A DNA stretch of 64,000 nucleotides from an uncultured Planctomycetales bacterium (GCA_964401335.1 CAYNYK010000002.1:67630-131629); one strand, 5' to 3'; shown: positions 1-64,000, numbered from the stretch's first letter. The notes: generated by a model from the sequence alone, not told the origin. Numbers and translations: made by a program.

Positions 1-1036
1 CGTTCAGCCGCATGGCCGGCAGAGTGAAAGAGGCCAGTCGTTCGGCGATCTCGTCATGATCCATCCCGAACCGCCGGGCCACGGCGACGGCCGCCAGGGC
101 GTTCATCCCGTTGTGCCGACCCGGGACCGGTAAACGATAGACAAAACGATCGTTGACCTCGAAAACCAGCCCCGGCAAACCCGCGGACCCGGTATCCATC
201 GGCTCAACCCGCAGATCGGTCAGACGCAAATCGGCCTCCGGCCAGCGGCCGAAATATACCAGTTTCTGCCGGCTCAGTTCCCGGTCCTTGTGAATCGTCT
301 CCCGGATCACTTCCTGATCCGCGTGGACTACGCCGCAACCCTCACCCCGCAGGAAACGCAACAAAGACAATTTTTCGGCGGCGATTTTTTCCAGGCTGCC
401 CAGCCCGGCCAGATGGGCTTCCGATACGCCGGTGATTACCGCGACCTCCGGCTCAACCAGATAAGCCAATTCGGCGATCTCGCCCAAATGATTGGTGCCC
501 ACCTCGCAAATGAGAAACTTGTCCTTGGCCTCGGCCGACAGCAGGGTTAGGGGTACGCCGATCGCGTTGTTAAAACTCTTGATCGAAGCCTTGCCCGGCC
601 AACGACCGGTCAGAATATGAGCGATCATCGTTTTCGTCGTGGTCTTGCCGTTACTGCCGGTCACCGCCACCACGGTCACGCCGCCAGCCAAAACGGACCG
701 GCGGTAATAGCGGGCCAGGCGGCCGAGAGCCTTGACCGTGTCGTCCACCCGAATCAAAAACGCCGGAGGCGCCGGTTGCGTTCGCAGGCCGCGCGGACCG
801 CGCACCGCCTTCGGCACGTAGTCATTGCGAACCACCGCGGCAATCGCTCCCTCGGCCACCGCCCGATCCACAAAATCGTGTCCATCGAAACGTTCGCCGG
901 GAATAGCCACGAACAAATCGCCCGGCTCGACATCCCGCGAATCCGTGGTAACGCGGGTCACATTTCCTAAAGGCGCGGCCCGATCGCAGGTTCCCTGCAT
1001 GGCCGACACCACTTCTTCCAGCGTCAAGGGTTTCAT
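1..1036 (-). CDS. murF: UDP-N-acetylmuramoyl-tripeptide--D-alanyl-D-alanine ligase MurF (3' end runs off the window start)
   Basis: Absent from the ORF track because it stays open to position 1. My reverse-strand translation from the ATG at 1036..1034 gives MKPLTLEEVVSAMQG... and the Mur-ligase P-loop AVTGSNGKTTTKTMIAHIL. It lies directly downstream of murE. Confidence 0.85.
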   Translation of the reverse strand, partial: MKPLTLEEVVSAMQGTCDRAAPLGNVTRVTTDSRDVEPGDLFVAIPGERFDGHDFVDRAVAEGAIAAVVRNDYVPKAVRGPRGLRTQPAPPAFLIRVDDTVKALGRLARYYRRSVLAGGVTVVAVTGSNGKTTTKTMIAHILTGRWPGKASIKSFNNAIGVPLTLLSAEAKDKFLICEVGTNHLGEIAELAYLVEPEVAVITGVSEAHLAGLGSLEKIAAEKLSLLRFLRGEGCGVVHADQEVIRETIHKDRELSRQKLVYFGRWPEADLRLTDLRVEPMDTGSAGLPGLVFEVNDRFVYRLPVPGRHNGMNALAAVAVARRFGMDHDEIAERLASFTLPAMRLN

Positions 1037-1041
1037 AAAAG

Positions 1042-1128
1042 AGCTTTCAGCTATCAGCTTTCAGCGATCAGCCACTGGTTATCGGCGATCAGCAACCGGT
1101 AATCAGTTTTCAGCGATCGGCAGCTAAT
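1042..1128. repeat. Degenerate short-word tandem repeat built from (A/T)TCAGC / GATCAGC words, between murF and murE
   Basis: Sequence reads agctttcagctatcagctttcagcgatcagccactggttatcggcgatcagcaaccggtaatcagttttcagcgatcggcagc. It produces the shadow peptide SAISFQRSATGYRRSATGNQFSAIGS in ORF 825..1127. Confidence 0.6.
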
Positions 1129-1164
1129 GATCCACAAGTATCGTTTCCCAACCCATTCCGAGAG

Positions 1165-2760
1165 CTATGATGAACACATACAACCATCCCTTTTCCCCAT
1201 CGCTTCGGCGGCTATGGCGGCATCATCAAATGGCAATTTTTCCCGCCCGATGATCTGATAATTTTCGTGGCCTTTGCCCGCCAGCAATACGATATCCCCT
1301 GATTCGGCCAAGCCGATTATTTCCGCAATCGCTCGCCGCCGATCCGGCTCGATCCGTACTTTCGACCGTTGTTGCTGAGTAAAACCGGCTAATATATCCT
1401 CAATAATCTTGCCCGGCTCCTCGCTTCGCGGATTGTCGGAAGTCACCATGACCAGATCGGCATACTGAGCAGCCACATGAGCCATCCGCGGCCGCTTGGT
1501 GCGATCCCGGTCGCCCCCGCAACCGAAAAGTACCATTAATCGGCCGCGGGTCAAAGGACGCAGGGCTTTCAATACATTCTGTAAGGCGTCATCCGTATGC
1601 GCGTAATCGACCAGCACGGTATAATCGCTCTCGCGTTCCGTTCCGTCGGCGCCTAGCGGTTGCACCCGCTGCATGCGCCCGGGTACGCCGCGTACGGCGG
1701 CCAGTCCGCTCGCGATGTTCTCCAAGTCGATCCCCAAAGCCGCGGCGGCGGCGGCCGCCGCCAGACAATTCTGCACATTGTGACGACCCACCATTACCGT
1801 GCGGATCGGGCAACGTCGTTCCCCTCCTCCGTCCGGACCCACCGCGGCCGCCAGCACCAGGTCGAATAAGGATCCGTCGGCCTGAATGTTCCGTATCACG
1901 CCGTAGACATCCAGATCGCGTTCTTCCTTTCCGTTTGCGTTTATGACCCCGTAGCGCAGAATACGCGCCCGGCAATCGGTCACGATCCGCTCACCGGCCG
2001 GATCATCCAGGTTGACTACCGCCGTTGCCCGCTCGTCCAAACCGTCGAACAGTTTTTTCTTGGCCCGCAGATAATTTTCCATATCGTGGTGGTAATCCAG
2101 ATGATCGCCGGTCAGGTTGCTGAACACCCCGACATCAAAACGCAAACCCTCGCAACGCCCCTGATCCAGTGCATGACTGGAAACCTCCATCACCGCGTGG
2201 GTCGCCCCCGCTTGAACCGCCTCCGCCAAATAGCCCATTAACGTCACCGGCGGTGGCGTGGTCATGGCCGCCTCGATCGTTCGCCCGATCAGATCATATT
2301 GAATCGTGCCCAATAAGGCCGTCGGATGATGTGCCGTTTCCAGAATGGATTTTAACAGATAACAAAACGTGCTTTTCCCGTTCGTCCCGGTGATGCCGAC
2401 GAGATGGAAACGCCCCTCGCTCTGCCGCCGGTCCAGCCCATGAAACGTCGCCGCCAGTCGCGCCGCCACGCCCCGCGTGGAAGGCAGAACCAGGCGGGCA
2501 ACCGTATCAGGAACGTCCACCGGCCGTTCGCAAATGACCGCGGAAGCCCCGGCTTGCACGGCCTTGTCAATATAGTCGTGCCCATCGACCTGGGTACCGC
2601 GCGTGGCGACGAAACAGGCGCCTTGACCCGCTTGACGGGAATCATCGACAACCGCGGTAATGAAGGGATCGGCGGCGTGACCTCGCCCAGAGGTCAGGCC
2701 CGCGCGGGTAATCAGCCAACTCCATTTCACTTGGTGGATTGACGAAGTCATCCATGACAT
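1165..2760 (-). CDS. murE: UDP-N-acetylmuramoyl-L-alanyl-D-glutamate--2,6-diaminopimelate ligase MurE
   Basis: 531-aa ORF with the P-loop GITGTNGKST, the Mur-ligase central and C-terminal domains, and a DNPR motif (TSDNPRSEEP) typical of meso-DAP-adding MurE. dcw context. Confidence 0.93.
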   Translation of the reverse strand: MSWMTSSIHQVKWSWLITRAGLTSGRGHAADPFITAVVDDSRQAGQGACFVATRGTQVDGHDYIDKAVQAGASAVICERPVDVPDTVARLVLPSTRGVAARLAATFHGLDRRQSEGRFHLVGITGTNGKSTFCYLLKSILETAHHPTALLGTIQYDLIGRTIEAAMTTPPPVTLMGYLAEAVQAGATHAVMEVSSHALDQGRCEGLRFDVGVFSNLTGDHLDYHHDMENYLRAKKKLFDGLDERATAVVNLDDPAGERIVTDCRARILRYGVINANGKEERDLDVYGVIRNIQADGSLFDLVLAAAVGPDGGGERRCPIRTVMVGRHNVQNCLAAAAAAAALGIDLENIASGLAAVRGVPGRMQRVQPLGADGTERESDYTVLVDYAHTDDALQNVLKALRPLTRGRLMVLFGCGGDRDRTKRPRMAHVAAQYADLVMVTSDNPRSEEPGKIIEDILAGFTQQQRSKVRIEPDRRRAIAEIIGLAESGDIVLLAGKGHENYQIIGREKLPFDDAAIAAEAMGKRDGCMCSS

Positions 2761-2870
2761 CCTTTACAGCGGATTGAACAAGCCTCCGCATGCTTTTTTA
2801 TTCGGGGGATGATTATACCCGGATAGGCCGGAAAATATCGACATCAATCGCCCTGGAGCGGCGAAACAGG

Positions 2871-4622
2871 TTAATCCCCCGGAGTATTCCCGCGCGCCAA
2901 ACGCCCGGCCATAACGGCCTGCTTGTCCGGCGGCACGTTCAGATAAGGCAATACCTGCTCGAAAATCGCCTTGACCACCGGGGCGGAAACACTGCCGCCG
3001 TAATACGGATACCCTTTGGGCTTACGCACCATGACCACGGCCACCACCACCGGATCACTGGCCGGGGCGGCAGCCATAAAAGAAGCCAGATAAGCCCCTG
3101 GCTCATAACCCCGGCGGTTGCGGAAGGGAACCTGGGCCGTACCGGTCTTGCCCATCGCCTCCCATTTGTCCATCATGCAAGCTCGGCCGGTGCCTTCCGT
3201 GGACACCACGCGTTTCAGCATTTCGCTGACCATGGCGGAGACCTCCGGATCAATCGCTTGCCCCAGCAGGACCGGCTGACTGTGGTCCTCAATAAGGTTC
3301 CCGTAATGGTCTATCACCGCCCGAACCACCCGTGGCTGATACCGTCGGCCGCCGTTGATAATCGCCGAAAACGCCGTGGCCAGTTGAATCGGGGTGGGGG
3401 CCAATTCCTGCCCCATCGGCACGGATGTGGTGGTGTAGGAATTCCAGCTCGATAGGGGCATGAACATGCCCGGACTCTCGCCATGCAAGTCAATGCCGGT
3501 CAATTGCCCAAACCCGAAATCATGAAGATGTTTGTACATCTTGGCGTTACCCAGCCGCAAGCCAAGCTTGGCCATGCCGATATTGCTCGACTTGATGAGT
3601 ATCTGGGCAACGGTCAGGCCGCCGTAGGGATGAACATCGTGGAGCAACCGCTTGCCGATCCGAAACGCGCCGCTTTCACAATGGATGATCTCCTCCGGCC
3701 GGGCCAGCTTCTCCGCCAACGCCGCACACATCACGAAAGGTTTGAAAATACTGCCCGGCTCGACCGGGTCGGTCAGAATACGATTGCGGCGGTTGTCGCT
3801 GGGAAAATCGTTCGGGCGGGCCGGATCGAAACTCGGATAATTCGCCATCGCCAGAATTTCGCCGTTCTGGGGGTTCATCAGCAGCGCGACCCCGCTTTCC
3901 GCTTGACGGGCCTGAACCTGCTTGGCCAACTCCCGTTCGACGATTTCCTGGATGGCCATGTCGATCGTCAGCACGATATGCAAACCGTTTTTGGGAGGGA
4001 CAAACGAATTCGGCTTGGAAAAGACGGCTCGGCGACCCGCGTCACAATATACGATCCGCTTTCCGGGAACCGCCCGCAAATGTCGTTCCCAGGCCAATTC
4101 CAGACCGTCCAACCCTCGCCCGTCCGAGCTGACAAAACCCACCACCTGGGCGGCCAATTCGCCCATCGGATACGTCCGGGCCGGCTCGTCCTGCAGGCCG
4201 ACACCCTCCATGTCCAACGCCCGGATAGCCTCGGCCTCCGGTGGCTCCAGGTACCGCTTAAGGACCACGAAGCGGGGTGAAGTGGGCTTGTCCAATAGTT
4301 TTTGTATATCCGCCGGGCTTTGATGAAGGATCGGAGCCAGACGCGCCGCCGCCTCGGCATGATCTCCGATCAGTAACGGGTCGGCATAAACGGTGGGACA
4401 TTCACGGCTGCCGGCCACCACGCGTTGTCGCCGATCCAGAATCGCCCCCCGCCGGCCGGGCAGGATGATTTCACGATATTGATATTGCTCCGACCAGGCC
4501 GACAATTCGGGGCGCATGACCGTTTGAATGTAAACGAGGCGACCGATCAGGGCCAGAAAGGCCAACACCACCAGAACAATCAGGGCTTGCCCCATTCGCA
4601 CCCGTTGACCTGCCCGTCGCAT
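2871..4622 (-). CDS. ftsI: Class B penicillin-binding protein / peptidoglycan D,D-transpeptidase FtsI
   Basis: 583 aa with an N-terminal TM helix. Carries SxxK (SIFKP), SxN (KSSNIG) and KTG (GKTGTAQ) motifs. GGGAGGA RBS ahead of the ATG at 4622. Confidence 0.92.
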   Translation of the reverse strand: MRRAGQRVRMGQALIVLVVLAFLALIGRLVYIQTVMRPELSAWSEQYQYREIILPGRRGAILDRRQRVVAGSRECPTVYADPLLIGDHAEAAARLAPILHQSPADIQKLLDKPTSPRFVVLKRYLEPPEAEAIRALDMEGVGLQDEPARTYPMGELAAQVVGFVSSDGRGLDGLELAWERHLRAVPGKRIVYCDAGRRAVFSKPNSFVPPKNGLHIVLTIDMAIQEIVERELAKQVQARQAESGVALLMNPQNGEILAMANYPSFDPARPNDFPSDNRRNRILTDPVEPGSIFKPFVMCAALAEKLARPEEIIHCESGAFRIGKRLLHDVHPYGGLTVAQILIKSSNIGMAKLGLRLGNAKMYKHLHDFGFGQLTGIDLHGESPGMFMPLSSWNSYTTTSVPMGQELAPTPIQLATAFSAIINGGRRYQPRVVRAVIDHYGNLIEDHSQPVLLGQAIDPEVSAMVSEMLKRVVSTEGTGRACMMDKWEAMGKTGTAQVPFRNRRGYEPGAYLASFMAAAPASDPVVVAVVMVRKPKGYPYYGGSVSAPVVKAIFEQVLPYLNVPPDKQAVMAGRLARGNTPGD

Positions 4623-4632
4623 AAATCCTCCC

Positions 4633-4905
4633 TTAATCTCCGACGGATGGGGCGGGGGCCATTTGCGGAAGGCTTCGCCCGTCGGCCAATCCGAGACGCT
4701 CCGCCCGCTCCCGAATCATCCGCGGGCTGCGCAGGCGGGCCATCTCCATTTCCTGCTCCCAGATGCGCTGATGCAACTGTTGCTGCTGGAGGTGCAGCTT
4801 TTGAACCTGGCGGGCATGTTTGGCCTGGTCGGCACGCAGAATGACCACGGCGATACCGATGGTCGCCAGCGCCGATAAGACACCCACCATTCGTGGCATG
4901 GTCAT
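4633..4905 (-). CDS. FtsL-like small bitopic cell-division protein
   Basis: 90 aa with one N-terminal TM helix (VGVLSALATIGIAVVIL) followed by a coiled-coil-like Q/L-rich segment. Sits immediately upstream of ftsI. Its start overlaps the LysM gene stop in ATGA (4902-4905). Confidence 0.6.
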   Translation of the reverse strand: MTMPRMVGVLSALATIGIAVVILRADQAKHARQVQKLHLQQQQLHQRIWEQEMEMARLRSPRMIRERAERLGLADGRSLPQMAPAPSVGD

Positions 4906-6017
4906 GCCGATGCTCGCTGTGATTCCCCGTTCTGCGTCAATGATCGCTTGTTAGGGAGTTTAATCTTCATGCCCGGCGTCATTCGGGTCGGGTCCACCCC
5001 GGGATTCAACTTCTTGATTTCCGTCCAGTACTTTTTGGATCCGAGTTGTTTCTCGGCAATGTTGGTGAAGGTGTCCCGGGGCTGAACGATATATTCTTGA
5101 TGCGCCGGCTTGGCCGAGCTATCCACCGAGGTTGATACCGTGCCGGTTTTCGACTTGTCGCCTTCCTTCGTGACCGGCTTGAAATCCTCAGGCGCTCGGC
5201 GATCGTTCGTCGCGCTCGTGCCTTGAAGCAATTGATCCACCCGGACCAGACGCTCGCCGGAGCCGGAAACGTTCACGCTCTCCACCGGCTCAAACAAGTC
5301 CGAAGGCAGTTGAGGAAGAACGATCTTCTGTCCGACCACCAGTGAATCCTTATCCTTGATGATCTTGGCGTTGGCCTGAACAATATGCTCGACCACCGCG
5401 GTCTTGGAACTCTTGTATTCATCCTTGGCGATCTTCCACAACGTATCGCCGCGCTGGACGACGTACTCCTTGAGCGACGCGGATTCTGCCGATCCGGCCG
5501 AATCGGGAGTCAGAGCGGGGCTCTTGCGGGGCTGGTTCTCCCGCTCCGTCGGTATTGGATCGGGTATCGTCCGTTCGAATAGCGGGTTCGGCGGGGCCTT
5601 GCGACCCTGGGCCTCGGCCAACGTTGACACGACGGCGGAATCTTGCCCGCCGGTCTTACTCTCCAGAGCCACCAGATCGGTACCCGGCGAAGGCGAATCG
5701 AGGGAATCCACGCTCGGTAAGCGAATAATGTCATCGATCACAAGGCTCGAAGCGATCCCCTCGTTTTCCGCGCTCGCTCCCGACGGGAACATGCCGGATA
5801 CGTTATTGACCGTCCCTTCCGCACGCCCCCGAGCAAAGGTATTTTCCGGCTCAACCGTACCCCGTCCCAGCGGCAAGGTGTCCGTGGCAGTTTTTTGCGC
5901 CAGATTGACCAGACTCTTTTCCGTGGGCGGCGCCGGATCATGATTCGAAAGGAGAACCGCAAATACAACAATGAAACCCAAACCGACCAGCAGACCAATC
6001 TTCGTCTCGCGGGTCAT
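4902..6017 (-). CDS. Membrane-anchored protein with two LysM peptidoglycan-binding domains
   Basis: N-terminal TM helix (KIGLLVGLGFIVVFAVLL). Two LysM-like blocks: YVVQRGDTLWKIAKDEY...GQKIVLP and YIVQPRDTFTNIAEKQL...GMKIKLP. I prefer the ATG at 6017, which has a GGAGG RBS, over the track TTG start at 6035. Confidence 0.8.
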   Translation of the reverse strand: MTRETKIGLLVGLGFIVVFAVLLSNHDPAPPTEKSLVNLAQKTATDTLPLGRGTVEPENTFARGRAEGTVNNVSGMFPSGASAENEGIASSLVIDDIIRLPSVDSLDSPSPGTDLVALESKTGGQDSAVVSTLAEAQGRKAPPNPLFERTIPDPIPTERENQPRKSPALTPDSAGSAESASLKEYVVQRGDTLWKIAKDEYKSSKTAVVEHIVQANAKIIKDKDSLVVGQKIVLPQLPSDLFEPVESVNVSGSGERLVRVDQLLQGTSATNDRRAPEDFKPVTKEGDKSKTGTVSTSVDSSAKPAHQEYIVQPRDTFTNIAEKQLGSKKYWTEIKKLNPGVDPTRMTPGMKIKLPNKRSLTQNGESQRASA

Positions 6018-6147
6018 GATAACCTCCGTGTCCAAGTACTAAGCGGCCGCCTTCCGGGACGGTCGACAGGGCCTATTGTATTCAACGCCACCCGTTGAAC
6101 AATCCCTCACTCCCATTTTTCGCCGGTAATTTTACGAACTCGATCTC

Positions 6148-7077
6148 TTAGCCAACCGGCAACCGCGCCACGACGCGCAACTTGGCGCTGCGGGCTCGCG
6201 GATTCCGCTCGATTTCCTCCCTTGATGGTGTCATCGGCTTTTTCGTTCGAATCTCATAAAGCCCTCTGGCCTTGCGCGCGAGAAAATCATGTTTAACCAG
6301 ACGGTCTTCGCCGCTGTGAAAGCTGATGATCCCCACCCGCCCGCCCGGACGCAGCCGATCCGGCAACAAATCCAGCAAAGCCTGCAGATTTTCCACTTCC
6401 CTGTTCACCGCCATGCGTAACGCAAGAAATACACGGGTGGCCGGATGAATCCGCCCGGCCCTGGACTGCGCAGGCTCGCCGACGGCGGAACAGACGATCC
6501 GAACCAACTCCGACGTTCGCCAGATTCGTCCCTCGTGCCGGACCTTGCAGATCCGCCGGGCAATACGCCGACTGAAACGCTCCTGACTGAGGTTATAAAA
6601 CAGATCGGCCAGCTCGTTTTCACCCAGGGCGTTGATCAGATCAGCGGCGGTGGTATTCAAACGGCGGTCCAGCCGCATGTCTAGTGGACCATCCTCCGTG
6701 AAACTCAAACCCAACTCCGAGTCCAGTAGCTGATCCGTGCTGGGCCCCAAGTCGGCCAAGACCACATCCACCTGGGGTTGCCCCAAAAGATCAAGTTGTT
6801 CGCCGAGTTCACGAAAATTGGCCCGCAAAAGGCTGATAACGGGGCGCTTGTCCGCCGGCGCGATCCCTTCCAGGTGCCGACGGGCCCGTTCCAGATTATT
6901 TTCATCCACGTCCAAACCGATCAGTCGACCGGTTGGTCCAATAGCCTCGGCCATCAACCGGGCATGTCCCCCATGCCCCACGGTGGCATCCACTACCGTT
7001 TCCCCCGGCCGAGGAGCCAGCAACGACAATACCTCCCCGCATAAAACGGGTTCATGCTCAATCCGATCACGCTGCAC
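6148..7077 (-). CDS. rsmH: 16S rRNA (cytosine1402-N4)-methyltransferase RsmH
   Basis: 309 aa with HEPVLCGEVL and the SAM motif DATVGHGGHA. GTG start. dcw context. Confidence 0.93.
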   Translation of the reverse strand: MQRDRIEHEPVLCGEVLSLLAPRPGETVVDATVGHGGHARLMAEAIGPTGRLIGLDVDENNLERARRHLEGIAPADKRPVISLLRANFRELGEQLDLLGQPQVDVVLADLGPSTDQLLDSELGLSFTEDGPLDMRLDRRLNTTAADLINALGENELADLFYNLSQERFSRRIARRICKVRHEGRIWRTSELVRIVCSAVGEPAQSRAGRIHPATRVFLALRMAVNREVENLQALLDLLPDRLRPGGRVGIISFHSGEDRLVKHDFLARKARGLYEIRTKKPMTPSREEIERNPRARSAKLRVVARLPVG

Positions 7078-7260
7078 ATTAAACTCGGATCACAAATGGC
7101 CAGATTGACTTCCATTCCCCGATAACCGTATATGCGCCGGAGGGCCGAGAGCGGCCAAACCGCCGTCTGCTCCCATGAAAGCATGAAAGGGTCACCCCAG
7201 TCATACATAACTATATGTTTATAATGACATTACATGCAGATAGATCAGCTCATCCCTGCT

Positions 7261-7303
7261 AAAAAAATGGGGCTCGTCCAGCCTCCCTGCCGACGTTAGC
7301 CCC
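7261..7303 (-). terminator. Rho-independent terminator candidate between mraZ and rsmH
   Basis: The minus strand reads GGGGCTaaCGTCggcagggaggctgGACGAGCCCC followed by ATTTTTTT. That is a GC-rich interrupted stem plus a 7-T run. Confidence 0.55.
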
Positions 7304-7511
7304 GATCCTCCTGGCTTTTTGATCTGAATATGCGTACGATACCATTATCGCGATCCTCGCATCGGCGAGCTAAAGCCGCCACTCCCGCCGATGACAAAAC
7401 CACTCTCAGCCCCACTGGCGATTCGACCACGCCGTCGAATCGCACGTCGGCTGCCATGATCGCGGTAACCTCCCGTCGGCCTCGAGCCGATCGTTCGTAG
7501 CATGTATCCAT
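7296..7511 (-). CDS. Possible small ORF (71 aa) with weak resemblance to the N-terminal domain of methylated-DNA-protein-cysteine methyltransferases
   Basis: ORF ...VRFDGVVESPVGLRVVLSSAGVAALA... recalls the SPxG...G(L/V)xxL N-domain pattern of Ogt/MGMT, but no PCHR active-site domain follows. Its stop lies inside the terminator stem. Third-position GC is only moderate. Confidence 0.25.
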   Translation of the reverse strand: MDTCYERSARGRREVTAIMAADVRFDGVVESPVGLRVVLSSAGVAALARRCEDRDNGIVRIFRSKSQEDRG

Positions 7512-7783
7512 GATCACCAAGAGGTGATCAGCCCGGCGACTCCTTTCGCTTCTTGCGCTGAATTCGCCTTAGGCTTTGGCCGCCCCATCCGCCAACCACG
7601 CCATCAGCGGATGAAGCCCTGTTGTCGGTACGCCCGACTGTTTCCACTCGCCACGGCACACCGGACCCTACCGCCTGTGCCACTCGTTTGCTCCCGAATT
7701 TCAGTCCCCAAACCCCATATCATCTATTTTTCAGGATGCAAACCCGTTTATGACCTCCTCGCTCTCACGGCCATACCAGCCGT

Positions 7784-8260
7784 TCATCGCTCCCCGTTAA
7801 CTTTGGATAATTCTGTTCTTAACTGAGCCTGACGCAATAAATCAGGATAACGACTCCAGTTTCGCTCCATGAATGAGGCGTAATCCTCCCGATTCCATAA
7901 GACCAAATGATCCCTCGCCCCGGTCATGGTGACCCGTTTACCGAGACCGACATGATCCAAGGCACGTTGGGGTAAAACCACCCGCCCTTGCCGGTCTATA
8001 TCCAACACGGTAGCCATCGAATAGAAAACCGCCTCGAAGTCCTCTTTCTCCTCGCCTTCTTGAAGGGAACTGTGATATTGTTCGGCATAACGCTCGAAGT
8101 ATTTGTCCGCGTAGAGACTTAACGTACCCCTCCGTTTGCCCGGCACCAGATAAAAACGACTGCCGTCCTTTTCCGCATCCATGTCCGCGCGAATGCCTGC
8201 GGGTATTGACAACCGGTTCTTGGGGTCGATGGCCAAATCATAGGTGCCTGTATAAAGCAT
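7784..8260 (-). CDS. mraZ: Transcriptional regulator MraZ
   Basis: 158 aa with two SpoVT/AbrB-like halves carrying DPKNRLSIPAGIR and DRQGRVVLPQRAL. First gene of the dcw cluster. Confidence 0.92.
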   Translation of the reverse strand: MLYTGTYDLAIDPKNRLSIPAGIRADMDAEKDGSRFYLVPGKRRGTLSLYADKYFERYAEQYHSSLQEGEEKEDFEAVFYSMATVLDIDRQGRVVLPQRALDHVGLGKRVTMTGARDHLVLWNREDYASFMERNWSRYPDLLRQAQLRTELSKVNGER

Positions 8261-8296
8261 GAATCTCTAACCCGAAGACGATCGCCGAATTGTTTT

Positions 8297-8352
8297 ATCC
8301 CACAACTAGGTCTTATATGGGAATTCATACCACACTATCCCACTTTGTTCAA
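8297..8352 (-). promoter_or_regulatory. Putative mraZ promoter with GTGGGAT (MraZ-box-like) repeats
   Basis: Minus strand: TTGAAC (8352-8347), a 17-nt spacer, then TATGAA (8329-8324). GTGGGAT occurs at 8343-8337 and 8303-8297, and GTGTGGT at 8335-8329. MraZ operators in E. coli are repeats of a TGGGN-type box. Confidence 0.35.
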
Positions 8353-8642
8353 GGGTTTTCTTCAAGAAAATGACCCGATTCAAAAATTTTTTTTATCGGA
8401 ACCAACCAGGCACCAAGATATGGAGGTCAAAAACGCTCAATTACCAAATAAAAGGGGGGTAGAGAAAGCTAGAACAAAAAAGATGACCAAAGAAAGACGA
8501 AGGGCCGTCAGGATTTTTCTTCATGAATCGAAACAATCATTAACTTGGCGACTGGCAACTGGGCAAAGTGAACATGATTAGGGTATTCACACCCAAATTT
8601 TATCCGAACAACAAATGAACTTCTCTTTGGTTTGCGCGATTA

Positions 8643-9077
8643 TCATTCGGGAGCAGGACCGGGGCCCGCCACCAGATGCATTACGTAGAGCCGCCGCTCC
8701 ATGAGCAATTCATCATTGGCCAGCAACTGAATGCGATATTCACCCGGCGTCTCGAACGTCAGATTCGTCAGGACGAAATTGAGTTCCGCCACCATCCGCG
8801 GATCGCGGAAATCGAGGGCCGCCTCCCTCGAAAACAGCGGCGGCCGGTTCTCATCCGCCCCCACCAGACTCAGGCGGATTCGCGTTTTTCCATGCCCGTT
8901 GGTCATGGCCACATGAATCGCCATCTGACGATGTACGACCGGAAACTGCCGGGCGTTGATCGTCGAAAACGTACCCAGAATCGTGCATTTGTGCGTGGCT
9001 GGATCCTGGTAGATCGCATCACACAGAATCATGGCCAGCACCACCGGCGCCGGCGGACCCACACGTGCATCGGGCAT
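8643..9077 (-). CDS. Hypothetical protein
   Basis: 144 aa counted from the ATG at 9077, which has an AAGGAG RBS (the track start at 9092 is TTG). No motif I can assign. The pattern ILCDAIYQDPATHKCTILGTF...FPVVHRQMAIHVAMTNGHG suggests a small beta-rich domain of unknown function. Confidence 0.7.
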   Translation of the reverse strand: MPDARVGPPAPVVLAMILCDAIYQDPATHKCTILGTFSTINARQFPVVHRQMAIHVAMTNGHGKTRIRLSLVGADENRPPLFSREAALDFRDPRMVAELNFVLTNLTFETPGEYRIQLLANDELLMERRLYVMHLVAGPGPAPE

Positions 9078-9112
9078 AAAAATCTCCTTCAAGATAATTG
9101 TAGCATAAAAAC

Positions 9113-9225
9113 GATCAGCCGTCAGTGATCAGCATTCAGTGGGCAGTGGTCGACTCTGCAACTGAGTGCCGAACACGGACGGCTGAATACTGACGGCTGA
9201 ATACTGACGGCTGAATACTGAATGT
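9113..9225. repeat. Tandem 14-nt repeat GACGGCTGAATACT x3, preceded by GATCAGC-type words
   Basis: Exact copies at 9178-9191, 9192-9205 and 9206-9219, then a partial copy. The upstream sequence gatcagccgtcagtgatcagcattcagtggg shares words with the 1042-1128 repeat. Confidence 0.75.
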
Positions 9226-9481
9226 GCGGGCCGCCTTTAATCCCGGCAAGTATGCCGCCGAGGCCAAATTCAAGGCCGCCTTGACACCGACAACGACTTG
9301 TTTCTATGCCCTGTATTTCGAGGAGAAAATGAACGCGATCTTCGTAACGATGCTTATAGTTATAACTGGCAGAAGCTGGGCAATCCCATGATGTTCTTCA
9401 GATATCCGTATGCCCGCCAGCCCCCTCTTCTATCGCCCTTCGGCAGGTCGATGAATCGATGCGTCGCGCGCTGGCCTCGCG

Positions 9482-10609
9482 CTATCCCCGGGCCAGACGA
9501 CAGAGGATTTCGCAGCCCTGGCGGATCTTCTCGTCGGTGGTGGCGTAGCTCAGCCGGAAGTGGGTTTTCTTCTCGCTGAAGACCGAGCCGGGAATAATCA
9601 GCACATGGTGGGCGATGGCCTGTTCGACAAAGGCGAAATCATCCTCAAATCGTCGGGGAATACGCGGGAAGATGTAAAATCCGCCGCCGGGCCGGGCCAG
9701 TTCAAAATCTTTTTCCAGCAAGGAGACCGCAAGATCGCGCTTACGGCGGTAATCGTTGACGTGCCCGCTGATGTCCGCGTCGAGGGCGGCCAGCCCCGCC
9801 CATTGCACCATGCTGGGCGCGCATACGAATGTATACTGCTGCAGCTTGGTCATCTCCTCGATCAGCCATTTCGGGCCGGCCGCGCTGCCGAGCCGCCAGC
9901 CGGTCATCCCGTAGCTCTTGCCGAACCCGCGCAGCAACAGCGTGCGCTGCGGCGCGTAACGCGTGCCGCCCGGACACGGTCCGTCGTAGCAAAGTTGGTT
10001 GTAAATCTCGTCGATCAGCAAAATCAGATTATGGCGTTCGGCCAGATCGGCCGCCGCCCGCAATTCCTCATCGTTCAACACCATTCCAGTCGGATTACTC
10101 GGCGTGGCAATGACCAGTATCTTGGTTTTCGGCGTGATGGCCGCCTCGAAGCGGGCCGGGTCGAAACGAAAATCAGGATAGGTATCGACAAATACCGGCA
10201 CTCCACCCACCAGGCGCACGGCGTATTTATAGATCACGAAATACGGATCGCCCATCACTACCTGATCGCCCGGATCGAGCAAGGCCATGAGGGCCAGCAG
10301 GATGCCTCCGGACACACCCGAGGTAATCAGCACCGGCAAATCCTGGCCGGTCTGGGCCTTGATCTCGGCGGCGATCCGCTCGCGTAAAGGAGCGATTCCC
10401 TGCGTAACGGTATAACCGTTTTTCCCGTCGGCGATGGCCTGGATGGCCGCCTGCTTGACCGATCCGGGCACATCGAAGTCCGGCTGCCCGATGGACAGGT
10501 TGATGGGATCCTTCAGCTTCACGCCCAGATCGAAAACCTTGCGGATCCCGGAGGCATCCACGGATCGACTGCGCGCGGAAAGAAAACGCTCGGCGTTCGG
10601 CTCGGACAT
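9482..10609 (-). CDS. Pyridoxal-phosphate-dependent class I/II aminotransferase
   Basis: SIGQPDFDVP, PSNPTGMV and GFGKSYGMTGWRLG (PLP lysine) motifs. I prefer the ATG at 10609 (MSEPNAERF...) over the start at 10657. Confidence 0.9.
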   Translation of the reverse strand: MSEPNAERFLSARSRSVDASGIRKVFDLGVKLKDPINLSIGQPDFDVPGSVKQAAIQAIADGKNGYTVTQGIAPLRERIAAEIKAQTGQDLPVLITSGVSGGILLALMALLDPGDQVVMGDPYFVIYKYAVRLVGGVPVFVDTYPDFRFDPARFEAAITPKTKILVIATPSNPTGMVLNDEELRAAADLAERHNLILLIDEIYNQLCYDGPCPGGTRYAPQRTLLLRGFGKSYGMTGWRLGSAAGPKWLIEEMTKLQQYTFVCAPSMVQWAGLAALDADISGHVNDYRRKRDLAVSLLEKDFELARPGGGFYIFPRIPRRFEDDFAFVEQAIAHHVLIIPGSVFSEKKTHFRLSYATTDEKIRQGCEILCRLARG

Positions 10610-10669
10610 AAAGTTGGATCCTTGCTGGCTCGAAGGGGTCCGAAACGGCGGACCCACCGGAAAAGTTCA

Positions 10670-10936
10670 TCACTTCTTGGCGGCCGGTTTGCTCTCGGCG
10701 GCCGGTTTGGCCTCGGCGGCGGCCGCGGCTTCGCCTTCGGCGCCCTCGGCCTTCTTCTTTTCCTTCTTGCCGACCTTGACATTGCGATTGGCCACCTTCG
10801 GCAGGCCGAACACGCTGGCCTTGTCTTTTTCCCAGCGCTCCTGCTCGGTCAGCCGGGCAATGCGTTCGGCCCGCGAAAGCACGTTACGATGACGGGATAG
10901 TGAACGAGCGGATTTAAGCGATCGATCCATTGACAT
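10670..10936 (-). CDS. Small basic protein (TIGR04137-like family, from memory)
   Basis: 88 aa: MSMDRSLKSARSLSRHRNVLSRAERIARLTEQERW...GLPKV, then a K/A/E-rich tail. AGGAG RBS. The family assignment is recalled, not searched. Confidence 0.65.
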   Translation of the reverse strand: MSMDRSLKSARSLSRHRNVLSRAERIARLTEQERWEKDKASVFGLPKVANRNVKVGKKEKKKAEGAEGEAAAAAEAKPAAESKPAAKK

Positions 10937-10963
10937 CGAAGAACAACTCCTGTAGTTAAAACC

Positions 10964-11905
10964 TCATGGCTCTCTAAAAACGTAGGGGGCGTGAAAACTG
11001 TATTGGGCTTTACCGGCAAACTCCTGTTTGTATTTCTTGCCCAACTCGACGATTTTTTTGCAATACGGTTCGGCGGCATCTTTTCCCGAAAAACCGTCCA
11101 CACTGATCAGAACCAACCGACCACTTTCCGTTCGATCCAAAGTCGCTAGGATGCCCTGATTTTTGAGCCAATCGCGAGCGGTTTCGGCTTCCTGCCGATG
11201 CTGCAATTGAAAACTTTCTATCACCACATAATTCCGCCCTGAAACCCTACCGGTTTCAGCTAACGCGGCCGTCGGCGTGACCGACCTTTCGGCCGCCCCG
11301 GGCGATCGACGCGTTTCCTGAACGGCTTTCACTGGCGACGAGGAATCAACCGACAAGGCTCGCGGCTGGGGCGGCTGACCTATCGCTTCGTCGATTTCCG
11401 GGCTGCCGGTCGTTTCGAGGGGTTCCGGCAAATTGGTAAGCTCGGCGGACCTATGGCCCATCGCGCCAATAAAATAGCTTACCAAGACCAGTACGATCAG
11501 CATGAAAGTTATGACAGCTATATTAACATAATTCAATGATAAATTAACTCGCCCGCGATCAACACTTAGGATTTTTCCTGATCCGGGCGAGAAAATATCC
11601 TTTGTTTCCACGCCCATGGTCCCGACTCGGCTCACCGGAACCTGCGTCTCGGTCGGGCTGCAAGATTCTATCGGTTTCACCTCCGCGGCGGTCGGTTGCT
11701 CAACCTGAGTGGCGGCCTGGACAGGCGTTTCCGGAACTGACTGAACCGGTTCGGCAGGCTCGGCCTTACCCTCTACGGGCTTGTCTGGCGGGCTTTGTTG
11801 CCCGCGTTTCCACCAGCGGGGCAGTTCCAACCGCCCCGTACGTGGGGCCTTCTGCTTCTGGTCGATCAGCTCAAAAAGCGCAGGAGCGTGTTTCGATTTT
11901 GGCAT
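10964..11905 (-). CDS. Membrane protein with a C-terminal SPOR-like domain
   Basis: 313 aa with an AGGAGG RBS. Central TM helix (IAVITFMLIVLVLVSYFIGAM). The C-terminal roughly 90 aa (NYVVIESFQLQHRQEAETARDWLKNQGILATL...ISVDGFSG) resemble a SPOR/RNP-like fold. Confidence 0.7.
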   Translation of the reverse strand: MPKSKHAPALFELIDQKQKAPRTGRLELPRWWKRGQQSPPDKPVEGKAEPAEPVQSVPETPVQAATQVEQPTAAEVKPIESCSPTETQVPVSRVGTMGVETKDIFSPGSGKILSVDRGRVNLSLNYVNIAVITFMLIVLVLVSYFIGAMGHRSAELTNLPEPLETTGSPEIDEAIGQPPQPRALSVDSSSPVKAVQETRRSPGAAERSVTPTAALAETGRVSGRNYVVIESFQLQHRQEAETARDWLKNQGILATLDRTESGRLVLISVDGFSGKDAAEPYCKKIVELGKKYKQEFAGKAQYSFHAPYVFREP

Positions 11906-12103
11906 AATGGTATCCTCCTGCCTACAGGCCCTACAGCAGCGATCCTCACGCCTGTCTTTTGAGTAATACTAAGATAACGGATTTTCGCCTCCAATCAAGT
12001 CGGCTGTCCGATTTCCCGGCAGGGGCGGCCCGGCAGCCGATTGCCAAAACCGCCCGTATAGAGATAATCAATAAGGGCAACAGGCGGCGAAAACCGGTTT
12101 TCT

Positions 12104-13147
12104 ATGAGGTGGATTTTGACTGATAAACGGGCAAGCAGCGGTTTTTTCATGGCTTTATCGGCCTTGGCGCTAATTTTCTGCACCGGCTGCCCCGTGGTAG
12201 ATAACCGACCGGCCCCGGGGCAACTGATCAAGCAGAAGGAGCCTGAGTTTGGTCGGTTTTACCACCTCTACGTACCCTCCCGATACAACAAGGCCCGTTC
12301 GTGGCCTCTGGTCATTGCCTGCCACGGAACCAATCCATGGGATACCGCGGACCGGCAGATAGACCAGTGGAAAGGGCTGGCCGAGGAAAAGGGGTTTTTG
12401 GTCGCCGCCCCGGAACTGATCGGAACCAAAGGTGACTTTCCCCCTGCTCCCGACGAGCAAATCCGCCGCCAATTGGCCGACGAAAAGGTCATCCTTTCGG
12501 TCGTCCATGCGGTCCGCGCCGCCCGGCAGGTGGATGAAAGCCGCGTTTTTCTCACCGGCTGGTCCGCCGGTGCATACGCCGTGCTTTTCACCGGGCTACG
12601 TAATCCTGATATCTTCCGGGCCATCGCCGTCAGCCAGGGCAATTTCAAACCCGCTTTCGTCGAACCGTGCATCCCTTTCATTGACCGCTACCAGCCGGTG
12701 AAAATCGTTTACAACAGCGAAGACATCCTGGTCAAAGCCGATGCCCCGGCGTGTATCGAATGGTTGCGGACGCAGGGCATGCACCCCGTCGTACTTGAGC
12801 GACCGGGTATTCATAAGCGTGATCCGGAACCGATCTTCGAATTCTTCGTCGATTGTGCGCGTCGAATTCCCTGGATTCGTGTCTACGTCGAATACGATCC
12901 GGTGGACCCGATGCAGGTAATGTTCGGCGTGCGCTGCTCGTTCGAGCCGAAGGAATTCCTCTGGGATTTTGGTGATGAGACGCGAGCGTCGTTCCCGGCA
13001 CCCCGGCATCGTTACGAAAAACCGGGCCGCTACCTCGCCAAGGTGGCCTTGTGGGCGCCGAACGGGAAATCCTACGTCCGTCAGCTTAATCTCCAAGTTC
13101 CACCGGTTCGCCTGGGTGCGGCCGCCTCGGCCCCCGCAAGTCCGTAA
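12104..13147 (+). CDS. Lipoprotein: alpha/beta-hydrolase (esterase/PHB-depolymerase-like) fused to a PKD domain
   Basis: Lipobox-like ALIFCTGC. Nucleophile elbow GWSAG. C-terminal PKD-like FLWDFGDETRASFPAPRHRYEKPGRYLAKV. Confidence 0.8.
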   Translation: MRWILTDKRASSGFFMALSALALIFCTGCPVVDNRPAPGQLIKQKEPEFGRFYHLYVPSRYNKARSWPLVIACHGTNPWDTADRQIDQWKGLAEEKGFLVAAPELIGTKGDFPPAPDEQIRRQLADEKVILSVVHAVRAARQVDESRVFLTGWSAGAYAVLFTGLRNPDIFRAIAVSQGNFKPAFVEPCIPFIDRYQPVKIVYNSEDILVKADAPACIEWLRTQGMHPVVLERPGIHKRDPEPIFEFFVDCARRIPWIRVYVEYDPVDPMQVMFGVRCSFEPKEFLWDFGDETRASFPAPRHRYEKPGRYLAKVALWAPNGKSYVRQLNLQVPPVRLGAAASAPASP

Positions 13148-13190
13148 CTCGTGAAGGACCGGGACAAGGATCGCGCGGAAACGATTGCTT

Positions 13191-13667
13191 ATGAACGCCT
13201 ACCTGCTACATCGCGAGCAGACGATCCGGCGTCCGTTGGAGGAGGTTTTTGCATTTTTCGCGGATGCGACCCAACTGGAGAATATCACCCCGCCCTGGCT
13301 GTATTTTCGCATTCTGACCCCGCGACCGATCGAGATGCATACCGATACGATTATCCGCTACCTCATCCGGTGGCGCGGCCTGCCGCTCCTATGGCGTACA
13401 CGCATTCTGCTATGGCGTCCGCCGCGCATGTTCATTGACGTACAGGAGGCCGGACCCTATCGCGTCTGGCATCATACTCATCGGTTCGATTCGGTCCCCG
13501 AAGGTACTCGGATTATCGACACCTTGCGTTATGCCCCGCCGCTTGGTCCGCTCGGTGGCATCATGCATGCTTTATGGATTCGCCGCGATGTCGAGGCCAT
13601 CTTCGATTACCGCCATCAGCGCATCGCGGAAATCTTCGCGGACCAACCCGCCATGACGCCCGCGTGA
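13191..13667 (+). CDS. SRPBCC (START/cyclase-dehydrase-like) family protein
   Basis: LEEVFAFFADATQLENITPPWLYFRILT...GPYRVWHHTHRF matches the pattern I recall for COG4276-type SRPBCC proteins. ATG at 13191 preferred. Confidence 0.8.
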   Translation: MNAYLLHREQTIRRPLEEVFAFFADATQLENITPPWLYFRILTPRPIEMHTDTIIRYLIRWRGLPLLWRTRILLWRPPRMFIDVQEAGPYRVWHHTHRFDSVPEGTRIIDTLRYAPPLGPLGGIMHALWIRRDVEAIFDYRHQRIAEIFADQPAMTPA

Positions 13668-13717
13668 TGATCCGCAAAGATTGGCTTTTCCGCGAATAAC
13701 AATTAGGATATCCCAGC

Positions 13718-14536
13718 ATGGATGAACAAGCTTTGCGCAGACTGTTAAGCGGCATTCGGGACCGGCGGGTTTCCCTTGAGGAAGCGATACGGTCCTTTCG
13801 CAACCTGCCTTTCGAGGACCTGGGTTTCGCCAAGGTCGATCACCATCGCTCCCTGCGTTGCGGTTTTCCCGAAGTCATTTACTGTGCCGGCAAGACTACC
13901 GCGCAGGTCGTGGAAATCTTCGAGCGGCGACGGGTCGGCGGCGGCAACGTGCTGGCTACCCGCGCTTCCGCCGAGGTGGCCCGGGCCATCCGCCGCAAGG
14001 TTCGCAAGGCATGTTATAACCCGATCGCGCAAACCGTCGTATTGCGGCAGAACCCCGCCCGTCCGACCGATCATTACGTGGCCATCGTTTGCGCCGGCAC
14101 CTCCGACATGCCTATCGCCGAGGAAGCCCGGGAAACCTGCGAGATCATGGACCAGCCGACCCGCTCATTCTACGACGTGGGCGTCGCCGGGATTCATCGT
14201 CTGCTGGCTCATGCCGCGGAGTTGAATGAGGCCAAAGCGGTGGTCGTCTGCGCGGGGATGGAAGGCGCGCTGGCCAGCGTCGTCGGCGGGCTGGTGCCCT
14301 GCCCGGTGATCGCCGTACCGACCAGTATCGGTTACGGAGCCAGCTTCGGCGGCCTGGCTCCGCTGCTGACCATGCTCAACAGTTGCGCCGCCGGAGTGGC
14401 CGTCGTGAATATCGATAACGGCTTCGGCGCCGGCTACATGGCCGCCCTTATCGCCCGATCCGGGGATCCTCTCATATACTCCCGCAAACGAGGCAAAACT
14501 CATATCCATCAAAAAGCAAGGAAACGCTCGTCCTGA
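13718..14536 (+). CDS. larB: Nickel-pincer cofactor biosynthesis protein LarB (NCAIR-mutase/PurE-like)
   Basis: AKVDHHRSLRCGFPEVIYCAGKT followed by a PurE-like domain (VAIVCAGTSDMPIAEEA...CAGMEGALASVVGG). Confidence 0.85.
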   Translation: MDEQALRRLLSGIRDRRVSLEEAIRSFRNLPFEDLGFAKVDHHRSLRCGFPEVIYCAGKTTAQVVEIFERRRVGGGNVLATRASAEVARAIRRKVRKACYNPIAQTVVLRQNPARPTDHYVAIVCAGTSDMPIAEEARETCEIMDQPTRSFYDVGVAGIHRLLAHAAELNEAKAVVVCAGMEGALASVVGGLVPCPVIAVPTSIGYGASFGGLAPLLTMLNSCAAGVAVVNIDNGFGAGYMAALIARSGDPLIYSRKRGKTHIHQKARKRSS

Positions 14537-14750
14537 AGCCGCAAGTCATGTAAAGCATTTAGCGGAAGGATTTACACGCGGCGAGGCGGCATTCCCCGGT
14601 GCATCATGGAATGACGCAGGCTCCCTTCGTCCGCGGTAGCCGGTATATGAAATTTGAGATTTGACGAGGCCGTATCAGAACCGGAAGCGGCAGCCCGGCC
14701 GAATGCGGTAGATTCTGGCCCGACGGAAGAGTAGGCTTCCAGGCCTTGCA

Positions 14751-15689
14751 TCATTCGGATTCGACAAGGTCTTCAGAACCGGAAGCAACGTGATCAACCA
14801 GTCTGCTGAAACCAAGTTGGTCAGGGCTCATGCCCAGTTCCTCGAAATTGAAAGGCCGGCCGCACTCGGGACAACGCATCACGGTCAAGCCGAAAAGATA
14901 GTAGTCGCATTGCGGGCAATGACCACTGGGACGCTTGCGCAGCCGGCAGGTCAGGAGCAGCCAAACGGTTCGCCGCCAGCCGTGACCGGCCAAGGCCCGG
15001 GCCTCGCCAATCGACGAAAACAGAAGCAGGCAGGAGGCCACAAAAGAGACATGGACGCCGTAACGGATATTCACTGAGGATTGGAACAGCCAATAAGCGA
15101 ACCATACGGAAGCGGCCAACGTCGCGATGAATATGTGGCTGATGAAACGTAACGAGCGAAGGGGAATGGTGGCGATCATGTATGCCAAGACCAGTAACGG
15201 GGCAAACAAGTAACCGATATAAAACAGTAGAGAGACATAGATATCTTGAAAGGTCGGCAGATCACCCATGCTGATAGTACCTATTAACAAGACAGCCAAT
15301 AACAGAAGACAATCCCCCAGAATGAGTATGGCGACAGCCTTCGTGCATAACCTGGATAAACCGTCAAAGGAAATCAATCTGAAAACAGCGTGAAGAGCGA
15401 TCAGGAAACCCAATAGATATGCGGGAATGTAAAGACCTAGGAGTAAAAGATACTGGCCGATGGATTCCAAAGAGCCATCGCTCGCATGGATGGCCCCCGC
15501 CACATTCACCGCCAGGAACGCGGGACTGTAATTAACAGAACATCCTTGGATGGAAATGGCAGGTAGAAAGAACGTCGCCGCCAGGAGGAGTCCGGAAGTA
15601 GTACTCAGGATCCGCCACGGCCGGGCTCGTCGCTCGCGATCATCAGACGATGGAGGCATTGCGGCGGATTGGGTTGCTTCCCGAGTCAT
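14751..15689 (-). CDS. Polytopic membrane protein with a C-terminal zinc ribbon
   Basis: About six predicted TM helices, then CPQCDYYLFGLTVMRCPECGRPF. Confidence 0.7.
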   Translation of the reverse strand: MTREATQSAAMPPSSDDRERRARPWRILSTTSGLLLAATFFLPAISIQGCSVNYSPAFLAVNVAGAIHASDGSLESIGQYLLLLGLYIPAYLLGFLIALHAVFRLISFDGLSRLCTKAVAILILGDCLLLLAVLLIGTISMGDLPTFQDIYVSLLFYIGYLFAPLLVLAYMIATIPLRSLRFISHIFIATLAASVWFAYWLFQSSVNIRYGVHVSFVASCLLLFSSIGEARALAGHGWRRTVWLLLTCRLRKRPSGHCPQCDYYLFGLTVMRCPECGRPFNFEELGMSPDQLGFSRLVDHVASGSEDLVESE

Positions 15690-15980
15690 GGGTGGGAATT
15701 ATATCCAGAGAGGCTTATCAACGCGACGAGAAAAGGCGGTTGATGAAACATTTCAGCGTCGAAGCGATGCACGGGCAGGCTCCGGTACTCCGGGGTTTGC
15801 CCGTGTATAACCCGCAAGTAGACTGACATCGCATGTCCTGGCGCGCCGGAGTTTCATGATGATTGCGAGGTTGATCGCCTTCGTATCCTCGCTGCCGCTG
15901 TTGATGTCAGTCTGCGGTTCCGTTACAGTATTAAGTGGGCAGCCAACGCTCTTGGGCATCGTGGATTGGGAGGCTAAATT

Positions 15981-16193
15981 GTGCGTGCTTTACGGGTCAT
16001 GAAAAGAGTTGATCAGGCAGGCATGATTCAACTCCAGGATCTGCCTTTGCCGGCCGGGCAAATGGTCGAAGTGATCCTGCTCCCTATTGACGATGACATG
16101 ACCGACCTGGCCCAGGCGAGCGAATCCGCCCTCGAGTTCTGGAACAATGAAATTGATGACCGGGTCTGGAACGATGCCCTATCGTCAACGTGA
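15981..16193 (+). CDS. Putative antitoxin partner of the MazF-like toxin
   Basis: 70 aa with an acidic C-terminus (SESALEFWNNEIDDRVWNDA). Overlaps the toxin start by 20 nt. Confidence 0.55.
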   Translation: MRALRVMKRVDQAGMIQLQDLPLPAGQMVEVILLPIDDDMTDLAQASESALEFWNNEIDDRVWNDALSST

Positions 16194-16545
16194 GATACTC
16201 CTGGTTCCCATACCGTTCAGCGACCTGACCAGCCGGAAGGTCCGCCCCGTTGTGGTATTATCCAATGATGTCTATAACTGCGGTGGCCCCGACCTGCTCG
16301 TCGCGGGTATCACCTCGAACGTATCCTCCCGACCCTACACCGTCGGACTGGACACGCCGCAGTTGGAGCAAGGGGCGATAAGGCACCCGAGCATGGTGCG
16401 GGCGGACAAGATCTTCAGCATCGATCAAGCGATCATCCTTAAATCCATCGGTATCGTGCGTCAAACTACGTTTGAGCAGATTCGTCAGCAGGTTCGCGAC
16501 TTGATAGGGGACGCCCGACTCGATGAGGATGCGCAAAATCTTTGA
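16174..16545 (+). CDS. mazF: MazF/PemK-family type II toxin (mRNA interferase)
   Basis: MPYRQREILLVPIPFSDLTSRKVRPVVVLSND...MVRADKIFSIDQ matches the PemK/MazF SH3-like fold signature. ATG at 16174. Confidence 0.8.
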   Translation: MPYRQREILLVPIPFSDLTSRKVRPVVVLSNDVYNCGGPDLLVAGITSNVSSRPYTVGLDTPQLEQGAIRHPSMVRADKIFSIDQAIILKSIGIVRQTTFEQIRQQVRDLIGDARLDEDAQNL

Positions 16546-16723
16546 TTCGGACAAAAACGACAGACTCCTGTCGATTCGAGGGTATCTCTTCTGGCCGGCC
16601 GACAAATGTTTGGGGTTGGCTGGGGTATTCGATAGAATGTCTCGACAGGACTGAATACACCTTCTGCAAATCGCCGGACGGATTCCGGCAAACGAGGCAA
16701 ATGTCGTGGCTGTCTACAAACAA

Positions 16724-17707
16724 ATGAGTATCATCCGCGCGATCCCATCGCCACCGCGGCGGGCGGCCGATGTCCATAAAGGCGATTGCGGCCGCGTGCT
16801 GGTCCTGGCCGGCAGCCTGGGCATGTCCGGCGCGCCCGCGTTGGTCGGACTGGCGGCCTTGCGCAGCGGCGCGGGGCTGGTCACCATCGCCGTGCCTCGT
16901 GGCATTCAGCAGGCGGTGGCCACTTGCTGTCCGTGTGCGACCACCATCGGCCTGCCGGAAACGCCCACCGGCCAGATCGACCCGCAAGCGGCACGATCAT
17001 TATTCAAGGACATGGGCCTGCTCGACCCGGCGCCGGCCGGTAATCCACCGGACTGCCTTCTGACCGGCCCGGGTATCGGGCGCGGCGACGGCCGCTATGG
17101 CCGCGATTTCTGGGAACTGATCAACGCCTTCCGCAACGGCCCGCTGGTCCCGGCGGTGATCGATGCCGACGCTCTGAACCTGACCGAAAAATCCAAACCG
17201 GATCGGCCTGACGGCTGGGACGGCCAGTTCCATTTCCGAACCGTCATCACTCCTCATCCCGGCGAACTGGCTCGTATGCACGGCGTTTCCACCCGCGAGA
17301 TCCAGGCGGATCGTCGCGAGTACGCCATCCGCACCGCCCGAATGATGAAGGCCAGCCACGATTCCCTGGAATACACGCCGACCGTTGTCCTCAAAGGTGC
17401 CGGAACAGTGGTCACCGATGGCCAACGGATGTATACAAACCGCACGGGCAATCCCGGCATGGCCACCGGCGGCAGCGGCGATGTGCTCACCGGGATCATC
17501 GGCGCGTTGATCGGCCAGGGTATGGACAGCTTCGAGGCGGCCGTCACCGGCGTTTACGTGCATGGCCTTGCCGGCGACCTGGCCGCCCAAAAGATCGGCC
17601 AGATCAGCCTGATCGCCACCGACCTGATCGATGCTTTGCCGCAGGCGTTCATGAAAATCACGCGATCTCGAAAGAAAACCGCCGCGCGCCGATCGACGGG
17701 CGGGTGA
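16724..17707 (+). CDS. nnrD: ADP-dependent NAD(P)H-hydrate dehydratase (YjeF C-terminal type)
   Basis: HKGDCGRVLVLAGSLGMSGAPALVGLAALRSGAGLV and GGSGDVLTGIIGAL motifs. ATG at 16724 preferred over GTG at 16706. Confidence 0.88.
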   Translation: MSIIRAIPSPPRRAADVHKGDCGRVLVLAGSLGMSGAPALVGLAALRSGAGLVTIAVPRGIQQAVATCCPCATTIGLPETPTGQIDPQAARSLFKDMGLLDPAPAGNPPDCLLTGPGIGRGDGRYGRDFWELINAFRNGPLVPAVIDADALNLTEKSKPDRPDGWDGQFHFRTVITPHPGELARMHGVSTREIQADRREYAIRTARMMKASHDSLEYTPTVVLKGAGTVVTDGQRMYTNRTGNPGMATGGSGDVLTGIIGALIGQGMDSFEAAVTGVYVHGLAGDLAAQKIGQISLIATDLIDALPQAFMKITRSRKKTAARRSTGG

Positions 17708-17715
17708 GTAACATC

Positions 17716-18852
17716 ATGCGTCGTCAAATCGCCGATCTACCCCTGCATGGAGGCAAAGCCCCCGACTGGTTGTTCCAACGTATGCACCGGCTGGCCGGCT
17801 CGATCATTCAATTGATTGTCGCTGACGTCGGGCCGGGCGAGATGCTCAATCGCCTGGCTGACCCGCTGTGGTTCCAGGCCTTCGGCTGCGTACTCGGTTT
17901 CGACTGGCATTCCAGCGGGTTAACTACCGTGACCTGCGGGGCGGTCAAGGAGGCTTACCGGCGGATGGGTCCGAACCTCGGCATCCACGTGGCCGGCGGC
18001 AAAGGCGGCGTCTCCCGCAAAACGCCCGAGCACATCGCCCGCGTCGCCGACCGCCGGGCTTTGCAGGGCGACCGTCTGATCTACGCCTCGCGGACGGCCG
18101 CCAAGGTGGACAGTGCCGCCGTGCAGGACGGGTACCAAATCTATACCCACCATTTTTTCTTCAGCGACGACAACGAATGGTGCGTCGTGCAGCAGGGCAT
18201 GAATGAAACTGAGGGCTACGCCCGCCGTTATCACTGGCTGGGCAATACGGTGCGCGATTTCGTTTGCGAGCCACACAACGCCGTCGCCTCGCCGCCGAGC
18301 ACAAGCCCCGACCTGCTGAACATGGTCGCGGGCGAGGCCGGACCGTCGCGGGAACGTTCGGCCGAACTGGCCCGCATGAATCCGGATCGACTCTTGCGTG
18401 AAATCACCGTCGGCCCGTCGCTTTTTCTGCCGGCCCATCATGCGGTCCATGATTCGGATATCAATCCTCAGAGATTGGGTAAAATCCTGCGACTGGTGCA
18501 CGAACGTCAGCCGGCCGACTTCGAAGCCCTGCTCGGCGTACCCGGCGTGGGGCCCAGGACCGTCCGTAGCCTGGCCCTGATCGCCGAACTGATCTACGGA
18601 GCTGCGGCCTGCCGCAAGGACCTCACCCGACGATGGAATCCTCGTGACCCGGCAACCTTCAGTTACGCGCACGGCGGCAAGGACGGATACCCCTTCCCGA
18701 TCGATCGGCCGACCTATGACCGCTCCATCGCCCTGCTCGAACAAGCCATCCGGCGGGTGAAAGGCGATCCGGCGAGCAAGGACCAGGCGCTGCTGCGTCT
18801 GGCTCGGATCATGGAACACCAAGGCCAACGTGCGATGGGATCCGCTGACTGA
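17716..18852 (+). CDS. DUF763 domain protein
   Basis: MRRQIADLPLHGGKAPDWLFQRMHRLA...FGCVLGFDWHSSGLTTV matches the DUF763 N-terminus as I recall it. The start region overlaps the nnrD stop. Confidence 0.8.
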   Translation: MRRQIADLPLHGGKAPDWLFQRMHRLAGSIIQLIVADVGPGEMLNRLADPLWFQAFGCVLGFDWHSSGLTTVTCGAVKEAYRRMGPNLGIHVAGGKGGVSRKTPEHIARVADRRALQGDRLIYASRTAAKVDSAAVQDGYQIYTHHFFFSDDNEWCVVQQGMNETEGYARRYHWLGNTVRDFVCEPHNAVASPPSTSPDLLNMVAGEAGPSRERSAELARMNPDRLLREITVGPSLFLPAHHAVHDSDINPQRLGKILRLVHERQPADFEALLGVPGVGPRTVRSLALIAELIYGAAACRKDLTRRWNPRDPATFSYAHGGKDGYPFPIDRPTYDRSIALLEQAIRRVKGDPASKDQALLRLARIMEHQGQRAMGSAD

Positions 18853-18973
18853 ATCCGCATCGTGAATGCCGGAGGGACGGAGCGATGGAGAGAAAGAGCA
18901 GCGAGGTAGTACTCCTGTTCAGGGAAAGTTATTCCCAAACCGGGCAAGGAGACCAACCGCCACATGCCACATC

Positions 18974-19981
18974 TCAGATATGCTTTTTGAGTTTGGCGAG
19001 AGATTTGTCGGTAACGAATTCGACGCCGATTTCGGTTTCGTTTTCGTCAATCGGTTTCATGCGTCTGACTTGCGCAGGTACCCACAACATGCTGCCCGAT
19101 TGGCCGATTCCAAGTATGATCGTCGTTTCCGGTCGAATCAGTAAGCCGCCGGTCATCTCCCGCTCGATCGGATCTTCCAAGGCATGGTTTTTTATCCGCA
19201 GACAGGCCCCCCCCTCCGACACGTTGGTGAGCCGGGCATTGATCCGTTTGCGCCCGTAATTGGTTTTCACGATTAGTTGCACATGTTGGTGCATACTTTT
19301 CCGCGGATACCGTCGCCGGGATTTTTCCTTTATCTCCGGCTCGACCTCCGGCACTTCGCCGACCAGGTTTTTTATTCTTTTCCGTAACGAGGTTCCCAGT
19401 ATCCCCCAAGAGAGGCGGGCAATATCGTAGGCCCGGACAACCTTATAGATTTCCTCGGCGATCGCCCTGAGTGATTGCATCTCCCGCAAGGAAGACTGAA
19501 TCGCGGTGGTGATTTCCTGCGAAGGGTCTTTGGTCCTTTCAACGTCAAACGTCCCCTTTTGAAATGCGCCGATCTTGATGCCCCCTACCGTTTCGGTGCA
19601 ATGAGCCACACAAATACAACCTGACCAAGAGACATCGTTGACGCTGATACTGGCCCGTAACCAGGTTCCCGGACTGATATAGATTTGGGAAATGAAACAT
19701 AGACCGTCCTTGGAAATGTTGTAAAGCGGATATTCGACAGGCGGGCCTACGCCTTTGTCGGTCAATACTTGAATTGTCACGGACATACTGAAAGAATAGC
19801 GTGGCGCATATCGCTTCCCCAGCCAGCGATCCTTCGGCAGGTCATCGCGGTTGTCAAGTGTCAAAAGCAAACCATCCAATGATTCCACTTGCTGTTTTAA
19901 CGATTCCGATGACATGCATGCCTCTTCGTTCGGTAGTTCCATGGCGACGGTTTCACGTTTCCCTTGGCACGTACGATGCAC
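18974..19981 (-). CDS. Tandem PilZ-domain protein (two c-di-GMP-binding PilZ domains)
   Basis: Domain 1 has RYAPR...NISKDG. Domain 2 has RRYPR...NVSEGG. Both fit RxxxR plus (D/N)xSxxG. Confidence 0.8.
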   Translation of the reverse strand: MHRTCQGKRETVAMELPNEEACMSSESLKQQVESLDGLLLTLDNRDDLPKDRWLGKRYAPRYSFSMSVTIQVLTDKGVGPPVEYPLYNISKDGLCFISQIYISPGTWLRASISVNDVSWSGCICVAHCTETVGGIKIGAFQKGTFDVERTKDPSQEITTAIQSSLREMQSLRAIAEEIYKVVRAYDIARLSWGILGTSLRKRIKNLVGEVPEVEPEIKEKSRRRYPRKSMHQHVQLIVKTNYGRKRINARLTNVSEGGACLRIKNHALEDPIEREMTGGLLIRPETTIILGIGQSGSMLWVPAQVRRMKPIDENETEIGVEFVTDKSLAKLKKHI

Positions 19982-20212
19982 GGTTCGACGGTCGTCATCC
20001 CGATATTCGTATCAACGCGGTCCTTTGCGTAACGATCATAAGCGTACTCCCCTCACACTACGGTATCGGCTATTTCCCACCCGCGCTCAGGTATGGCCGG
20101 GAGATGATCTTCCATGATGCCCGCAGCTTCCGCGGCCGCCGCGAGCTTAGTAACGGTTACCCCGAATCGGCCGATAAATAAGAGGCGGATAATTACTCCA
20201 CTTCCCCCAAGG

Positions 20213-20698
20213 TCATTTTTGAGCAGATCCCATTTTTTCGGCGAAGGCTAGATCATGGGAAAGAATAGGGGTGGATCCCGCCGACTTCAGCAGGATTCCG
20301 ACCTCGTGGTAACCCCGGCCGACATATCGGCAAAAACGCACCTGACCATATAAAAAAAGTGCGGGGTGGGTCGGGACATTAATCTCCACCTCCAACGGTT
20401 CATCAATCAAGAAACAACGACGCACCACAAGCCCCAGACCTCTTTGAGAAATATTTCTGGTCCGCCCGGGAAAAACAGTGATCGTGCCTTCGCCCGCCAA
20501 GAAAAAACGGACTTTACAGTCCACCCGAAACCGCTTACGTTTTTGATTCCGCTGAGCGGACGAATCCCGGTTCGCTTTCGCAAGATCATGCTGTTGGGAG
20601 CAAATATCCATATCATGAATAAGCTTGGCCAGGGTCGCTTCGTCACGAATAAACCGAGTTAGAATCGTATGATCGATCTGTGGTACTTGAACAGCCAT
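20213..20698 (-). CDS. PilZ-domain protein
   Basis: RKRFR...NISQRG. I prefer the ATG at 20698 (GGAGAAAGGGA RBS, MAVQVPQIDH...) to the track start at 20899. Paralogous to the next gene. Confidence 0.75.
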   Translation of the reverse strand: MAVQVPQIDHTILTRFIRDEATLAKLIHDMDICSQQHDLAKANRDSSAQRNQKRKRFRVDCKVRFFLAGEGTITVFPGRTRNISQRGLGLVVRRCFLIDEPLEVEINVPTHPALFLYGQVRFCRYVGRGYHEVGILLKSAGSTPILSHDLAFAEKMGSAQK

Positions 20699-20971
20699 TC
20701 CCTTTCTCCGTTTGATTAAACTGGCCCTTCTTCCATTTCGGCTTGCAAGTAAGCCCACATTACCTATGAAATCACGACTCATCCGGATACTCGACTCGCC
20801 GCCTCCAATCGGGCTTGCCAGGGGCGATAACTTTCGCGCACGAACATCAAGATCGGATTCACTCACGATATGGGCAGGCCGGCTCGAGATGCCGGACAAA
20901 TCAGTAGCGGCGAAAAGAATCGAGCATCGCGAAATGGACCCATAACCGAATGGCGAGGATTCGCGCCCGAA

Positions 20972-21421
20972 TCAGGATCGAATCGTCGAAAACTCGTGCA
21001 ATTGCTCGGAAAGGTGGGATTTTTGGGCCATCACCTTCATTTCCGCGCCGGTCTCGTAAAATCCTTTCGCTATGTAACGGCAAAAACAGACCGTTCCGGT
21101 AATATAGGTGATCGGCCGACCCGGCAGCTCGACCTCCAACTCGACCGGCTCATGAATTGAAAACATTCTTTTGGACATGAAGGAGAAGCCGCCCCGTGAG
21201 AGATTCCGTGTACGGCCGGTAATATCCAGAACCTGATGCTGTCCGGGAGAAAAGAATCGAATCGTGCAAATCACGCGGAAAGGCTGCCGTCGGCAGTGTC
21301 TTTCCTCAGCCTTGGTTGCCGAGAGCCCGGAGGTTTGCCGTTCGGCCCAATCATCCAATTCGTTCAGAATGGCGTCTAATAACTGTTTGCTATGCTCAAT
21401 GTTCAAAGCGGGCTTCCTCAA
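20972..21421 (-). CDS. PilZ-domain protein
   Basis: RQPFR...NLSRGG. TTG start. The C-terminal FCRY(I/V)xxGxxExG block is shared with 20213-20698. Confidence 0.75.
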   Translation of the reverse strand: MRKPALNIEHSKQLLDAILNELDDWAERQTSGLSATKAEERHCRRQPFRVICTIRFFSPGQHQVLDITGRTRNLSRGGFSFMSKRMFSIHEPVELEVELPGRPITYITGTVCFCRYIAKGFYETGAEMKVMAQKSHLSEQLHEFSTIRS

Positions 21422-21727
21422 GAGGATACAACTTTCCGCGGAACACTACTTGTTCAAAATCGGCCATCAAGAAGGGTCTGTTTACTAAATTTATGTTGAT
21501 TGACCCTCGAAAAACCTTTGGCCATCAGGTGTTGTGGAAAATGGGTTAAATTCCCTGGAAGGGTATGGCCAATGAACATTCCTGATCGTCCGCGCCCCCG
21601 GAAAAGATCAACCTTACGATTCACTTTGCCTGGAGAATATCCGCGGGGGGCCTGGGGGCCGATTTGCATTCCGCCGCGATGATGTTAACTTGTTGTCCAT
21701 GGCAGAGGGCATTTCCGGTCACGCTTT

Positions 21728-22474
21728 ATGACCATGGTAAGGAGTACTATTATGGTTTCCGTTTATCAGAAGTTCGTCGTCAACGCCCTGCTTGCGGGAC
21801 TGATGCTTTGCGGCTGTCAAAGCAGCCAATCATCCATCCAGATTCGTGTCCCTCTCGACCGGCAGTATGTTGTTAACGAGCAAGCGGATCGTCCCATAAA
21901 GGTAAGTCTACCGGGCGACCAGCCTTTTAACATCCATATCAAGCAAAGCAGCCAAAATCGTGGGGCTGACGGTCGAGCAGAGAGCAAATCGGATGCCGAC
22001 GCCGCCGGTCAAGCCTTCGGTTTCGCGGAAGTTAACAAAGGAGGAAGCGCCGCGGCGGAGTTCACCATCGGACATCGCATCGCCAACCAGACCGAAAATC
22101 CCCAAGATCTGGCCATCGAACTCGATTTCCAATGGGTGCAATCTCTGCATACATCAGCCGAACCCGAAGCCAAAACGCTGGCCCGTGCCGAGCTGGCCAT
22201 ATCGGTTATCAGCGCCAAGGGAAAGACCCTGGCCACCATCCAAGTGCTGAAAACCGACAGCAATCAGGCCCGAGCGTCGGCTGAACTGCAAGACCACCGT
22301 GGGTTCTCCGTTTCTCTTGAGCCCAAAATGCATTACGATATCGTTCTGACCGGAAAAGTTGAGGCCAGGAGCGCGGCTGGACAGGAAGCCGAGGCCCGGT
22401 TGGAGGTGAAAAATCTCGGCATCAACCTGAGTTTTACCTCCGCGTCCCAGGAGACCACCCGGGCCGGACCATGA
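21728..22474 (+). CDS. Hypothetical lipoprotein
   Basis: Signal peptide with the lipobox-like sequence LMLCGCQSS. No recognisable domain. Lies 40 nt upstream of the FHA-ATPase gene on the same strand. Confidence 0.6.
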   Translation: MTMVRSTIMVSVYQKFVVNALLAGLMLCGCQSSQSSIQIRVPLDRQYVVNEQADRPIKVSLPGDQPFNIHIKQSSQNRGADGRAESKSDADAAGQAFGFAEVNKGGSAAAEFTIGHRIANQTENPQDLAIELDFQWVQSLHTSAEPEAKTLARAELAISVISAKGKTLATIQVLKTDSNQARASAELQDHRGFSVSLEPKMHYDIVLTGKVEARSAAGQEAEARLEVKNLGINLSFTSASQETTRAGP

Positions 22475-22513
22475 CCGGCTTTTTTCAGGGAGGCAACAGC
22501 CGAGGTTGTCATC

Positions 22514-24235
22514 ATGGCGGTAATTCAGATTCTTAACGAACAGGGGGCAAAGGTCGTTACCCTGCCGAACGGTCCGGCGATCATCGGCCGTTCCAGCGAC
22601 AATGATGTGGTCTTGGACGACAAGCTTGCCAGCCGAAAACATTGTTCGCTCGAGCCGGTCAACGGCGGGTTCATCCTTCGCGACCTCGGTTCGCGAAACG
22701 GCACGGGTATCCAGGGCAAACCCGTCAAGGAAGCCCGGCTCAAATACGGCGAGACGTTCACCATCGGTAAAACCGTCCTCCGCGTTTTTGAACACTCCGC
22801 CCCGAATATCGAGATTCTCGACTCCGCCGAAACGATCGTCGAGGAAATGGGCGACGACGAAGAGGCCGAGGCCCTCGAAGCCCTGGTGGCCGAGGCCGAG
22901 GAGGAAGAGGAACCCCTCGTTGAACAGGTCAATGTTTCCCAGGATGAAATCCTGGCCAAGGCCCGGCGCGATTTGAACAGCCTGCGTTCGGCCGGCGAAG
23001 ATCCCGGTTTCGGCCTGGAGCAGGTCGCGCTTTTCGATCACCAGGGTAAACCGGTACATACCAGCGACAAGGACGACAGTTCCTCCGAGGCCGTCCGCAC
23101 GCTGCGCCTGCTCTACTACGGAGCCTTCCGCACCCGGGCCACCGACCTGCATTTCGACCCAGTCGAGGAAGGCTGCCAGGTCCGGTTTCGGGTGGACGGT
23201 AAAATGATCTCCGTCGTCCTGCTGCCCGAACAGCTCGGCCGGGCCCTGCTCGGCGTGGTCAAGATTCTGTCGGAATTGGACATCGCCGGACGGCAGGGTA
23301 TCCAGGACGGCAGCTTCGTGGTCAGTTGCAACCGCCGCGTCGACAACCGCGTGTCCCTCACGCCTTCCATGCACGGGGAGAAACTGGTCATCCGCGTTCT
23401 GGACTCGGCCACCCTCCCCACCCGGCTGGACAAACTCGGCATGCCCCGCAACATGCTCAAATCCATCACCTCCCTATGCAAAATGGACGCGGGGATGATC
23501 ATCGTCAGCGGGCCGACCGGCAGCGGAAAAACCACTACGCTCTATACCGCCCTGCGAACCATCGACTCGCGTTCGCGTAATGTGGTCACCATCGAGGATC
23601 CCATCGAGTACCATCTGGCCGGCATTACGCAAATCCAGGTCAACGCCAAAAAAGGCCTCGATTTCGCCCCTATCCTAAAATCTGTTTTGCGACAAGACCC
23701 CGATGTGATTCTAGTCGGCGAGATGCGCGACCGCGAAACCGCCCAGACCGCCCTGCAGGCGGCCATGACCGGCCACCTGGTCTTTTCCACCCTCCACGCC
23801 CGCGACACCATCGGCTCAATCTATCGTCTCCTGGACCTCGGCGTTGAAAACTACATGATCGCCAACGCCGTCTCCATGTGCCTTGCCCAGCGGCTGATCC
23901 GCCTGCTCTGCGGTGAATGTAAAAAGGCCTACAAGCCCAAGCCCAGCCAGATCGCCCGCATGCGCGTCGACGCCCGCACCCTGCCGACGCTCTACGCCCC
24001 CACCGGTTGCCAGCGCTGCATGGGCGTCGGCTTCTGGGGTCGGGCGGCCATTTTCGAACTGTTGAGTTTCAACGACAAACTTCGCGACGCCCTCATCACC
24101 ACCACCACGATCAAGGACATCCGCGACGCCGCCGGCGAGTGGTCGTTTCAGACCCTGCTCGAGAGCGGCTATCAGAAAGTCCTCGAAGGCCTCACCAGTC
24201 TCGAGGAAGTCGAACGCGTCGCCACCCGTGAATAA
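22514..24235 (+). CDS. FHA-domain-fused GspE/PilB-family secretion ATPase
   Basis: N-terminal FHA (IIGRSSDNDVVLDDKLASRKHCSLE...LRDLGSRNGT) and an acidic linker. Walker A GPTGSGKTTT and Walker B ILVGEMRD. Tetracysteine CGEC...CQRC. Confidence 0.9.
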   Translation: MAVIQILNEQGAKVVTLPNGPAIIGRSSDNDVVLDDKLASRKHCSLEPVNGGFILRDLGSRNGTGIQGKPVKEARLKYGETFTIGKTVLRVFEHSAPNIEILDSAETIVEEMGDDEEAEALEALVAEAEEEEEPLVEQVNVSQDEILAKARRDLNSLRSAGEDPGFGLEQVALFDHQGKPVHTSDKDDSSSEAVRTLRLLYYGAFRTRATDLHFDPVEEGCQVRFRVDGKMISVVLLPEQLGRALLGVVKILSELDIAGRQGIQDGSFVVSCNRRVDNRVSLTPSMHGEKLVIRVLDSATLPTRLDKLGMPRNMLKSITSLCKMDAGMIIVSGPTGSGKTTTLYTALRTIDSRSRNVVTIEDPIEYHLAGITQIQVNAKKGLDFAPILKSVLRQDPDVILVGEMRDRETAQTALQAAMTGHLVFSTLHARDTIGSIYRLLDLGVENYMIANAVSMCLAQRLIRLLCGECKKAYKPKPSQIARMRVDARTLPTLYAPTGCQRCMGVGFWGRAAIFELLSFNDKLRDALITTTTIKDIRDAAGEWSFQTLLESGYQKVLEGLTSLEEVERVATRE

Positions 24236-24617
24236 CGCAAACGCGACCCCCGCGACTTTTGCGTCTTACCGTCCGGCTCGTCCAAGGGAGACTTTGGCGT
24301 ATAAAGCACGCATCCTGGCCGGCAAGCTTAAGCGGATGTTAGGGCGGTCTACGGTGGTGGTGGTCAGCGGCGCCCCGCAGGTTGGCAAGAGCACGCTGTT
24401 GAAGTACGAATTGCCGGGTTGGGATACCGTGGTATTTGATCCCGCATTGGATATGGGTAATGCGCGACAGGATCCTGACCTGTTCCTGGACAACCACCCA
24501 GCTTCGTTGATTCTCGATGAAATCCGATACGCTCCGGAATTGGTGACGGCCCTCAAACGACGCGTTTTATCTATTGCGACAGTGAAGATACTGCCAGGTT
24601 CGCAACTATTACGATAG
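24228..24617 (+). pseudogene. Truncated AAA-ATPase (DUF4143-type) remnant
   Basis: 129 aa with P-loop SGAPQVGKSTLL and LILDEIRYAPEL, ending abruptly at GSQLLR. Family members as I recall them are about 400 aa. GTG start overlaps the upstream stop. Confidence 0.55.
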
Positions 24618-24760
24618 GGATTCTGATAGGGTACGCAGGCGGGATGTGTAGGTCGCTAAAAGCATTCGAATGGGTTCAAGAACCGGCGGAAAATAGCCCG
24701 CCCTACGATTTGCTGATGAACACCCCCCTTGATTGCGGGGTTCAGGGATGATAAACCCCC

Positions 24761-26404
24761 TTGGCCGGTTTTGACAGTCTCGGCCGGTTCGGTTCCCATA
24801 GTCTATGTTTATTGGGAGGAACCGCGATTCACCTGAAAAGCCTTTTGCGTCGGAGTCGGAGTTTTCGCGGCGGGTTGTATCTGCCCGTCCGCCGCGATCT
24901 GGCCGCGCCGCCGGGGATCCGCGATTTCCCGAATCCGCCGATGCTGTGCGTTCCCATGATCCAGCACGACGGGCCGGCCGCCCGGATCGTCGTGCAGGTC
25001 GGCCAGCGGGTCCAGGCGGACCAGCTCATCGGCCGTGGCGAAAAACCCGACAGCCTCGACGTGCATGCCCCGCTGGCCGGCAAAGTCGTCGCCCTCGAAC
25101 GCATCGACACCGCCCGGCACAACGACGTGCCGGCCGTCCGCATCGAAACCGACCCGTCCGCTGCTCCGGCTTGCGATTCTACTCCGGCCTTGGAACGTTC
25201 CACCGGCGAGACGCCGGTGCCACACCTGTTCGGCGAGACACCGGTGCCACACCCATTCGGCGAGACGCCGGCGCCACACCCATTCGGCGAGACGCCGGCG
25301 CCACATTCATTCGGCGAGACGCCGGCGCCACATTCATTCGGCGAGACGCCGGCGCCACACAATAAAATACACACCGGCGGGACGCCGGTGCCACACAATA
25401 AAATACACACCGGCGAGACGCCGGCGCCACACCCGTTTGCGGACCCGCTCACTCCCGAGCAATTGGCCGAGCTGGCTGATCGGGCCGGCCTGATCGACTT
25501 CGGACTATCCGCCGCCCCACTCGGCCGGCAGCTTCGCCAAGCCGCCACCGGACAGCTTAACGATTTGATTATCAACGCGCTCGACGACGAGCCGGAGCCG
25601 GCCGATCGAAGCTGCCTGCTCGATGTCTCGCTGGAGACCGTCATTTCCGCCGCCGTCCGGCTGCGCAAGACGCTCAAGGCCCGGCGACTCTGGCTGGTGG
25701 TTGATCGCTACGACCCGCACCGCGTGCGCCGCTGCCGCGCGGCTGCCGCCGGAAAACCCGTACGCGTGCTCGCCCTGCCCAATAAATATCCGCAGGCTCA
25801 TCCCAACCTGTTGACCTATGCGGTCACCGGCCGGGAGCCCCCTTACGGCTCGCCGCCGATGCGTGTCAGCGTGTTCGTACTTGCGCTTGAAGCCCTGCTC
25901 GCTCTGGAAACCGCCCGCGTCCAGCGCCGCCCGATGACCCGGCGGCTTGTCACCGTCACCGGCGACGCCGTGCGGAAAAAAGGCCGTTACCTTATTCCCT
26001 TCGGCACACCCTTTGCCCACGTTCTGCAACACGTGGACCTGACCCGGCCGGTAACTCGCCTGATTGACGGGTCTTTGCTGACCGGCCGAGCCGTCGCCTC
26101 GGTTGATGCCGTGGTCACCCGGCAAACCACGAACTTGTTGGCCATCAGCCGCGACAATGATTACGTCGCCAATCCGGGCCCTTGCGTGCGCTGCGGACGG
26201 TGTCAGGACGATTGCCCGGTCGGCCTCGATCCGCAGGCCCTGCTGGATGTCTACGAACGCGGGCAGATTCAGGAGGCGTTGGCCCTGTGGCCGCACGCCT
26301 GCCTCGAATGCGGTCTGTGCAGCCACGTCTGTCCGGCGGAGCTCCCCTTGTCGGAAGCGACAGCCAGACTTAAACATCTTATACCTCTACAGGTGCAATG
26401 GTGA
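24761..26404 (+). CDS. RnfC/RsxC-like protein with a repeat insertion and a degenerate nucleotide-binding motif
   Basis: RnfC_N-like VPMIQHDGPAARIVVQVGQRV...HAPLAGKV. Central RnfC-like LIINALDDEPE...PNKYPQAHPNLL...RLVTVTGDAV. Two intact CxxCxxCxxxCP ferredoxin motifs. The start codon (TTG at 24761) is uncertain. Confidence 0.8.
   Translation: MAGFDSLGRFGSHSLCLLGGTAIHLKSLLRRSRSFRGGLYLPVRRDLAAPPGIRDFPNPPMLCVPMIQHDGPAARIVVQVGQRVQADQLIGRGEKPDSLDVHAPLAGKVVALERIDTARHNDVPAVRIETDPSAAPACDSTPALERSTGETPVPHLFGETPVPHPFGETPAPHPFGETPAPHSFGETPAPHSFGETPAPHNKIHTGGTPVPHNKIHTGETPAPHPFADPLTPEQLAELADRAGLIDFGLSAAPLGRQLRQAATGQLNDLIINALDDEPEPADRSCLLDVSLETVISAAVRLRKTLKARRLWLVVDRYDPHRVRRCRAAAAGKPVRVLALPNKYPQAHPNLLTYAVTGREPPYGSPPMRVSVFVLALEALLALETARVQRRPMTRRLVTVTGDAVRKKGRYLIPFGTPFAHVLQHVDLTRPVTRLIDGSLLTGRAVASVDAVVTRQTTNLLAISRDNDYVANPGPCVRCGRCQDDCPVGLDPQALLDVYERGQIQEALALWPHACLECGLCSHVCPAELPLSEATARLKHLIPLQVQW
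25205..25433. repeat. In-frame tandem repeat (five 27-nt units, then two 36-nt units and a partial) inside the rnfC-like gene
   Basis: The unit GGCGAGACGCCGG(C/T)GCCACAC(C/A)(C/T)ATTC encodes GETP(A/V)PH(P/S)F. Later units encode G(E/G)TP(A/V)PHNKIHT. Most units (GGC variant) contain the 8-bp palindrome CGCCGGCG. Confidence 0.9.
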
Positions 26405-27594
26405 GCAGATTTTCGTCAGGGCCGCGCGATCCGCAACCGGTGCTCCTGCCGGAAGCGGGTATGCTGCGCCTCGGCGCACCGCCGTTCAGCCACGGACCGG
26501 CCGGGGTCTCGTTTATCGCCGTGACCTTTCTGTTCGCCGCGTCGGCGGTGCTGCTGGCCGGCCTGATCCTGTTCGGCTGGCCCGTGATCCGAGTGACGGC
26601 CATCGCCGTCGCCGTCGCTTTGCTGACGGAGTCCGTCTTCGCCCTTCTGATCCGCCGCGGCCGTTCCTGGTCGGAAAGCCACGCTTTGCTGATCGGTCTG
26701 CTATTCGCTCTCACCCTTCCGCCGCTGGTCGATTGGCGGGTGGTGGTTTGGGGTTCCATTATCGCGGTCGCCGTCGGCCAGAATCTCGGCGGCGGACTGG
26801 GTAATTACACCTGGCATCCGGTCGCCCTGGCCCGGGTCGTGGTGCAAATGCTGTTTCACGATCAACTCACTGCGACTGAGCATCCGGTCCTGGCCGCCGG
26901 TCATCTGCTGTGGGGCAATCTGAACCACGGGCAACCGCTGCCCGCCTTGCAGACCTGGACCTCGGCCATCCCGCCCGCGGGCAAGGAAGCGTGGATCATC
27001 CCCGATACCTCTTTATTGCTCCATTATCCACTATCGGGCACAAGCGCGTCCTCGCCGGCAGCCGCCTTGGCTGAGTTGATCCGCGACCGGTTGCCACCCT
27101 GGCCCGAGGCCATCGCCGGGCTGGCCGGAGGCGCGATCGGGACGGCCTGCGTGCTGGCCGTGCTGCTCGCCGGATTGTTTCTGCTGTGGCGAGGCTTTGT
27201 CCGCTGGCCAATGGTACTGGCCGCCCTGACAGCCGCCGCTGCCATGATTTTTATCCTGCCGCTGCGCGTGCTGAGTGAAAACGGCGAGATGATCCGCTAT
27301 TGGTTACCTGGAGCGGCGGTCTGGCAAGGCCTGCCCGTTGGGCTGGTCTACCTCGCTTACCAGTTGACCGCTGGCGAATTTCTGCTGGTTCTTCTGTTGC
27401 TGGCCCCCGATCCAACCAGTTCGCCGCTCACCACCCGCGGGCACATCTGGTTCGGTCTGATCATCGGATTAACCACCATGCTGCTGACGATTCTTGCGGG
27501 GATTCCCGCCGCCGGTTACTGGGCCCTGCTGGCGGCCAATACCTTCGTCCCCCTCATCAATCGCCGCACCCGCCGGCGCGTGTTCGGGACATAA
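26398..27594 (+). CDS. RnfD/NqrB-family polytopic membrane protein (divergent)
   Basis: LLIGLLFALTLPP...AVGQNLGGGLGNYTWHPVALARV and LAGGAIGTACVLAVLLAGLFLLWRGFVRWP align by eye with the RnfD blocks (fGGlG.N.fNPA and GSiGEtS...W). Overlaps the rnfC-like stop by 7 nt. Confidence 0.75.
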   Translation: MVSRFSSGPRDPQPVLLPEAGMLRLGAPPFSHGPAGVSFIAVTFLFAASAVLLAGLILFGWPVIRVTAIAVAVALLTESVFALLIRRGRSWSESHALLIGLLFALTLPPLVDWRVVVWGSIIAVAVGQNLGGGLGNYTWHPVALARVVVQMLFHDQLTATEHPVLAAGHLLWGNLNHGQPLPALQTWTSAIPPAGKEAWIIPDTSLLLHYPLSGTSASSPAAALAELIRDRLPPWPEAIAGLAGGAIGTACVLAVLLAGLFLLWRGFVRWPMVLAALTAAAAMIFILPLRVLSENGEMIRYWLPGAAVWQGLPVGLVYLAYQLTAGEFLLVLLLLAPDPTSSPLTTRGHIWFGLIIGLTTMLLTILAGIPAAGYWALLAANTFVPLINRRTRRRVFGT

Positions 27595-27616
27595 GAACAG
27601 AAATGCAGACCATCGC

Positions 27617-27644
27617 TTGTCCCAAGTCAGCAAAATGCTATACT
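27617..27644 (+). promoter_or_regulatory. Sigma-70-like promoter candidate
   Basis: TTGTCC (27617-27622), 16-nt spacer, TATACT (27639-27644), in an AT-richer spacer upstream of the small ORF. Confidence 0.35.
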
Positions 27645-27696
27645 GAGTTGGTTGGGTGTTAGATCAAAAGGAAATTACGGACAACAGAAACAGAAT

Positions 27697-27897
27697 ATGA
27701 CCCCATCAGATATCACGATTCAAATCAAATCGTTACGGACCCAACTGGACGTATTGGCCGCCAAGCTTAGTGGTCCTGATCCAACTGGCGACCATACTCT
27801 GCACGACCTGCAAGGGATTCTCAAAGACCAAGCACACACCTCGATCAAGGAAATCGAGGAAGTGATCTATCGCGGCCCCACAGGAAATGAGTCATAA
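27697..27897 (+). CDS. Small hypothetical protein, antitoxin-like
   Basis: 66 aa counted from the ATG at 27697: MTPSDITIQIKSLRTQLDVLAAKL...LHDLQGILKDQAHTSIKEIEEVIY. This resembles short helical antitoxin-type proteins. No toxin gene is adjacent. Confidence 0.45.
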   Translation: MTPSDITIQIKSLRTQLDVLAAKLSGPDPTGDHTLHDLQGILKDQAHTSIKEIEEVIYRGPTGNES

Positions 27898-27976
27898 TTT
27901 ATGTTCTTGATACACCTCTTTTGAATTCTCATATGTCTTAATTGGCTCATAACATAAAATCCGGGAGGCACTCAAC

Positions 27977-28915
27977 ATGCTCGAAATGATCAAACTGGGA
28001 CGCACGGATTTAACGGTCAGCCGTATCTGTTTCGGCTGCTGGCAGATGGCGAAAAACCGTTTCTGGCCTACGGTTGACGAGCAGAACCTCGACCGGGCCG
28101 TGCGGCAAGCGTTGGAGCTGGGCGTGAATTTCTTCGATACGGCCGACGCGTACGGCGACGGTTTCGCCGAGCGACTGCTGGGCCAGTTACTCAAGGGCGT
28201 GCCCCGTGACAAATACGTCGTGGCCACCAAGGTCTACAACCACTGGCTCGGCGAGCCGGGTTCGCCGCGGGTGGGCGATTTATCCTACGATTACGTCGTC
28301 TGGGAATGCGAGCAGTCGCTCAAGCGCCTGGGCACGGACTGCATCGACCTGTACCAGGCCCACTTTTACGATCACATGACCCACCCGGAGGAAACTACTC
28401 GGGCCTTCGAGAAGCTCAAGAAAGACGGCAAAATCCGCTTTTATGGAACCAGCAACTTCAACATTGAGCAATTGCGGACGGTCAACACCTTCGGCTCCTA
28501 CGACACCTTCCAACCTCGCTACAATCTGATGGACCGCAAGGCGGAGGACGAGTTGTTCCCCTACTGCCTGGCCAATAACATCGGCGTGCTGTGTTTCAGC
28601 TCGCTCTATTACGGCCTGCTGACCGGCAAGTTCAAGGGCGACGAGAAATTCGAGGACGTGCGGGCCGACACGCCGGACTTCCAGGGAGAGAAATTCAAAC
28701 AAAACGTGGCCAAGGTCAACCAATTACGGCCCATCGCCGAGCGTCTGGGCAAGACCATCGGACAACTGGCCATCCGCGTCTTGCTCGATCACCCGGCCGT
28801 CCATTGCGCCATCGTGGGCATCAAGAACGCCGAACAGATCACCCAGGCCACCGGCGCGCTGGGCTGGAAGCTCTCCCGCGAGGACTGGTACGAAATCCGC
28901 AAGCTAGTGTCTTGA
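27977..28915 (+). CDS. Aldo/keto reductase
   Basis: 312 aa: GRTDLTVSRICFGCWQM...FFDTADAYGDG...YQAHFYD..., the typical AKR fold signature. Confidence 0.92.
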   Translation: MLEMIKLGRTDLTVSRICFGCWQMAKNRFWPTVDEQNLDRAVRQALELGVNFFDTADAYGDGFAERLLGQLLKGVPRDKYVVATKVYNHWLGEPGSPRVGDLSYDYVVWECEQSLKRLGTDCIDLYQAHFYDHMTHPEETTRAFEKLKKDGKIRFYGTSNFNIEQLRTVNTFGSYDTFQPRYNLMDRKAEDELFPYCLANNIGVLCFSSLYYGLLTGKFKGDEKFEDVRADTPDFQGEKFKQNVAKVNQLRPIAERLGKTIGQLAIRVLLDHPAVHCAIVGIKNAEQITQATGALGWKLSREDWYEIRKLVS

Positions 28916-28951
28916 ACGATAAACCCAATAAGTGGTATTCGCCTGCAATCC

Positions 28952-29308
28952 TCAGGCGACCAGCGGGCCGAACGACGCCAAGGCGGCCTCGCACGTCGGA
29001 TAAAACTCCAATTGCCCGGTCAATCCGGCAAAACGGAATACCTGCCAAACCGTATCACTTGCTCCGCAAAGGGCCAGGCGTCCCTGGCGATAATCGAGCT
29101 TGTGTTTGAGTACCATGATAACCCCCAAGGCCGACGAGGAAAGAAAACGCACATCCGATAAATCGAGAATGATCCGGCGACAGTTCCGCCGGTCAACCAG
29201 TTCATAAAGTTGCTTGCCGATCGCATCCAGGCAAGAACCGGCATCCAGAGTTCCACCCTTCAATTCAGCCACCGTCACGCCATCCGACTCATACAGTCTG
29301 AAAAGCAT
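28952..29308 (-). CDS. STAS-domain anti-sigma-factor antagonist (SpoIIAA-like)
   Basis: 118 aa: ILDLSDVRFLSSSALGVIMVL...GRLALCGASDTVWQVFRFAGL. Confidence 0.8.
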   Translation of the reverse strand: MLFRLYESDGVTVAELKGGTLDAGSCLDAIGKQLYELVDRRNCRRIILDLSDVRFLSSSALGVIMVLKHKLDYRQGRLALCGASDTVWQVFRFAGLTGQLEFYPTCEAALASFGPLVA

Positions 29309-29520
29309 CGCCCAGTCTCCGTTTGTTCAAGCGGCGAAAACCGGCTTGAATTGGTCGCGTCCGCCCTGACCCTTTCAGCCTTTTCATTTTTCCCAGCGCC
29401 GTACCGAAGTGACCCCTGCGATCCGTACCCGTGAATCAGACACAAATGGTCATCAGACGTTGGGAGATATCGGCATATTTCATGCGCTTCACGAATAGCC
29501 TGCTTTCGCACAACGCATTT

Positions 29521-30663
29521 TCACATATTCTCGGACGCGGCACTCGCAGGTTCGACCTGAATCGGAAAAACCGACCGATAATCCGGCCGGTGGGCGATTT
29601 TTGTTTCGACTTTGATCCACCAGGAATAACGCGGATAACCCTTCTCCCTCGGCGACGAACTGGCCGGCTGATCGAGGGGGATAACCAGTTCGCCGTTAAC
29701 CGTGAGCTTCTCACCGGCACGTATCTGGGGATTTTCCAAAAGAGCGATACGCTGTTGATAATGCGTGTGCGTGTCGTAATGCGTAGTATTCCCGCTTTTC
29801 CGTCTGGTCATGGTCTCACAAAGCAAAGTCACTTCCACTTGCCGGATATCCAGAGGCGTAAAGATGTCCTGTTCGACATAAACAGCCAGGCGGTCGCCCA
29901 GAACAAACATCGGGCCGTTGACGAAAACCTCGGCATCGCCAAGCTGACGAACCAGAAGGTGCCAATAAATAAACAAACTTAGGGGCACCAACCCAACCAG
30001 CACATAGATCAACGAGGCGATCGTCGCAAACTTGCCGTAAGGCGGCTCGGCCATGCGAAAGTAATGACCAATGGCCAACACCCCCACGACGGCCCATAAA
30101 CCGATCAGCAACATAGCCGCCCGACGGCAGCCGGCAATACGGCCAATCGGCGGCACAAGATACCACCCTCCCTCCGCCGGAGACGGCGGCCGGGCTTTGG
30201 CCAGCCAGCCTTTGCTTTGCGTATAAATAACGAAGGCGGCCACCCAGAAAAACATCGGAAACAGAATAAACACGTAAGGAAAGAAAGTGTATTCGCGAAC
30301 CAGAAACGCTTCCGCCGGATTTTGCGGATTGTAATAGGCTTCGTAGCTGTCCCCGATCTCGAAACGGGCATTCAACCGACTGGCCCAGGCGTACCCGCCG
30401 CTCTCGTTCAGGGGCGTCACTTGACCACAGGTATAAGACGTTTCGCCGACTTTATAGTGATATTGAATAACCGGCGAATAGGTCGGGCCGCCGTCACTGC
30501 TGGAAGGGTGCGTTTTGATCTCTTTGGACAATACCGTCACCTGGACCGGCCGATACGTGCTGATCATCCGATGCTGATGCCAAGCTATGCCGACACCAAT
30601 GCCCATGAATATTAGTGGAAACAGGGTAAAACCGAGCAGAAACAAACGCAGAAACGTCTTCAT
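29521..30663 (-). CDS. DUF3592-domain membrane protein
   Basis: An N-terminal TM helix, then VTVLSKEIKTHPSSSDGGPTYSPVIQYHYKVGETSYTCGQV (the DUF3592 pattern), followed by further TM helices and a C-terminal beta-rich domain. Confidence 0.75.
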   Translation of the reverse strand: MKTFLRLFLLGFTLFPLIFMGIGVGIAWHQHRMISTYRPVQVTVLSKEIKTHPSSSDGGPTYSPVIQYHYKVGETSYTCGQVTPLNESGGYAWASRLNARFEIGDSYEAYYNPQNPAEAFLVREYTFFPYVFILFPMFFWVAAFVIYTQSKGWLAKARPPSPAEGGWYLVPPIGRIAGCRRAAMLLIGLWAVVGVLAIGHYFRMAEPPYGKFATIASLIYVLVGLVPLSLFIYWHLLVRQLGDAEVFVNGPMFVLGDRLAVYVEQDIFTPLDIRQVEVTLLCETMTRRKSGNTTHYDTHTHYQQRIALLENPQIRAGEKLTVNGELVIPLDQPASSSPREKGYPRYSWWIKVETKIAHRPDYRSVFPIQVEPASAASENM

Positions 30664-30716
30664 ACCGTATTCCTTCCGAAATGATCACAAACGACGACCG
30701 GATGCGCAACCGGCAA

Positions 30717-32543
30717 TCAGACAAAAATCACCGTTACCGCCGTCCAGCAGACCGCCGCCAAAGCTGCCGCGGCCGTCGCCTGGGGAAGCTGCGTCTTGAC
30801 GTGGTCCATCAGGTCGCAGCCGGTACACATCGCGCTGAGCACGGTCGTATCCGAGATCGGCGAGCATTGGTCGCCGTAAACGCTGCCGTTCAGGACGGCC
30901 GCGAAGCATATCGCCATGAACAGTTGCGGGTGGTCCAACCCCTGCCCACAGGCCACCGCCCAGGCCAGCGGCATGGCCAGCGGAAAAGCCACCGCGAACG
31001 TGCCCCAACTCGTACCCGTCGAAAAGGCGATAATCATGGTCATGGCCTGCATCATTACCGGCAACATCCAGTACGGAACCCGCGCACCCAGCAACTCGAC
31101 CAGAAAAATACCCGCGCCGGTCTGCTCGCTGATGCGGCCGATGGTTATAGCCAACAACAGCACCACCGAGCCGAGCACCACGCCTTTTAATCCATCAGCA
31201 AAACCTTCCATAAGCTGCCGAAGGTTCATCCCCCTCAGCAAGGCCAGAACGATCGCCGACAACAACGCCGCCCCAAACGCCCAGTGTACTTCCGGCGAGC
31301 CGGTCTGGATAAACGTACCCACCGCGATGCCGATCAGGATCGCCAAAGGCATGAAAAAATCGACAACGTGCGGGCGATAGTCCGGCGGAACATGGCTGGT
31401 TTGTAACTCCTTGGCGCTGAGCGGCTCGGCATCGGGAGCATCGAGCTGGCCGGTCTCGCGTGCCCGCGCGATCGCCGCCCGCATTTTGCCGCCCAGAAAC
31501 GGGGCCTTCTCGATGCTCAACAGAAACGTGGCGGCTACCGCGAACCAGGCATAGAAAAACAGAGGGACACTTTTGAAGAAGAAAACCACCCGATCCGCCT
31601 CGGTCGCCAGCCAAGGTACACCGGCCACGAAGATCAAGGCCTGCACATAGCCCGGCCAGGCGTTGAAGGCCAGCAGCAAGGCGATGGGTGAGGCGGTCGA
31701 ATCCACAACATAGGACAATTCCTCGTGACTGACGCCCTCCCGGTCGGCCAGTGGTTTGACCGTCGTACCCACCAGCACCGTACTGACCGTCCCGCCTTGA
31801 AAAAAGACTACCCCAAGCAGCCAGGCGACCAGCTTGGCCGAGCGCGGCCCGCGAACCATCCACCGGGTCATCAGATCGGCAAACGCCTGGGCCGCTCCCG
31901 TTCGTGACCAGACCCCCATCAATCCGCCCAATAACCATAAATACAGAATAAGCACCTGGGCCGCCTCCTGACTCATCAGGCCGCGAACCAGCACTTGGCC
32001 GGTAATATCGTAGCGGCTCAGCAGCAACGCCCCGGTCACGATGCCTCCGAACAAGGCGGCCAGCGGCTCGCGCGTCATCCAGCATAAAAGCACCGCCGTC
32101 ACCGCCGGCAGCAACGACCAGAAACGCCAATGCGGATTGGCCCGAAGCAGAAAATACCGTCGACCTGTTCCATCCGCATCCGCCACATCCTGATAGACAT
32201 ATTCTTCCATTGACTCGGGAGATTGGCCATTGCGGTTCAGAGTCTGCAACCGTTCAGGACCAAGACCGGACTCGGCAAAGGAAACCAACCCGTGCAGATA
32301 CACGTGCTGCTCACGATGCACATAATACAACCCCCCTCGTCCGTCCTCGTGAACATCAAGGGCTATTTGTTCCACGGTCCAGGTGGGAGGGACATATCGG
32401 CCAACCCCGTAACCCGCGAGCAAGGCCAGCATGAAAACCCAAAAAGACGGCGTCCGAGCCATGCGCACAACGGAAGCAGCCAGATGCCGTGACTTACTTA
32501 CAGGGTCTCGGTTGTTCACCGGCTCGCCTCCGGAAAACGCCAT
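30717..32543 (-). CDS. Na+/H+ antiporter NhaC-family transporter with an N-terminal extension
   Basis: AFSTGTSWGTFAVAFPLAMP and GDQCSPISDTTVLSA are blocks typical of the NhaC family. There are about 150 extra N-terminal residues. Confidence 0.85.
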   Translation of the reverse strand: MAFSGGEPVNNRDPVSKSRHLAASVVRMARTPSFWVFMLALLAGYGVGRYVPPTWTVEQIALDVHEDGRGGLYYVHREQHVYLHGLVSFAESGLGPERLQTLNRNGQSPESMEEYVYQDVADADGTGRRYFLLRANPHWRFWSLLPAVTAVLLCWMTREPLAALFGGIVTGALLLSRYDITGQVLVRGLMSQEAAQVLILYLWLLGGLMGVWSRTGAAQAFADLMTRWMVRGPRSAKLVAWLLGVVFFQGGTVSTVLVGTTVKPLADREGVSHEELSYVVDSTASPIALLLAFNAWPGYVQALIFVAGVPWLATEADRVVFFFKSVPLFFYAWFAVAATFLLSIEKAPFLGGKMRAAIARARETGQLDAPDAEPLSAKELQTSHVPPDYRPHVVDFFMPLAILIGIAVGTFIQTGSPEVHWAFGAALLSAIVLALLRGMNLRQLMEGFADGLKGVVLGSVVLLLAITIGRISEQTGAGIFLVELLGARVPYWMLPVMMQAMTMIIAFSTGTSWGTFAVAFPLAMPLAWAVACGQGLDHPQLFMAICFAAVLNGSVYGDQCSPISDTTVLSAMCTGCDLMDHVKTQLPQATAAAALAAVCWTAVTVIFV

Positions 32544-32718
32544 GTTCGATCAAAACCGAATAATAACCGAACCCAAAGCATTGTCGGCGAAGCGGTATCC
32601 GTCGGCAACCGCACGGCGATAACCAAAATTCCTCAGGTATAGCGTAAACGACCGCGCCCCTGTAAAATCCTTGCTTTCAGATACAAGCAGTGTTTCTTGC
32701 CGACCAAGGAGAATTTTT

Positions 32719-34323
32719 GTGACCACGCATGTCGTTCGTTCACAACGTTGGACATGGCTGCTTACCTTCGCCCTGTTTGGTTTTACCCTGCCGGCGACCG
32801 CCATCAAGCTGCCCGCCGTCATCGGCGACAACATGGTTTTACAACGGGAAATGGATGTGCCTCTATGGGGCTGGGCCGAAGCCGGAGAGAAGATCAAGGT
32901 CAAGGGCAATTGGAACGAGCAATGGGTCGAATGCCAGGCCAATTCCGTCGGTCGATGGATAGTCCGTTTGCCGACGCCTCCGGCAGGCGGCCCGTTTGAG
33001 ATTACCATTCAAGGCCGGGAGACCATCACGCTCAAGAATGTGTTAAGCGGCGAAGTTTGGGTTTGTTCCGGCCAATCGAATATGAACATGTCGCTGAAGC
33101 CGACCGTTCCCTGGCACAAAGGATGCCTCAACTACAAGAAAGAGATCGCCAAGGCCCAGTATCCCAACATGCGTCTGTTTACCGTCGAACTGCGTTCAGC
33201 CGGCGAACCCCTTTCGGACTGCCGGGGAAATTGGCAGCCTTGTTCGCCGGAAACCGTCGCCGAGTTCTCCGCCGTCGCTTATTTTTTCGGTCGCCGGTTG
33301 CAAAAGGATCTGGATGTTCCCGTCGGCCTGATTCACTCCTCCTGGGGCGGTACCGCGGTTGAACCTTGGACACCGATGGAAGCCTTGCAGGCCGAGCCGA
33401 TATGCAGGGAAATGCTCGAACAGTACCAGGAGTCGGTTAAAAAATTCCCCCAGGCCATGCAGGAATATCGCCAACAGTTGACGCGCTGGGTGGATCAGGC
33501 GGTCGAGGCCCGCGATCAGGGAAGGGTGGCTCCACCTCCCCCCACCGCGCCGACCGGACCGGGTTTTCGGGACAGCCCCGCCGCCTTGTACAACGCCATG
33601 ATCGCCCCGCTGGTACCCTTTGGTATCCGCGGAGTCATTTGGTATCAGGGAGAATCCAATGCGGGCAACGCGGCCGCCTACCGCGTACTGTTCCCCGCCA
33701 TGATCCGCGGCTGGCGGACGGCCTGGAAACAAGGTGACTTTCCCTTCTATTTCGTACAATTGGCCAATTACGACGTGACCCCCTTCCCGCATCTGACCCC
33801 GGAAAAATGGGCGGAGTTACGGGAAGCGCAACTCATGACCCTCGCCCTACCGAACACCGGTATGGCGGTCAGCGCAGACATTGGCGACAAACACGACATT
33901 CATCCCCGCAACAAACAGGAGGTAGGACGGCGGTTGGCTTTGTGGGCCTTGGCCAGGACGTATGGCAAAGAGTTGACCTATTCCGGCCCCTTATACAAAT
34001 CCATGCGGATCGATCAGAATAGGATTATCCTTGAGTTCGATCATATCGATGGCGGGCTGGTTATCAACGGCGGTCCTTCGCTCAAGAGTTTCAGTGTCGC
34101 CGGGGCCGATCAGAAATTCGTCCCCGCCCAGGCTTCGGTCGTGGGCGAAACCGTGGTGGTACACGCCGAGGCGGTACCCGCACCGGTCGCGGTGCGTTAT
34201 GCCTGGTGGGATGATCCGGATTGCATTCTCTACAACCAGGAACGCCTGCCCGCGTCGCCCTTTCGAACGGATGATTGGGTCGATGTGCGCATGAAACCGG
34301 ATACCGAGAAGCAACCTGATTAA
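32719..34323 (+). CDS. Sialate O-acetylesterase-family (SGNH/SASA) carbohydrate esterase
   Basis: GEVWVCSGQSNM catalytic block, IHSSWGGTAVEPW and GVIWYQGESN. GTG at 32719 with an AAGGAG RBS is preferred over the track start at 32671. Confidence 0.85.
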   Translation: MTTHVVRSQRWTWLLTFALFGFTLPATAIKLPAVIGDNMVLQREMDVPLWGWAEAGEKIKVKGNWNEQWVECQANSVGRWIVRLPTPPAGGPFEITIQGRETITLKNVLSGEVWVCSGQSNMNMSLKPTVPWHKGCLNYKKEIAKAQYPNMRLFTVELRSAGEPLSDCRGNWQPCSPETVAEFSAVAYFFGRRLQKDLDVPVGLIHSSWGGTAVEPWTPMEALQAEPICREMLEQYQESVKKFPQAMQEYRQQLTRWVDQAVEARDQGRVAPPPPTAPTGPGFRDSPAALYNAMIAPLVPFGIRGVIWYQGESNAGNAAAYRVLFPAMIRGWRTAWKQGDFPFYFVQLANYDVTPFPHLTPEKWAELREAQLMTLALPNTGMAVSADIGDKHDIHPRNKQEVGRRLALWALARTYGKELTYSGPLYKSMRIDQNRIILEFDHIDGGLVINGGPSLKSFSVAGADQKFVPAQASVVGETVVVHAEAVPAPVAVRYAWWDDPDCILYNQERLPASPFRTDDWVDVRMKPDTEKQPD

Positions 34324-34718
34324 AGCAGCTCGGTGGGCAAAATGTCATTACTTGAGGGCGAACTTACTCGCCGTGGCACGGGCGCGCGGCTCGGTGGGGT
34401 TTTCGAGGGCGGAAGGGTCACTTTACCCGACGCGTCTTCGCCGGTCATTGAATGTTCAAATGCCCTCTGCACATGCATCAACCAGTCGGCCATCACGGCG
34501 ACGTTGATCTGATAACGTAGATAACGCCCCTCGCGATGGATGCTTACCAGATCAGCGGATTTGAGCTCCTTCAAGTGAAACGAAACCGCATTAGGGGCCA
34601 GCCCCACCAACCGACCCAATTCTCCGGCAACCATCGGTTCCCGACAGAGCGCGGACAATATCCGCCGCCGACTTTCGTCGGCCAATGCCTTGAACACTCT
34701 GTCCAGTTGATCGACCAT
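34320..34718 (-). CDS. ArsR/SmtB-family transcriptional regulator
   Basis: FKALADESRRRILSALCREPMVAGELGRLVGLAPNAVSFHLKELKSADLV winged helix-turn-helix. Confidence 0.85.
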   Translation of the reverse strand: MVDQLDRVFKALADESRRRILSALCREPMVAGELGRLVGLAPNAVSFHLKELKSADLVSIHREGRYLRYQINVAVMADWLMHVQRAFEHSMTGEDASGKVTLPPSKTPPSRAPVPRRVSSPSSNDILPTELL

Positions 34719-34813
34719 ATCAACAATTCAACTAATATTGGCTGGTAGCACAGATTTGTCAACCTTGAAAAAGTGATTTTTGGTAGAAACTGATAGGAAA
34801 TCTGAACGGTTTG

Positions 34814-36496
34814 TTAATAGCGACCCAAGGCCTCTTGGGCACGTCGGGCGTGAGGACTGTCTGGGGCCATTTCGCACAGGCGATGCCACATGGCCTTGGC
34901 CCGGTCGATCAGACCCATGTTTTCCAGGGCGATGGCCAGGTTTTCACGGTAATCCAGATTGTTAGGTTGGGCATTGACCGCTCGGTCGAAATGCTCGACG
35001 GCCAACTCGAACTGCCGCCGGTTGGCGAACATCAAACCGACTCGGTAATGCAGATCGACGTATTCGGGATGCAGGTCCAGGGCCTGTTTGAGCCGCTCAA
35101 TGGCTTCGTCGGTTCGGCCCACCTCGTATAAAGCCAGCCCCAGCTTGACCAAGGCCTTGGTATAGACGGGGTTGATCGCCACGGCCAGGGCAAACTGCTC
35201 GATGGCCTCATCCGCTTGCCCGCGCTGCCGTAACAACAAACCGTAACGGTAATGCACGTCCGGATGGTTCGGACGCTCGGCCGCCAACTGACGATGCCGC
35301 TCAATCTGCTTGTCGATCAGGTCTTCAAAGCCCAATTCCGGCGGCGGCGCCACATCGGCCGGTCCGACGTTCAAGTACTGCTCCGCTTCCTGCTGGACGG
35401 CGCATTTCAAATGCAAGCGGGCCACCTCTGAATAGAGTAAGGTACTGTTCGGTTCGACGGTGGCGGCCAGATCAAACGTGGAGATTGCCTCGATTTCCCG
35501 GCCGGCGGCGTGCTGGGAAACGCCCAATCCAACGTAGGCGGCCAGCAGCCGATCATTGATTTCGATCGCCCGGGTAAACCACTGGGCGGCGTCCAGGTTG
35601 CGGCCGCAACGCAAATGCTGTGTACCGGCCTTCACCGTCGCCTCCAGAAAACCAGGGTGAACCTCCACCGCCTTGAGATAAGCCTGCATCGCGGCCTCAT
35701 CGTTGCCGATCCGGGCGTACAAATCACCCAGCCGCAGATACGTATCCGGATACTCCGGGCGTTTATCGATCATCAGGTGCAGTTGCTCGATGGCCTCGCG
35801 AATCAGGCCCGCCTCCTCCATCGTCGTCGCCAGGTCGTCATGCGTGTCCCAGTTGTCCGGCTCGATGGTCAAGGCGTTCTCGAACGATTTGATGGCCGCC
35901 TCCACGTCGCCCTTGCGTAAATAAAGACCGGCGACCGTCAAGTGCAGATCCACGTCCGCCGGGTCCGCGACCAGGAGTTCCTCGTATTGCTCGACGGCCT
36001 GATCGATCCGATCCTGACGCAGGTAAATTGCCGACAGCCGCTCCCGCGCGTTGCGTAAAGTGGGCGAAACGTTCAAGGCCCGAAGATATTCCTCGACGGC
36101 GTTTTCCAGCCGGCCTTGCCGTTCGTGACAGAAGGCCAACGCAAAACGCACGGCCGCATCATTCGGCTCCAGGCGCAACGCCACGGTTAGTTGTTCGATG
36201 GCCTCATCAAGGCGGCCCATATCCTCAAGGCAACAGGCGGCGGCAATCCGGGCCAAAACGTGGTTTTCATCCAGTCGAAGGGCTTTCTCGAAAGCCATCA
36301 ATGCTCCCGCCATCCACCCCTCCCGCAACTGGATAAACCCCGCCTGCAATACGGCTTCCAGATCCTGCGCGTCGGCCATGAGTGATGGCAGGGAGGCCTT
36401 GTCCGCCGCTTCCGTCACGGCTCGCCAACGATCGGCGAAGGTATCCGCCAGCCGGCCCATCATTCCGCGCCCGAGTATTTCCAGAAGATACGACAT
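34814..36496 (-). CDS. Tetratricopeptide-repeat protein
   Basis: 560 aa of repeated 34-aa TPR units (A..YLRLGDLYARIGNDEAAMQAYLKAVEVHP and similar). Confidence 0.85.
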   Translation of the reverse strand: MSYLLEILGRGMMGRLADTFADRWRAVTEAADKASLPSLMADAQDLEAVLQAGFIQLREGWMAGALMAFEKALRLDENHVLARIAAACCLEDMGRLDEAIEQLTVALRLEPNDAAVRFALAFCHERQGRLENAVEEYLRALNVSPTLRNARERLSAIYLRQDRIDQAVEQYEELLVADPADVDLHLTVAGLYLRKGDVEAAIKSFENALTIEPDNWDTHDDLATTMEEAGLIREAIEQLHLMIDKRPEYPDTYLRLGDLYARIGNDEAAMQAYLKAVEVHPGFLEATVKAGTQHLRCGRNLDAAQWFTRAIEINDRLLAAYVGLGVSQHAAGREIEAISTFDLAATVEPNSTLLYSEVARLHLKCAVQQEAEQYLNVGPADVAPPPELGFEDLIDKQIERHRQLAAERPNHPDVHYRYGLLLRQRGQADEAIEQFALAVAINPVYTKALVKLGLALYEVGRTDEAIERLKQALDLHPEYVDLHYRVGLMFANRRQFELAVEHFDRAVNAQPNNLDYRENLAIALENMGLIDRAKAMWHRLCEMAPDSPHARRAQEALGRY

Positions 36497-36506
36497 TCGT
36501 TTCCCC

Positions 36507-37760
36507 TCAGGCCTCTACCGCCGCCAACGCGGCCCGCGCGGCCGGATAATCCTTTTTTAACACCAGGGCCCGACGATAAGCTTCCCGGGCCCGATCCGTC
36601 TGACCGGCCTTCTGGCATAATTGGCCCATCAAATAATGCACATCGGGGTAATCCGCCCCGGCCGCGATAGCTTGCTCGAGTCGCGACATGCCGGCCGCAT
36701 ACTGGTCGGCCTGCCCGTAAAGCCGGGCCAGCAGAATCAACGCGTTGACGTAGCGCGGATTCAGGTCCACGGCTTGCTGCGTATGCATCAGCGCTTCGAC
36801 CCCGCGCCCCAGCCGTCGATATACTTCTCCACAGTGGTAATGCAGATCGGCATATTCCGGATATCGAGACAGCGCCTTTTCCAGCGTGGCCGCCAGCAGG
36901 GAGAATACTTCCTCATCCATCTCCGTGGACGGTAACGACAGGAAAGACTCCACGAAATCAGGCTCGGCGACAAGGGCCTCGGCCAGCCGATCCAGGCTGC
37001 GTTCATCGGTTCTCCGCGCCGCGGCTGGACGCGAAACCGGCCACGTGATCTCGGATACACCGCTCGTGCCGGCCATGCTTCGAGACAGGAGATGCAACTG
37101 CAAGGCAATGCGCGCATTGAGCGGATCATGCTCATGGGCCTTCTTAAGATAATGCCACGCCCGTTCGTAACGACCTTGGACCGCATAACACTGAGCCAGG
37201 CGTTCGAGTGCCGGTCCATGTGTTGAATCGATGATCAAAGTCTTCTCAAACAACCGCTCCGCTTCGGCAAGTTCGTCATCGGCGGCGAGCATGACGCCGA
37301 GCTGGTAGTTTAATTCCGGATGTTCCGGGCAACGGGCCAGTCCTTCACGCAAAGTCGCCAAGGCCTCCGTCGGATTGCCTTGCTTCCACAAGGTAAGGGC
37401 CAACCGAATGCGTACCTCGGCATCATCCGGACTTCGCCGGCAAAGCTCGTTCAGTTCCCGCCCGGCCAGATCATACCGGCCCGTCCCCATATAACAGGCC
37501 GCCAGAAAACCCGCCAATCCCCCGCTAGTCGGATTGATCCGTGCCGCGGCCTGGAAATGTTCCATAGCCTGTTCAAACCGCCGTTGCCGAAACAGCTCGA
37601 TACCGCGGAAATAATGTGCCTGCCCAAGATAAAACCGGCTCAATAACCGGCGGGCCCCCAAGGCGCGGTCGGCCGGCGGGGTCAGATGCTCGATGGCCTC
37701 GGCATAACGGCCGGCATTAAAGGCCGACATCCCTTGCCGATAATGTTCCCGATTTCCCAT
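36507..37760 (-). CDS. Tetratricopeptide-repeat protein
   Basis: TPR units throughout. I prefer the ATG at 37760 (GAGGA RBS, MGNREHYRQG...) over the start at 37871. Confidence 0.85.
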   Translation of the reverse strand: MGNREHYRQGMSAFNAGRYAEAIEHLTPPADRALGARRLLSRFYLGQAHYFRGIELFRQRRFEQAMEHFQAAARINPTSGGLAGFLAACYMGTGRYDLAGRELNELCRRSPDDAEVRIRLALTLWKQGNPTEALATLREGLARCPEHPELNYQLGVMLAADDELAEAERLFEKTLIIDSTHGPALERLAQCYAVQGRYERAWHYLKKAHEHDPLNARIALQLHLLSRSMAGTSGVSEITWPVSRPAAARRTDERSLDRLAEALVAEPDFVESFLSLPSTEMDEEVFSLLAATLEKALSRYPEYADLHYHCGEVYRRLGRGVEALMHTQQAVDLNPRYVNALILLARLYGQADQYAAGMSRLEQAIAAGADYPDVHYLMGQLCQKAGQTDRAREAYRRALVLKKDYPAARAALAAVEA

Positions 37761-38082
37761 GCCATCCTCGCGTTTTTCGGTTAAACTGGGTCGTGCGCTA
37801 CGTCGGCCGTTCACCCGTCGTGACGCACGACGAAACGGTGCAGGCCCCAACGCTTGTATCGGTTTTTCCAATGGGCCTGTTAAGACTATGCCCGGAAACC
37901 CAATAGCGTCGCATCCGTCCGTGCGGCCGCGGAGGCCTCAGGACATCGGTGTAGATGCTGTTGCACGACAGGCGCAGGCCATTTCGTATCGGCAAACACC
38001 CTGTTATCGGACACAATGGCAAGGGTGTCATGTCGCCTGCGTAATGCCCGCGTAGCTCATTTATCGTTATCACGGAGCCACG

Positions 38083-39165
38083 ATGAGTCGCCTGACCATT
38101 CAATTTCGGACGCATCATTTTAGTCGCTTACGTCTGAACCTCATCATGTACGCGAGCTTGCCGTGGTTCGCGGTCGCGGGCTGCAAGGAGAACACGGTTT
38201 CCGACCCGACCACCAGCGCTCCGGCCGATGCTCGGGCCGGATTCGTGGCCTTTATCGGCGCCGGTCGAGCCGATCCGCTCTGGCCGATTCTCCAGGCCGG
38301 CGCGGCGCGCTACGCCCGCGACATGAAAACCAGAGAAATACGCTTCTTGAATCCTGAGGTGGCGTCGCCTCAAGCTCAGATCAATATGCTCGAGTCGCTG
38401 AACGATCCGCTTCTACGCGGGGTGTGCGTGCAACTTATTGATCCCGAGGCGGTGCGGCCGGCACTGGAAAATTTAAATCAAAGAGGCGTCGTGGTGGTCT
38501 CCATGATCCAGCCGGCGCCCGAAAACCTGCGTGTGGGTCATGTCGGATTCGATCAAACCGCCGTGGGTCAGGCCCTGGCCGAGGCGACCATCGAGGCCTT
38601 GGACGGAGCCGGTGACATCATGATCCTCCATGCCGACCCGGCCCATCCCGTGTACGGGCCGCGCCTGGACGCGCTCGAAAAAGCCCTGAAACTTCAACTT
38701 CACATCCACGTGCTGGCCCGCGTCAACGGCCAGGGCAATCCGCGCGAATCGCGCCGGATCATGGCCGAACTCTCCGCCCGTTACCCGCGTTTATCCGCCT
38801 GGGTGACCCTCGACGATTGGCCGCTGCGCAACGCCGGCGCAACCGATTCGTTCATCACTCCTGGATGCCACCTGGTGACTTTCGGGGGCGGGCCGCCTCA
38901 TTGGCCGCTCATCGAGAATGGAACCATCACCACCGCCGTAGCCGCTCACGGCGGCGACTTGGGAATCTACGCCCTGATCTACTGTTTGAGCGCTTTGAGC
39001 GCGCCCCCGCGTTTCGAAACCGTCTATTACGCCCCTTTGCGCATCGTGCGGGCCACCAACCTCCATGACTACAAACGGGATTGGAGCTACTGGTTAAACG
39101 GCGAATTCACGGGCCATCACCCGGATCATCCGCTTGTCCCCGCCCCCTATCTTCTGGAAAAATGA
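38083..39165 (+). CDS. Periplasmic-binding-protein (sugar-binding/LacI-like fold) domain protein
   Basis: Signal/lipobox-like WFAVAGC. FVAFIGAGRADPLWPILQAGAARYA...QAQINMLESL...GVVVVSM resembles Peripla_BP type I proteins. No ABC transporter partner is adjacent. Confidence 0.7.
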   Translation: MSRLTIQFRTHHFSRLRLNLIMYASLPWFAVAGCKENTVSDPTTSAPADARAGFVAFIGAGRADPLWPILQAGAARYARDMKTREIRFLNPEVASPQAQINMLESLNDPLLRGVCVQLIDPEAVRPALENLNQRGVVVVSMIQPAPENLRVGHVGFDQTAVGQALAEATIEALDGAGDIMILHADPAHPVYGPRLDALEKALKLQLHIHVLARVNGQGNPRESRRIMAELSARYPRLSAWVTLDDWPLRNAGATDSFITPGCHLVTFGGGPPHWPLIENGTITTAVAAHGGDLGIYALIYCLSALSAPPRFETVYYAPLRIVRATNLHDYKRDWSYWLNGEFTGHHPDHPLVPAPYLLEK

Positions 39166-39258
39166 CCACGCAATGAAGTTCATCACAGGGGCAACGGAGT
39201 TCGGGGTTTTGCCGGGATATTGGGGGATGGTCCACAGGCGTCGCGTTGGGAAAGACGA

Positions 39259-41274
39259 TCAGACGGGGCGGGCCGAGGCCGGCACCGAGGCGGGCAATGG
39301 CTCGGCGACTTGCTCGGCCGATGTGCCGCGGGCCGCGACCGGAGCGGGAGTCGGTACCGATGTCGCGGGGGCGGGCACGACCGGTTCGTATTCCGGAACA
39401 ATTTCCTTGAGTACCGCCCGAATTTCCTCCGGAGAGGCCGTGTCGGCGATTTCAATCAGACGCTTGATCCCCGCACAAATCCGGTCAAAGTCCTCCGGCC
39501 GCTTCTTAATGATGCCGATCTTGCTATGGCTGGTGCGGCTGACATCCTCGCCGGTGATGGACAGTTCCTCGAAAAGCTTTTCACCCGGCCGAATTCCGCA
39601 GAAACGGATTTCGATATCCTCACCCGGACGCAACCCGCTAAGGGTGATCAAATCCCGAGCCAGATCGACGATCTTTACCGGTTCGCCCATGTCCAGTAGA
39701 AATATTTCTCCGCCGCGGCCCATCGCCCCGGCCTGCAGCACAAGCTGCGACGCTTCCGGAATGGTCATGAAATAACGGGTCATTTCCGGATGGGTCACGG
39801 TCACCGGCCCCCCCCGGGCGATCTGCTCCTTGAAAATAGGGACCACGCTGCCGTTGCTACCCAGCACGTTTCCAAAACGCACGGTGACGAATTCCGTCCG
39901 ACTGTGAATCCGGCCGCTCAACTGCTGGACATACATTTCCGCCACTCGCTTGCTGCAACCCATGACACTGGTCGGATTCACCGCCTTGTCCGTCGAGATC
40001 ATCACGAATTTCTCGACATCGTGCCGGGCGGCCAGATCGGCCAGCGTACGCGTACCCAAAATGTTATTTTTCATCGCTTCGCCGGGGTTCCATTCCATCA
40101 TGGGCACGTGTTTATGCGCCGCGGCGTGAAAGATCGCGGTGGGTTTTTCCCGTTCCAGGATCCGGTCCAGACGAGGACCGTCGCAGATGTCCGCCACATA
40201 AGGCTCACGGGCGAGGTTCGGATATTCCCGCTCTAATTCGCGGTTAATCTCAAACAAGGCGTTTTCCATGCGCTCGACCAGTAAAAGCTTCTTCGGATTA
40301 AACTGGGCGATCTGCCGGCACATCTCCGAACCAATCGAGCCGCCCGCCCCGGTCACCATCACCACCTTGTCACGGATGTATTGGCCGATCGCCTCGGTAT
40401 CCAGGGTCACCGCCTCCCGGCCCAGCAAGTCCTCGATGTCCACCGGGCGAATCTGGCTGACCTGGACCCGCCCCTCGATCAGGTCGCTCACCGGCGGCAC
40501 CGTGCGGAACTGCAAGTTCAAACCCTGACATTGCTCGATCAACCGGCGCACCCAGCGTTGCGGAGCCGAGGGCACCGCAATCAATACCTCGTCGATGTCC
40601 TGCTCCTCGCAGATCTCCCGAATGCGGTCGGTCGTACCTAGCACGTCAATGCCGCGGATGCGTACGTTCTGTCGGCCGGGGTCGTCGTCCAGGAAACCCA
40701 TCACCCGGTAGCGGTTCTCGCTGGTCCGCACGATTTCGCGAAGGATGGAGTCCCCCGCGTCGCCCGCGCCGACGATCAGCAATCGGTCGCGCCGGACGCC
40801 CTCCAGCGGGCGAAGCTCCTCGTTATAGAAACGATAGGCGATCCGGGCCCCCGAGATCGTCGCGATGGTAAATACCCAGTCGAGCAGGAAAATGGATTCC
40901 GGAATCCAAAAGCCGGTTTCCTCGCAGTAATCGATCCAGAAAGGTCGACTCGCATACACCGCGGCGATACAGAGGATGATGCTGATATGGACGGCCTTGA
41001 AAATCCCGAACAGGTCCCGCAACCCCACGTAACGCCAGGAGTCGCGGTACAGCTTCATGGCCCCGAAAACCGACAACTTGATGACCAGCGTCAAGGGCAG
41101 ATAGGTCAGGTATTCATAAAGAAACCAGTTTAAATTGGGTCGGAGATTGTACCGGAGAAGAAAGGAAATCAGCAGAGCGATGCTGAACAGCACCGCGTGG
41201 GCCCAAAAGGAAACAAACACCCGGTGCCGCAGCCGCCACTGCCATAAGGGTTCAAAAAAAGATCCGCTCATCAA
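39259..41274 (-). CDS. Membrane-bound nucleoside-diphosphate-sugar 4,6-dehydratase/epimerase (CapD/PglF/WbpM family)
   Basis: Four to five N-terminal TM helices and two Rossmann domains (LLIVGAGDAGDS and VMVTGAGGSIGSE), followed by a Pro/Ala-rich tail. Confidence 0.9.
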   Translation of the reverse strand: MMSGSFFEPLWQWRLRHRVFVSFWAHAVLFSIALLISFLLRYNLRPNLNWFLYEYLTYLPLTLVIKLSVFGAMKLYRDSWRYVGLRDLFGIFKAVHISIILCIAAVYASRPFWIDYCEETGFWIPESIFLLDWVFTIATISGARIAYRFYNEELRPLEGVRRDRLLIVGAGDAGDSILREIVRTSENRYRVMGFLDDDPGRQNVRIRGIDVLGTTDRIREICEEQDIDEVLIAVPSAPQRWVRRLIEQCQGLNLQFRTVPPVSDLIEGRVQVSQIRPVDIEDLLGREAVTLDTEAIGQYIRDKVVMVTGAGGSIGSEMCRQIAQFNPKKLLLVERMENALFEINRELEREYPNLAREPYVADICDGPRLDRILEREKPTAIFHAAAHKHVPMMEWNPGEAMKNNILGTRTLADLAARHDVEKFVMISTDKAVNPTSVMGCSKRVAEMYVQQLSGRIHSRTEFVTVRFGNVLGSNGSVVPIFKEQIARGGPVTVTHPEMTRYFMTIPEASQLVLQAGAMGRGGEIFLLDMGEPVKIVDLARDLITLSGLRPGEDIEIRFCGIRPGEKLFEELSITGEDVSRTSHSKIGIIKKRPEDFDRICAGIKRLIEIADTASPEEIRAVLKEIVPEYEPVVPAPATSVPTPAPVAARGTSAEQVAEPLPASVPASARPV

Positions 41275-41332
41275 CGCTCCACTCCACCGCTGACGCGAGG
41301 GCTTCCCTCCCTTGCCTGCCTACCGCCGCCCT

Positions 41333-42625
41333 CTAGCGATCGGACGATGGGTTCTCAGGCGATAAGCGCCAGGGCATGACACTCTCCGTTCGATCCAGAG
41401 ACGGCAATAATGGGGAGGTCAAGGCCCCCGGCCGCCTGCTCTCCTCTTCCATCGCCAGTTTCATCAATTCGGGCAGACGCGACCACGGCTCCGGCACCTG
41501 TGTATCGGCCAAATGACTGCGCGCGTAAAATTCACCTTCATTGCGACTACGGTACCACAGCATCACGGCGGCCATGGCCCGAACCGGCACCACGAGTTCA
41601 GCCGTCAACCGCCGCTGATCCATTTCGCTCATGCCCGGCGTCCGCATTCGGGATACCTCTTCCGCGCTCTGCCTGGCCAACGCCACAATTTGTTGGACAT
41701 CCTCCTCGAATTTCTGCCGGGATACATAGCGGGCGGGCAAATTATCGATACGCAGGAGAAACAAGGGATCCACCAGCCGTTGCGTTCTTCCATCGGGACG
41801 CAGTAACCAGAATAACGCATGCGCAGCCACCGAATATTGTCCCTGAGCCATGGCCGCATGAAATTGCGACAACTTATCCAACGCCCGCTGCTCCGGATCG
41901 GTCAAGGTGATTCGGTCGGCCAGACTGAACATTTCAAAGGCGCGCCGGTAATCTCCGTCCTGGAAATATCGCCACCCATCGGTAAAATACATCTGCTTCC
42001 GAGCGGACATGTAGCGGTCAGTCATCTCGGGCAATGACCGTTGGCCGGCCATGGCGGCGGAACGCTCGGCCTCGCCGTCGCTTGCCCCTTCGCTTTTCTG
42101 TCGACGCACAACGACTTCCGGCTGAAACCAGGTGTGATACCCGCTGGAAAATTGTCGGGACAAGCCTATCCCATCCATGCTCGAGGCCATCCCGATCCGA
42201 TTCAACGGGGTGTCCGTCAACGAGGGATCCATCTTCCCCGTGCTGCGCAGGTAAGCATCCCTTGTTAATCCCTGACGAGGTATCCCGGTGAGCGGAACGG
42301 AGGCAGGGTTATAGCTGTCTCGGTTGTAACCCGATAAAAAACTCTGCGGACCTCGTTGGCCACCCACCGGCCTCCGTATCGGGCTTGAAGAATAATTCAT
42401 CTGGCTTTGGCCCCGGGAATAAGTGGCGGGGAAAGCCAATCCCCCCACGAAAGCCAGGAACAAGACAATCCGGCTGCCGAGGAGGCAACCCGAAATCCCT
42501 ACCCCTGCCAAGGTGCCCTGAGATCCCTCGGTTTTCCGTCCCTCTGAAAGCCTTCCAGGCGGGTTAACGCTTAAACGGCGATTTAGCATCGTCATAAATC
42601 CGTATCCATCAAATCGCGGCCCCAA
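41333..42625 (-). CDS. Hypothetical secreted/membrane-anchored protein
   Basis: 430-aa ORF with one hydrophobic N-terminal segment (IVLFLAFVGGLAF). No recognisable domain. Start uncertain (alternative Met codons at about 42595). Confidence 0.6.
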   Translation of the reverse strand: MGPRFDGYGFMTMLNRRLSVNPPGRLSEGRKTEGSQGTLAGVGISGCLLGSRIVLFLAFVGGLAFPATYSRGQSQMNYSSSPIRRPVGGQRGPQSFLSGYNRDSYNPASVPLTGIPRQGLTRDAYLRSTGKMDPSLTDTPLNRIGMASSMDGIGLSRQFSSGYHTWFQPEVVVRRQKSEGASDGEAERSAAMAGQRSLPEMTDRYMSARKQMYFTDGWRYFQDGDYRRAFEMFSLADRITLTDPEQRALDKLSQFHAAMAQGQYSVAAHALFWLLRPDGRTQRLVDPLFLLRIDNLPARYVSRQKFEEDVQQIVALARQSAEEVSRMRTPGMSEMDQRRLTAELVVPVRAMAAVMLWYRSRNEGEFYARSHLADTQVPEPWSRLPELMKLAMEEESRRPGALTSPLLPSLDRTESVMPWRLSPENPSSDR

Positions 42626-43068
42626 GGAAAAGCATGGGCGGAATCACATAACAAATCGTCTCATCACGACAATTTAGATTATGCTATATGTCGATTCAAG
42701 TTATCGACAGACCGCGTGAAAAACTATTCCATTATATAACTTATTTTTCTACATGGAGTTATCAATGCACAACAAAACTGCTTTTTCAGAGATAAAATCA
42801 AATCAAAGATCTGTGGGAATCGCCGAAAAATAAGAATATATCCTAAATTTATCACTGTCGATGTAATTATTAAATAATGCACTGCCAAGCCGTCGCATCA
42901 AACAGCCGAGGGACTCGTGCCGAGGTGAATGGATAAATCTCTCGCCATCAGGCATAATCAGCCCCTAACATGAACAATACAGACATCCATCCGTATCGTA
43001 GGAAAATGGAGGCCGTATTTACCTAAGAGTGAATGTTGTGTAATTGCTCCCCAATTTAAGGAACCAAC

Positions 43069-44958
43069 GTGACCACTATTTCAGATACACCTGCTAGTAC
43101 AACCAGCCCGGAACCTATCAATCCCTCTCTGGTCAATACCGGTGAACAGCAAAGTCTCGGACTTATCTTGCTGGCCGCCTTTGCCTTGGCCACCTGCCTG
43201 ATGGGTTTGGCCGAAGGGCCGCCGATGGGCGATCACGAATGTATCAACGCCCTGCAAGCTCGTGAAGCCTTCGAAACGGGAAATTGGCTTATCCCCCTCT
43301 TTGAAGGCACCCCTTGGATTCGCAAGCCGCCTATGGGCACATGGCTCATCGCGTTGGCTTCTTTGATCGTCGATCCCGCCGATCATCACCACGTTTCCGA
43401 ATTCGCCGCTCGACTTCCTTCCGCCGTAGCCGGCTTTCTCACGGTCTGGGTCATGTTCTGGCTCGGCCGCATGATGTGGGGCCATCGCGTCGGGTTGATC
43501 ACCGGCTTCCTGTGTGCCGGCTCGGTGGGTTTAATCTTTTTCGCCCGCAATGCATTGGTCGATATAACCATGACCTTGTTCATCTGCCTGGCCTTCGCCT
43601 GCTTCTGGCGCGGGGCCATGCATGAGCCGCGCAGCAAAACTTTCATGGTTTTGTACTACGTGGCCTTCTCGGCGGCCTGGATGTCCAAGGCCCCTCTGCC
43701 CGGCGCACTCATCGGCCTGCCCCTGGCCGTTTATTGGTTTATTACTCTTCCCTTGCTGAACAAGGCCGAGGGCACCTCCGGCTTCCGAGAGTCTTTCATC
43801 CTTCAATGGAAAAATCTCGGCCGCCTCTGGCTTATCCCCGGCATTATTCTTTTTCTCATTCTGGGTTGTTCGTGGTGGATCTATGCCTATTACACGGTGG
43901 ACACGGCCACCGAACTGTGGGAAACCGAATTCCTCGACCGCTTTACCGGCGGCCTGCGCGCCCATAGCAAATCAGCTTTGTACTATCTGCCGCTGATCCT
44001 CGGCATGTGCGCACCTTATACGCTCTCCATCCCCGAAGCGGTGGGCGCTGCGTTCATGAAACGCTATCGCGCCCAGCGGCCGGGCATTGCCTTCGCCTTT
44101 ACCTGGGCTGTAATCGGCACCATCATCATCAGCAGGTCCGAATTCAGACAGCCTCACTACCTGATCGGCGTGTTGCCGGCCTATTGGCTCCTGCTGGCCC
44201 CGGTCGTCGATCGTCTGTTTTTCGGGCCGATAACATTATCCGGGCGGACGGCCGTCCTGACCGGCTATCTGCTGGTCGTCGCCCTATTGGCCGGGGTTAT
44301 TGCAGGTGGTTTATACATCTTTCAGGAATATCCTGGCTTCATCAAGATGTATGTCCCCGTGGCCTTGGGCACCTGGTTGTTATGGATCCTCGCTTGCCGG
44401 GCCTTCGTCCGCATGCAACGGACCCTCGCGTTTGCCTTTCTTCAGGCAAGTGTTCTGCTGATCGTATGCTTCGTCTGGCCGACCTCCGCCTTGGTGATCA
44501 ACGCCAACGCGGAGGCCAACGCCCTGGCCGAGAAACTCAAGGAACACGGCGCCGACCCCGCCGACGATATCATCTGGGTGGACAGCCGCCCCGACGCCAG
44601 TATCGGCTATTACAGCGGGCTGAATATCCGGCGGATCATGGATGAAAACGAAATCGCCCAATACCGTGAAAACCGCAGAGAGATTCCCGACGAGCTGAAA
44701 TGGGAGGTGGCCGAACGCATCATCAAACGACTTGAGCAACCTGAACCGGTCTACATGATCATTGGTGCGAAGAACTATGACCAACTCCGGGCCAATGTTA
44801 AGAAACTCCCCGCGCGTGTCCTTTTCCAACTGGAAGGTTTTCACCCAAATGAACCGGACGATGAATTGATCGTCTTCACCCAGCAGTCGGTGGAAACCCG
44901 ACCCGCCAATGACGCCCTTCCGACACAACCATCCTTCCAGCCACCGCCCGTCCGTTAA
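43069..44958 (+). CDS. ArnT/PMT-like family 39 glycosyltransferase (polytopic membrane)
   Basis: 629 aa with 11 or more TM helices. The N-terminal loop GDHECINALQAREAFETGNWLIPLFEGTPWIRKPPMGTW resembles the GT39/GT83 catalytic loop. Confidence 0.8.
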   Translation: MTTISDTPASTTSPEPINPSLVNTGEQQSLGLILLAAFALATCLMGLAEGPPMGDHECINALQAREAFETGNWLIPLFEGTPWIRKPPMGTWLIALASLIVDPADHHHVSEFAARLPSAVAGFLTVWVMFWLGRMMWGHRVGLITGFLCAGSVGLIFFARNALVDITMTLFICLAFACFWRGAMHEPRSKTFMVLYYVAFSAAWMSKAPLPGALIGLPLAVYWFITLPLLNKAEGTSGFRESFILQWKNLGRLWLIPGIILFLILGCSWWIYAYYTVDTATELWETEFLDRFTGGLRAHSKSALYYLPLILGMCAPYTLSIPEAVGAAFMKRYRAQRPGIAFAFTWAVIGTIIISRSEFRQPHYLIGVLPAYWLLLAPVVDRLFFGPITLSGRTAVLTGYLLVVALLAGVIAGGLYIFQEYPGFIKMYVPVALGTWLLWILACRAFVRMQRTLAFAFLQASVLLIVCFVWPTSALVINANAEANALAEKLKEHGADPADDIIWVDSRPDASIGYYSGLNIRRIMDENEIAQYRENRREIPDELKWEVAERIIKRLEQPEPVYMIIGAKNYDQLRANVKKLPARVLFQLEGFHPNEPDDELIVFTQQSVETRPANDALPTQPSFQPPPVR

Positions 44959-45055
44959 TAATGAAATTCATCGCGGCTTCTCTCGCTACGAGTGAACTTA
45001 TCGGGGAAAAGCTTTTCAGCCGGCCTGCCCCATTATCAATATTTCCGGATTTTCC

Positions 45056-45084
45056 TTGCCCTGGGAGCCTTTTTGACGTATACT
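45056..45084 (+). promoter_or_regulatory. Near-consensus sigma-70-type promoter
   Basis: TTGCCC (45056-45061), 17-nt spacer, TATACT (45079-45084). No annotated gene lies immediately downstream except the small ORF. Confidence 0.45.
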
Positions 45085-45215
45085 GTTGTAGTGGAAATGC
45101 ACGTCGCCGTACTGGCAGATCGACGACACGTGAATGGGTGACAACGACATCGGTAAGACGCATCGCGTGGTTTGTAGCACGCTCGTGAGTGGTTTTATTC
45201 ATGAGGAGTGCGACG

Positions 45216-45440
45216 ATGGCGTTCATGCCCGAGATTATCGGCGAGACGCGGGAACAGGCCCTCGAACGCAATGAGGAGCAAGAGGAGCAGGAATCCGTCG
45301 GTGAGCCGGTTCCCCCACGCGGGGAATGCCATCTCAAACGCCGGGCTCTCACGGAGACGCTTTATGGCGCGCCTCCGTTCATGATACGGTTGAGCGATTT
45401 CTCCGGAGAGGGAGAACGGGCCCCTCCGGTAGCGGGGTAG
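45216..45440 (+). CDS. Small acidic hypothetical protein (74 aa)
   Basis: GAGGAG RBS 7 nt before the ATG at 45216. Third-position GC is high, like the neighbouring genes. MAFMPEIIGETREQALERNEEQEEQESVGEPVPP... has no family I recognise. Confidence 0.45.
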   Translation: MAFMPEIIGETREQALERNEEQEEQESVGEPVPPRGECHLKRRALTETLYGAPPFMIRLSDFSGEGERAPPVAG

Positions 45441-45578
45441 TGGGTGGGGAAAGAAAGACCGTAACGGCCCGGCGGATACGGGCCGATATCCTGAAACGTC
45501 CTGAAAAAGGATGCGACAGGGAAAGGTGGTAAGAAAAAAAGAATAAAACAAAGAAACAACCAAGGATGGACGATTAAA

Positions 45579-45705
45579 CCCCATGAGGGGCACAGCAGTG
45601 AATAAGCCTGCGTGACAGGCTAAGCCGGCCCAAGCGGCCGGTAAATACGACGACAACGGCGAACGACCTGAGCGTAGACTCCCGCTCGTTCGCCGTTGGG
45701 CGTTT
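45579..45705 (+). other. Array of four consecutive perfect hairpins (candidate structured RNA or terminator module)
   Basis: CCCCatgaGGGG (45579-45590). AGCCTGcgtgaCAGGCT (45605-45621). CCGGCCcaagcGGCCGG (45625-45641). AACGGCGAACGA-19 nt-TCGTTCGCCGTT (45655-45697), followed by GGGCGTTTTA. Confidence 0.4.
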
Positions 45706-45886
45706 TACGCTCCGCGCCGGAGAATGTCCCATCAGTTGGGGAGCCCGCTCCGATATCCGAACCAGTCTTGATCTTGTATCAGGACCACTGCGCGAGAGCC
45801 CAGCCTATTTCACAACCAATATCTGGGCACCTTGGCGCAAGAACCCGGCCTTTGCCAGTCAAGCAACGACATGCTAGACTACATAT

Positions 45887-46189
45887 ATGAAGTTTGAAAT
45901 CCGTTTCACTCCCGGGGCCGATAGGGATTTAGACTGCTACGATGTCCGAGAACAGAGGATTGTTTTGGAGGCGATTGAAAAGTTCCTACGAGTCGAAGCC
46001 GACATACAGAGTAAAAGGCGAAAAAGATTGCGTACAAATCCGTTGGCACCATGGGAACTTCGGGTTGGAGATTACCGAATTTTTTACGAGATCAGAGACG
46101 ATGGGCTTGTCCGGGTATTAGCGGTAGGACACAAGGAACATAACATTTTATACATTCGGGGCAAAAGGATCGAGATATGCGAACCATAG
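45887..46189 (+). CDS. RelE/ParE-family type II toxin
   Basis: 100 aa: MKFEIRFTPGADRDLDCY...PWELRVGDYRIFYEIRDDGLVRVLAVGHKEHN, the classic RelE/ParE pattern. Confidence 0.8.
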   Translation: MKFEIRFTPGADRDLDCYDVREQRIVLEAIEKFLRVEADIQSKRRKRLRTNPLAPWELRVGDYRIFYEIRDDGLVRVLAVGHKEHNILYIRGKRIEICEP

Positions 46190-46422
46190 ACCTTGCCAAA
46201 CGGCAACTTTCCCTTGGCGAAGTACTCACCTTGGCCAAGTCCGAGCCGGTCCTCATTCACTCGGCTCGCGGGGAAGATTTTATTCTTGAATCCGCGGATG
46301 ATTTCGACCGGGAAGTCGCCGCTTTGGGCAACGATAAAGATTTCTCGTCCTTTCTGGAATCGCGCTCAAACGAAACCGGAGATATTCCCCTGGACCAGAT
46401 TCGTCGGCAACGCGGTTTATAG
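46177..46422 (+). CDS. Phd/YefM-like antitoxin candidate encoded downstream of the toxin
   Basis: 81 aa: MRTIDLAKRQLSLGEVLTLAKSEPVLIHSARGEDFILESADDFDREV. Overlaps the toxin stop by 13 nt. Confidence 0.6.
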   Translation: MRTIDLAKRQLSLGEVLTLAKSEPVLIHSARGEDFILESADDFDREVAALGNDKDFSSFLESRSNETGDIPLDQIRRQRGL

Positions 46423-46434
46423 GAAGATCAGGGG

Positions 46435-47550
46435 CTATCTGGCCTTCAGCGGCGTAAAGGCCATACCCGTCTCCGCCGGCTGAGTGGTCGTCTCTCGCGC
46501 CGCATACGCTTCGCGCAACATATCCAGCAACTCGACCACCCCTTCATGAGCATTCAACGTGTGCCGAATCACGATCAAGCCGTCATAATCGGAAATGGAG
46601 CCCCGAGGTATTTCCGCCGCGGGTTGAGTGGCGGGTCTTGCGCTATAACGCCCGCGGGGAGGAGAGGTATCATGTCTATCCTGTAACCAGGTGCCCGGCA
46701 AAACTTGATTGGTGATCAGATCTACAAATAGCCCTGAGGAATTTTCACGGCCGATTAGATCCCGGCAATCGTAGACCCGGACCACCATGTAACGATCCAG
46801 GTCCGCGCAGGTCGAAATACGCAACACGCCATTTTCTACCACGTATCCGAGTCGTCCCTCGGGTTCTATTTGGCTGATACTGTCCAGTACTATCTTCAGA
46901 ACCATTTCCAAGGTTACTTCCTGTAGACGAATATCGGAAGTCAGTTCGGTATCGCGGGTGATATCCCACTCTTCCAGGATATGCACATTGGGTACGACAT
47001 TGAGTTCGCCTGTCTCCCTGATCCAGTCCAATATTTCTCCGAACGTCTGTCCTTCCCTGAACTCGACCATTTTCATAATCGAATTCAAACTTTGTCGCGC
47101 TTTGCGATCGGATGGCGATTCCTTTTGAGCGAAGATCCATTTTTTTGTTTCTTGCCCCGCCGGCGAGACAGCCTCCTCGCTCATCGGGAGGGCGACCTGC
47201 TGCGCGTGAATGGCTTGCGGCGCCGGAATTCCCGGTCGATTCTCCGGTAACAGGAAACTGACCAGTAAGATCGTCGCCGCGATTCCAATGGTCCCCGTGG
47301 TAGTACGCATGATCCACTTCCTCCTTCGGCTAATGGTGTTGAAATCCGCCGTCAACACGGCGGCGTCTCCGAATTCATCCAAGGCGGCCTCGATCGCCTC
47401 GCTCCGCGAATAACCCCGGGCCATTAACTCGGCAAGCCGCTCTTCCATGTGATCGCGCAACTCGCCGCGGATGGATTCCCGCTGTTGCTCCGTAAGTCGA
47501 AGAAATCGACTCATCAGACGAAGATAAGATTCGAATTCCTCTTGCGACAT
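46435..47550 (-). CDS. HAAS/DUF1700-type membrane signalling protein (PadR partner)
   Basis: N-terminus MSQEEFESYLRLMSRFLRLTEQQRESIRGELRDHMEE...GYSRSEAIEAALDEFGD, one TM helix, then a roughly 260-aa extracytoplasmic domain. Immediately downstream of padR. Confidence 0.75.
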   Translation of the reverse strand: MSQEEFESYLRLMSRFLRLTEQQRESIRGELRDHMEERLAELMARGYSRSEAIEAALDEFGDAAVLTADFNTISRRRKWIMRTTTGTIGIAATILLVSFLLPENRPGIPAPQAIHAQQVALPMSEEAVSPAGQETKKWIFAQKESPSDRKARQSLNSIMKMVEFREGQTFGEILDWIRETGELNVVPNVHILEEWDITRDTELTSDIRLQEVTLEMVLKIVLDSISQIEPEGRLGYVVENGVLRISTCADLDRYMVVRVYDCRDLIGRENSSGLFVDLITNQVLPGTWLQDRHDTSPPRGRYSARPATQPAAEIPRGSISDYDGLIVIRHTLNAHEGVVELLDMLREAYAARETTTQPAETGMAFTPLKAR

Positions 47551-47563
47551 GGTCGCGACCCTT

Positions 47564-47941
47564 TCATCCCCGGACTGGTTCCACGGCCGGCAGAGGTTCG
47601 TTGGTACCCAACGCGCGGCCGAGCAACCGGCGAATACACTCGGCGTACTGGTTCCACTGGCTCGCCTGCTGTTGGAGTTGCTGTCGGCCCAGATCGGTTA
47701 GCGCATACCATTTGCGGTCACGGCCGCCGGTATCCTCCCAACGACTGGCAATGAACCGGCCGGCCTCCAGTCGATGCAGCAACGGATACATCGTCCCCGC
47801 CTGCAGCCGAACCATGTTCCCGCTGGCCTCCCTCAACCGCTTCTGAATCATGTACCCATACAATGGCCCTTCCGCCAGCACCGACAGAATCATCAAATCC
47901 AGACTCCCCCGCATCAATTCACGATCAAAGGACATGGCCAT
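47564..47941 (-). CDS. PadR-family transcriptional regulator
   Basis: LDLMILSVLAEGPLYGYMIQKRL...GTMYPLLHRLEAGRFI...RKWYALTDLG. The start at 47941 was chosen because the upstream ATGs lie 5' of the predicted promoter. Confidence 0.88.
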   Translation of the reverse strand: MAMSFDRELMRGSLDLMILSVLAEGPLYGYMIQKRLREASGNMVRLQAGTMYPLLHRLEAGRFIASRWEDTGGRDRKWYALTDLGRQQLQQQASQWNQYAECIRRLLGRALGTNEPLPAVEPVRG

Positions 47942-47988
47942 CGCTCCAAAACCAGAAAACTCAAGATGCATCATATATCGCCGTACTA

Positions 47989-48017
47989 TATATATCACAA
48001 CAATGTATACATGTCAA
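47989..48017 (-). promoter_or_regulatory. Consensus sigma-70-type promoter with an embedded palindrome (putative PadR operator)
   Basis: Minus strand: TTGACA (48017-48012), 17-nt spacer, TATATA (47994-47989). The 10-bp perfect palindrome ATGTATACAT (48003-48012) overlaps the -35 element and spacer. Confidence 0.5.
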
Positions 48018-48352
48018 AAAAATTTTTAGAAATCCATAATTTATCAAGAAAACAATATCATCTATCTCATTATTTGACAATATTTTACGAACGTAACGAG
48101 AAATTATGGGACAAAACAGATCACCTTACGGTGTTCTTCCAAATGAGGCAGTAGCGTGTAGTCCGATAGCCGGAGAGGGCACCTGAACCAAATGGTAAAA
48201 ATACCAAACGAACCCACGAAATATCGAAAAATTCAGCATGACGTTAATCGGCAGGATACAAAACTCATGGCCGAACAACGGGGATACCAAACGTTCGATG
48301 ATTTCCCAAACCGGTTCCCGCATTCCGGGAGAGCTGACTTTTTAATTCCTAT

Positions 48353-48545
48353 CTCAGCGTCTCTGCGTCTCTGCGCGAGAATCCCCATCCTTTCAACTCT
48401 TTTCTCGGCGCCTCGGCGTCTCTGCGCGAGAACCCCCATCCTTTCAACTCTTTTCTCGGCGCCTCGGCGTCTCTGCGCGAGAATCCCCATCCTTTCAACT
48501 CTTTTCTCGGCGCCTCGGCGTCTCTGCGCGAGAACCCCCATCATT
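48353..48545. repeat. 51-bp tandem repeat, about 3.8 copies, downstream of the symporter gene
   Basis: The CTGCGCGAGA word recurs at 48371, 48422, 48473 and 48524, an exact 51-nt period. Copies alternate GAGAATCCCC and GAGAACCCCC. The shadow peptide is SAPRRLCAR(I/T)PILSTLF. Confidence 0.9.
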
Positions 48546-48554
48546 GCCGGTGAG

Positions 48555-50534
48555 CTATGCGGCCGTCGGAGGCTCTTCCGCATGGAGCAGGCCGTCATCG
48601 GTGGCATCACGTTTGCGGGTGGCGAGGATCCGGAACATATCGCGAAAGTCCCGCAGGCCGCCGACCAGGGCCCAGGCGAGCAAAGCGGCCGTCATCGCGA
48701 ACATCACCACGACATAAAATTTCCAGAACGACATCCACGATGCATCGGAAATGCCATGAGTCAGCATATATACCGATCCGATAACAAAGACGGCAAACCA
48801 GCACAGCGGCCAGGTCAGGTTGATGAAATAATAGATGAACTTGTCCGAGAGGCTATGTTCCTTACCGATCAGCAGCGACCGCAGACCGCTGGCCGCCCGT
48901 TTCTCGGTCACGGACAAATCATCCTGCACGGCATAGCGGCCGCGATGCAGAATCTTGTCGAGATTGGCCTCGGAACGTTTTCCCAGAAGGGAAACGAGTA
49001 TGTAAAGGGTGATCGCGGTGGCCATGGCGATGAAGGACCAGGTCTGTCCGTTCAACCAGGGAGCAACAACCTTGAGCCACTGCTTGGAGGTTCCATGTTG
49101 AAACAGGACTACGCCGGCAACAGAGAGGACCGACCCGGCAATCATGGCCGTCCAGGCGGCTGCGGTGGTGCCGCGTTTCCAATAGAGGCCGCCGATAATG
49201 ACCGACCCCGCCCCGCCGATATAGATGGTCCCGGTAACGGCGAAAAACATGAAAATATCCTGCTTGAGGGGGAAGAGCAGGCTGAAAACAAAGATAAACA
49301 AGGCCACGCCGCAGATCGAGCGTTTGAGCAGGCGGATGTGCCGCTCGGTGGACAACGGCTCCCGACAAAACGGCATGTAGATATCCTGAATAAAAATACT
49401 GCCCCAGGCATGCAGGTAGGTATTGTGGGTGGTGACAAAGCCAGCCAGGCCCACGGCGCACATCAGGCCCAGGGCGCCGTGCGGAAGAATACAGCGCAGA
49501 GCAACGGGTACACGCATCTGGCTGGCGATCTGTTCGCTGGGCATCGCCGCCAGAACCTGATCGGCCTGAGCCTGCAGGACGGCGAAATCCGGATGATGCA
49601 AAACAACGAAAGCACAAACCGCGCACAACAAGAAAGGCAGCCGAAGGATGGTGTTGCTGAACAGAACATAAAGCAGTTGACCCATCCAGCCTTCATGCGG
49701 GGTCTTGGCGGAGGTGTAGTAACCCTGGCTGCCCTGCCAGGCCATCTGCGCGTAAAACATCGTGAAACCGTAAACCAGAAAATACCATATATTAAATCCC
49801 TCCACTTTCGTGGAGTGCTTCGGATGAATCAGGGAGGCGCCCGCCGGAGCTTGGGACAGGCCGAAGGCAATCTGGTCCCAGCCGATGGCGTGGAACAAGG
49901 TCAGGCAGATGATCAGCAGAGCAATGCAGATGAATACGCCGTGAATAAAGTCGGAGACAATCACGGTGATCTGCCCGCCGATAAAGGTAAAAAAGAGCGA
50001 GGCGGCCAGCAGAAAAAACATGACGAGCGCGAAACTGGAAATCCAAACCGGCCCGAGAATGATGGCCGGCGGCAAGCCGCAAAACGAAACAATGAAGCGC
50101 GCCCCGATCGACGGGAAAATCCCGAAGTTGAAGATCCCCGCCCCAAAAGCCAGCATGCCCATAAAGATGCGAAACCGCCGGCTGTAGCGTATTTCATAGA
50201 ACTGGGCGACGGTCATGCAGCGGGTCTGGCGGAATCGATAAGTTACCCATCCGGTCACCCCCATGATCAGGAAGATGGGCATGTTCATGAAATCCCACCA
50301 GATGGCCACGAAACCGGCTTTATAGAAAAGCTCCCACCAGGCCAGGAAGGTGACGGTACCCAGATCGGAAATGGAGCGGGAGAAAGCGTAGACATAGCGG
50401 CCGGCACAGCGGTTGGCGACCATGAAATCGGCCACGCTGCGGACGTAACGACGGGCGTATACGGCCATGCCCGTAACCAAGGCCAGCAGGCCGATAACGA
50501 TGCCCCAATCAGCCGTGTTCAGAACCTGGAACAT
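48555..50534 (-). CDS. Sodium:solute symporter (SSF) family transporter
   Basis: 659 aa with about 14 TM helices. The N-terminus DWGIVIGLLALVTGMAVYARRYVRSVADFMVANR is typical of SSF transporters. Confidence 0.9.
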   Translation of the reverse strand: MFQVLNTADWGIVIGLLALVTGMAVYARRYVRSVADFMVANRCAGRYVYAFSRSISDLGTVTFLAWWELFYKAGFVAIWWDFMNMPIFLIMGVTGWVTYRFRQTRCMTVAQFYEIRYSRRFRIFMGMLAFGAGIFNFGIFPSIGARFIVSFCGLPPAIILGPVWISSFALVMFFLLAASLFFTFIGGQITVIVSDFIHGVFICIALLIICLTLFHAIGWDQIAFGLSQAPAGASLIHPKHSTKVEGFNIWYFLVYGFTMFYAQMAWQGSQGYYTSAKTPHEGWMGQLLYVLFSNTILRLPFLLCAVCAFVVLHHPDFAVLQAQADQVLAAMPSEQIASQMRVPVALRCILPHGALGLMCAVGLAGFVTTHNTYLHAWGSIFIQDIYMPFCREPLSTERHIRLLKRSICGVALFIFVFSLLFPLKQDIFMFFAVTGTIYIGGAGSVIIGGLYWKRGTTAAAWTAMIAGSVLSVAGVVLFQHGTSKQWLKVVAPWLNGQTWSFIAMATAITLYILVSLLGKRSEANLDKILHRGRYAVQDDLSVTEKRAASGLRSLLIGKEHSLSDKFIYYFINLTWPLCWFAVFVIGSVYMLTHGISDASWMSFWKFYVVVMFAMTAALLAWALVGGLRDFRDMFRILATRKRDATDDGLLHAEEPPTAA

Positions 50535-50692
50535 AGGCTGCTACGCAGGATAGGGACGAGGTGGCCATTGTCAAACGTGCCCGGCACAAAGAAAGCGGTT
50601 ACAATCTTGAAATCAGCGTTTATTACCGCGTCGCGGAAAGCCGCATTGAAAACCGGGTTTCGCGGGATTTGCGTATTTGGGGAGATCTGTGA

Positions 50693-51835
50693 ATGAACTC
50701 AAAAGAACGGGCGCGGGCGGCCATTGCCCGCCAACCGGTGGATCAGGTTCCGCTCGGCTTCTATACCGTCGATCATGACACGATCGAGGCGGTCCTCGGG
50801 CGGCCGACCTTCGTGCGTAACAAGATCGCTCACCGCGTGGCCTTATGGGAAGGCCGCCGGGACGAACTCGCGGAAAGCCTGAAAAAGGACACCGTGGGTT
50901 TTTATCGCAAGATCGATTGCGCGGATATCATTCTGCCCAAAGAGGCCTGCTGGCTACCCCCGCGCGATTACGATCCCGACCCGCCGCGTAAAATCAACGA
51001 GAATTGCTGGGAAGACCGCCTCGGCCGGGTATGGCAGGCGGTTCCGGAAGTCAACGACATCACCTGCATTCATGATCCGAACATCGGCAAGAAAGTCTAC
51101 ACCCCGGCGGATTTCGAGGGACCGGTCGAAGACGAGCCTTTTGATCCATCCTGTTTCGAGGCGATGGATTACGTGATCGAGCAACTGGGACAGGATCGTT
51201 ATGTGGCCACTACGACGGGAGGGACGACGGCCCTGACGTTGATTGACGGGATGGAACACGGGTTGCTGATGTACGCGACACAGCCGGAAGTGATCCACGC
51301 GGCCAACCGCCGCTCGGTAATGGTACAGAATCGGCGCGACCCGGACTACATTCGGCCGGGGGCGGCCGGGGCCTTGATGGAAGAGGACATGGCCGGCTCG
51401 AACGGGCCATTGATCAGTCCGACGATGTTTCGGGAGTTGGGTTTCCCTTATCTGCGGGAGCGCATCGCCAACGTCAAAAAACACGTGGATCAGGTCATTT
51501 TTCACAACTGCGGCATGAATATTCCCCTGATGGACATGCTCATCGAGGCCGGGATCGACTGTTACCAGTCGCTGCAGACGACGGCCGGCATGGAAGTGGG
51601 CAAGCTCAAGGCCCTCTACGGTGACCGCCTGTGCTTCTGGGGCGGGGTGGCCTTGGAAGTTCTAATTAGAGGTACACCTGACGACGTGCGCAAGGAAGTA
51701 CGCCGGGCCATGGAGCGCGGCGCGCCCGGCGGCGGATTCATCCTCGGCCCCAGCCACTCCATCGCCAAGGGTACGCGCTACGACAATTTCATGGCCATGC
51801 TGGATGAATTCGTAGCATTGCGGGACAAGTTTTGA
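50693..51835 (+). CDS. Uroporphyrinogen-decarboxylase-family (URO-D/MtaA-like) protein
   Basis: 380 aa. The (beta/alpha)8 URO-D-like blocks include FHNCGMNIPLMDMLIEAGIDCYQSLQ and GGGFILGPSHSI. Confidence 0.85.
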   Translation: MNSKERARAAIARQPVDQVPLGFYTVDHDTIEAVLGRPTFVRNKIAHRVALWEGRRDELAESLKKDTVGFYRKIDCADIILPKEACWLPPRDYDPDPPRKINENCWEDRLGRVWQAVPEVNDITCIHDPNIGKKVYTPADFEGPVEDEPFDPSCFEAMDYVIEQLGQDRYVATTTGGTTALTLIDGMEHGLLMYATQPEVIHAANRRSVMVQNRRDPDYIRPGAAGALMEEDMAGSNGPLISPTMFRELGFPYLRERIANVKKHVDQVIFHNCGMNIPLMDMLIEAGIDCYQSLQTTAGMEVGKLKALYGDRLCFWGGVALEVLIRGTPDDVRKEVRRAMERGAPGGGFILGPSHSIAKGTRYDNFMAMLDEFVALRDKF

Positions 51836-51845
51836 GCCGGATCGT

Positions 51846-52622
51846 TCAACGCACCATGCGCGGCGCGCAGGTCAATGCATCCGGGGAAAACAGATCAATG
51901 CCCCCGTCACGCAGATAACGGGCCTGGTCGATGAGCTTCCGCATGTTCCCCAGCAACGGCTCGGTCAACAACGTATCGGCCGCGCGGGGATCGGATTCGC
52001 GCCTGCAGGTTCGACAAGGGACCGTCCCCCGGCCCGCGCAATGCGTGCAGACCGTCGCTCCGTTGGCGTGGCAATCAGGGCATGGGGTGATGGTGACGGA
52101 ACGCGCGGCGGGGTCACGACCGGCCTCGCGCGTGCGCAGAGCGCCACGGCCCTTGCAGGTCGGACAGTTGACGATGCCCGTCCCGCGACAGTGGCTGCAA
52201 TCGGCCAGTCCGGTATCCCCGCAGCTTCGACACAGAGTGAATTGCTCATCCGCGTTTCTCGATTTGGCCAACTCGTTCAGGGAAATACCCAGCGTGGATT
52301 CGGCCAGCCTCTCCACCGCCGGAACCTGCCGAACTTTCAGGATGGCCATGTGCGTCGCCGCTCGATTGCCCTCAAGGCTACTTTGCAGCGCCTGGATGAG
52401 CGCATCGAAAGCCGCCCGGCGGGTTTGCTGTTTGAGGAGGCGAAGTTCGGCCAGGCGGGTCATGGCCGCGGTATCGAGTGGATCCGCCAGCACGGTCCGG
52501 CTCAGATCGGCAACCTCATCGGCCGGGGCGGAGGCGGGCCGGCTGGCCGGCGCGGGCGCCGGGCAGGAACGCGGATCGCCGATCATTCCAAGAAACAGAA
52601 CCAGAATCATGACACGTCTCAT
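51846..52622 (-). CDS. Secreted protein with DnaJ-type CxxCxGxG zinc-finger repeats
   Basis: N-terminal hydrophobic signal (VMILVLFLGMIG). Motifs CRSCGDTG, CSHCRGTG, CPTCKGRG and CTHCAGRG, plus the partial motifs CPDCHANG and CRTCRRES. Start overlaps the upstream stop (ATGA). Confidence 0.7.
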   Translation of the reverse strand: MRRVMILVLFLGMIGDPRSCPAPAPASRPASAPADEVADLSRTVLADPLDTAAMTRLAELRLLKQQTRRAAFDALIQALQSSLEGNRAATHMAILKVRQVPAVERLAESTLGISLNELAKSRNADEQFTLCRSCGDTGLADCSHCRGTGIVNCPTCKGRGALRTREAGRDPAARSVTITPCPDCHANGATVCTHCAGRGTVPCRTCRRESDPRAADTLLTEPLLGNMRKLIDQARYLRDGGIDLFSPDALTCAPRMVR

Positions 52623-55294
52623 GACGAGGCAACCTCCTCATGATCATCGAGGCTTTGTCGGACGGACGGCGCGGCCGGCCTGGTGTGCAAATCATTGAGC
52701 ATTTCCCACAAGCCGAGATTGTAAAGCGCGCTTTCGCGCAATTCGTCGAGCACATGGACCGGCCTCGACAAGCGTCGGTCCTTTTCCATCCGGGCATCAA
52801 CCAGTCGGATCAGGTCGGAACCGGCGATTTGCTCGATCAGAAGTTCCAGCAAGGCGCCTTCGGTTTGCAGGGCGACGACCGCGCGTTGCAAAGCGGTTTC
52901 GCTGGCCGCGGTCCGCGCTTTCTTTTCAAGTTCGATGATATCCGCCCGGATCGCGAAATCCTTACCCAAGGGGTGCTCGCGGACCAGCCGACTGAGTTGA
53001 TGATTGACGCCGTCGAGGGCGTCCAGCAAATCACGCTCGAGGTCCGGGCCGACCGACGGGGCGAGGCGCGGCGCGGGCTGAACAAGCACGGCGTGACCTG
53101 ACGCCGTCCAGTGAAAAGACTCCAAAGCCTGAGCGCTCAAACGGACGCGTTGAACGGCGGCGGCGATCAATCGGGAAGGCAAATGGTCGTTTGGGTCCCA
53201 GACCGACGACGACGAGGCACTTCGCCCCACGGGCGAGGCAACCTGACGATAGTTCCAGCGAAGCACGCCCTGGTGTAGCTTTTCCTGCCACCACTGCACA
53301 CATTCCTGCCGCTCGCGGCGGGTATGGCGCAGACGGAGACGCACATCGGCCAGATTCATGGGCACATAAACATCGCTCTGGGCGATAAGGGCCTGGGAGA
53401 TCATGAAGGCGACTCGTGAGCTGGACTTGTCCAGAATTTCGACAAGCCGTCGCGGGATGTCCGAGTCGGTCATTTCGGACAGGGTACGGATGATCCGCGA
53501 ACAGGTGGACATATCGCGGCGACATCGATCGTCCAGTACGTCCAGCAGGGCTTGAACCGCCGCCGGAGTGTTCAGGACGCGCAGTTCCTCGATGGCTCGG
53601 TAACGAATCCCGGGCACCGGCGAGGAACAATCGGCCTTCAAGGTTTCCAGCCGTTTGATTTGAAAACTGGTTGGCGGCGCTTGCGCGGGTTGAGCCGATG
53701 ATTGGGTGGAGATACTGACCTCATCGGCCAGCAGGACCGGAGCGGAGGGGCGCTCCAGAAGATGTATCAATGCGGGGTCGCCGCCGTCCGTCTGCCCACA
53801 AAACTCGCGGGCCCGCACGGAACATGCCGACAAGGCCAGGACCGTATCGCCGAGCAAGGCTTCCATGGGAGCCCGGGGCGAAGCGAAAGAACGACGCAGA
53901 CGCCCCGCCAGACTCCCTTCGGGCCATGCTGAAGCTGCTTTCGTCACCGCAGGGACCGGCGGAGTCGAGGGTTGCGAGACGGGATTCTTCGGCAAATTCG
54001 GAACAGGGACTGCTTCGGTTACAGGGGGTGGGGCAAGGGCTAACGCGGGCGAGGGCGGCGCGGGGGCTGTCTCTGGTTGAGTGACATGGGTCACCTTGAC
54101 CGGGCCTGATATTGGCGGCGAAGGCGATTCGACTATCGGTGCCGGTGGATGGTCATGGATATCGGGTTTGGCTACGGATGCATCGTCACCGCGTCGGGCA
54201 AAGAAGAATAAGGAAAAGAGAACAACCGCGGCGGTTGGAATAGCAATATTCCAGAAGACCGAGGCCGACAGGAAGCGCCGGGGCCGAACGCGATCATCGC
54301 GTGTTTCCGATCTCTCTTCGATATCCGCCACGATATCGCTTGGGGTATCGAGGGCATCGGATGAAGAGTCGTTCAGCGCGATGGTTTCCGTGTCGGGAAC
54401 GGCGTGCCTGTCGATTCGTGCCGGGGTTTCCCGCTCCTGGTCGACGAAGCGAGCGACATGGTTGTTGATGAGTTCCGCCGCCAGACGATCGGAGAGGCCG
54501 TGCGAGGTCGCCAGAAAAATCAGGTCGGCTCGTTCCGACGGCATGGGGGCGCGGCCGGGAAGGCGGGCGCGCAGCAGTTGAACAAACCAGTTTTTCAGGA
54601 AAGACAAATGGTACACCCCACGACAAGCGTTCAGAGCGGCCAGACGCTGCTCGATCACAGCCGTCGCCTGCTCGGGGGGGATTTGCAGTTTAGCGGCAAG
54701 CATTAACAGTCGTTGCTCATCGCCGTGCAACAGCAGACCTTCATGAATGGTCAGGTCCACCACGTCGCCAAAAAACGCCGCCCCATCGATCGGCGATCTG
54801 GCAGCACCGCCATTGGGCAGAGGAATCCGGGATAATGCCTGTTCAATCTCGTTCGGGGGGACGCCGAGTTCGCCCAGCTTTTGTGCGAGGGGCGGGCGCT
54901 TCGATTCATCGAGCGTACCGTCGGGATTGAGGGCGGCCGCAATGGCGGCGCGGGCAACCTGCGTGATCCGCTGTCGCTCCTGCTCGGCCTTGAGGCGCGC
55001 CTTACGTTGCCGAATGATTTCATGCAAATAGGCATTGTAGGCCTCCCGCCGGCGCGGGTCGCGCAGCACCTCGGCGGCGGTCACCAACTGGTCCTGCTCG
55101 AATTTCATCACCAGCGGGATAAACTGCGGCCCGGGGATATTCTGGCGGAGCCGTTTGCGCCGCTCCTCCAAGGCCGCATCGACCACCTCGGCGGAGCAGT
55201 TCTTCGGATCGAGTCCGAGTAAATGATAATGGGTCGGTTCGGTGAACCGTTCGGGAATACCAAGCAGCTTGTAGAAGAAAGTCCACTCGATCAT
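52619..55294 (-). CDS. Large membrane protein with an N-terminal J-like domain lacking HPD
   Basis: From the ATG at 55294: MIEWTFFYKLLGIPE...HYHLLGLDPKNCSAEVVDAALEERRKRLRQNIPGP...AAEVLRDPRRREAYNAY. This has J-domain helices II and III but no HPD. One TM helix (VFWNIAIPTAAVVLFSLFFF). About 550 aa lie beyond the TM helix. Confidence 0.7.
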   Translation of the reverse strand: MIEWTFFYKLLGIPERFTEPTHYHLLGLDPKNCSAEVVDAALEERRKRLRQNIPGPQFIPLVMKFEQDQLVTAAEVLRDPRRREAYNAYLHEIIRQRKARLKAEQERQRITQVARAAIAAALNPDGTLDESKRPPLAQKLGELGVPPNEIEQALSRIPLPNGGAARSPIDGAAFFGDVVDLTIHEGLLLHGDEQRLLMLAAKLQIPPEQATAVIEQRLAALNACRGVYHLSFLKNWFVQLLRARLPGRAPMPSERADLIFLATSHGLSDRLAAELINNHVARFVDQERETPARIDRHAVPDTETIALNDSSSDALDTPSDIVADIEERSETRDDRVRPRRFLSASVFWNIAIPTAAVVLFSLFFFARRGDDASVAKPDIHDHPPAPIVESPSPPISGPVKVTHVTQPETAPAPPSPALALAPPPVTEAVPVPNLPKNPVSQPSTPPVPAVTKAASAWPEGSLAGRLRRSFASPRAPMEALLGDTVLALSACSVRAREFCGQTDGGDPALIHLLERPSAPVLLADEVSISTQSSAQPAQAPPTSFQIKRLETLKADCSSPVPGIRYRAIEELRVLNTPAAVQALLDVLDDRCRRDMSTCSRIIRTLSEMTDSDIPRRLVEILDKSSSRVAFMISQALIAQSDVYVPMNLADVRLRLRHTRRERQECVQWWQEKLHQGVLRWNYRQVASPVGRSASSSSVWDPNDHLPSRLIAAAVQRVRLSAQALESFHWTASGHAVLVQPAPRLAPSVGPDLERDLLDALDGVNHQLSRLVREHPLGKDFAIRADIIELEKKARTAASETALQRAVVALQTEGALLELLIEQIAGSDLIRLVDARMEKDRRLSRPVHVLDELRESALYNLGLWEMLNDLHTRPAAPSVRQSLDDHEEVASS

Positions 55295-57798
55295 GGCGAC
55301 GTTTCCTTGATCGGGGCTGACCTTGGGCCTTGAGTAACAGTCCATTCCCGATCGAGGGCATCCAATCGTTTTCGCCAATTCGCTGATTCAATCGTTGGGC
55401 AGCGGAGGCGCAGCAAATGCAATAGTTTTTGCGCGTGGTCAAGTCGGCCGGCAAGCTGATGACATCGGATCAGGTGATACTGGGCCTCGAACCATCCGTC
55501 GGTGTTTTCCTTGACCCCTTGGGCAAGGATGCGCCACTGATCCAGAGCCCGATCGTATTGGCCCAGGGCTTCATAACCGTAACCGAGGCCCCGTAGGACA
55601 TCGCCGGCCTTTTCCAGGGGCAGAGGGTCCGGCACTTGTCGGAGTAGCCATTCATATTGCGCGAGGGCCTCGCGATCACGTCCGAGGCGGCGGAGATTTT
55701 GGGCCAGACGGCGACGCAGGGCGATTTCCTGGTCGCGGTTCGCGGAAACGGAAGCCTGACCCGCGTCTTCGAGCAGCGCGGTATATATGCGTACCAACGG
55801 TTCGGCCAGTAGCCGCGCACTGGTTTCATTTCCTTGGGCGATTCGCCGGTCATATTGACGTTCGAGAACATCAGCCATCATCGCCAGATACGGGCGCGCG
55901 GCCGCTCGGCTTCCCGACCGGCCCAGCAGGGTATCCAAGTTTTTATTGGCTGACTCGCCACGGCCGTCCAGCCATTGCATCGTCATGGTCAAAATCGTTC
56001 GTTGATCGGCGGCGTAATCCGGGTCATGCAACATCTTGAGCAAGGTTTCGCTATTGTTGATCAAGGCCTGAATAGCGGGCATATCGGGCCGAGCCGGCTC
56101 GAGATAGTGGGCCGCGGTCCGCAGGGCGGCATCTACCATACTCCGGGCCTCGGCGTAAGCGTCAGCAGGCAGATCGGTCGTCGCTGCAAGTGTGTAACGC
56201 TTAATCGCGGCAGCCGAGCGATTCAACAGATCAATCAGCGGTTGCTCATTTTCATTTTTAGCCTGTTTTATTTGGTCGTCGACCTGACGCAGAGCGATCA
56301 CCGCCAGTGCATATTGCGCCCGGCGATAGATGGGTGAATCGGATCGGACCTGATTGAGCACCTGCTCGGCCTCACGATAGCGGCCGGCCTCAAAGAAAAG
56401 GTTGGCCCGTTCCCAGGCAAACCGGCCGACGATCGGCTGATTGGCGAATTGTTTCTCCGCGTAATCAAGGAAGGCAAGAAAGGCCTCGGGCGATAAAGCG
56501 GGTTCGCTTTTGAGGGCCTTGGTCCCGGCCTCGAAAGCGTAGGTCAACAGCGTTTCGGAACGTCGATCGGAAGCGTGATGGCGAAGGAAATCGTCGGCCG
56601 ACCGATGCGCCGCGAGCCATTGTTGAAGATTCCAGGCCGCCGCCGCCCGCAAGTAACGCAGATCAGCGGCCAGCGTATCGCTTGCCGGTTGTTGTTGCGC
56701 GAGAAGGTTAAGGCCGCTTTCCGCCTGAGTAAGCGCATCCGCATAGCGCCCTTCACCGAAAGCTTTTCGGGCGACCTCCAGACAACGCAAGCTCTCGTTG
56801 CCCGCCTGACCGCCGGCGGCACGGATGATTTCACGCTGCCAGGATTCACCGTAAGGTTGCACCATGGCCGCCACCCGATCCAATCGCTCCCGATACCGGG
56901 CATGATAGGGATTACTTTTTGGATCACCGGCCAGAGCGGCCAGACTACGTGCCCATTCGACGGCCATGCCCAACTCGACTTCATCCAAACGCCGTTCAGC
57001 CGGACGTTCGCCGAAATACCGCTCGGCGGCCTCATGTAATTCACGGTAGCGGCGCATACGCAAGAAAGTCCTTAACCGAAGATAAGTCATGCGCTTGAAG
57101 GTCGTTTCCGGTGTGTTGGCCGGCGCGGCGGGCTGCAAAAGTTCAATCACCTGCCCATCGCGTCCCAGTTCATAGTAGCATAGGGCTTGACCTAAAAAAC
57201 AATCGGCGAGCACGGGATGGTCCCGGTACCCGCCGGAGGTAAACCTCGTGAAACGCTCGACGGCCTGCTCGAAATAGGCTGATCGGTTTGCCTCGTCGGC
57301 AAGCAGCCCCAGGTTGTAGGACACCCAGGCCATCGCGTAATGAGCGCGGGACACATAGCCGCTGGCCTCCTGGTACTTCTTGTTTTTCTCAAGCGTTTCG
57401 CGGTTTTGACGTAGTTCCATCTGGGCGGCTTGGGCATCCGCCTCGGTCGCCAGACGCTGATAAACGGCCAACGCCTGTTCCAGATGACGGGCGGCCTCGG
57501 TGCGGCGGGCGACTTGATTTTCATCGCGCTGCCAGGCCATCAGGCGGATGCGCCCGCGGGTACGCTCGAGGTCCGCGGCAAGAAAATCGAGTTCCATCCG
57601 TTCGAGCTTTCGTCGTGCGGATTTGTACTGTTCCTCGGCCTCGGACAGCTTCTTTTCCGCCAGCTCTTCGGTGGGAGCGGCGACGGCTTCCTCGAGCAGT
57701 CGCCCGATCATCCCGACGGTCGTCTCCTCGGCAAGCGTGGAAAAGGCGAACCCAAAGGCCGCGAACCAGGACACAAGCATGATCGTCCGGACCATCAT
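55291..57798 (-). CDS. Secreted TPR-like repeat protein (835 aa)
   Basis: Signal peptide MMVRTIMLVSWFAAFGFAFSTLAEE, then helical-repeat composition throughout. ATGA overlaps at both ends. Confidence 0.75.
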   Translation of the reverse strand: MMVRTIMLVSWFAAFGFAFSTLAEETTVGMIGRLLEEAVAAPTEELAEKKLSEAEEQYKSARRKLERMELDFLAADLERTRGRIRLMAWQRDENQVARRTEAARHLEQALAVYQRLATEADAQAAQMELRQNRETLEKNKKYQEASGYVSRAHYAMAWVSYNLGLLADEANRSAYFEQAVERFTRFTSGGYRDHPVLADCFLGQALCYYELGRDGQVIELLQPAAPANTPETTFKRMTYLRLRTFLRMRRYRELHEAAERYFGERPAERRLDEVELGMAVEWARSLAALAGDPKSNPYHARYRERLDRVAAMVQPYGESWQREIIRAAGGQAGNESLRCLEVARKAFGEGRYADALTQAESGLNLLAQQQPASDTLAADLRYLRAAAAWNLQQWLAAHRSADDFLRHHASDRRSETLLTYAFEAGTKALKSEPALSPEAFLAFLDYAEKQFANQPIVGRFAWERANLFFEAGRYREAEQVLNQVRSDSPIYRRAQYALAVIALRQVDDQIKQAKNENEQPLIDLLNRSAAAIKRYTLAATTDLPADAYAEARSMVDAALRTAAHYLEPARPDMPAIQALINNSETLLKMLHDPDYAADQRTILTMTMQWLDGRGESANKNLDTLLGRSGSRAAARPYLAMMADVLERQYDRRIAQGNETSARLLAEPLVRIYTALLEDAGQASVSANRDQEIALRRRLAQNLRRLGRDREALAQYEWLLRQVPDPLPLEKAGDVLRGLGYGYEALGQYDRALDQWRILAQGVKENTDGWFEAQYHLIRCHQLAGRLDHAQKLLHLLRLRCPTIESANWRKRLDALDREWTVTQGPRSAPIKETSP

Positions 57799-58229
57799 GG
57801 CGCATTTCCGAAACCGCGGGCGGAAAACGCCGCCCGGCGCAGGTCGGCCTGATAACAGGTATCCAAGGCGGCCACCATGTAACGAAAACGTACGCCCCGC
57901 CGGCCCTCGATTATTACCGGCAGATCGGCAATCCGTCGTCGAGCTTCAAGACGTTCGCGGAGCTGGGCAAAGCTCGCGCAAGGCTGGCCGTCGCAGCTCA
58001 CCAACACGCCATCGCCGGCCGACTGCACGACGATGCGCACCGGCTCGAATTCCTCCACCGCCATGCGCGGCCCGCCCACGCGCGGCAACGGGCTCGGCAG
58101 GTTGCGCTCCGGGGCCTTGAACGCCGACGTACACATGAAAAAGATCAAGAGCAGAAAGACCACGTCGATCATGGAGGCCATGTTCAACGTCGGCTTGCCC
58201 ACCTCACGTTTTTGATGCGTCAACCGCAT
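57795..58229 (-). CDS. exbD: ExbD/TolR-family biopolymer transport protein
   Basis: PTLNMASMIDVVFLLLIFFM TM signature followed by a periplasmic domain. Confidence 0.85.
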   Translation of the reverse strand: MRLTHQKREVGKPTLNMASMIDVVFLLLIFFMCTSAFKAPERNLPSPLPRVGGPRMAVEEFEPVRIVVQSAGDGVLVSCDGQPCASFAQLRERLEARRRIADLPVIIEGRRGVRFRYMVAALDTCYQADLRRAAFSARGFGNAP

Positions 58230-58325
58230 GGTACTCTCTTATCGCTTGGCTACGACTCCTCATGGTCGTCGATCACCGGCAAGATCCGCCGTTGTGGGGT
58301 GCCACACCCCATTGCCGATTCGGCG

Positions 58326-58757
58326 TCAATCCACCCGCGCGTTTTCCTCCGCTTCCAATACGGCGATTTTGACGCGGTCGATCCCGCCGGCCGCGCACAC
58401 GTTCATGACCGGCCCGACCTTTTCCCAGGGCGTATCCCGATCCACCCGCAACAGGACGGACAGTTCGCCAAGGTTCGTCCGATCTTTTTCGGTGGCCAGA
58501 AGCCGCCGAAGCGTGGTCACGTTTTGATTATGTCCGTGGGCGATGATCCGTCCGTCGGGATGCACGTTGATCGTCAACTGGCGAACGGGGCCGGAGGCTT
58601 CCCCTCGGACGGCCTCGGGCAAGGTCAGCTTTTCGACCTCGACGCGGGAAATCTGCGAAACGGTCATAAAGAAAATAATGAGCAGAAATATCACGTCGAT
58701 CAACGGGGCCACGTTGATCTCGCAACCGTAGGAACGTATGACCTTGTGCAGACGCAT
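58326..58757 (-). CDS. exbD: ExbD/TolR-family biopolymer transport protein
   Basis: INVAPLIDVIFLLIIFFM signature. Second paralog. Confidence 0.85.
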   Translation of the reverse strand: MRLHKVIRSYGCEINVAPLIDVIFLLIIFFMTVSQISRVEVEKLTLPEAVRGEASGPVRQLTINVHPDGRIIAHGHNQNVTTLRRLLATEKDRTNLGELSVLLRVDRDTPWEKVGPVMNVCAAGGIDRVKIAVLEAEENARVD

Positions 58758-58770
58758 GGCGGTCTCCGGT

Positions 58771-59541
58771 TTACGCCGTCCCCTTGCGGAATCGTCCGGT
58801 CAGCTTCTCGACGATGACCTCGGCCTCGGCCACGTAGCCGTCGATCCGGTTACGAAAGAAAGACACAAAGAACATCGTGGGAATGGCCACCACCAGCCCC
58901 ATGCAGGTGGTCACCAGCGCCTCGGATATCCCCTGAGCAAGGTCGGACGGCCGGGCCATCCCCTCGGTCATCGAAATCTTGTTAAAGGAGCGGATCATCC
59001 CCGTCACCGTACCCAGCAGACCGAGCATCGGGGCGGTCGCGGCGATGAAGGAAAGATAATCCAATTTGCGATAGAGTTTGGACAATTGGCGTTCGCTCAC
59101 CTCCTGCATGGAATTCTGCATATCGAAGAAGCCGAACATCGAGCCGATCTGGTTGAGGCCTGCGCCAACCACCAAAGCCAGAAACGAACCGTCCTCGGCG
59201 CAATCCTGCTGGGCCTGGGAATAATCCTTTTTGTGCAGATGTTCCTCCAGCCGCTGGATCAGTTCCGTGGGGAGCAGTTCCTCGCGGCGAATGGAAATGA
59301 AATGCTCGACGATCAGGGCCACGGAGACCAGGGACATCAGGATGATGATGTAACCCACCACGCCGCCGTCATGAATCGTGCTCATCAGGGTGATCGACCG
59401 GACCTCGGCCGTTTGACTCGTCGCCCCGCTTTCAGGCTGAGCGCGGGCACCGGCCGCCACCACGTAGATCACCACCAGGCCGACGGCAAGCATGAACCAT
59501 AGTTTGAAATGACTGAACGGTTGTTGATACTCGGAGCGCAT
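58771..59541 (-). CDS. exbB: MotA/TolQ/ExbB proton-channel protein
   Basis: 256 aa. The C-terminal block IAATAPMLGLLGTVTGMIRSF...GISEALVTTCMGLVVAIP is typical of ExbB/TolQ. Confidence 0.88.
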   Translation of the reverse strand: MRSEYQQPFSHFKLWFMLAVGLVVIYVVAAGARAQPESGATSQTAEVRSITLMSTIHDGGVVGYIIILMSLVSVALIVEHFISIRREELLPTELIQRLEEHLHKKDYSQAQQDCAEDGSFLALVVGAGLNQIGSMFGFFDMQNSMQEVSERQLSKLYRKLDYLSFIAATAPMLGLLGTVTGMIRSFNKISMTEGMARPSDLAQGISEALVTTCMGLVVAIPTMFFVSFFRNRIDGYVAEAEVIVEKLTGRFRKGTA

Positions 59542-59565
59542 GGACGAAACTCCTGAAAAACAATT

Positions 59566-60687
59566 TTAACGGGGCCCACCTCGGCCGGGCGGAGCCAGTC
59601 CGGCGTCGGCCGGGGACACGAAACGGTAAATGCCACGATTTTCCTCGGCGATCCGCTTGAGTATGGGTTCACCGATATTTTCAAAAAAGGCGATGGTATG
59701 GACCACGACCCGGGCACCGGGATTGGCGGCCCGGATGACCTCGCAAGCACTTTCGTCGAAAAGCCCGTCGGACAGCAGCCAGATCGCATCGGGCTGGAGC
59801 GACAAAGCCAACAACATCGCGGAGCGCGGGTCCGTGCCGCCGGAGGGCAGGGCGCTCTGATTAACCCATTCGATCAGGTTGCGCTTGTTGGGCTCGGTGG
59901 CCTTGACGGGTTTGTCGCCGGGCATGGGTCGATGCTGGTCATTAAAAAAGATAATGAAAAACTTCTTTTCCCGATCGAGGGCGGTCAGCGAGCGGATCAA
60001 TTCATCAGTCGCCGCCCGTATCTTGTCGCCGGTCATGCTCCCGGAATAATCCACAACATAGACAAAGGTACTACCTCGGGCGGTAATGCCGAAGAAGCTG
60101 GCCGTCCCCCCGCCTTCTCCGCCGCCGCTGCCGGCAAACGCCGACCAGTCGGTCGTGGACTGAGCGGATGAGTCACCCATCATCAGATCAACGCCCAGCA
60201 GTTTTTCGCCGGCCGATGCCTCAAGAGAACCCAGACTGAGTTCGAGAATCGGCTCGGCCACGGCGGCTTGCCGATCATCGGCCAAAGCCAACTCCGGCCT
60301 TTCCGCCTGAAAACCGGAAAGATCGGCTCGGCCGGTCTCGATGTTCGTCCCCGGCGGCTCGATAACGATGCCCACTTCTTTCTCGCCGCCCCCCATGCCC
60401 AGACCGGAAAACCAGGTGGCTCCCGCAAACAAGGTCAGCAACAGAATATGAAAAGCCAAGGATGCGGACCAGCCAATGGTAGTGGCCACGCGATGCGGGC
60501 GTTCGGGGTACTCGATAGTGGCAAGGCCTTCGCCCGCCGCCGGTTGAATCGTTGATCCACAACCCGGGCATTTGACCGGCATACCGACAAATCGGTCGGC
60601 CAGCCGGATGGCCTTACCGCACTGTCGGCAGTGGCGGCGGAGTGGACGCGGCGGTTCGTTGCCGGTTGATTGAGGTTGGGCGGCCAT
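59566..60687 (-). CDS. Zinc-ribbon / single-TM / periplasmic von Willebrand factor A (vWA) domain protein
   Basis: CRQCGKAI...CPGCGS ribbon. TM helix GWSASLAFHILLLTLFAGATWF. vWA domain with MIDAS residues DYSGS, GGTD and LLSDG. ATG at 60687 preferred. Confidence 0.8.
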   Translation of the reverse strand: MAAQPQSTGNEPPRPLRRHCRQCGKAIRLADRFVGMPVKCPGCGSTIQPAAGEGLATIEYPERPHRVATTIGWSASLAFHILLLTLFAGATWFSGLGMGGGEKEVGIVIEPPGTNIETGRADLSGFQAERPELALADDRQAAVAEPILELSLGSLEASAGEKLLGVDLMMGDSSAQSTTDWSAFAGSGGGEGGGTASFFGITARGSTFVYVVDYSGSMTGDKIRAATDELIRSLTALDREKKFFIIFFNDQHRPMPGDKPVKATEPNKRNLIEWVNQSALPSGGTDPRSAMLLALSLQPDAIWLLSDGLFDESACEVIRAANPGARVVVHTIAFFENIGEPILKRIAEENRGIYRFVSPADAGLAPPGRGGPR

Positions 60688-61045
60688 GATGATATCCCCT
60701 ATCACCCAATGTATTTATCGACGGCACCGGATTTCGGCAAGTATTGACCTATATCTTATACCCCGCATCTTTCGAGTCATAGATATCCGGCCTATCCAAA
60801 CCGGCCTTTATGCGCCGGCGTCATTCGGACCGATTGTTTGAGGCGGCAGGCCGCGCAGTGCTGAGCTCAGGCAGGTTGGCCTGGAGTGATTTAACTTCCC
60901 TACGTCCATTATTATATCCTTCTCCTTGTTAAACTCAACAAACTTCATATCATTTCTCGCGGTGATTTGTCTCATGGAGTCACGGGAGCCGAGCGATTCA
61001 ACGGACCCCGGCGGAGGCGTGTTGGCCATAAGAAGGAGGAATACT

Positions 61046-61432
61046 GTGAAAATTTCGTTATCCAAAGTGGCGTGGTTCTCGTTACTATCCTTGGCCTTGC
61101 TGGCGGCAGGTTGCGCCCGCCCGCGCTATGTCCATGCCGTCTTTTTCAGCTTCAAGGAGGGTACGCCGCCCTGCGAAATGGATGCGCTGGCCGCCGACAG
61201 CATCGAGCACCTGTCGAAAATCCCCTCCGTGAGGAGGATCGAAAGTGGGCGGCGCGACGAGCGGGCCGTCCGGGATGTTAATGTGACCGACTATGATATC
61301 GGTTTGGTGGTCTACTTTGACGACAAGGCCGGCTACGACGAGTATGAAAAGCACCCCATCCACGAGGAGTATGTGCAAAAGTATCGGTCAAGCTGGGCCA
61401 AAGTACGCGTGTTTGATTTCGTGGCGAAGTAG
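61046..61432 (+). CDS. Dabb (stress-responsive alpha/beta-barrel) domain lipoprotein
   Basis: AGGAGG RBS, then GTG at 61046. Lipobox LLAAGC. YVHAVFFSFKEG...HLSKIPSVRRIESG...HPIHEEYV is the Dabb pattern. Confidence 0.8.
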   Translation: MKISLSKVAWFSLLSLALLAAGCARPRYVHAVFFSFKEGTPPCEMDALAADSIEHLSKIPSVRRIESGRRDERAVRDVNVTDYDIGLVVYFDDKAGYDEYEKHPIHEEYVQKYRSSWAKVRVFDFVAK

Positions 61433-61444
61433 CCGTCACAAAGC

Positions 61445-63997
61445 CTACAGCGGATCGCCCTGACAGATAAGCGTAACCCGGGCCCGGACGGCGAGGTCGG
61501 TCGGCCCGTCGCAGGTAAAGATGATCGGGTTGGCGCCCGGTTGAACCTGCGGCGGATCACCTTGCGGCTGAATCTCCGCGACCAATTCGCCGGCCGCGTT
61601 GTACAGCTTGCAGTCCGTCGGCGAGGCGTATTCCAGATAGCCGCCGGTTTCCATCTCGACCGGGAAGGTGATTTTCTTTCCGCCAATGGTCAACGCGGGG
61701 TTCTTGATCTTGATCTTCACCAAGGGCATGGCCTTGATCGGGCTGAGGTAACAGGCCACTTGCCCATCCGTCGGCAGATTGTTGTACCAGAGCGAAAGCG
61801 TTTTCAGGTTCGCGTAATCGACATTCTCCCGGAGGCTGGCGTAGGGGCCGCCATAAGGCCATTGATAGTCGGCGTAGCGATCGCCCTCCATCTCGATGAG
61901 CTCGAAATAACGCCAACCGGTAAAATCCACGTTCACGTAATGGTCTCCGATGCCGCGGGTGGTGAACTCCTCCGGACTACGAACTTGCACGTTAAGCACC
62001 TCGCCGCGCCCGTCGCCGTGGACCCAGACACCCAAGGCTTGCTTTTCCTTAATGTTGACCAGCGGATCGAAGGTGAGGCCCGCCTTGGCCCAGGCCGCCG
62101 TGGGTTTCACCTTCGCTTCGTTGGCGGCGGTGAACAGGCCGCTGCCTGAACCCGTCTTGACCTGTTCGGTGCTGCGTTGCAGATCGCTGTTGACGCCCAG
62201 CACGTTTCCACGATCGGCGAAACGGGACGGTTCAGCAAAATCCGTGAGGACAATATTCGTTTCCGCGTCATAGGGGCCGGCCGAATAAAGGGCCTCGATG
62301 CGAATTTTAGGGGGTTGGGCGGCGTAAGTATTATTGATTGACCAAGCGTCACTCCAACCATCGATACCCTGGACCTTGTGCTTGATAACCTCGACAGGTC
62401 GCAAACGCCATGCGCCGTCGTCCTGCTGTTGCAGGGTAAATTCGCGTCTGGGCTCGGCCAGTTTGGCCTTGATCGAGGCGTCAAAATAATTCTTGTGACG
62501 AAGGGTCTCGTATTGACGCATGATCCCGGAAAGTCGCCGCACCGCGGCGTTTGTTTTGATCTTGGCCGGATCTACTCCCATGATCGACAAGCCGACATCC
62601 GTGCCGATGCACTTGCCGCACAGATATTCGATGTCATCGCTGAAAGTCGGCTCGTCCTGTATATTCTCGAAGGTCTTGAACGCCCACCAGCCCAGGTGAC
62701 CGGGCATGAACTGACGTTTCAGAGCGGCGTTGGCTTGGCAGTGCATATCGACGAAACGCTTGTGCCCGCGATTCGGATGGTCCCAGGCCCCCATGCGTGA
62801 GCGCACATACCACAGGTGATGATGGAAGGTGCTCATTTCGAAGACGGCCGGTTTTTTCAGCCGCTTGCAGATCTCGAAAACAAATTTGGAACCGTAATGC
62901 CAACCATTTTCCCCTCCGCCAACGATGTCTTCGCCATCGAGGGCGTCGAGGTAGATCATGTCGAATCCGCAGGTGTTGTAGGCCTCGGCCGTGCAGGCCG
63001 CCACTTCAGCGTACAAGGTTGAATCACCGTCAGGTACGAAGAGTCCGAAACACTCCTTGAGGTGATGGACCTTGGCCCCGGCGGCATGCGCGGCGGGCGT
63101 GGTGCCCCATGCCCCGCGCTGGCATTGGTTGAACGCATAGGGCGGGGTTTTCGATAGACCGCTGTAGGTAATCAATTCGTTATCAATTTGGACGGTCACG
63201 CTGTTGCGAATAAAGAAATCGGTCACCGTGGACATGTTCTCAGTGGATTCGAGCACCCGGACGGTGGCTTCCTTTTCGTCCAGCGGCAGTTCCAGAGTGA
63301 ACGTAGCGTCCTTGGCCAGTCGCGGGTCGGGCACGGGCGTGACCCATTTCGAGCGTTTGTCGATAAAGAAAGCGTAGGTGTGCAGACCGGCGGCAATGCC
63401 GGCAGCGTGCAGTCGATCGATCACCGCCCGCAGGCTGTCCAGCCCGCGCGGATAAGTCTTCGGGTTCGGCACAATGTCACCGAAGCGGAAGGATACGCCA
63501 CCGTGAAAATCGATCTGGTTGATACCCAGTTCCTTGGCCAGGCTTATCCATTCGTCTACGGTCTCCTCGGACATATCCCCAAAATTGAACAGATACGATC
63601 CGCGATTGATCGGCGCGTCGAGGGCCCAGGGCCCGCCGAGTTGCGTTTGCGGCAGTTCCGGCGCGGCCTCGATGCTTTCTTTCATCACCACCCGAAGCAT
63701 TTCCGAGGAGCAGGTAAGCAAAGCGACCTTCGCCCCACGAAAACCAAAACGTGGGTAGCAGAACGCCCGTAGCCGCTGACTTGGCGAAGGGATTTCATGG
63801 ACGTTGGTTTGCAGGTTGAGGGCCAGGGCACAGGCCGCGAATGATTCGTCCGGCGTTCCCTTGAGAGTCAGCGGAATATCGACCAGGGTGAAGCACTCGA
63901 CCTGCTCACCTTCAAGGGAAACCACCTCGACGGTGAAATAGCGTTTCTCCGCGACGGGCTTGAGGACGGCGACGGCCGGGGTATGATCGAATTCCAC
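61445..63997 (-). CDS. Large hypothetical protein, possibly glycoside-hydrolase-like (5' end may lie beyond the window)
   Basis: 850-aa ORF open to the window edge. The central segment GINQIDFHGGVSFRFGD...LHAAGIAAGLHTYAFF...MIYLDALDGED looks like a TIM-barrel glycosidase. I can assign no family. Confidence 0.7.
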   Translation of the reverse strand: MEFDHTPAVAVLKPVAEKRYFTVEVVSLEGEQVECFTLVDIPLTLKGTPDESFAACALALNLQTNVHEIPSPSQRLRAFCYPRFGFRGAKVALLTCSSEMLRVVMKESIEAAPELPQTQLGGPWALDAPINRGSYLFNFGDMSEETVDEWISLAKELGINQIDFHGGVSFRFGDIVPNPKTYPRGLDSLRAVIDRLHAAGIAAGLHTYAFFIDKRSKWVTPVPDPRLAKDATFTLELPLDEKEATVRVLESTENMSTVTDFFIRNSVTVQIDNELITYSGLSKTPPYAFNQCQRGAWGTTPAAHAAGAKVHHLKECFGLFVPDGDSTLYAEVAACTAEAYNTCGFDMIYLDALDGEDIVGGGENGWHYGSKFVFEICKRLKKPAVFEMSTFHHHLWYVRSRMGAWDHPNRGHKRFVDMHCQANAALKRQFMPGHLGWWAFKTFENIQDEPTFSDDIEYLCGKCIGTDVGLSIMGVDPAKIKTNAAVRRLSGIMRQYETLRHKNYFDASIKAKLAEPRREFTLQQQDDGAWRLRPVEVIKHKVQGIDGWSDAWSINNTYAAQPPKIRIEALYSAGPYDAETNIVLTDFAEPSRFADRGNVLGVNSDLQRSTEQVKTGSGSGLFTAANEAKVKPTAAWAKAGLTFDPLVNIKEKQALGVWVHGDGRGEVLNVQVRSPEEFTTRGIGDHYVNVDFTGWRYFELIEMEGDRYADYQWPYGGPYASLRENVDYANLKTLSLWYNNLPTDGQVACYLSPIKAMPLVKIKIKNPALTIGGKKITFPVEMETGGYLEYASPTDCKLYNAAGELVAEIQPQGDPPQVQPGANPIIFTCDGPTDLAVRARVTLICQGDPL

Positions 63998-64000
63998 CTT

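Follow-up and report, generated by a model that had tools for sequence, protein, structure and literature searches.

A block of seven co-directional genes (g1–g7) on the minus strand of the window, the 64-kb stretch of DNA from an uncultured Phycisphaerae bacterium analysed here, probably encodes a TolQR/ExbBD-type motor with the vWA-domain protein g1 as its force transducer instead of TonB or TolA. The assignment draws on domain content, topology, motif conservation, synteny and gene fusions. A proton-motive-force-driven motor with a vWA-headed protein of TonB topology had been proposed in a sequence-only reading of this DNA, and at the sequence level that proposal agrees with the S-x3-H motif, the linker, the synteny and the motor adjacency reported below. 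The block and its borders comprise the following features.

51846–60687, minus strand: block of seven co-directional genes, g1–g7
60926–61432, plus strand: Dabb gene, divergent, upstream border of the block
59566..60687, minus strand: g1, 373 aa, vWA-type TonB/TolA-like transducer (zinc ribbon, transmembrane (TM) helix, disordered linker, vWA domain)
58771..59541, minus strand: g2, 256 aa, TolQ/ExbB-like proton-channel subunit (Pfam MotA_ExbB, 1.2e-29)
58326..58757, minus strand: g3, 143 aa, TolR/ExbD-like subunit 1 with TM Asp21 (Pfam ExbD, 1.8e-22)
57795..58229, minus strand: g4, 144 aa, TolR/ExbD-like subunit 2 with TM Asp22 (Pfam ExbD, 3e-20)
55291..57798, minus strand: g5, 835 aa, secreted TPR/helical-repeat protein with an N-terminal signal-like hydrophobic segment
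52619..55294, minus strand: g6, 891 aa, bitopic protein of an uncharacterised family, with no Pfam or NCBIfam match above cut-off
51846..52622, minus strand: g7, 258 aa, secreted (possibly lipidated) protein with six CxxC motifs
50693–51835, plus strand: URO-D gene, convergent, downstream border of the block

All seven open reading frames are present at the coordinates first assigned to them, and the same genes are called by public-assembly gene callers on identical and related contigs. The packing is as tight as the sequence-only reading had described, with 4-nt ATGA overlaps at g4/g5, g5/g6 and g6/g7 and intergenic gaps of 24 nt (g1–g2), 13 nt (g2–g3) and 96 nt (g3–g4).

The transducer candidate g1 is divided into four parts.

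60559..60630, minus strand: cytoplasmic zinc ribbon with two CxxC pairs, C20-x2-C23 and C40-x2-C43
60400..60492, minus strand: TM helix with an SHLS-type, putative motor-docking motif, S76-x3-H80 (+F87, T91)
60364..60378, minus strand: E104-V-G-I-V108 segment, candidate 'motor box' (ExbD-binding strand), 8–12 residues past the helix
59608..60105, minus strand: periplasmic vWA domain with a complete MIDAS (D213xS215xS217, T285, D307)

This is the TonB-like topology that had been read from the sequence, and the AF2 model agrees with it, comprising strands at residues 16–48, a helix at 66–96, a disordered stretch at 98–192 (pLDDT <50, approximately 95 residues) and a vWA fold at 195–360 (pLDDT ~95). 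The vWA assignment is supported by Pfam (VWA_3, 1.9e-11) and by Foldseek matches to vWA domains with E-values down to 4.5e-13, including ITIH1 (~6e-12) and BatB (PDB entry 3ibs, 8e-9). The MIDAS is intact, as had been claimed: its five residues are invariant across 24 homologues, DxSxS is found in 77 of 77, and an SFFG hairpin just ahead of the domain is likewise invariant. The zinc ribbon is modelled as two hairpins (pLDDT 90–95) and gives a weak Pfam DZR match (0.007); it is retained in only 29 of the 77 homologues and is therefore regarded as an accessory feature.

The TM helix carries a motif that would link g1 to the motor. S76 and H80 are invariant (24/24 aligned homologues), and the S-x3-H spacing is present in at least 72 of 77 homologues, with F/L at H+7 in 50 and T/S at H+11 in 43 of 72. 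Since the third position is Phe/Leu and the fourth mostly Thr, the motif is similar but not identical to SHLS. Among related loci, S-x3-H was found in all 12 motor-adjacent vWA genes, compared with 13 of 58 non-adjacent ones (p = 4.9e-7). The E-V-G-I-V segment is also conserved (E/D 21/24, V 19/24, G 21/24, I/V/L 20/24 by alignment column); its candidate role as an ExbD-binding strand is assigned by analogy with TonB and TolA (PMC12204202), and residues 104–108 are modelled as unstructured, with no strand, in the AF2 monomer.

The motor subunits belong to the MotA_ExbB and ExbD families and score nearer to the Tol than to the Ton members of these. The hydrophobic segments of g2 comprise an N-terminal signal-like segment and three TM helices. 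In NCBIfam, g2 scores 85.7 bits against tolQ (cut-off 221) and 58.8 bits against exbB (cut-off 206), both below the equivalog cut-offs; the tolR and ExbD_1 scores are 53.2 (cut-off 127) and 39.6 (cut-off 153), so that the tolQ and tolR models outscore the exbB and exbD models for the motor subunits. The two ExbD-like genes form separate orthologous lineages, and their order, g3 first and g4 second, is fixed in all loci.

The order vWA–ExbB–ExbD–ExbD–large TPR-like protein is conserved across Planctomycetota; loci of Phycisphaerae, Isosphaeraceae, Planctomycetaceae and other groups keep it at identities as low as approximately 30%. Every one of the vWA-motor loci includes a vWA gene with S-x3-H. 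The full g1–g7 set is conserved in about 13 complete loci, a seven-gene version of the system that is new here. In the more distant vWA-motor loci g5, g6 and g7 were not detectable, and they are therefore not essential to the core mechanism.

Part of this arrangement has been predicted before. A 2025 study (PMC12204202, Mol Biol Evol) described "vWA force transducers" in Planctomycetes and the PVC group whose genes adjoin one tolQ-like, two tolR-like and one TPR gene, predicted such systems from AF3 complex models, noted that no pal is reported in Planctomycetes, and stated that no deletion phenotypes exist. Because the same model was reached there independently, the idea of a vWA protein standing in for TonB is not new. 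Like the published transducers, g1 has an SHLS-type helix in which the His is conserved, a domain II that is disordered over approximately 100 residues and a C-terminal vWA fold, and its cluster likewise combines a single TolQ-like gene with a heterologous pair of TolR-like genes and a TPR gene. By contrast, the zinc ribbon and two conserved partner genes, the g6 family and the zinc-finger protein g7, go unmentioned in PMC12204202. The vWA gene, which in that description follows the genes for the TPR protein and the motor, comes first here and in related planctomycetal loci, and the two transducers of Tichowtungia compare with one at the g1–g7 locus. Membership of the TPH-vWA family (Fig. 4c–d of PMC12204202), whose vWA proteins have a TolR-like trans-pore helix with a TM Asp and are encoded with tolQ only, was considered and rejected, as Asp is absent from the g1 helix (IGWSASLAFHILLLTLFAGATWF) and the cluster contains a pair of ExbD genes.

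With the Ton system the cluster shares the MotA_ExbB and ExbD families, the TM Asp of the ExbD-like subunits, a bitopic S-x3-H partner and a periplasm-spanning linker. It differs in that the g1 linker is not Pro-rich, in that the exbB and ExbD_1 equivalog models fall well below their cut-offs, and in its missing components. No TonB_C domain (PF03544) was found in g1–g7 at E<=0.1 with Pfam or NCBIfam, nor at E<=1e-4 in 30 other large open reading frames of the window, and searches of the cluster and of the other large reading frames tested in the window likewise gave no TolA, Pal, TolB or TonB-dependent receptor. The search for TonB_C and TolA, which the sequence-only reading had named as the domains that would overturn its proposal, thus came back empty for all seven proteins, and its statement that the window holds no TonB-dependent receptor stands for the large reading frames tested. 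Its further statement that there is no Pro-rich TonB_C-like protein holds for TonB_C; the Pro-rich part fails, because g6 is a Pro-rich bitopic protein, though without TonB_C. With Tol-Pal the cluster shares its best motor scores, a transducer helix of SHLS type and a periplasmic TPR protein comparable to CpoB, albeit of 835 aa rather than approximately 260 aa. Unlike Tol-Pal, it has no TolA C-terminal domain, TolB β-propeller or Pal (OmpA-like lipoprotein), and all tol models score below cut-off. Membrane-anchored vWA and TPR proteins also occur in the Bat operons of Bacteroidota and spirochaetes (MoxR, DUF58, BatA–E), and the g1 vWA domain superposes on BatB; however, Bat operons have no TolQR/ExbBD motor, and BatA and BatB lack the S-x3-H helix context. 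Neither the MoxR AAA+ ATPase nor DUF58 was found in the cluster or in homologous loci. The cluster does not match the characterised Bat or Tol-Pal systems, which had been raised as a possible refutation.

In other bacteria the tonB gene frequently lies apart from exbBD, and the visible part of this genome is 64 kb. The cluster could thus be a divergent but ordinary Ton or Tol system whose TonB or TolA is encoded elsewhere, with the vWA, TPR, g6 and g7 genes merely co-transcribed, for example as a Bat-like module, as the BatB-like fold of g1 would suggest. We consider this improbable: the invariant S-x3-H of g1 and its association with motor adjacency are hard to explain unless g1 docks on the motor, the MoxR and DUF58 genes of Bat operons are missing from the cluster, and deeply diverged loci keep the order of the genes.

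The three downstream genes encode large or secreted proteins, two of which, g6 and g7, are new here. The g5 protein had been described as an 835-aa TPR protein; its Pfam TPR matches are weak, and its family profile matches consensus TPR at 1e-11, in line with that description. Of 27 informative loci, 25 have it directly ahead of g6. The domains of g6, as laid out in an AF2 model, and of g7 are as follows.

55010–55294, minus strand: J-like N-terminus of the g6 cytoplasmic helical domain (aa 1–290)
54191–54262, minus strand: g6 TM helix (aa 345–368)
53930–54190, minus strand: g6 Pro-rich disordered linker (aa 369–455)
52670–53917, minus strand: g6 periplasmic HEAT/ARM-like repeats (aa 460–875)
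52005–52232, minus strand: g7 DnaJ/BSD2-type zinc-finger domain (aa 131–206)

The g6 family comprises 152 clusters at E<=1e-30 among 1.84e9 representatives, and LRQNIPGPQFIP is invariant in it. Pfam gives a weak HEAT_2 match, and Foldseek and PDB profile searches return HEAT/alphaRep structures only; after the TM helix, 15 Pro fall within 40 residues (aa 407–446). That g6 is a membrane protein, as first proposed, is borne out. Its 'J-like' label is weakly supported: the first 95 residues weakly resemble J-domain helices (family profile against J-domain pieces, E 0.05–0.8), with no Pfam DnaJ match in g6 and an invariant NIPGPQFIP at the position of the HPD loop. The g7 protein carries six CxxC(xGxG) units resembling DnaJ and BSD2 Cys-rich domains, and their 12 Cys are invariant in nine homologues; profile matches to BSD2 (3.5e-6) and the Escherichia coli DnaJ Cys-rich domain (5e-4) accompany a weak single-sequence Pfam DnaJ_CXXCXGXG match, below cut-off. 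Unlike DnaJ, g7 is secreted, its signal sequence placing it outside the cytoplasm, and has neither a J domain nor the DnaJ C-terminal domains. The 'chaperone-like modules' of the sequence-only reading are thus weakly founded, being a J-like domain without HPD and a secreted zinc-finger protein. In three homologues (P0090–92) g7 is fused onto the C-terminus of g6, and in one locus (L089) it is fused to a transglutaminase core.

With its TM helix, Pro-rich disordered stretch of approximately 85 residues and large periplasmic helical domain, g6 itself has a TolA/TonB-like layout, and 25 of the 27 informative loci have it beside the motor cluster. The energised element might accordingly be g6, leaving g1 as an accessory membrane-anchored adhesin or regulator; this we regard as quite improbable. 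The g6 helix has no His and its sequence is not conserved, g6 is absent from locus L087 and from all more distant vWA-motor loci, in which the vWA gene with S-x3-H persists, and g6 and g7 occur on their own, without an adjoining motor, in two loci (L104 and L108). It is scarcely credible that the block is a Zorya-type anti-phage defence system of MotAB-like motor and effectors, as the weak PADLOC ZorA match of g2 (E 0.0014) reflects the shared MotA/ExbB fold, no other cluster protein gives a significant PADLOC match, g2 at 256 aa lacks the long ZorA tail, its partners are of ExbD/TolR rather than MotB/ZorB type, and the flanking genes are housekeeping genes with synteny stable across genera.

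With g1 as transducer, we infer a 5:2 proton-driven inner-membrane complex of a g2 pentamer and a TolR-like g3/g4 heterodimer, each of the latter keeping its TM Asp. The g1 helix would dock outside the pentamer through Ser76 and His80 (with Phe87 and Thr91), as S16, H20, L27 and S31 of TonB do, and its E-V-G-I-V strand would be gripped by the TolR-like periplasmic domains. On pulling, force would pass along the disordered linker, which could span the periplasm, to a vWA head holding its partner through the MIDAS metal ion, a type of bond that is load-bearing in integrin-type vWA domains. In this Phycisphaerae clade, g5 may add a large periplasmic TPR scaffold, g6 may link its cytoplasmic J-like/helical domain to the periplasmic HEAT-like repeats, and g7 may work with the periplasmic end of g6.

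For the role of such a machine, Tol-like outer-membrane tethering or envelope maintenance is tentatively favoured, because the motor gives higher scores with TolQ/TolR than with ExbB/ExbD, Tol systems too come with TPR proteins, and Pal is reportedly absent from Planctomycetes. A part in energised uptake or secretion seems unlikely, and one in surface adhesion or gliding somewhat less likely again. A bolder reading, which we hold to be doubtful, takes the seven genes together as a complete trans-envelope machine doing the work of Tol-Pal in Planctomycetota. The motor would then pull a MIDAS 'catch-bond' vWA head, g6 would provide the coupling to the cytoplasm by way of its J-like domain, which is highly conserved and lacks HPD, and the g6 HEAT domain with g7 would serve as a holdase or thiol-active factor for clients in the outer membrane or associated with the wall. 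Were this so, g6 and g7 would represent a new class of motor-associated trans-membrane adaptor and offer a handle on outer-membrane attachment during division in planctomycetes that have neither FtsZ nor Pal.

Upstream of the operon, one further element lies approximately 220 nt from g1.

60911..60938, minus strand: sigma-70-like hexamer pair, TTGAGT-16-TATAAT

It is a possible operon promoter; as sigma-70-like sites around the operon are not more numerous than in shuffled sequence, the evidence for it is weak. The start codons picked in the sequence-only reading for g1 (ATG 60687) and g6 (ATG 55294) fit the homologue alignments.

Seven minus-strand genes at positions 51846–60687 of the window, designated g1–g7 in order of transcription, appear to encode a proton motor together with a transducer whose periplasmic head is a vWA (von Willebrand factor A) domain. 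The seven ORFs were recovered at exactly the coordinates proposed in the sequence-only reading, and genes called independently on identical contigs from metagenomes encode the same seven products.

Genes of the vWA-motor cluster
59566–60687, minus strand: g1, vWA protein (ORF; Pfam VWA_3, 1.9e-11)
58771–59541, minus strand: g2, ExbB/TolQ-like (ORF; Pfam MotA_ExbB, 1.2e-29)
58326–58757, minus strand: g3, ExbD-like (ORF; Pfam ExbD, 1.8e-22 and 3e-20 for the g3/g4 pair)
57795–58229, minus strand: g4, ExbD-like (ORF; Pfam ExbD)
55291–57798, minus strand: g5, 835 aa (ORF; sub-threshold Pfam TPR signal)
52619–55294, minus strand: g6, 891 aa (ORF; sub-threshold Pfam HEAT signal)
51846–52622, minus strand: g7, 258 aa (ORF; sub-threshold Pfam DnaJ-zinc-finger signal)

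The Pfam search of the seven proteins thus confirmed the vWA, MotA_ExbB and two ExbD assignments and left g5–g7 below threshold. The genes are as tightly packed as had been described, with gaps of 24, 13 and 96 nt between g1 and g4 followed by three junctions with 4-nt ATGA overlaps. A divergent Dabb gene marks the upstream boundary and a convergent URO-D gene the downstream boundary. Scanning the region for promoters and terminators gave signal no better than that of shuffled sequence, and the window contains no Rfam or tRNA matches. Beyond the upstream boundary, a large ORF without a Pfam match (61445–63997, at least 850 aa) may extend past the window end; a 951-aa equivalent of it, along with the Dabb gene, lies upstream of the cluster only in the closest relatives, loci L081 and L084.

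The g1 protein was modelled with AF2 from 24 homologues. Residues 16–48 form a small two-hairpin zinc ribbon (C20xxC and C40xxC, pLDDT 90–95), residues 66–96 a single long helix, and residues 195–360 a confident vWA fold, with a disordered stretch (residues 98–192) in between. The vWA fold can be superposed on vWA domains of the MIDAS type, among them those of ITIH1, CaV alpha2delta, BatB and the anthrax-toxin receptor. The MIDAS residues D213, S215, S217, T285 and D307 are invariant in the 24 aligned homologues, and DxSxS is present in all 77 g1 homologues; both the TonB-like topology and the intact MIDAS claimed for this gene stand. Ser76 and His80 of the helix are likewise invariant (24/24), in a spacing that is that of the SHLS motor-binding motif of TonB and TolA. 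The S-x3-H motif occurs in at least 72 of the 77 homologues, the majority of which have Phe or Leu at H+7 and Thr or Ser at H+11. A conserved E-V-G-I-V segment, unfolded in the AF2 monomer model, follows 8–12 residues past the helix; in TonB and TolA the ExbD/TolR-binding 'motor box' is found at the matching position. Since the zinc ribbon is present in just 29 of the 77 homologues, and the precomputed Pfam list gives two homologues, P0018 and P0032, a zf-HC2 anti-sigma-type domain (PF13490; N-terminal in P0032), the cytoplasmic N-terminus is a variable accessory outside the core of the family. The zf-HC2 domains hint that some members couple to ECF sigma signalling.

The motor subunits resemble TolQR more closely than ExbBD: against NCBIfam, tolQ and tolR outrank exbB and exbD for g2–g4, all far under the equivalog cut-offs. 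The two ExbD genes represent distinct orthologous lineages in an order fixed across loci, which fits a g3/g4 heterodimer. Association between motif and motor was assessed in 80 genome loci retrieved with a vWA profile. The S-x3-H helix was found in all 12 vWA genes adjacent to a motor versus 13 of the 58 without one (Fisher p = 4.9e-7). The fetched flanks of 13 orphan vWA proteins with both the helix and a MIDAS (L001, L003, L007, L011–L014 and others) contain no motor genes; by analogy with unlinked TonB paralogues, these are possibly extra transducers that would use a motor encoded elsewhere.

The order vWA-ExbB-ExbD-ExbD-g5-g6-g7 is kept in loci whose vWA homologues share 41–84% identity, with one exception (L087), where the cluster ends after g5 and an additional vWA paralogue lies upstream. 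More distant planctomycetal loci (labelled Phycisphaerae, Isosphaeraceae and Planctomycetaceae, with one binned as Anaerolineales) have one or two vWA genes, then ExbB-ExbD-ExbD and a protein of 550–1036 aa with a signal-like start in most cases and TPR matches in four of eight. HMMs built from g5, g6 and g7 matched nothing in these distant loci; several nonetheless encode a TPR-like secreted protein of 800–1000 aa at the g5 position. The neighbourhood comparison shows the vWA gene, motor and a large protein in the g5 place co-occurring across planctomycetal loci, and g6 and g7 in closer relatives. In a metagenome scan seeded with g6, 25 of the 27 informative loci have g5 as the very next gene upstream; 13 loci carry the complete g1–g7 set and two (L104 and L108) only g6 and g7. 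On the 69-kb metagenomic contig Ga0272442_10000424, paralogous clusters comprising g5-g6-g7 (L103) and g1–g7 (L105) lie about 1 kb apart, so a single genome can hold more than one such system.

The g5 protein has a signal-like hydrophobic N-terminal segment, and a profile of its family hits the TPR consensus (1e-11). The g6 family has no Pfam or NCBIfam model; a search of 1.84 billion representatives returned 432 matches at E ≤ 1e-3, 152 of them at E ≤ 1e-30. The g6 model comprises a confident helical domain predicted to be cytoplasmic (residues 1–290), a transmembrane helix (345–368), a disordered Pro-rich linker (369–455, with 15 Pro in 40 residues) and an all-helical C-terminal domain (460–875) that matches only HEAT/ARM repeats; a Foldseek search with the full-length model likewise found only generic HEAT/ARM repeats (E about 1e-2). 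Conservation along the protein is by far highest in the first 95 residues. They are J-like in outline, as the sequence-only reading had it, but an invariant NIPGPQFIP replaces HPD, the profile reaches E 0.05–0.8 at best against J-domain fragments, and a J-domain assignment is unsupported in Pfam and PDB profile searches.

It is unlikely that g6, rather than g1, is the true force transducer, as the g6 helix contains no His and lacks sequence conservation, and many vWA-motor loci have no g6. The g7 protein contains six CxxC units, with all 12 Cys invariant, and a g7 profile hits BSD2 at 3.5e-6 and the Cys-rich domain of DnaJ at 5e-4. A Cys conserved in most homologues follows its signal-like N-terminus, and g7 may therefore be a lipoprotein. 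In three g6 homologues (P0090–92) the g7 domain is fused at the C-terminus, an argument for g7 acting together with g6 at its periplasmic end; one of these fusions, a single 1056-aa protein (P0091), occupies the same operon position in L092 (10001–13171). In L089 (18858–20540) the g7 zinc-finger domain is joined to an N-terminal transglutaminase core.

No TonB_C, TolA, TolB, Pal/OmpA, Plug or TonB_dep_Rec domain was detected in g1–g7 with Pfam or NCBIfam. A Pfam scan of 30 further large ORFs from the window (200 aa or longer, five without any Pfam match) likewise gave none of these domains, in agreement with the earlier claim that a TonB_C-like protein and a TonB-dependent receptor are lacking. 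Bat operons have MoxR and DUF58, whereas this cluster has neither, and a Bat operon was rejected on that ground; Zorya and other defence systems were rejected as well, PADLOC giving no significant match.

A full-text literature search found a single paper with a vWA-transducer/motor architecture (PMC12204202; Mol Biol Evol 2025). The family it describes combines a transmembrane helix, in which the SHLS motif and a His are found, with a disordered region that holds a motor box, a domain II about 100 residues long and a vWA domain at the C-terminus, and ranges over Proteobacteria, Planctomycetes, Verrucomicrobia, Bacteroidetes and Rhodothermaeota. In its AF3 models the transducer helix sits on the motor through the His; function was stated as unknown, with no deletion phenotypes in existence. 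Judged from sequence and model, our locus fits this family in its SHLS-type helix, disordered domain II, vWA fold and gene neighbourhood, with E-V-G-I-V as a candidate motor box. The family description differs in including no zinc ribbon, g6 or g7, all three of which are present here; g1–g7 are a more elaborate variant of a transducer kind that is so far a prediction. The proposal that a vWA protein takes the place of TonB is supported by motif conservation, topology and synteny, but it is not new, having been anticipated by that study.

On the best-supported reading of these observations, g2 (five copies) and g3/g4 would form the proton motor, on which g1 would dock through S76/H80. Gripped at residues 104–108, g1 would then pull through the linker on the partner bound at its MIDAS. 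For the physiological role, the weakest link of the argument, we favour a Tol-like envelope job, because TolQ/TolR are the best-scoring models for the motor, there is a TPR partner, and Pal is reportedly missing from the phylum (pal is not reported for Planctomycetes in the PMC12204202 supplement).

Proton motors of 5:2 stoichiometry (MotAB, ExbBD, TolQR, GldLM and ZorAB) are a general bacterial route for delivering energy to the outer envelope, and the catalogue of 'tools' that they drive is still open. Beside TonB and TolA, force transducers of the periplasm would gain a third, at present candidate, kind in the vWA/MIDAS head. The locus provides an independent, quantitative sequence test of the prediction (invariant S-x3-H and a motif-motor association at p = 5e-7), and defines a seven-gene module, including the uncharacterised families g6 and g7, in the clade with the most elaborate system. 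Should the role be envelope maintenance, it would bear on outer-membrane management in Planctomycetota, reported to be without Pal and not known to have FtsZ; its importance would rise sharply if g6/g7 were the cytoplasm-to-periplasm adaptor of a Tol-replacing machine.

Elsewhere in the window, a partial division/cell-wall (dcw) cluster (1165–7077, minus strand) encodes a MurE ligase, an FtsI-type transpeptidase PBP, a LysM-domain protein and MraW/RsmH, that is, peptidoglycan synthesis genes in a planctomycete. This MurE shares 80% identity with a protein labelled Phycisphaerales and about 60% with others labelled Phycisphaerae, which assigns the DNA to an uncultured member of the Phycisphaerae (Planctomycetota). 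A tandem repeat at 48352–48542 (51-nt unit, 3.7 copies, 95% identity), just 3' of the stop of a minus-strand SSF transporter gene (48555–50534), yields spurious repetitive ORFs on both strands. Adjoining arrays at 25204–25432 (27 nt × 5.8 and 36 nt × 2.6 copies, common core CGGCGAGACGCCGGCGCCACAC) lie inside an RnfC-like ORF (24761–26404), between its RnfC_N and FMN-binding domains, and may be a repeat insertion in coding sequence or reflect a mis-called ORF. Two PilZ-domain proteins (18974–19981 and 20213–20899, minus strand) are encoded near an FHA-fused T2SSE/PilB-type secretion ATPase (22514–24235, plus strand); in L093, one of the homologous loci, an FHA protein comes after the g7 homologue.
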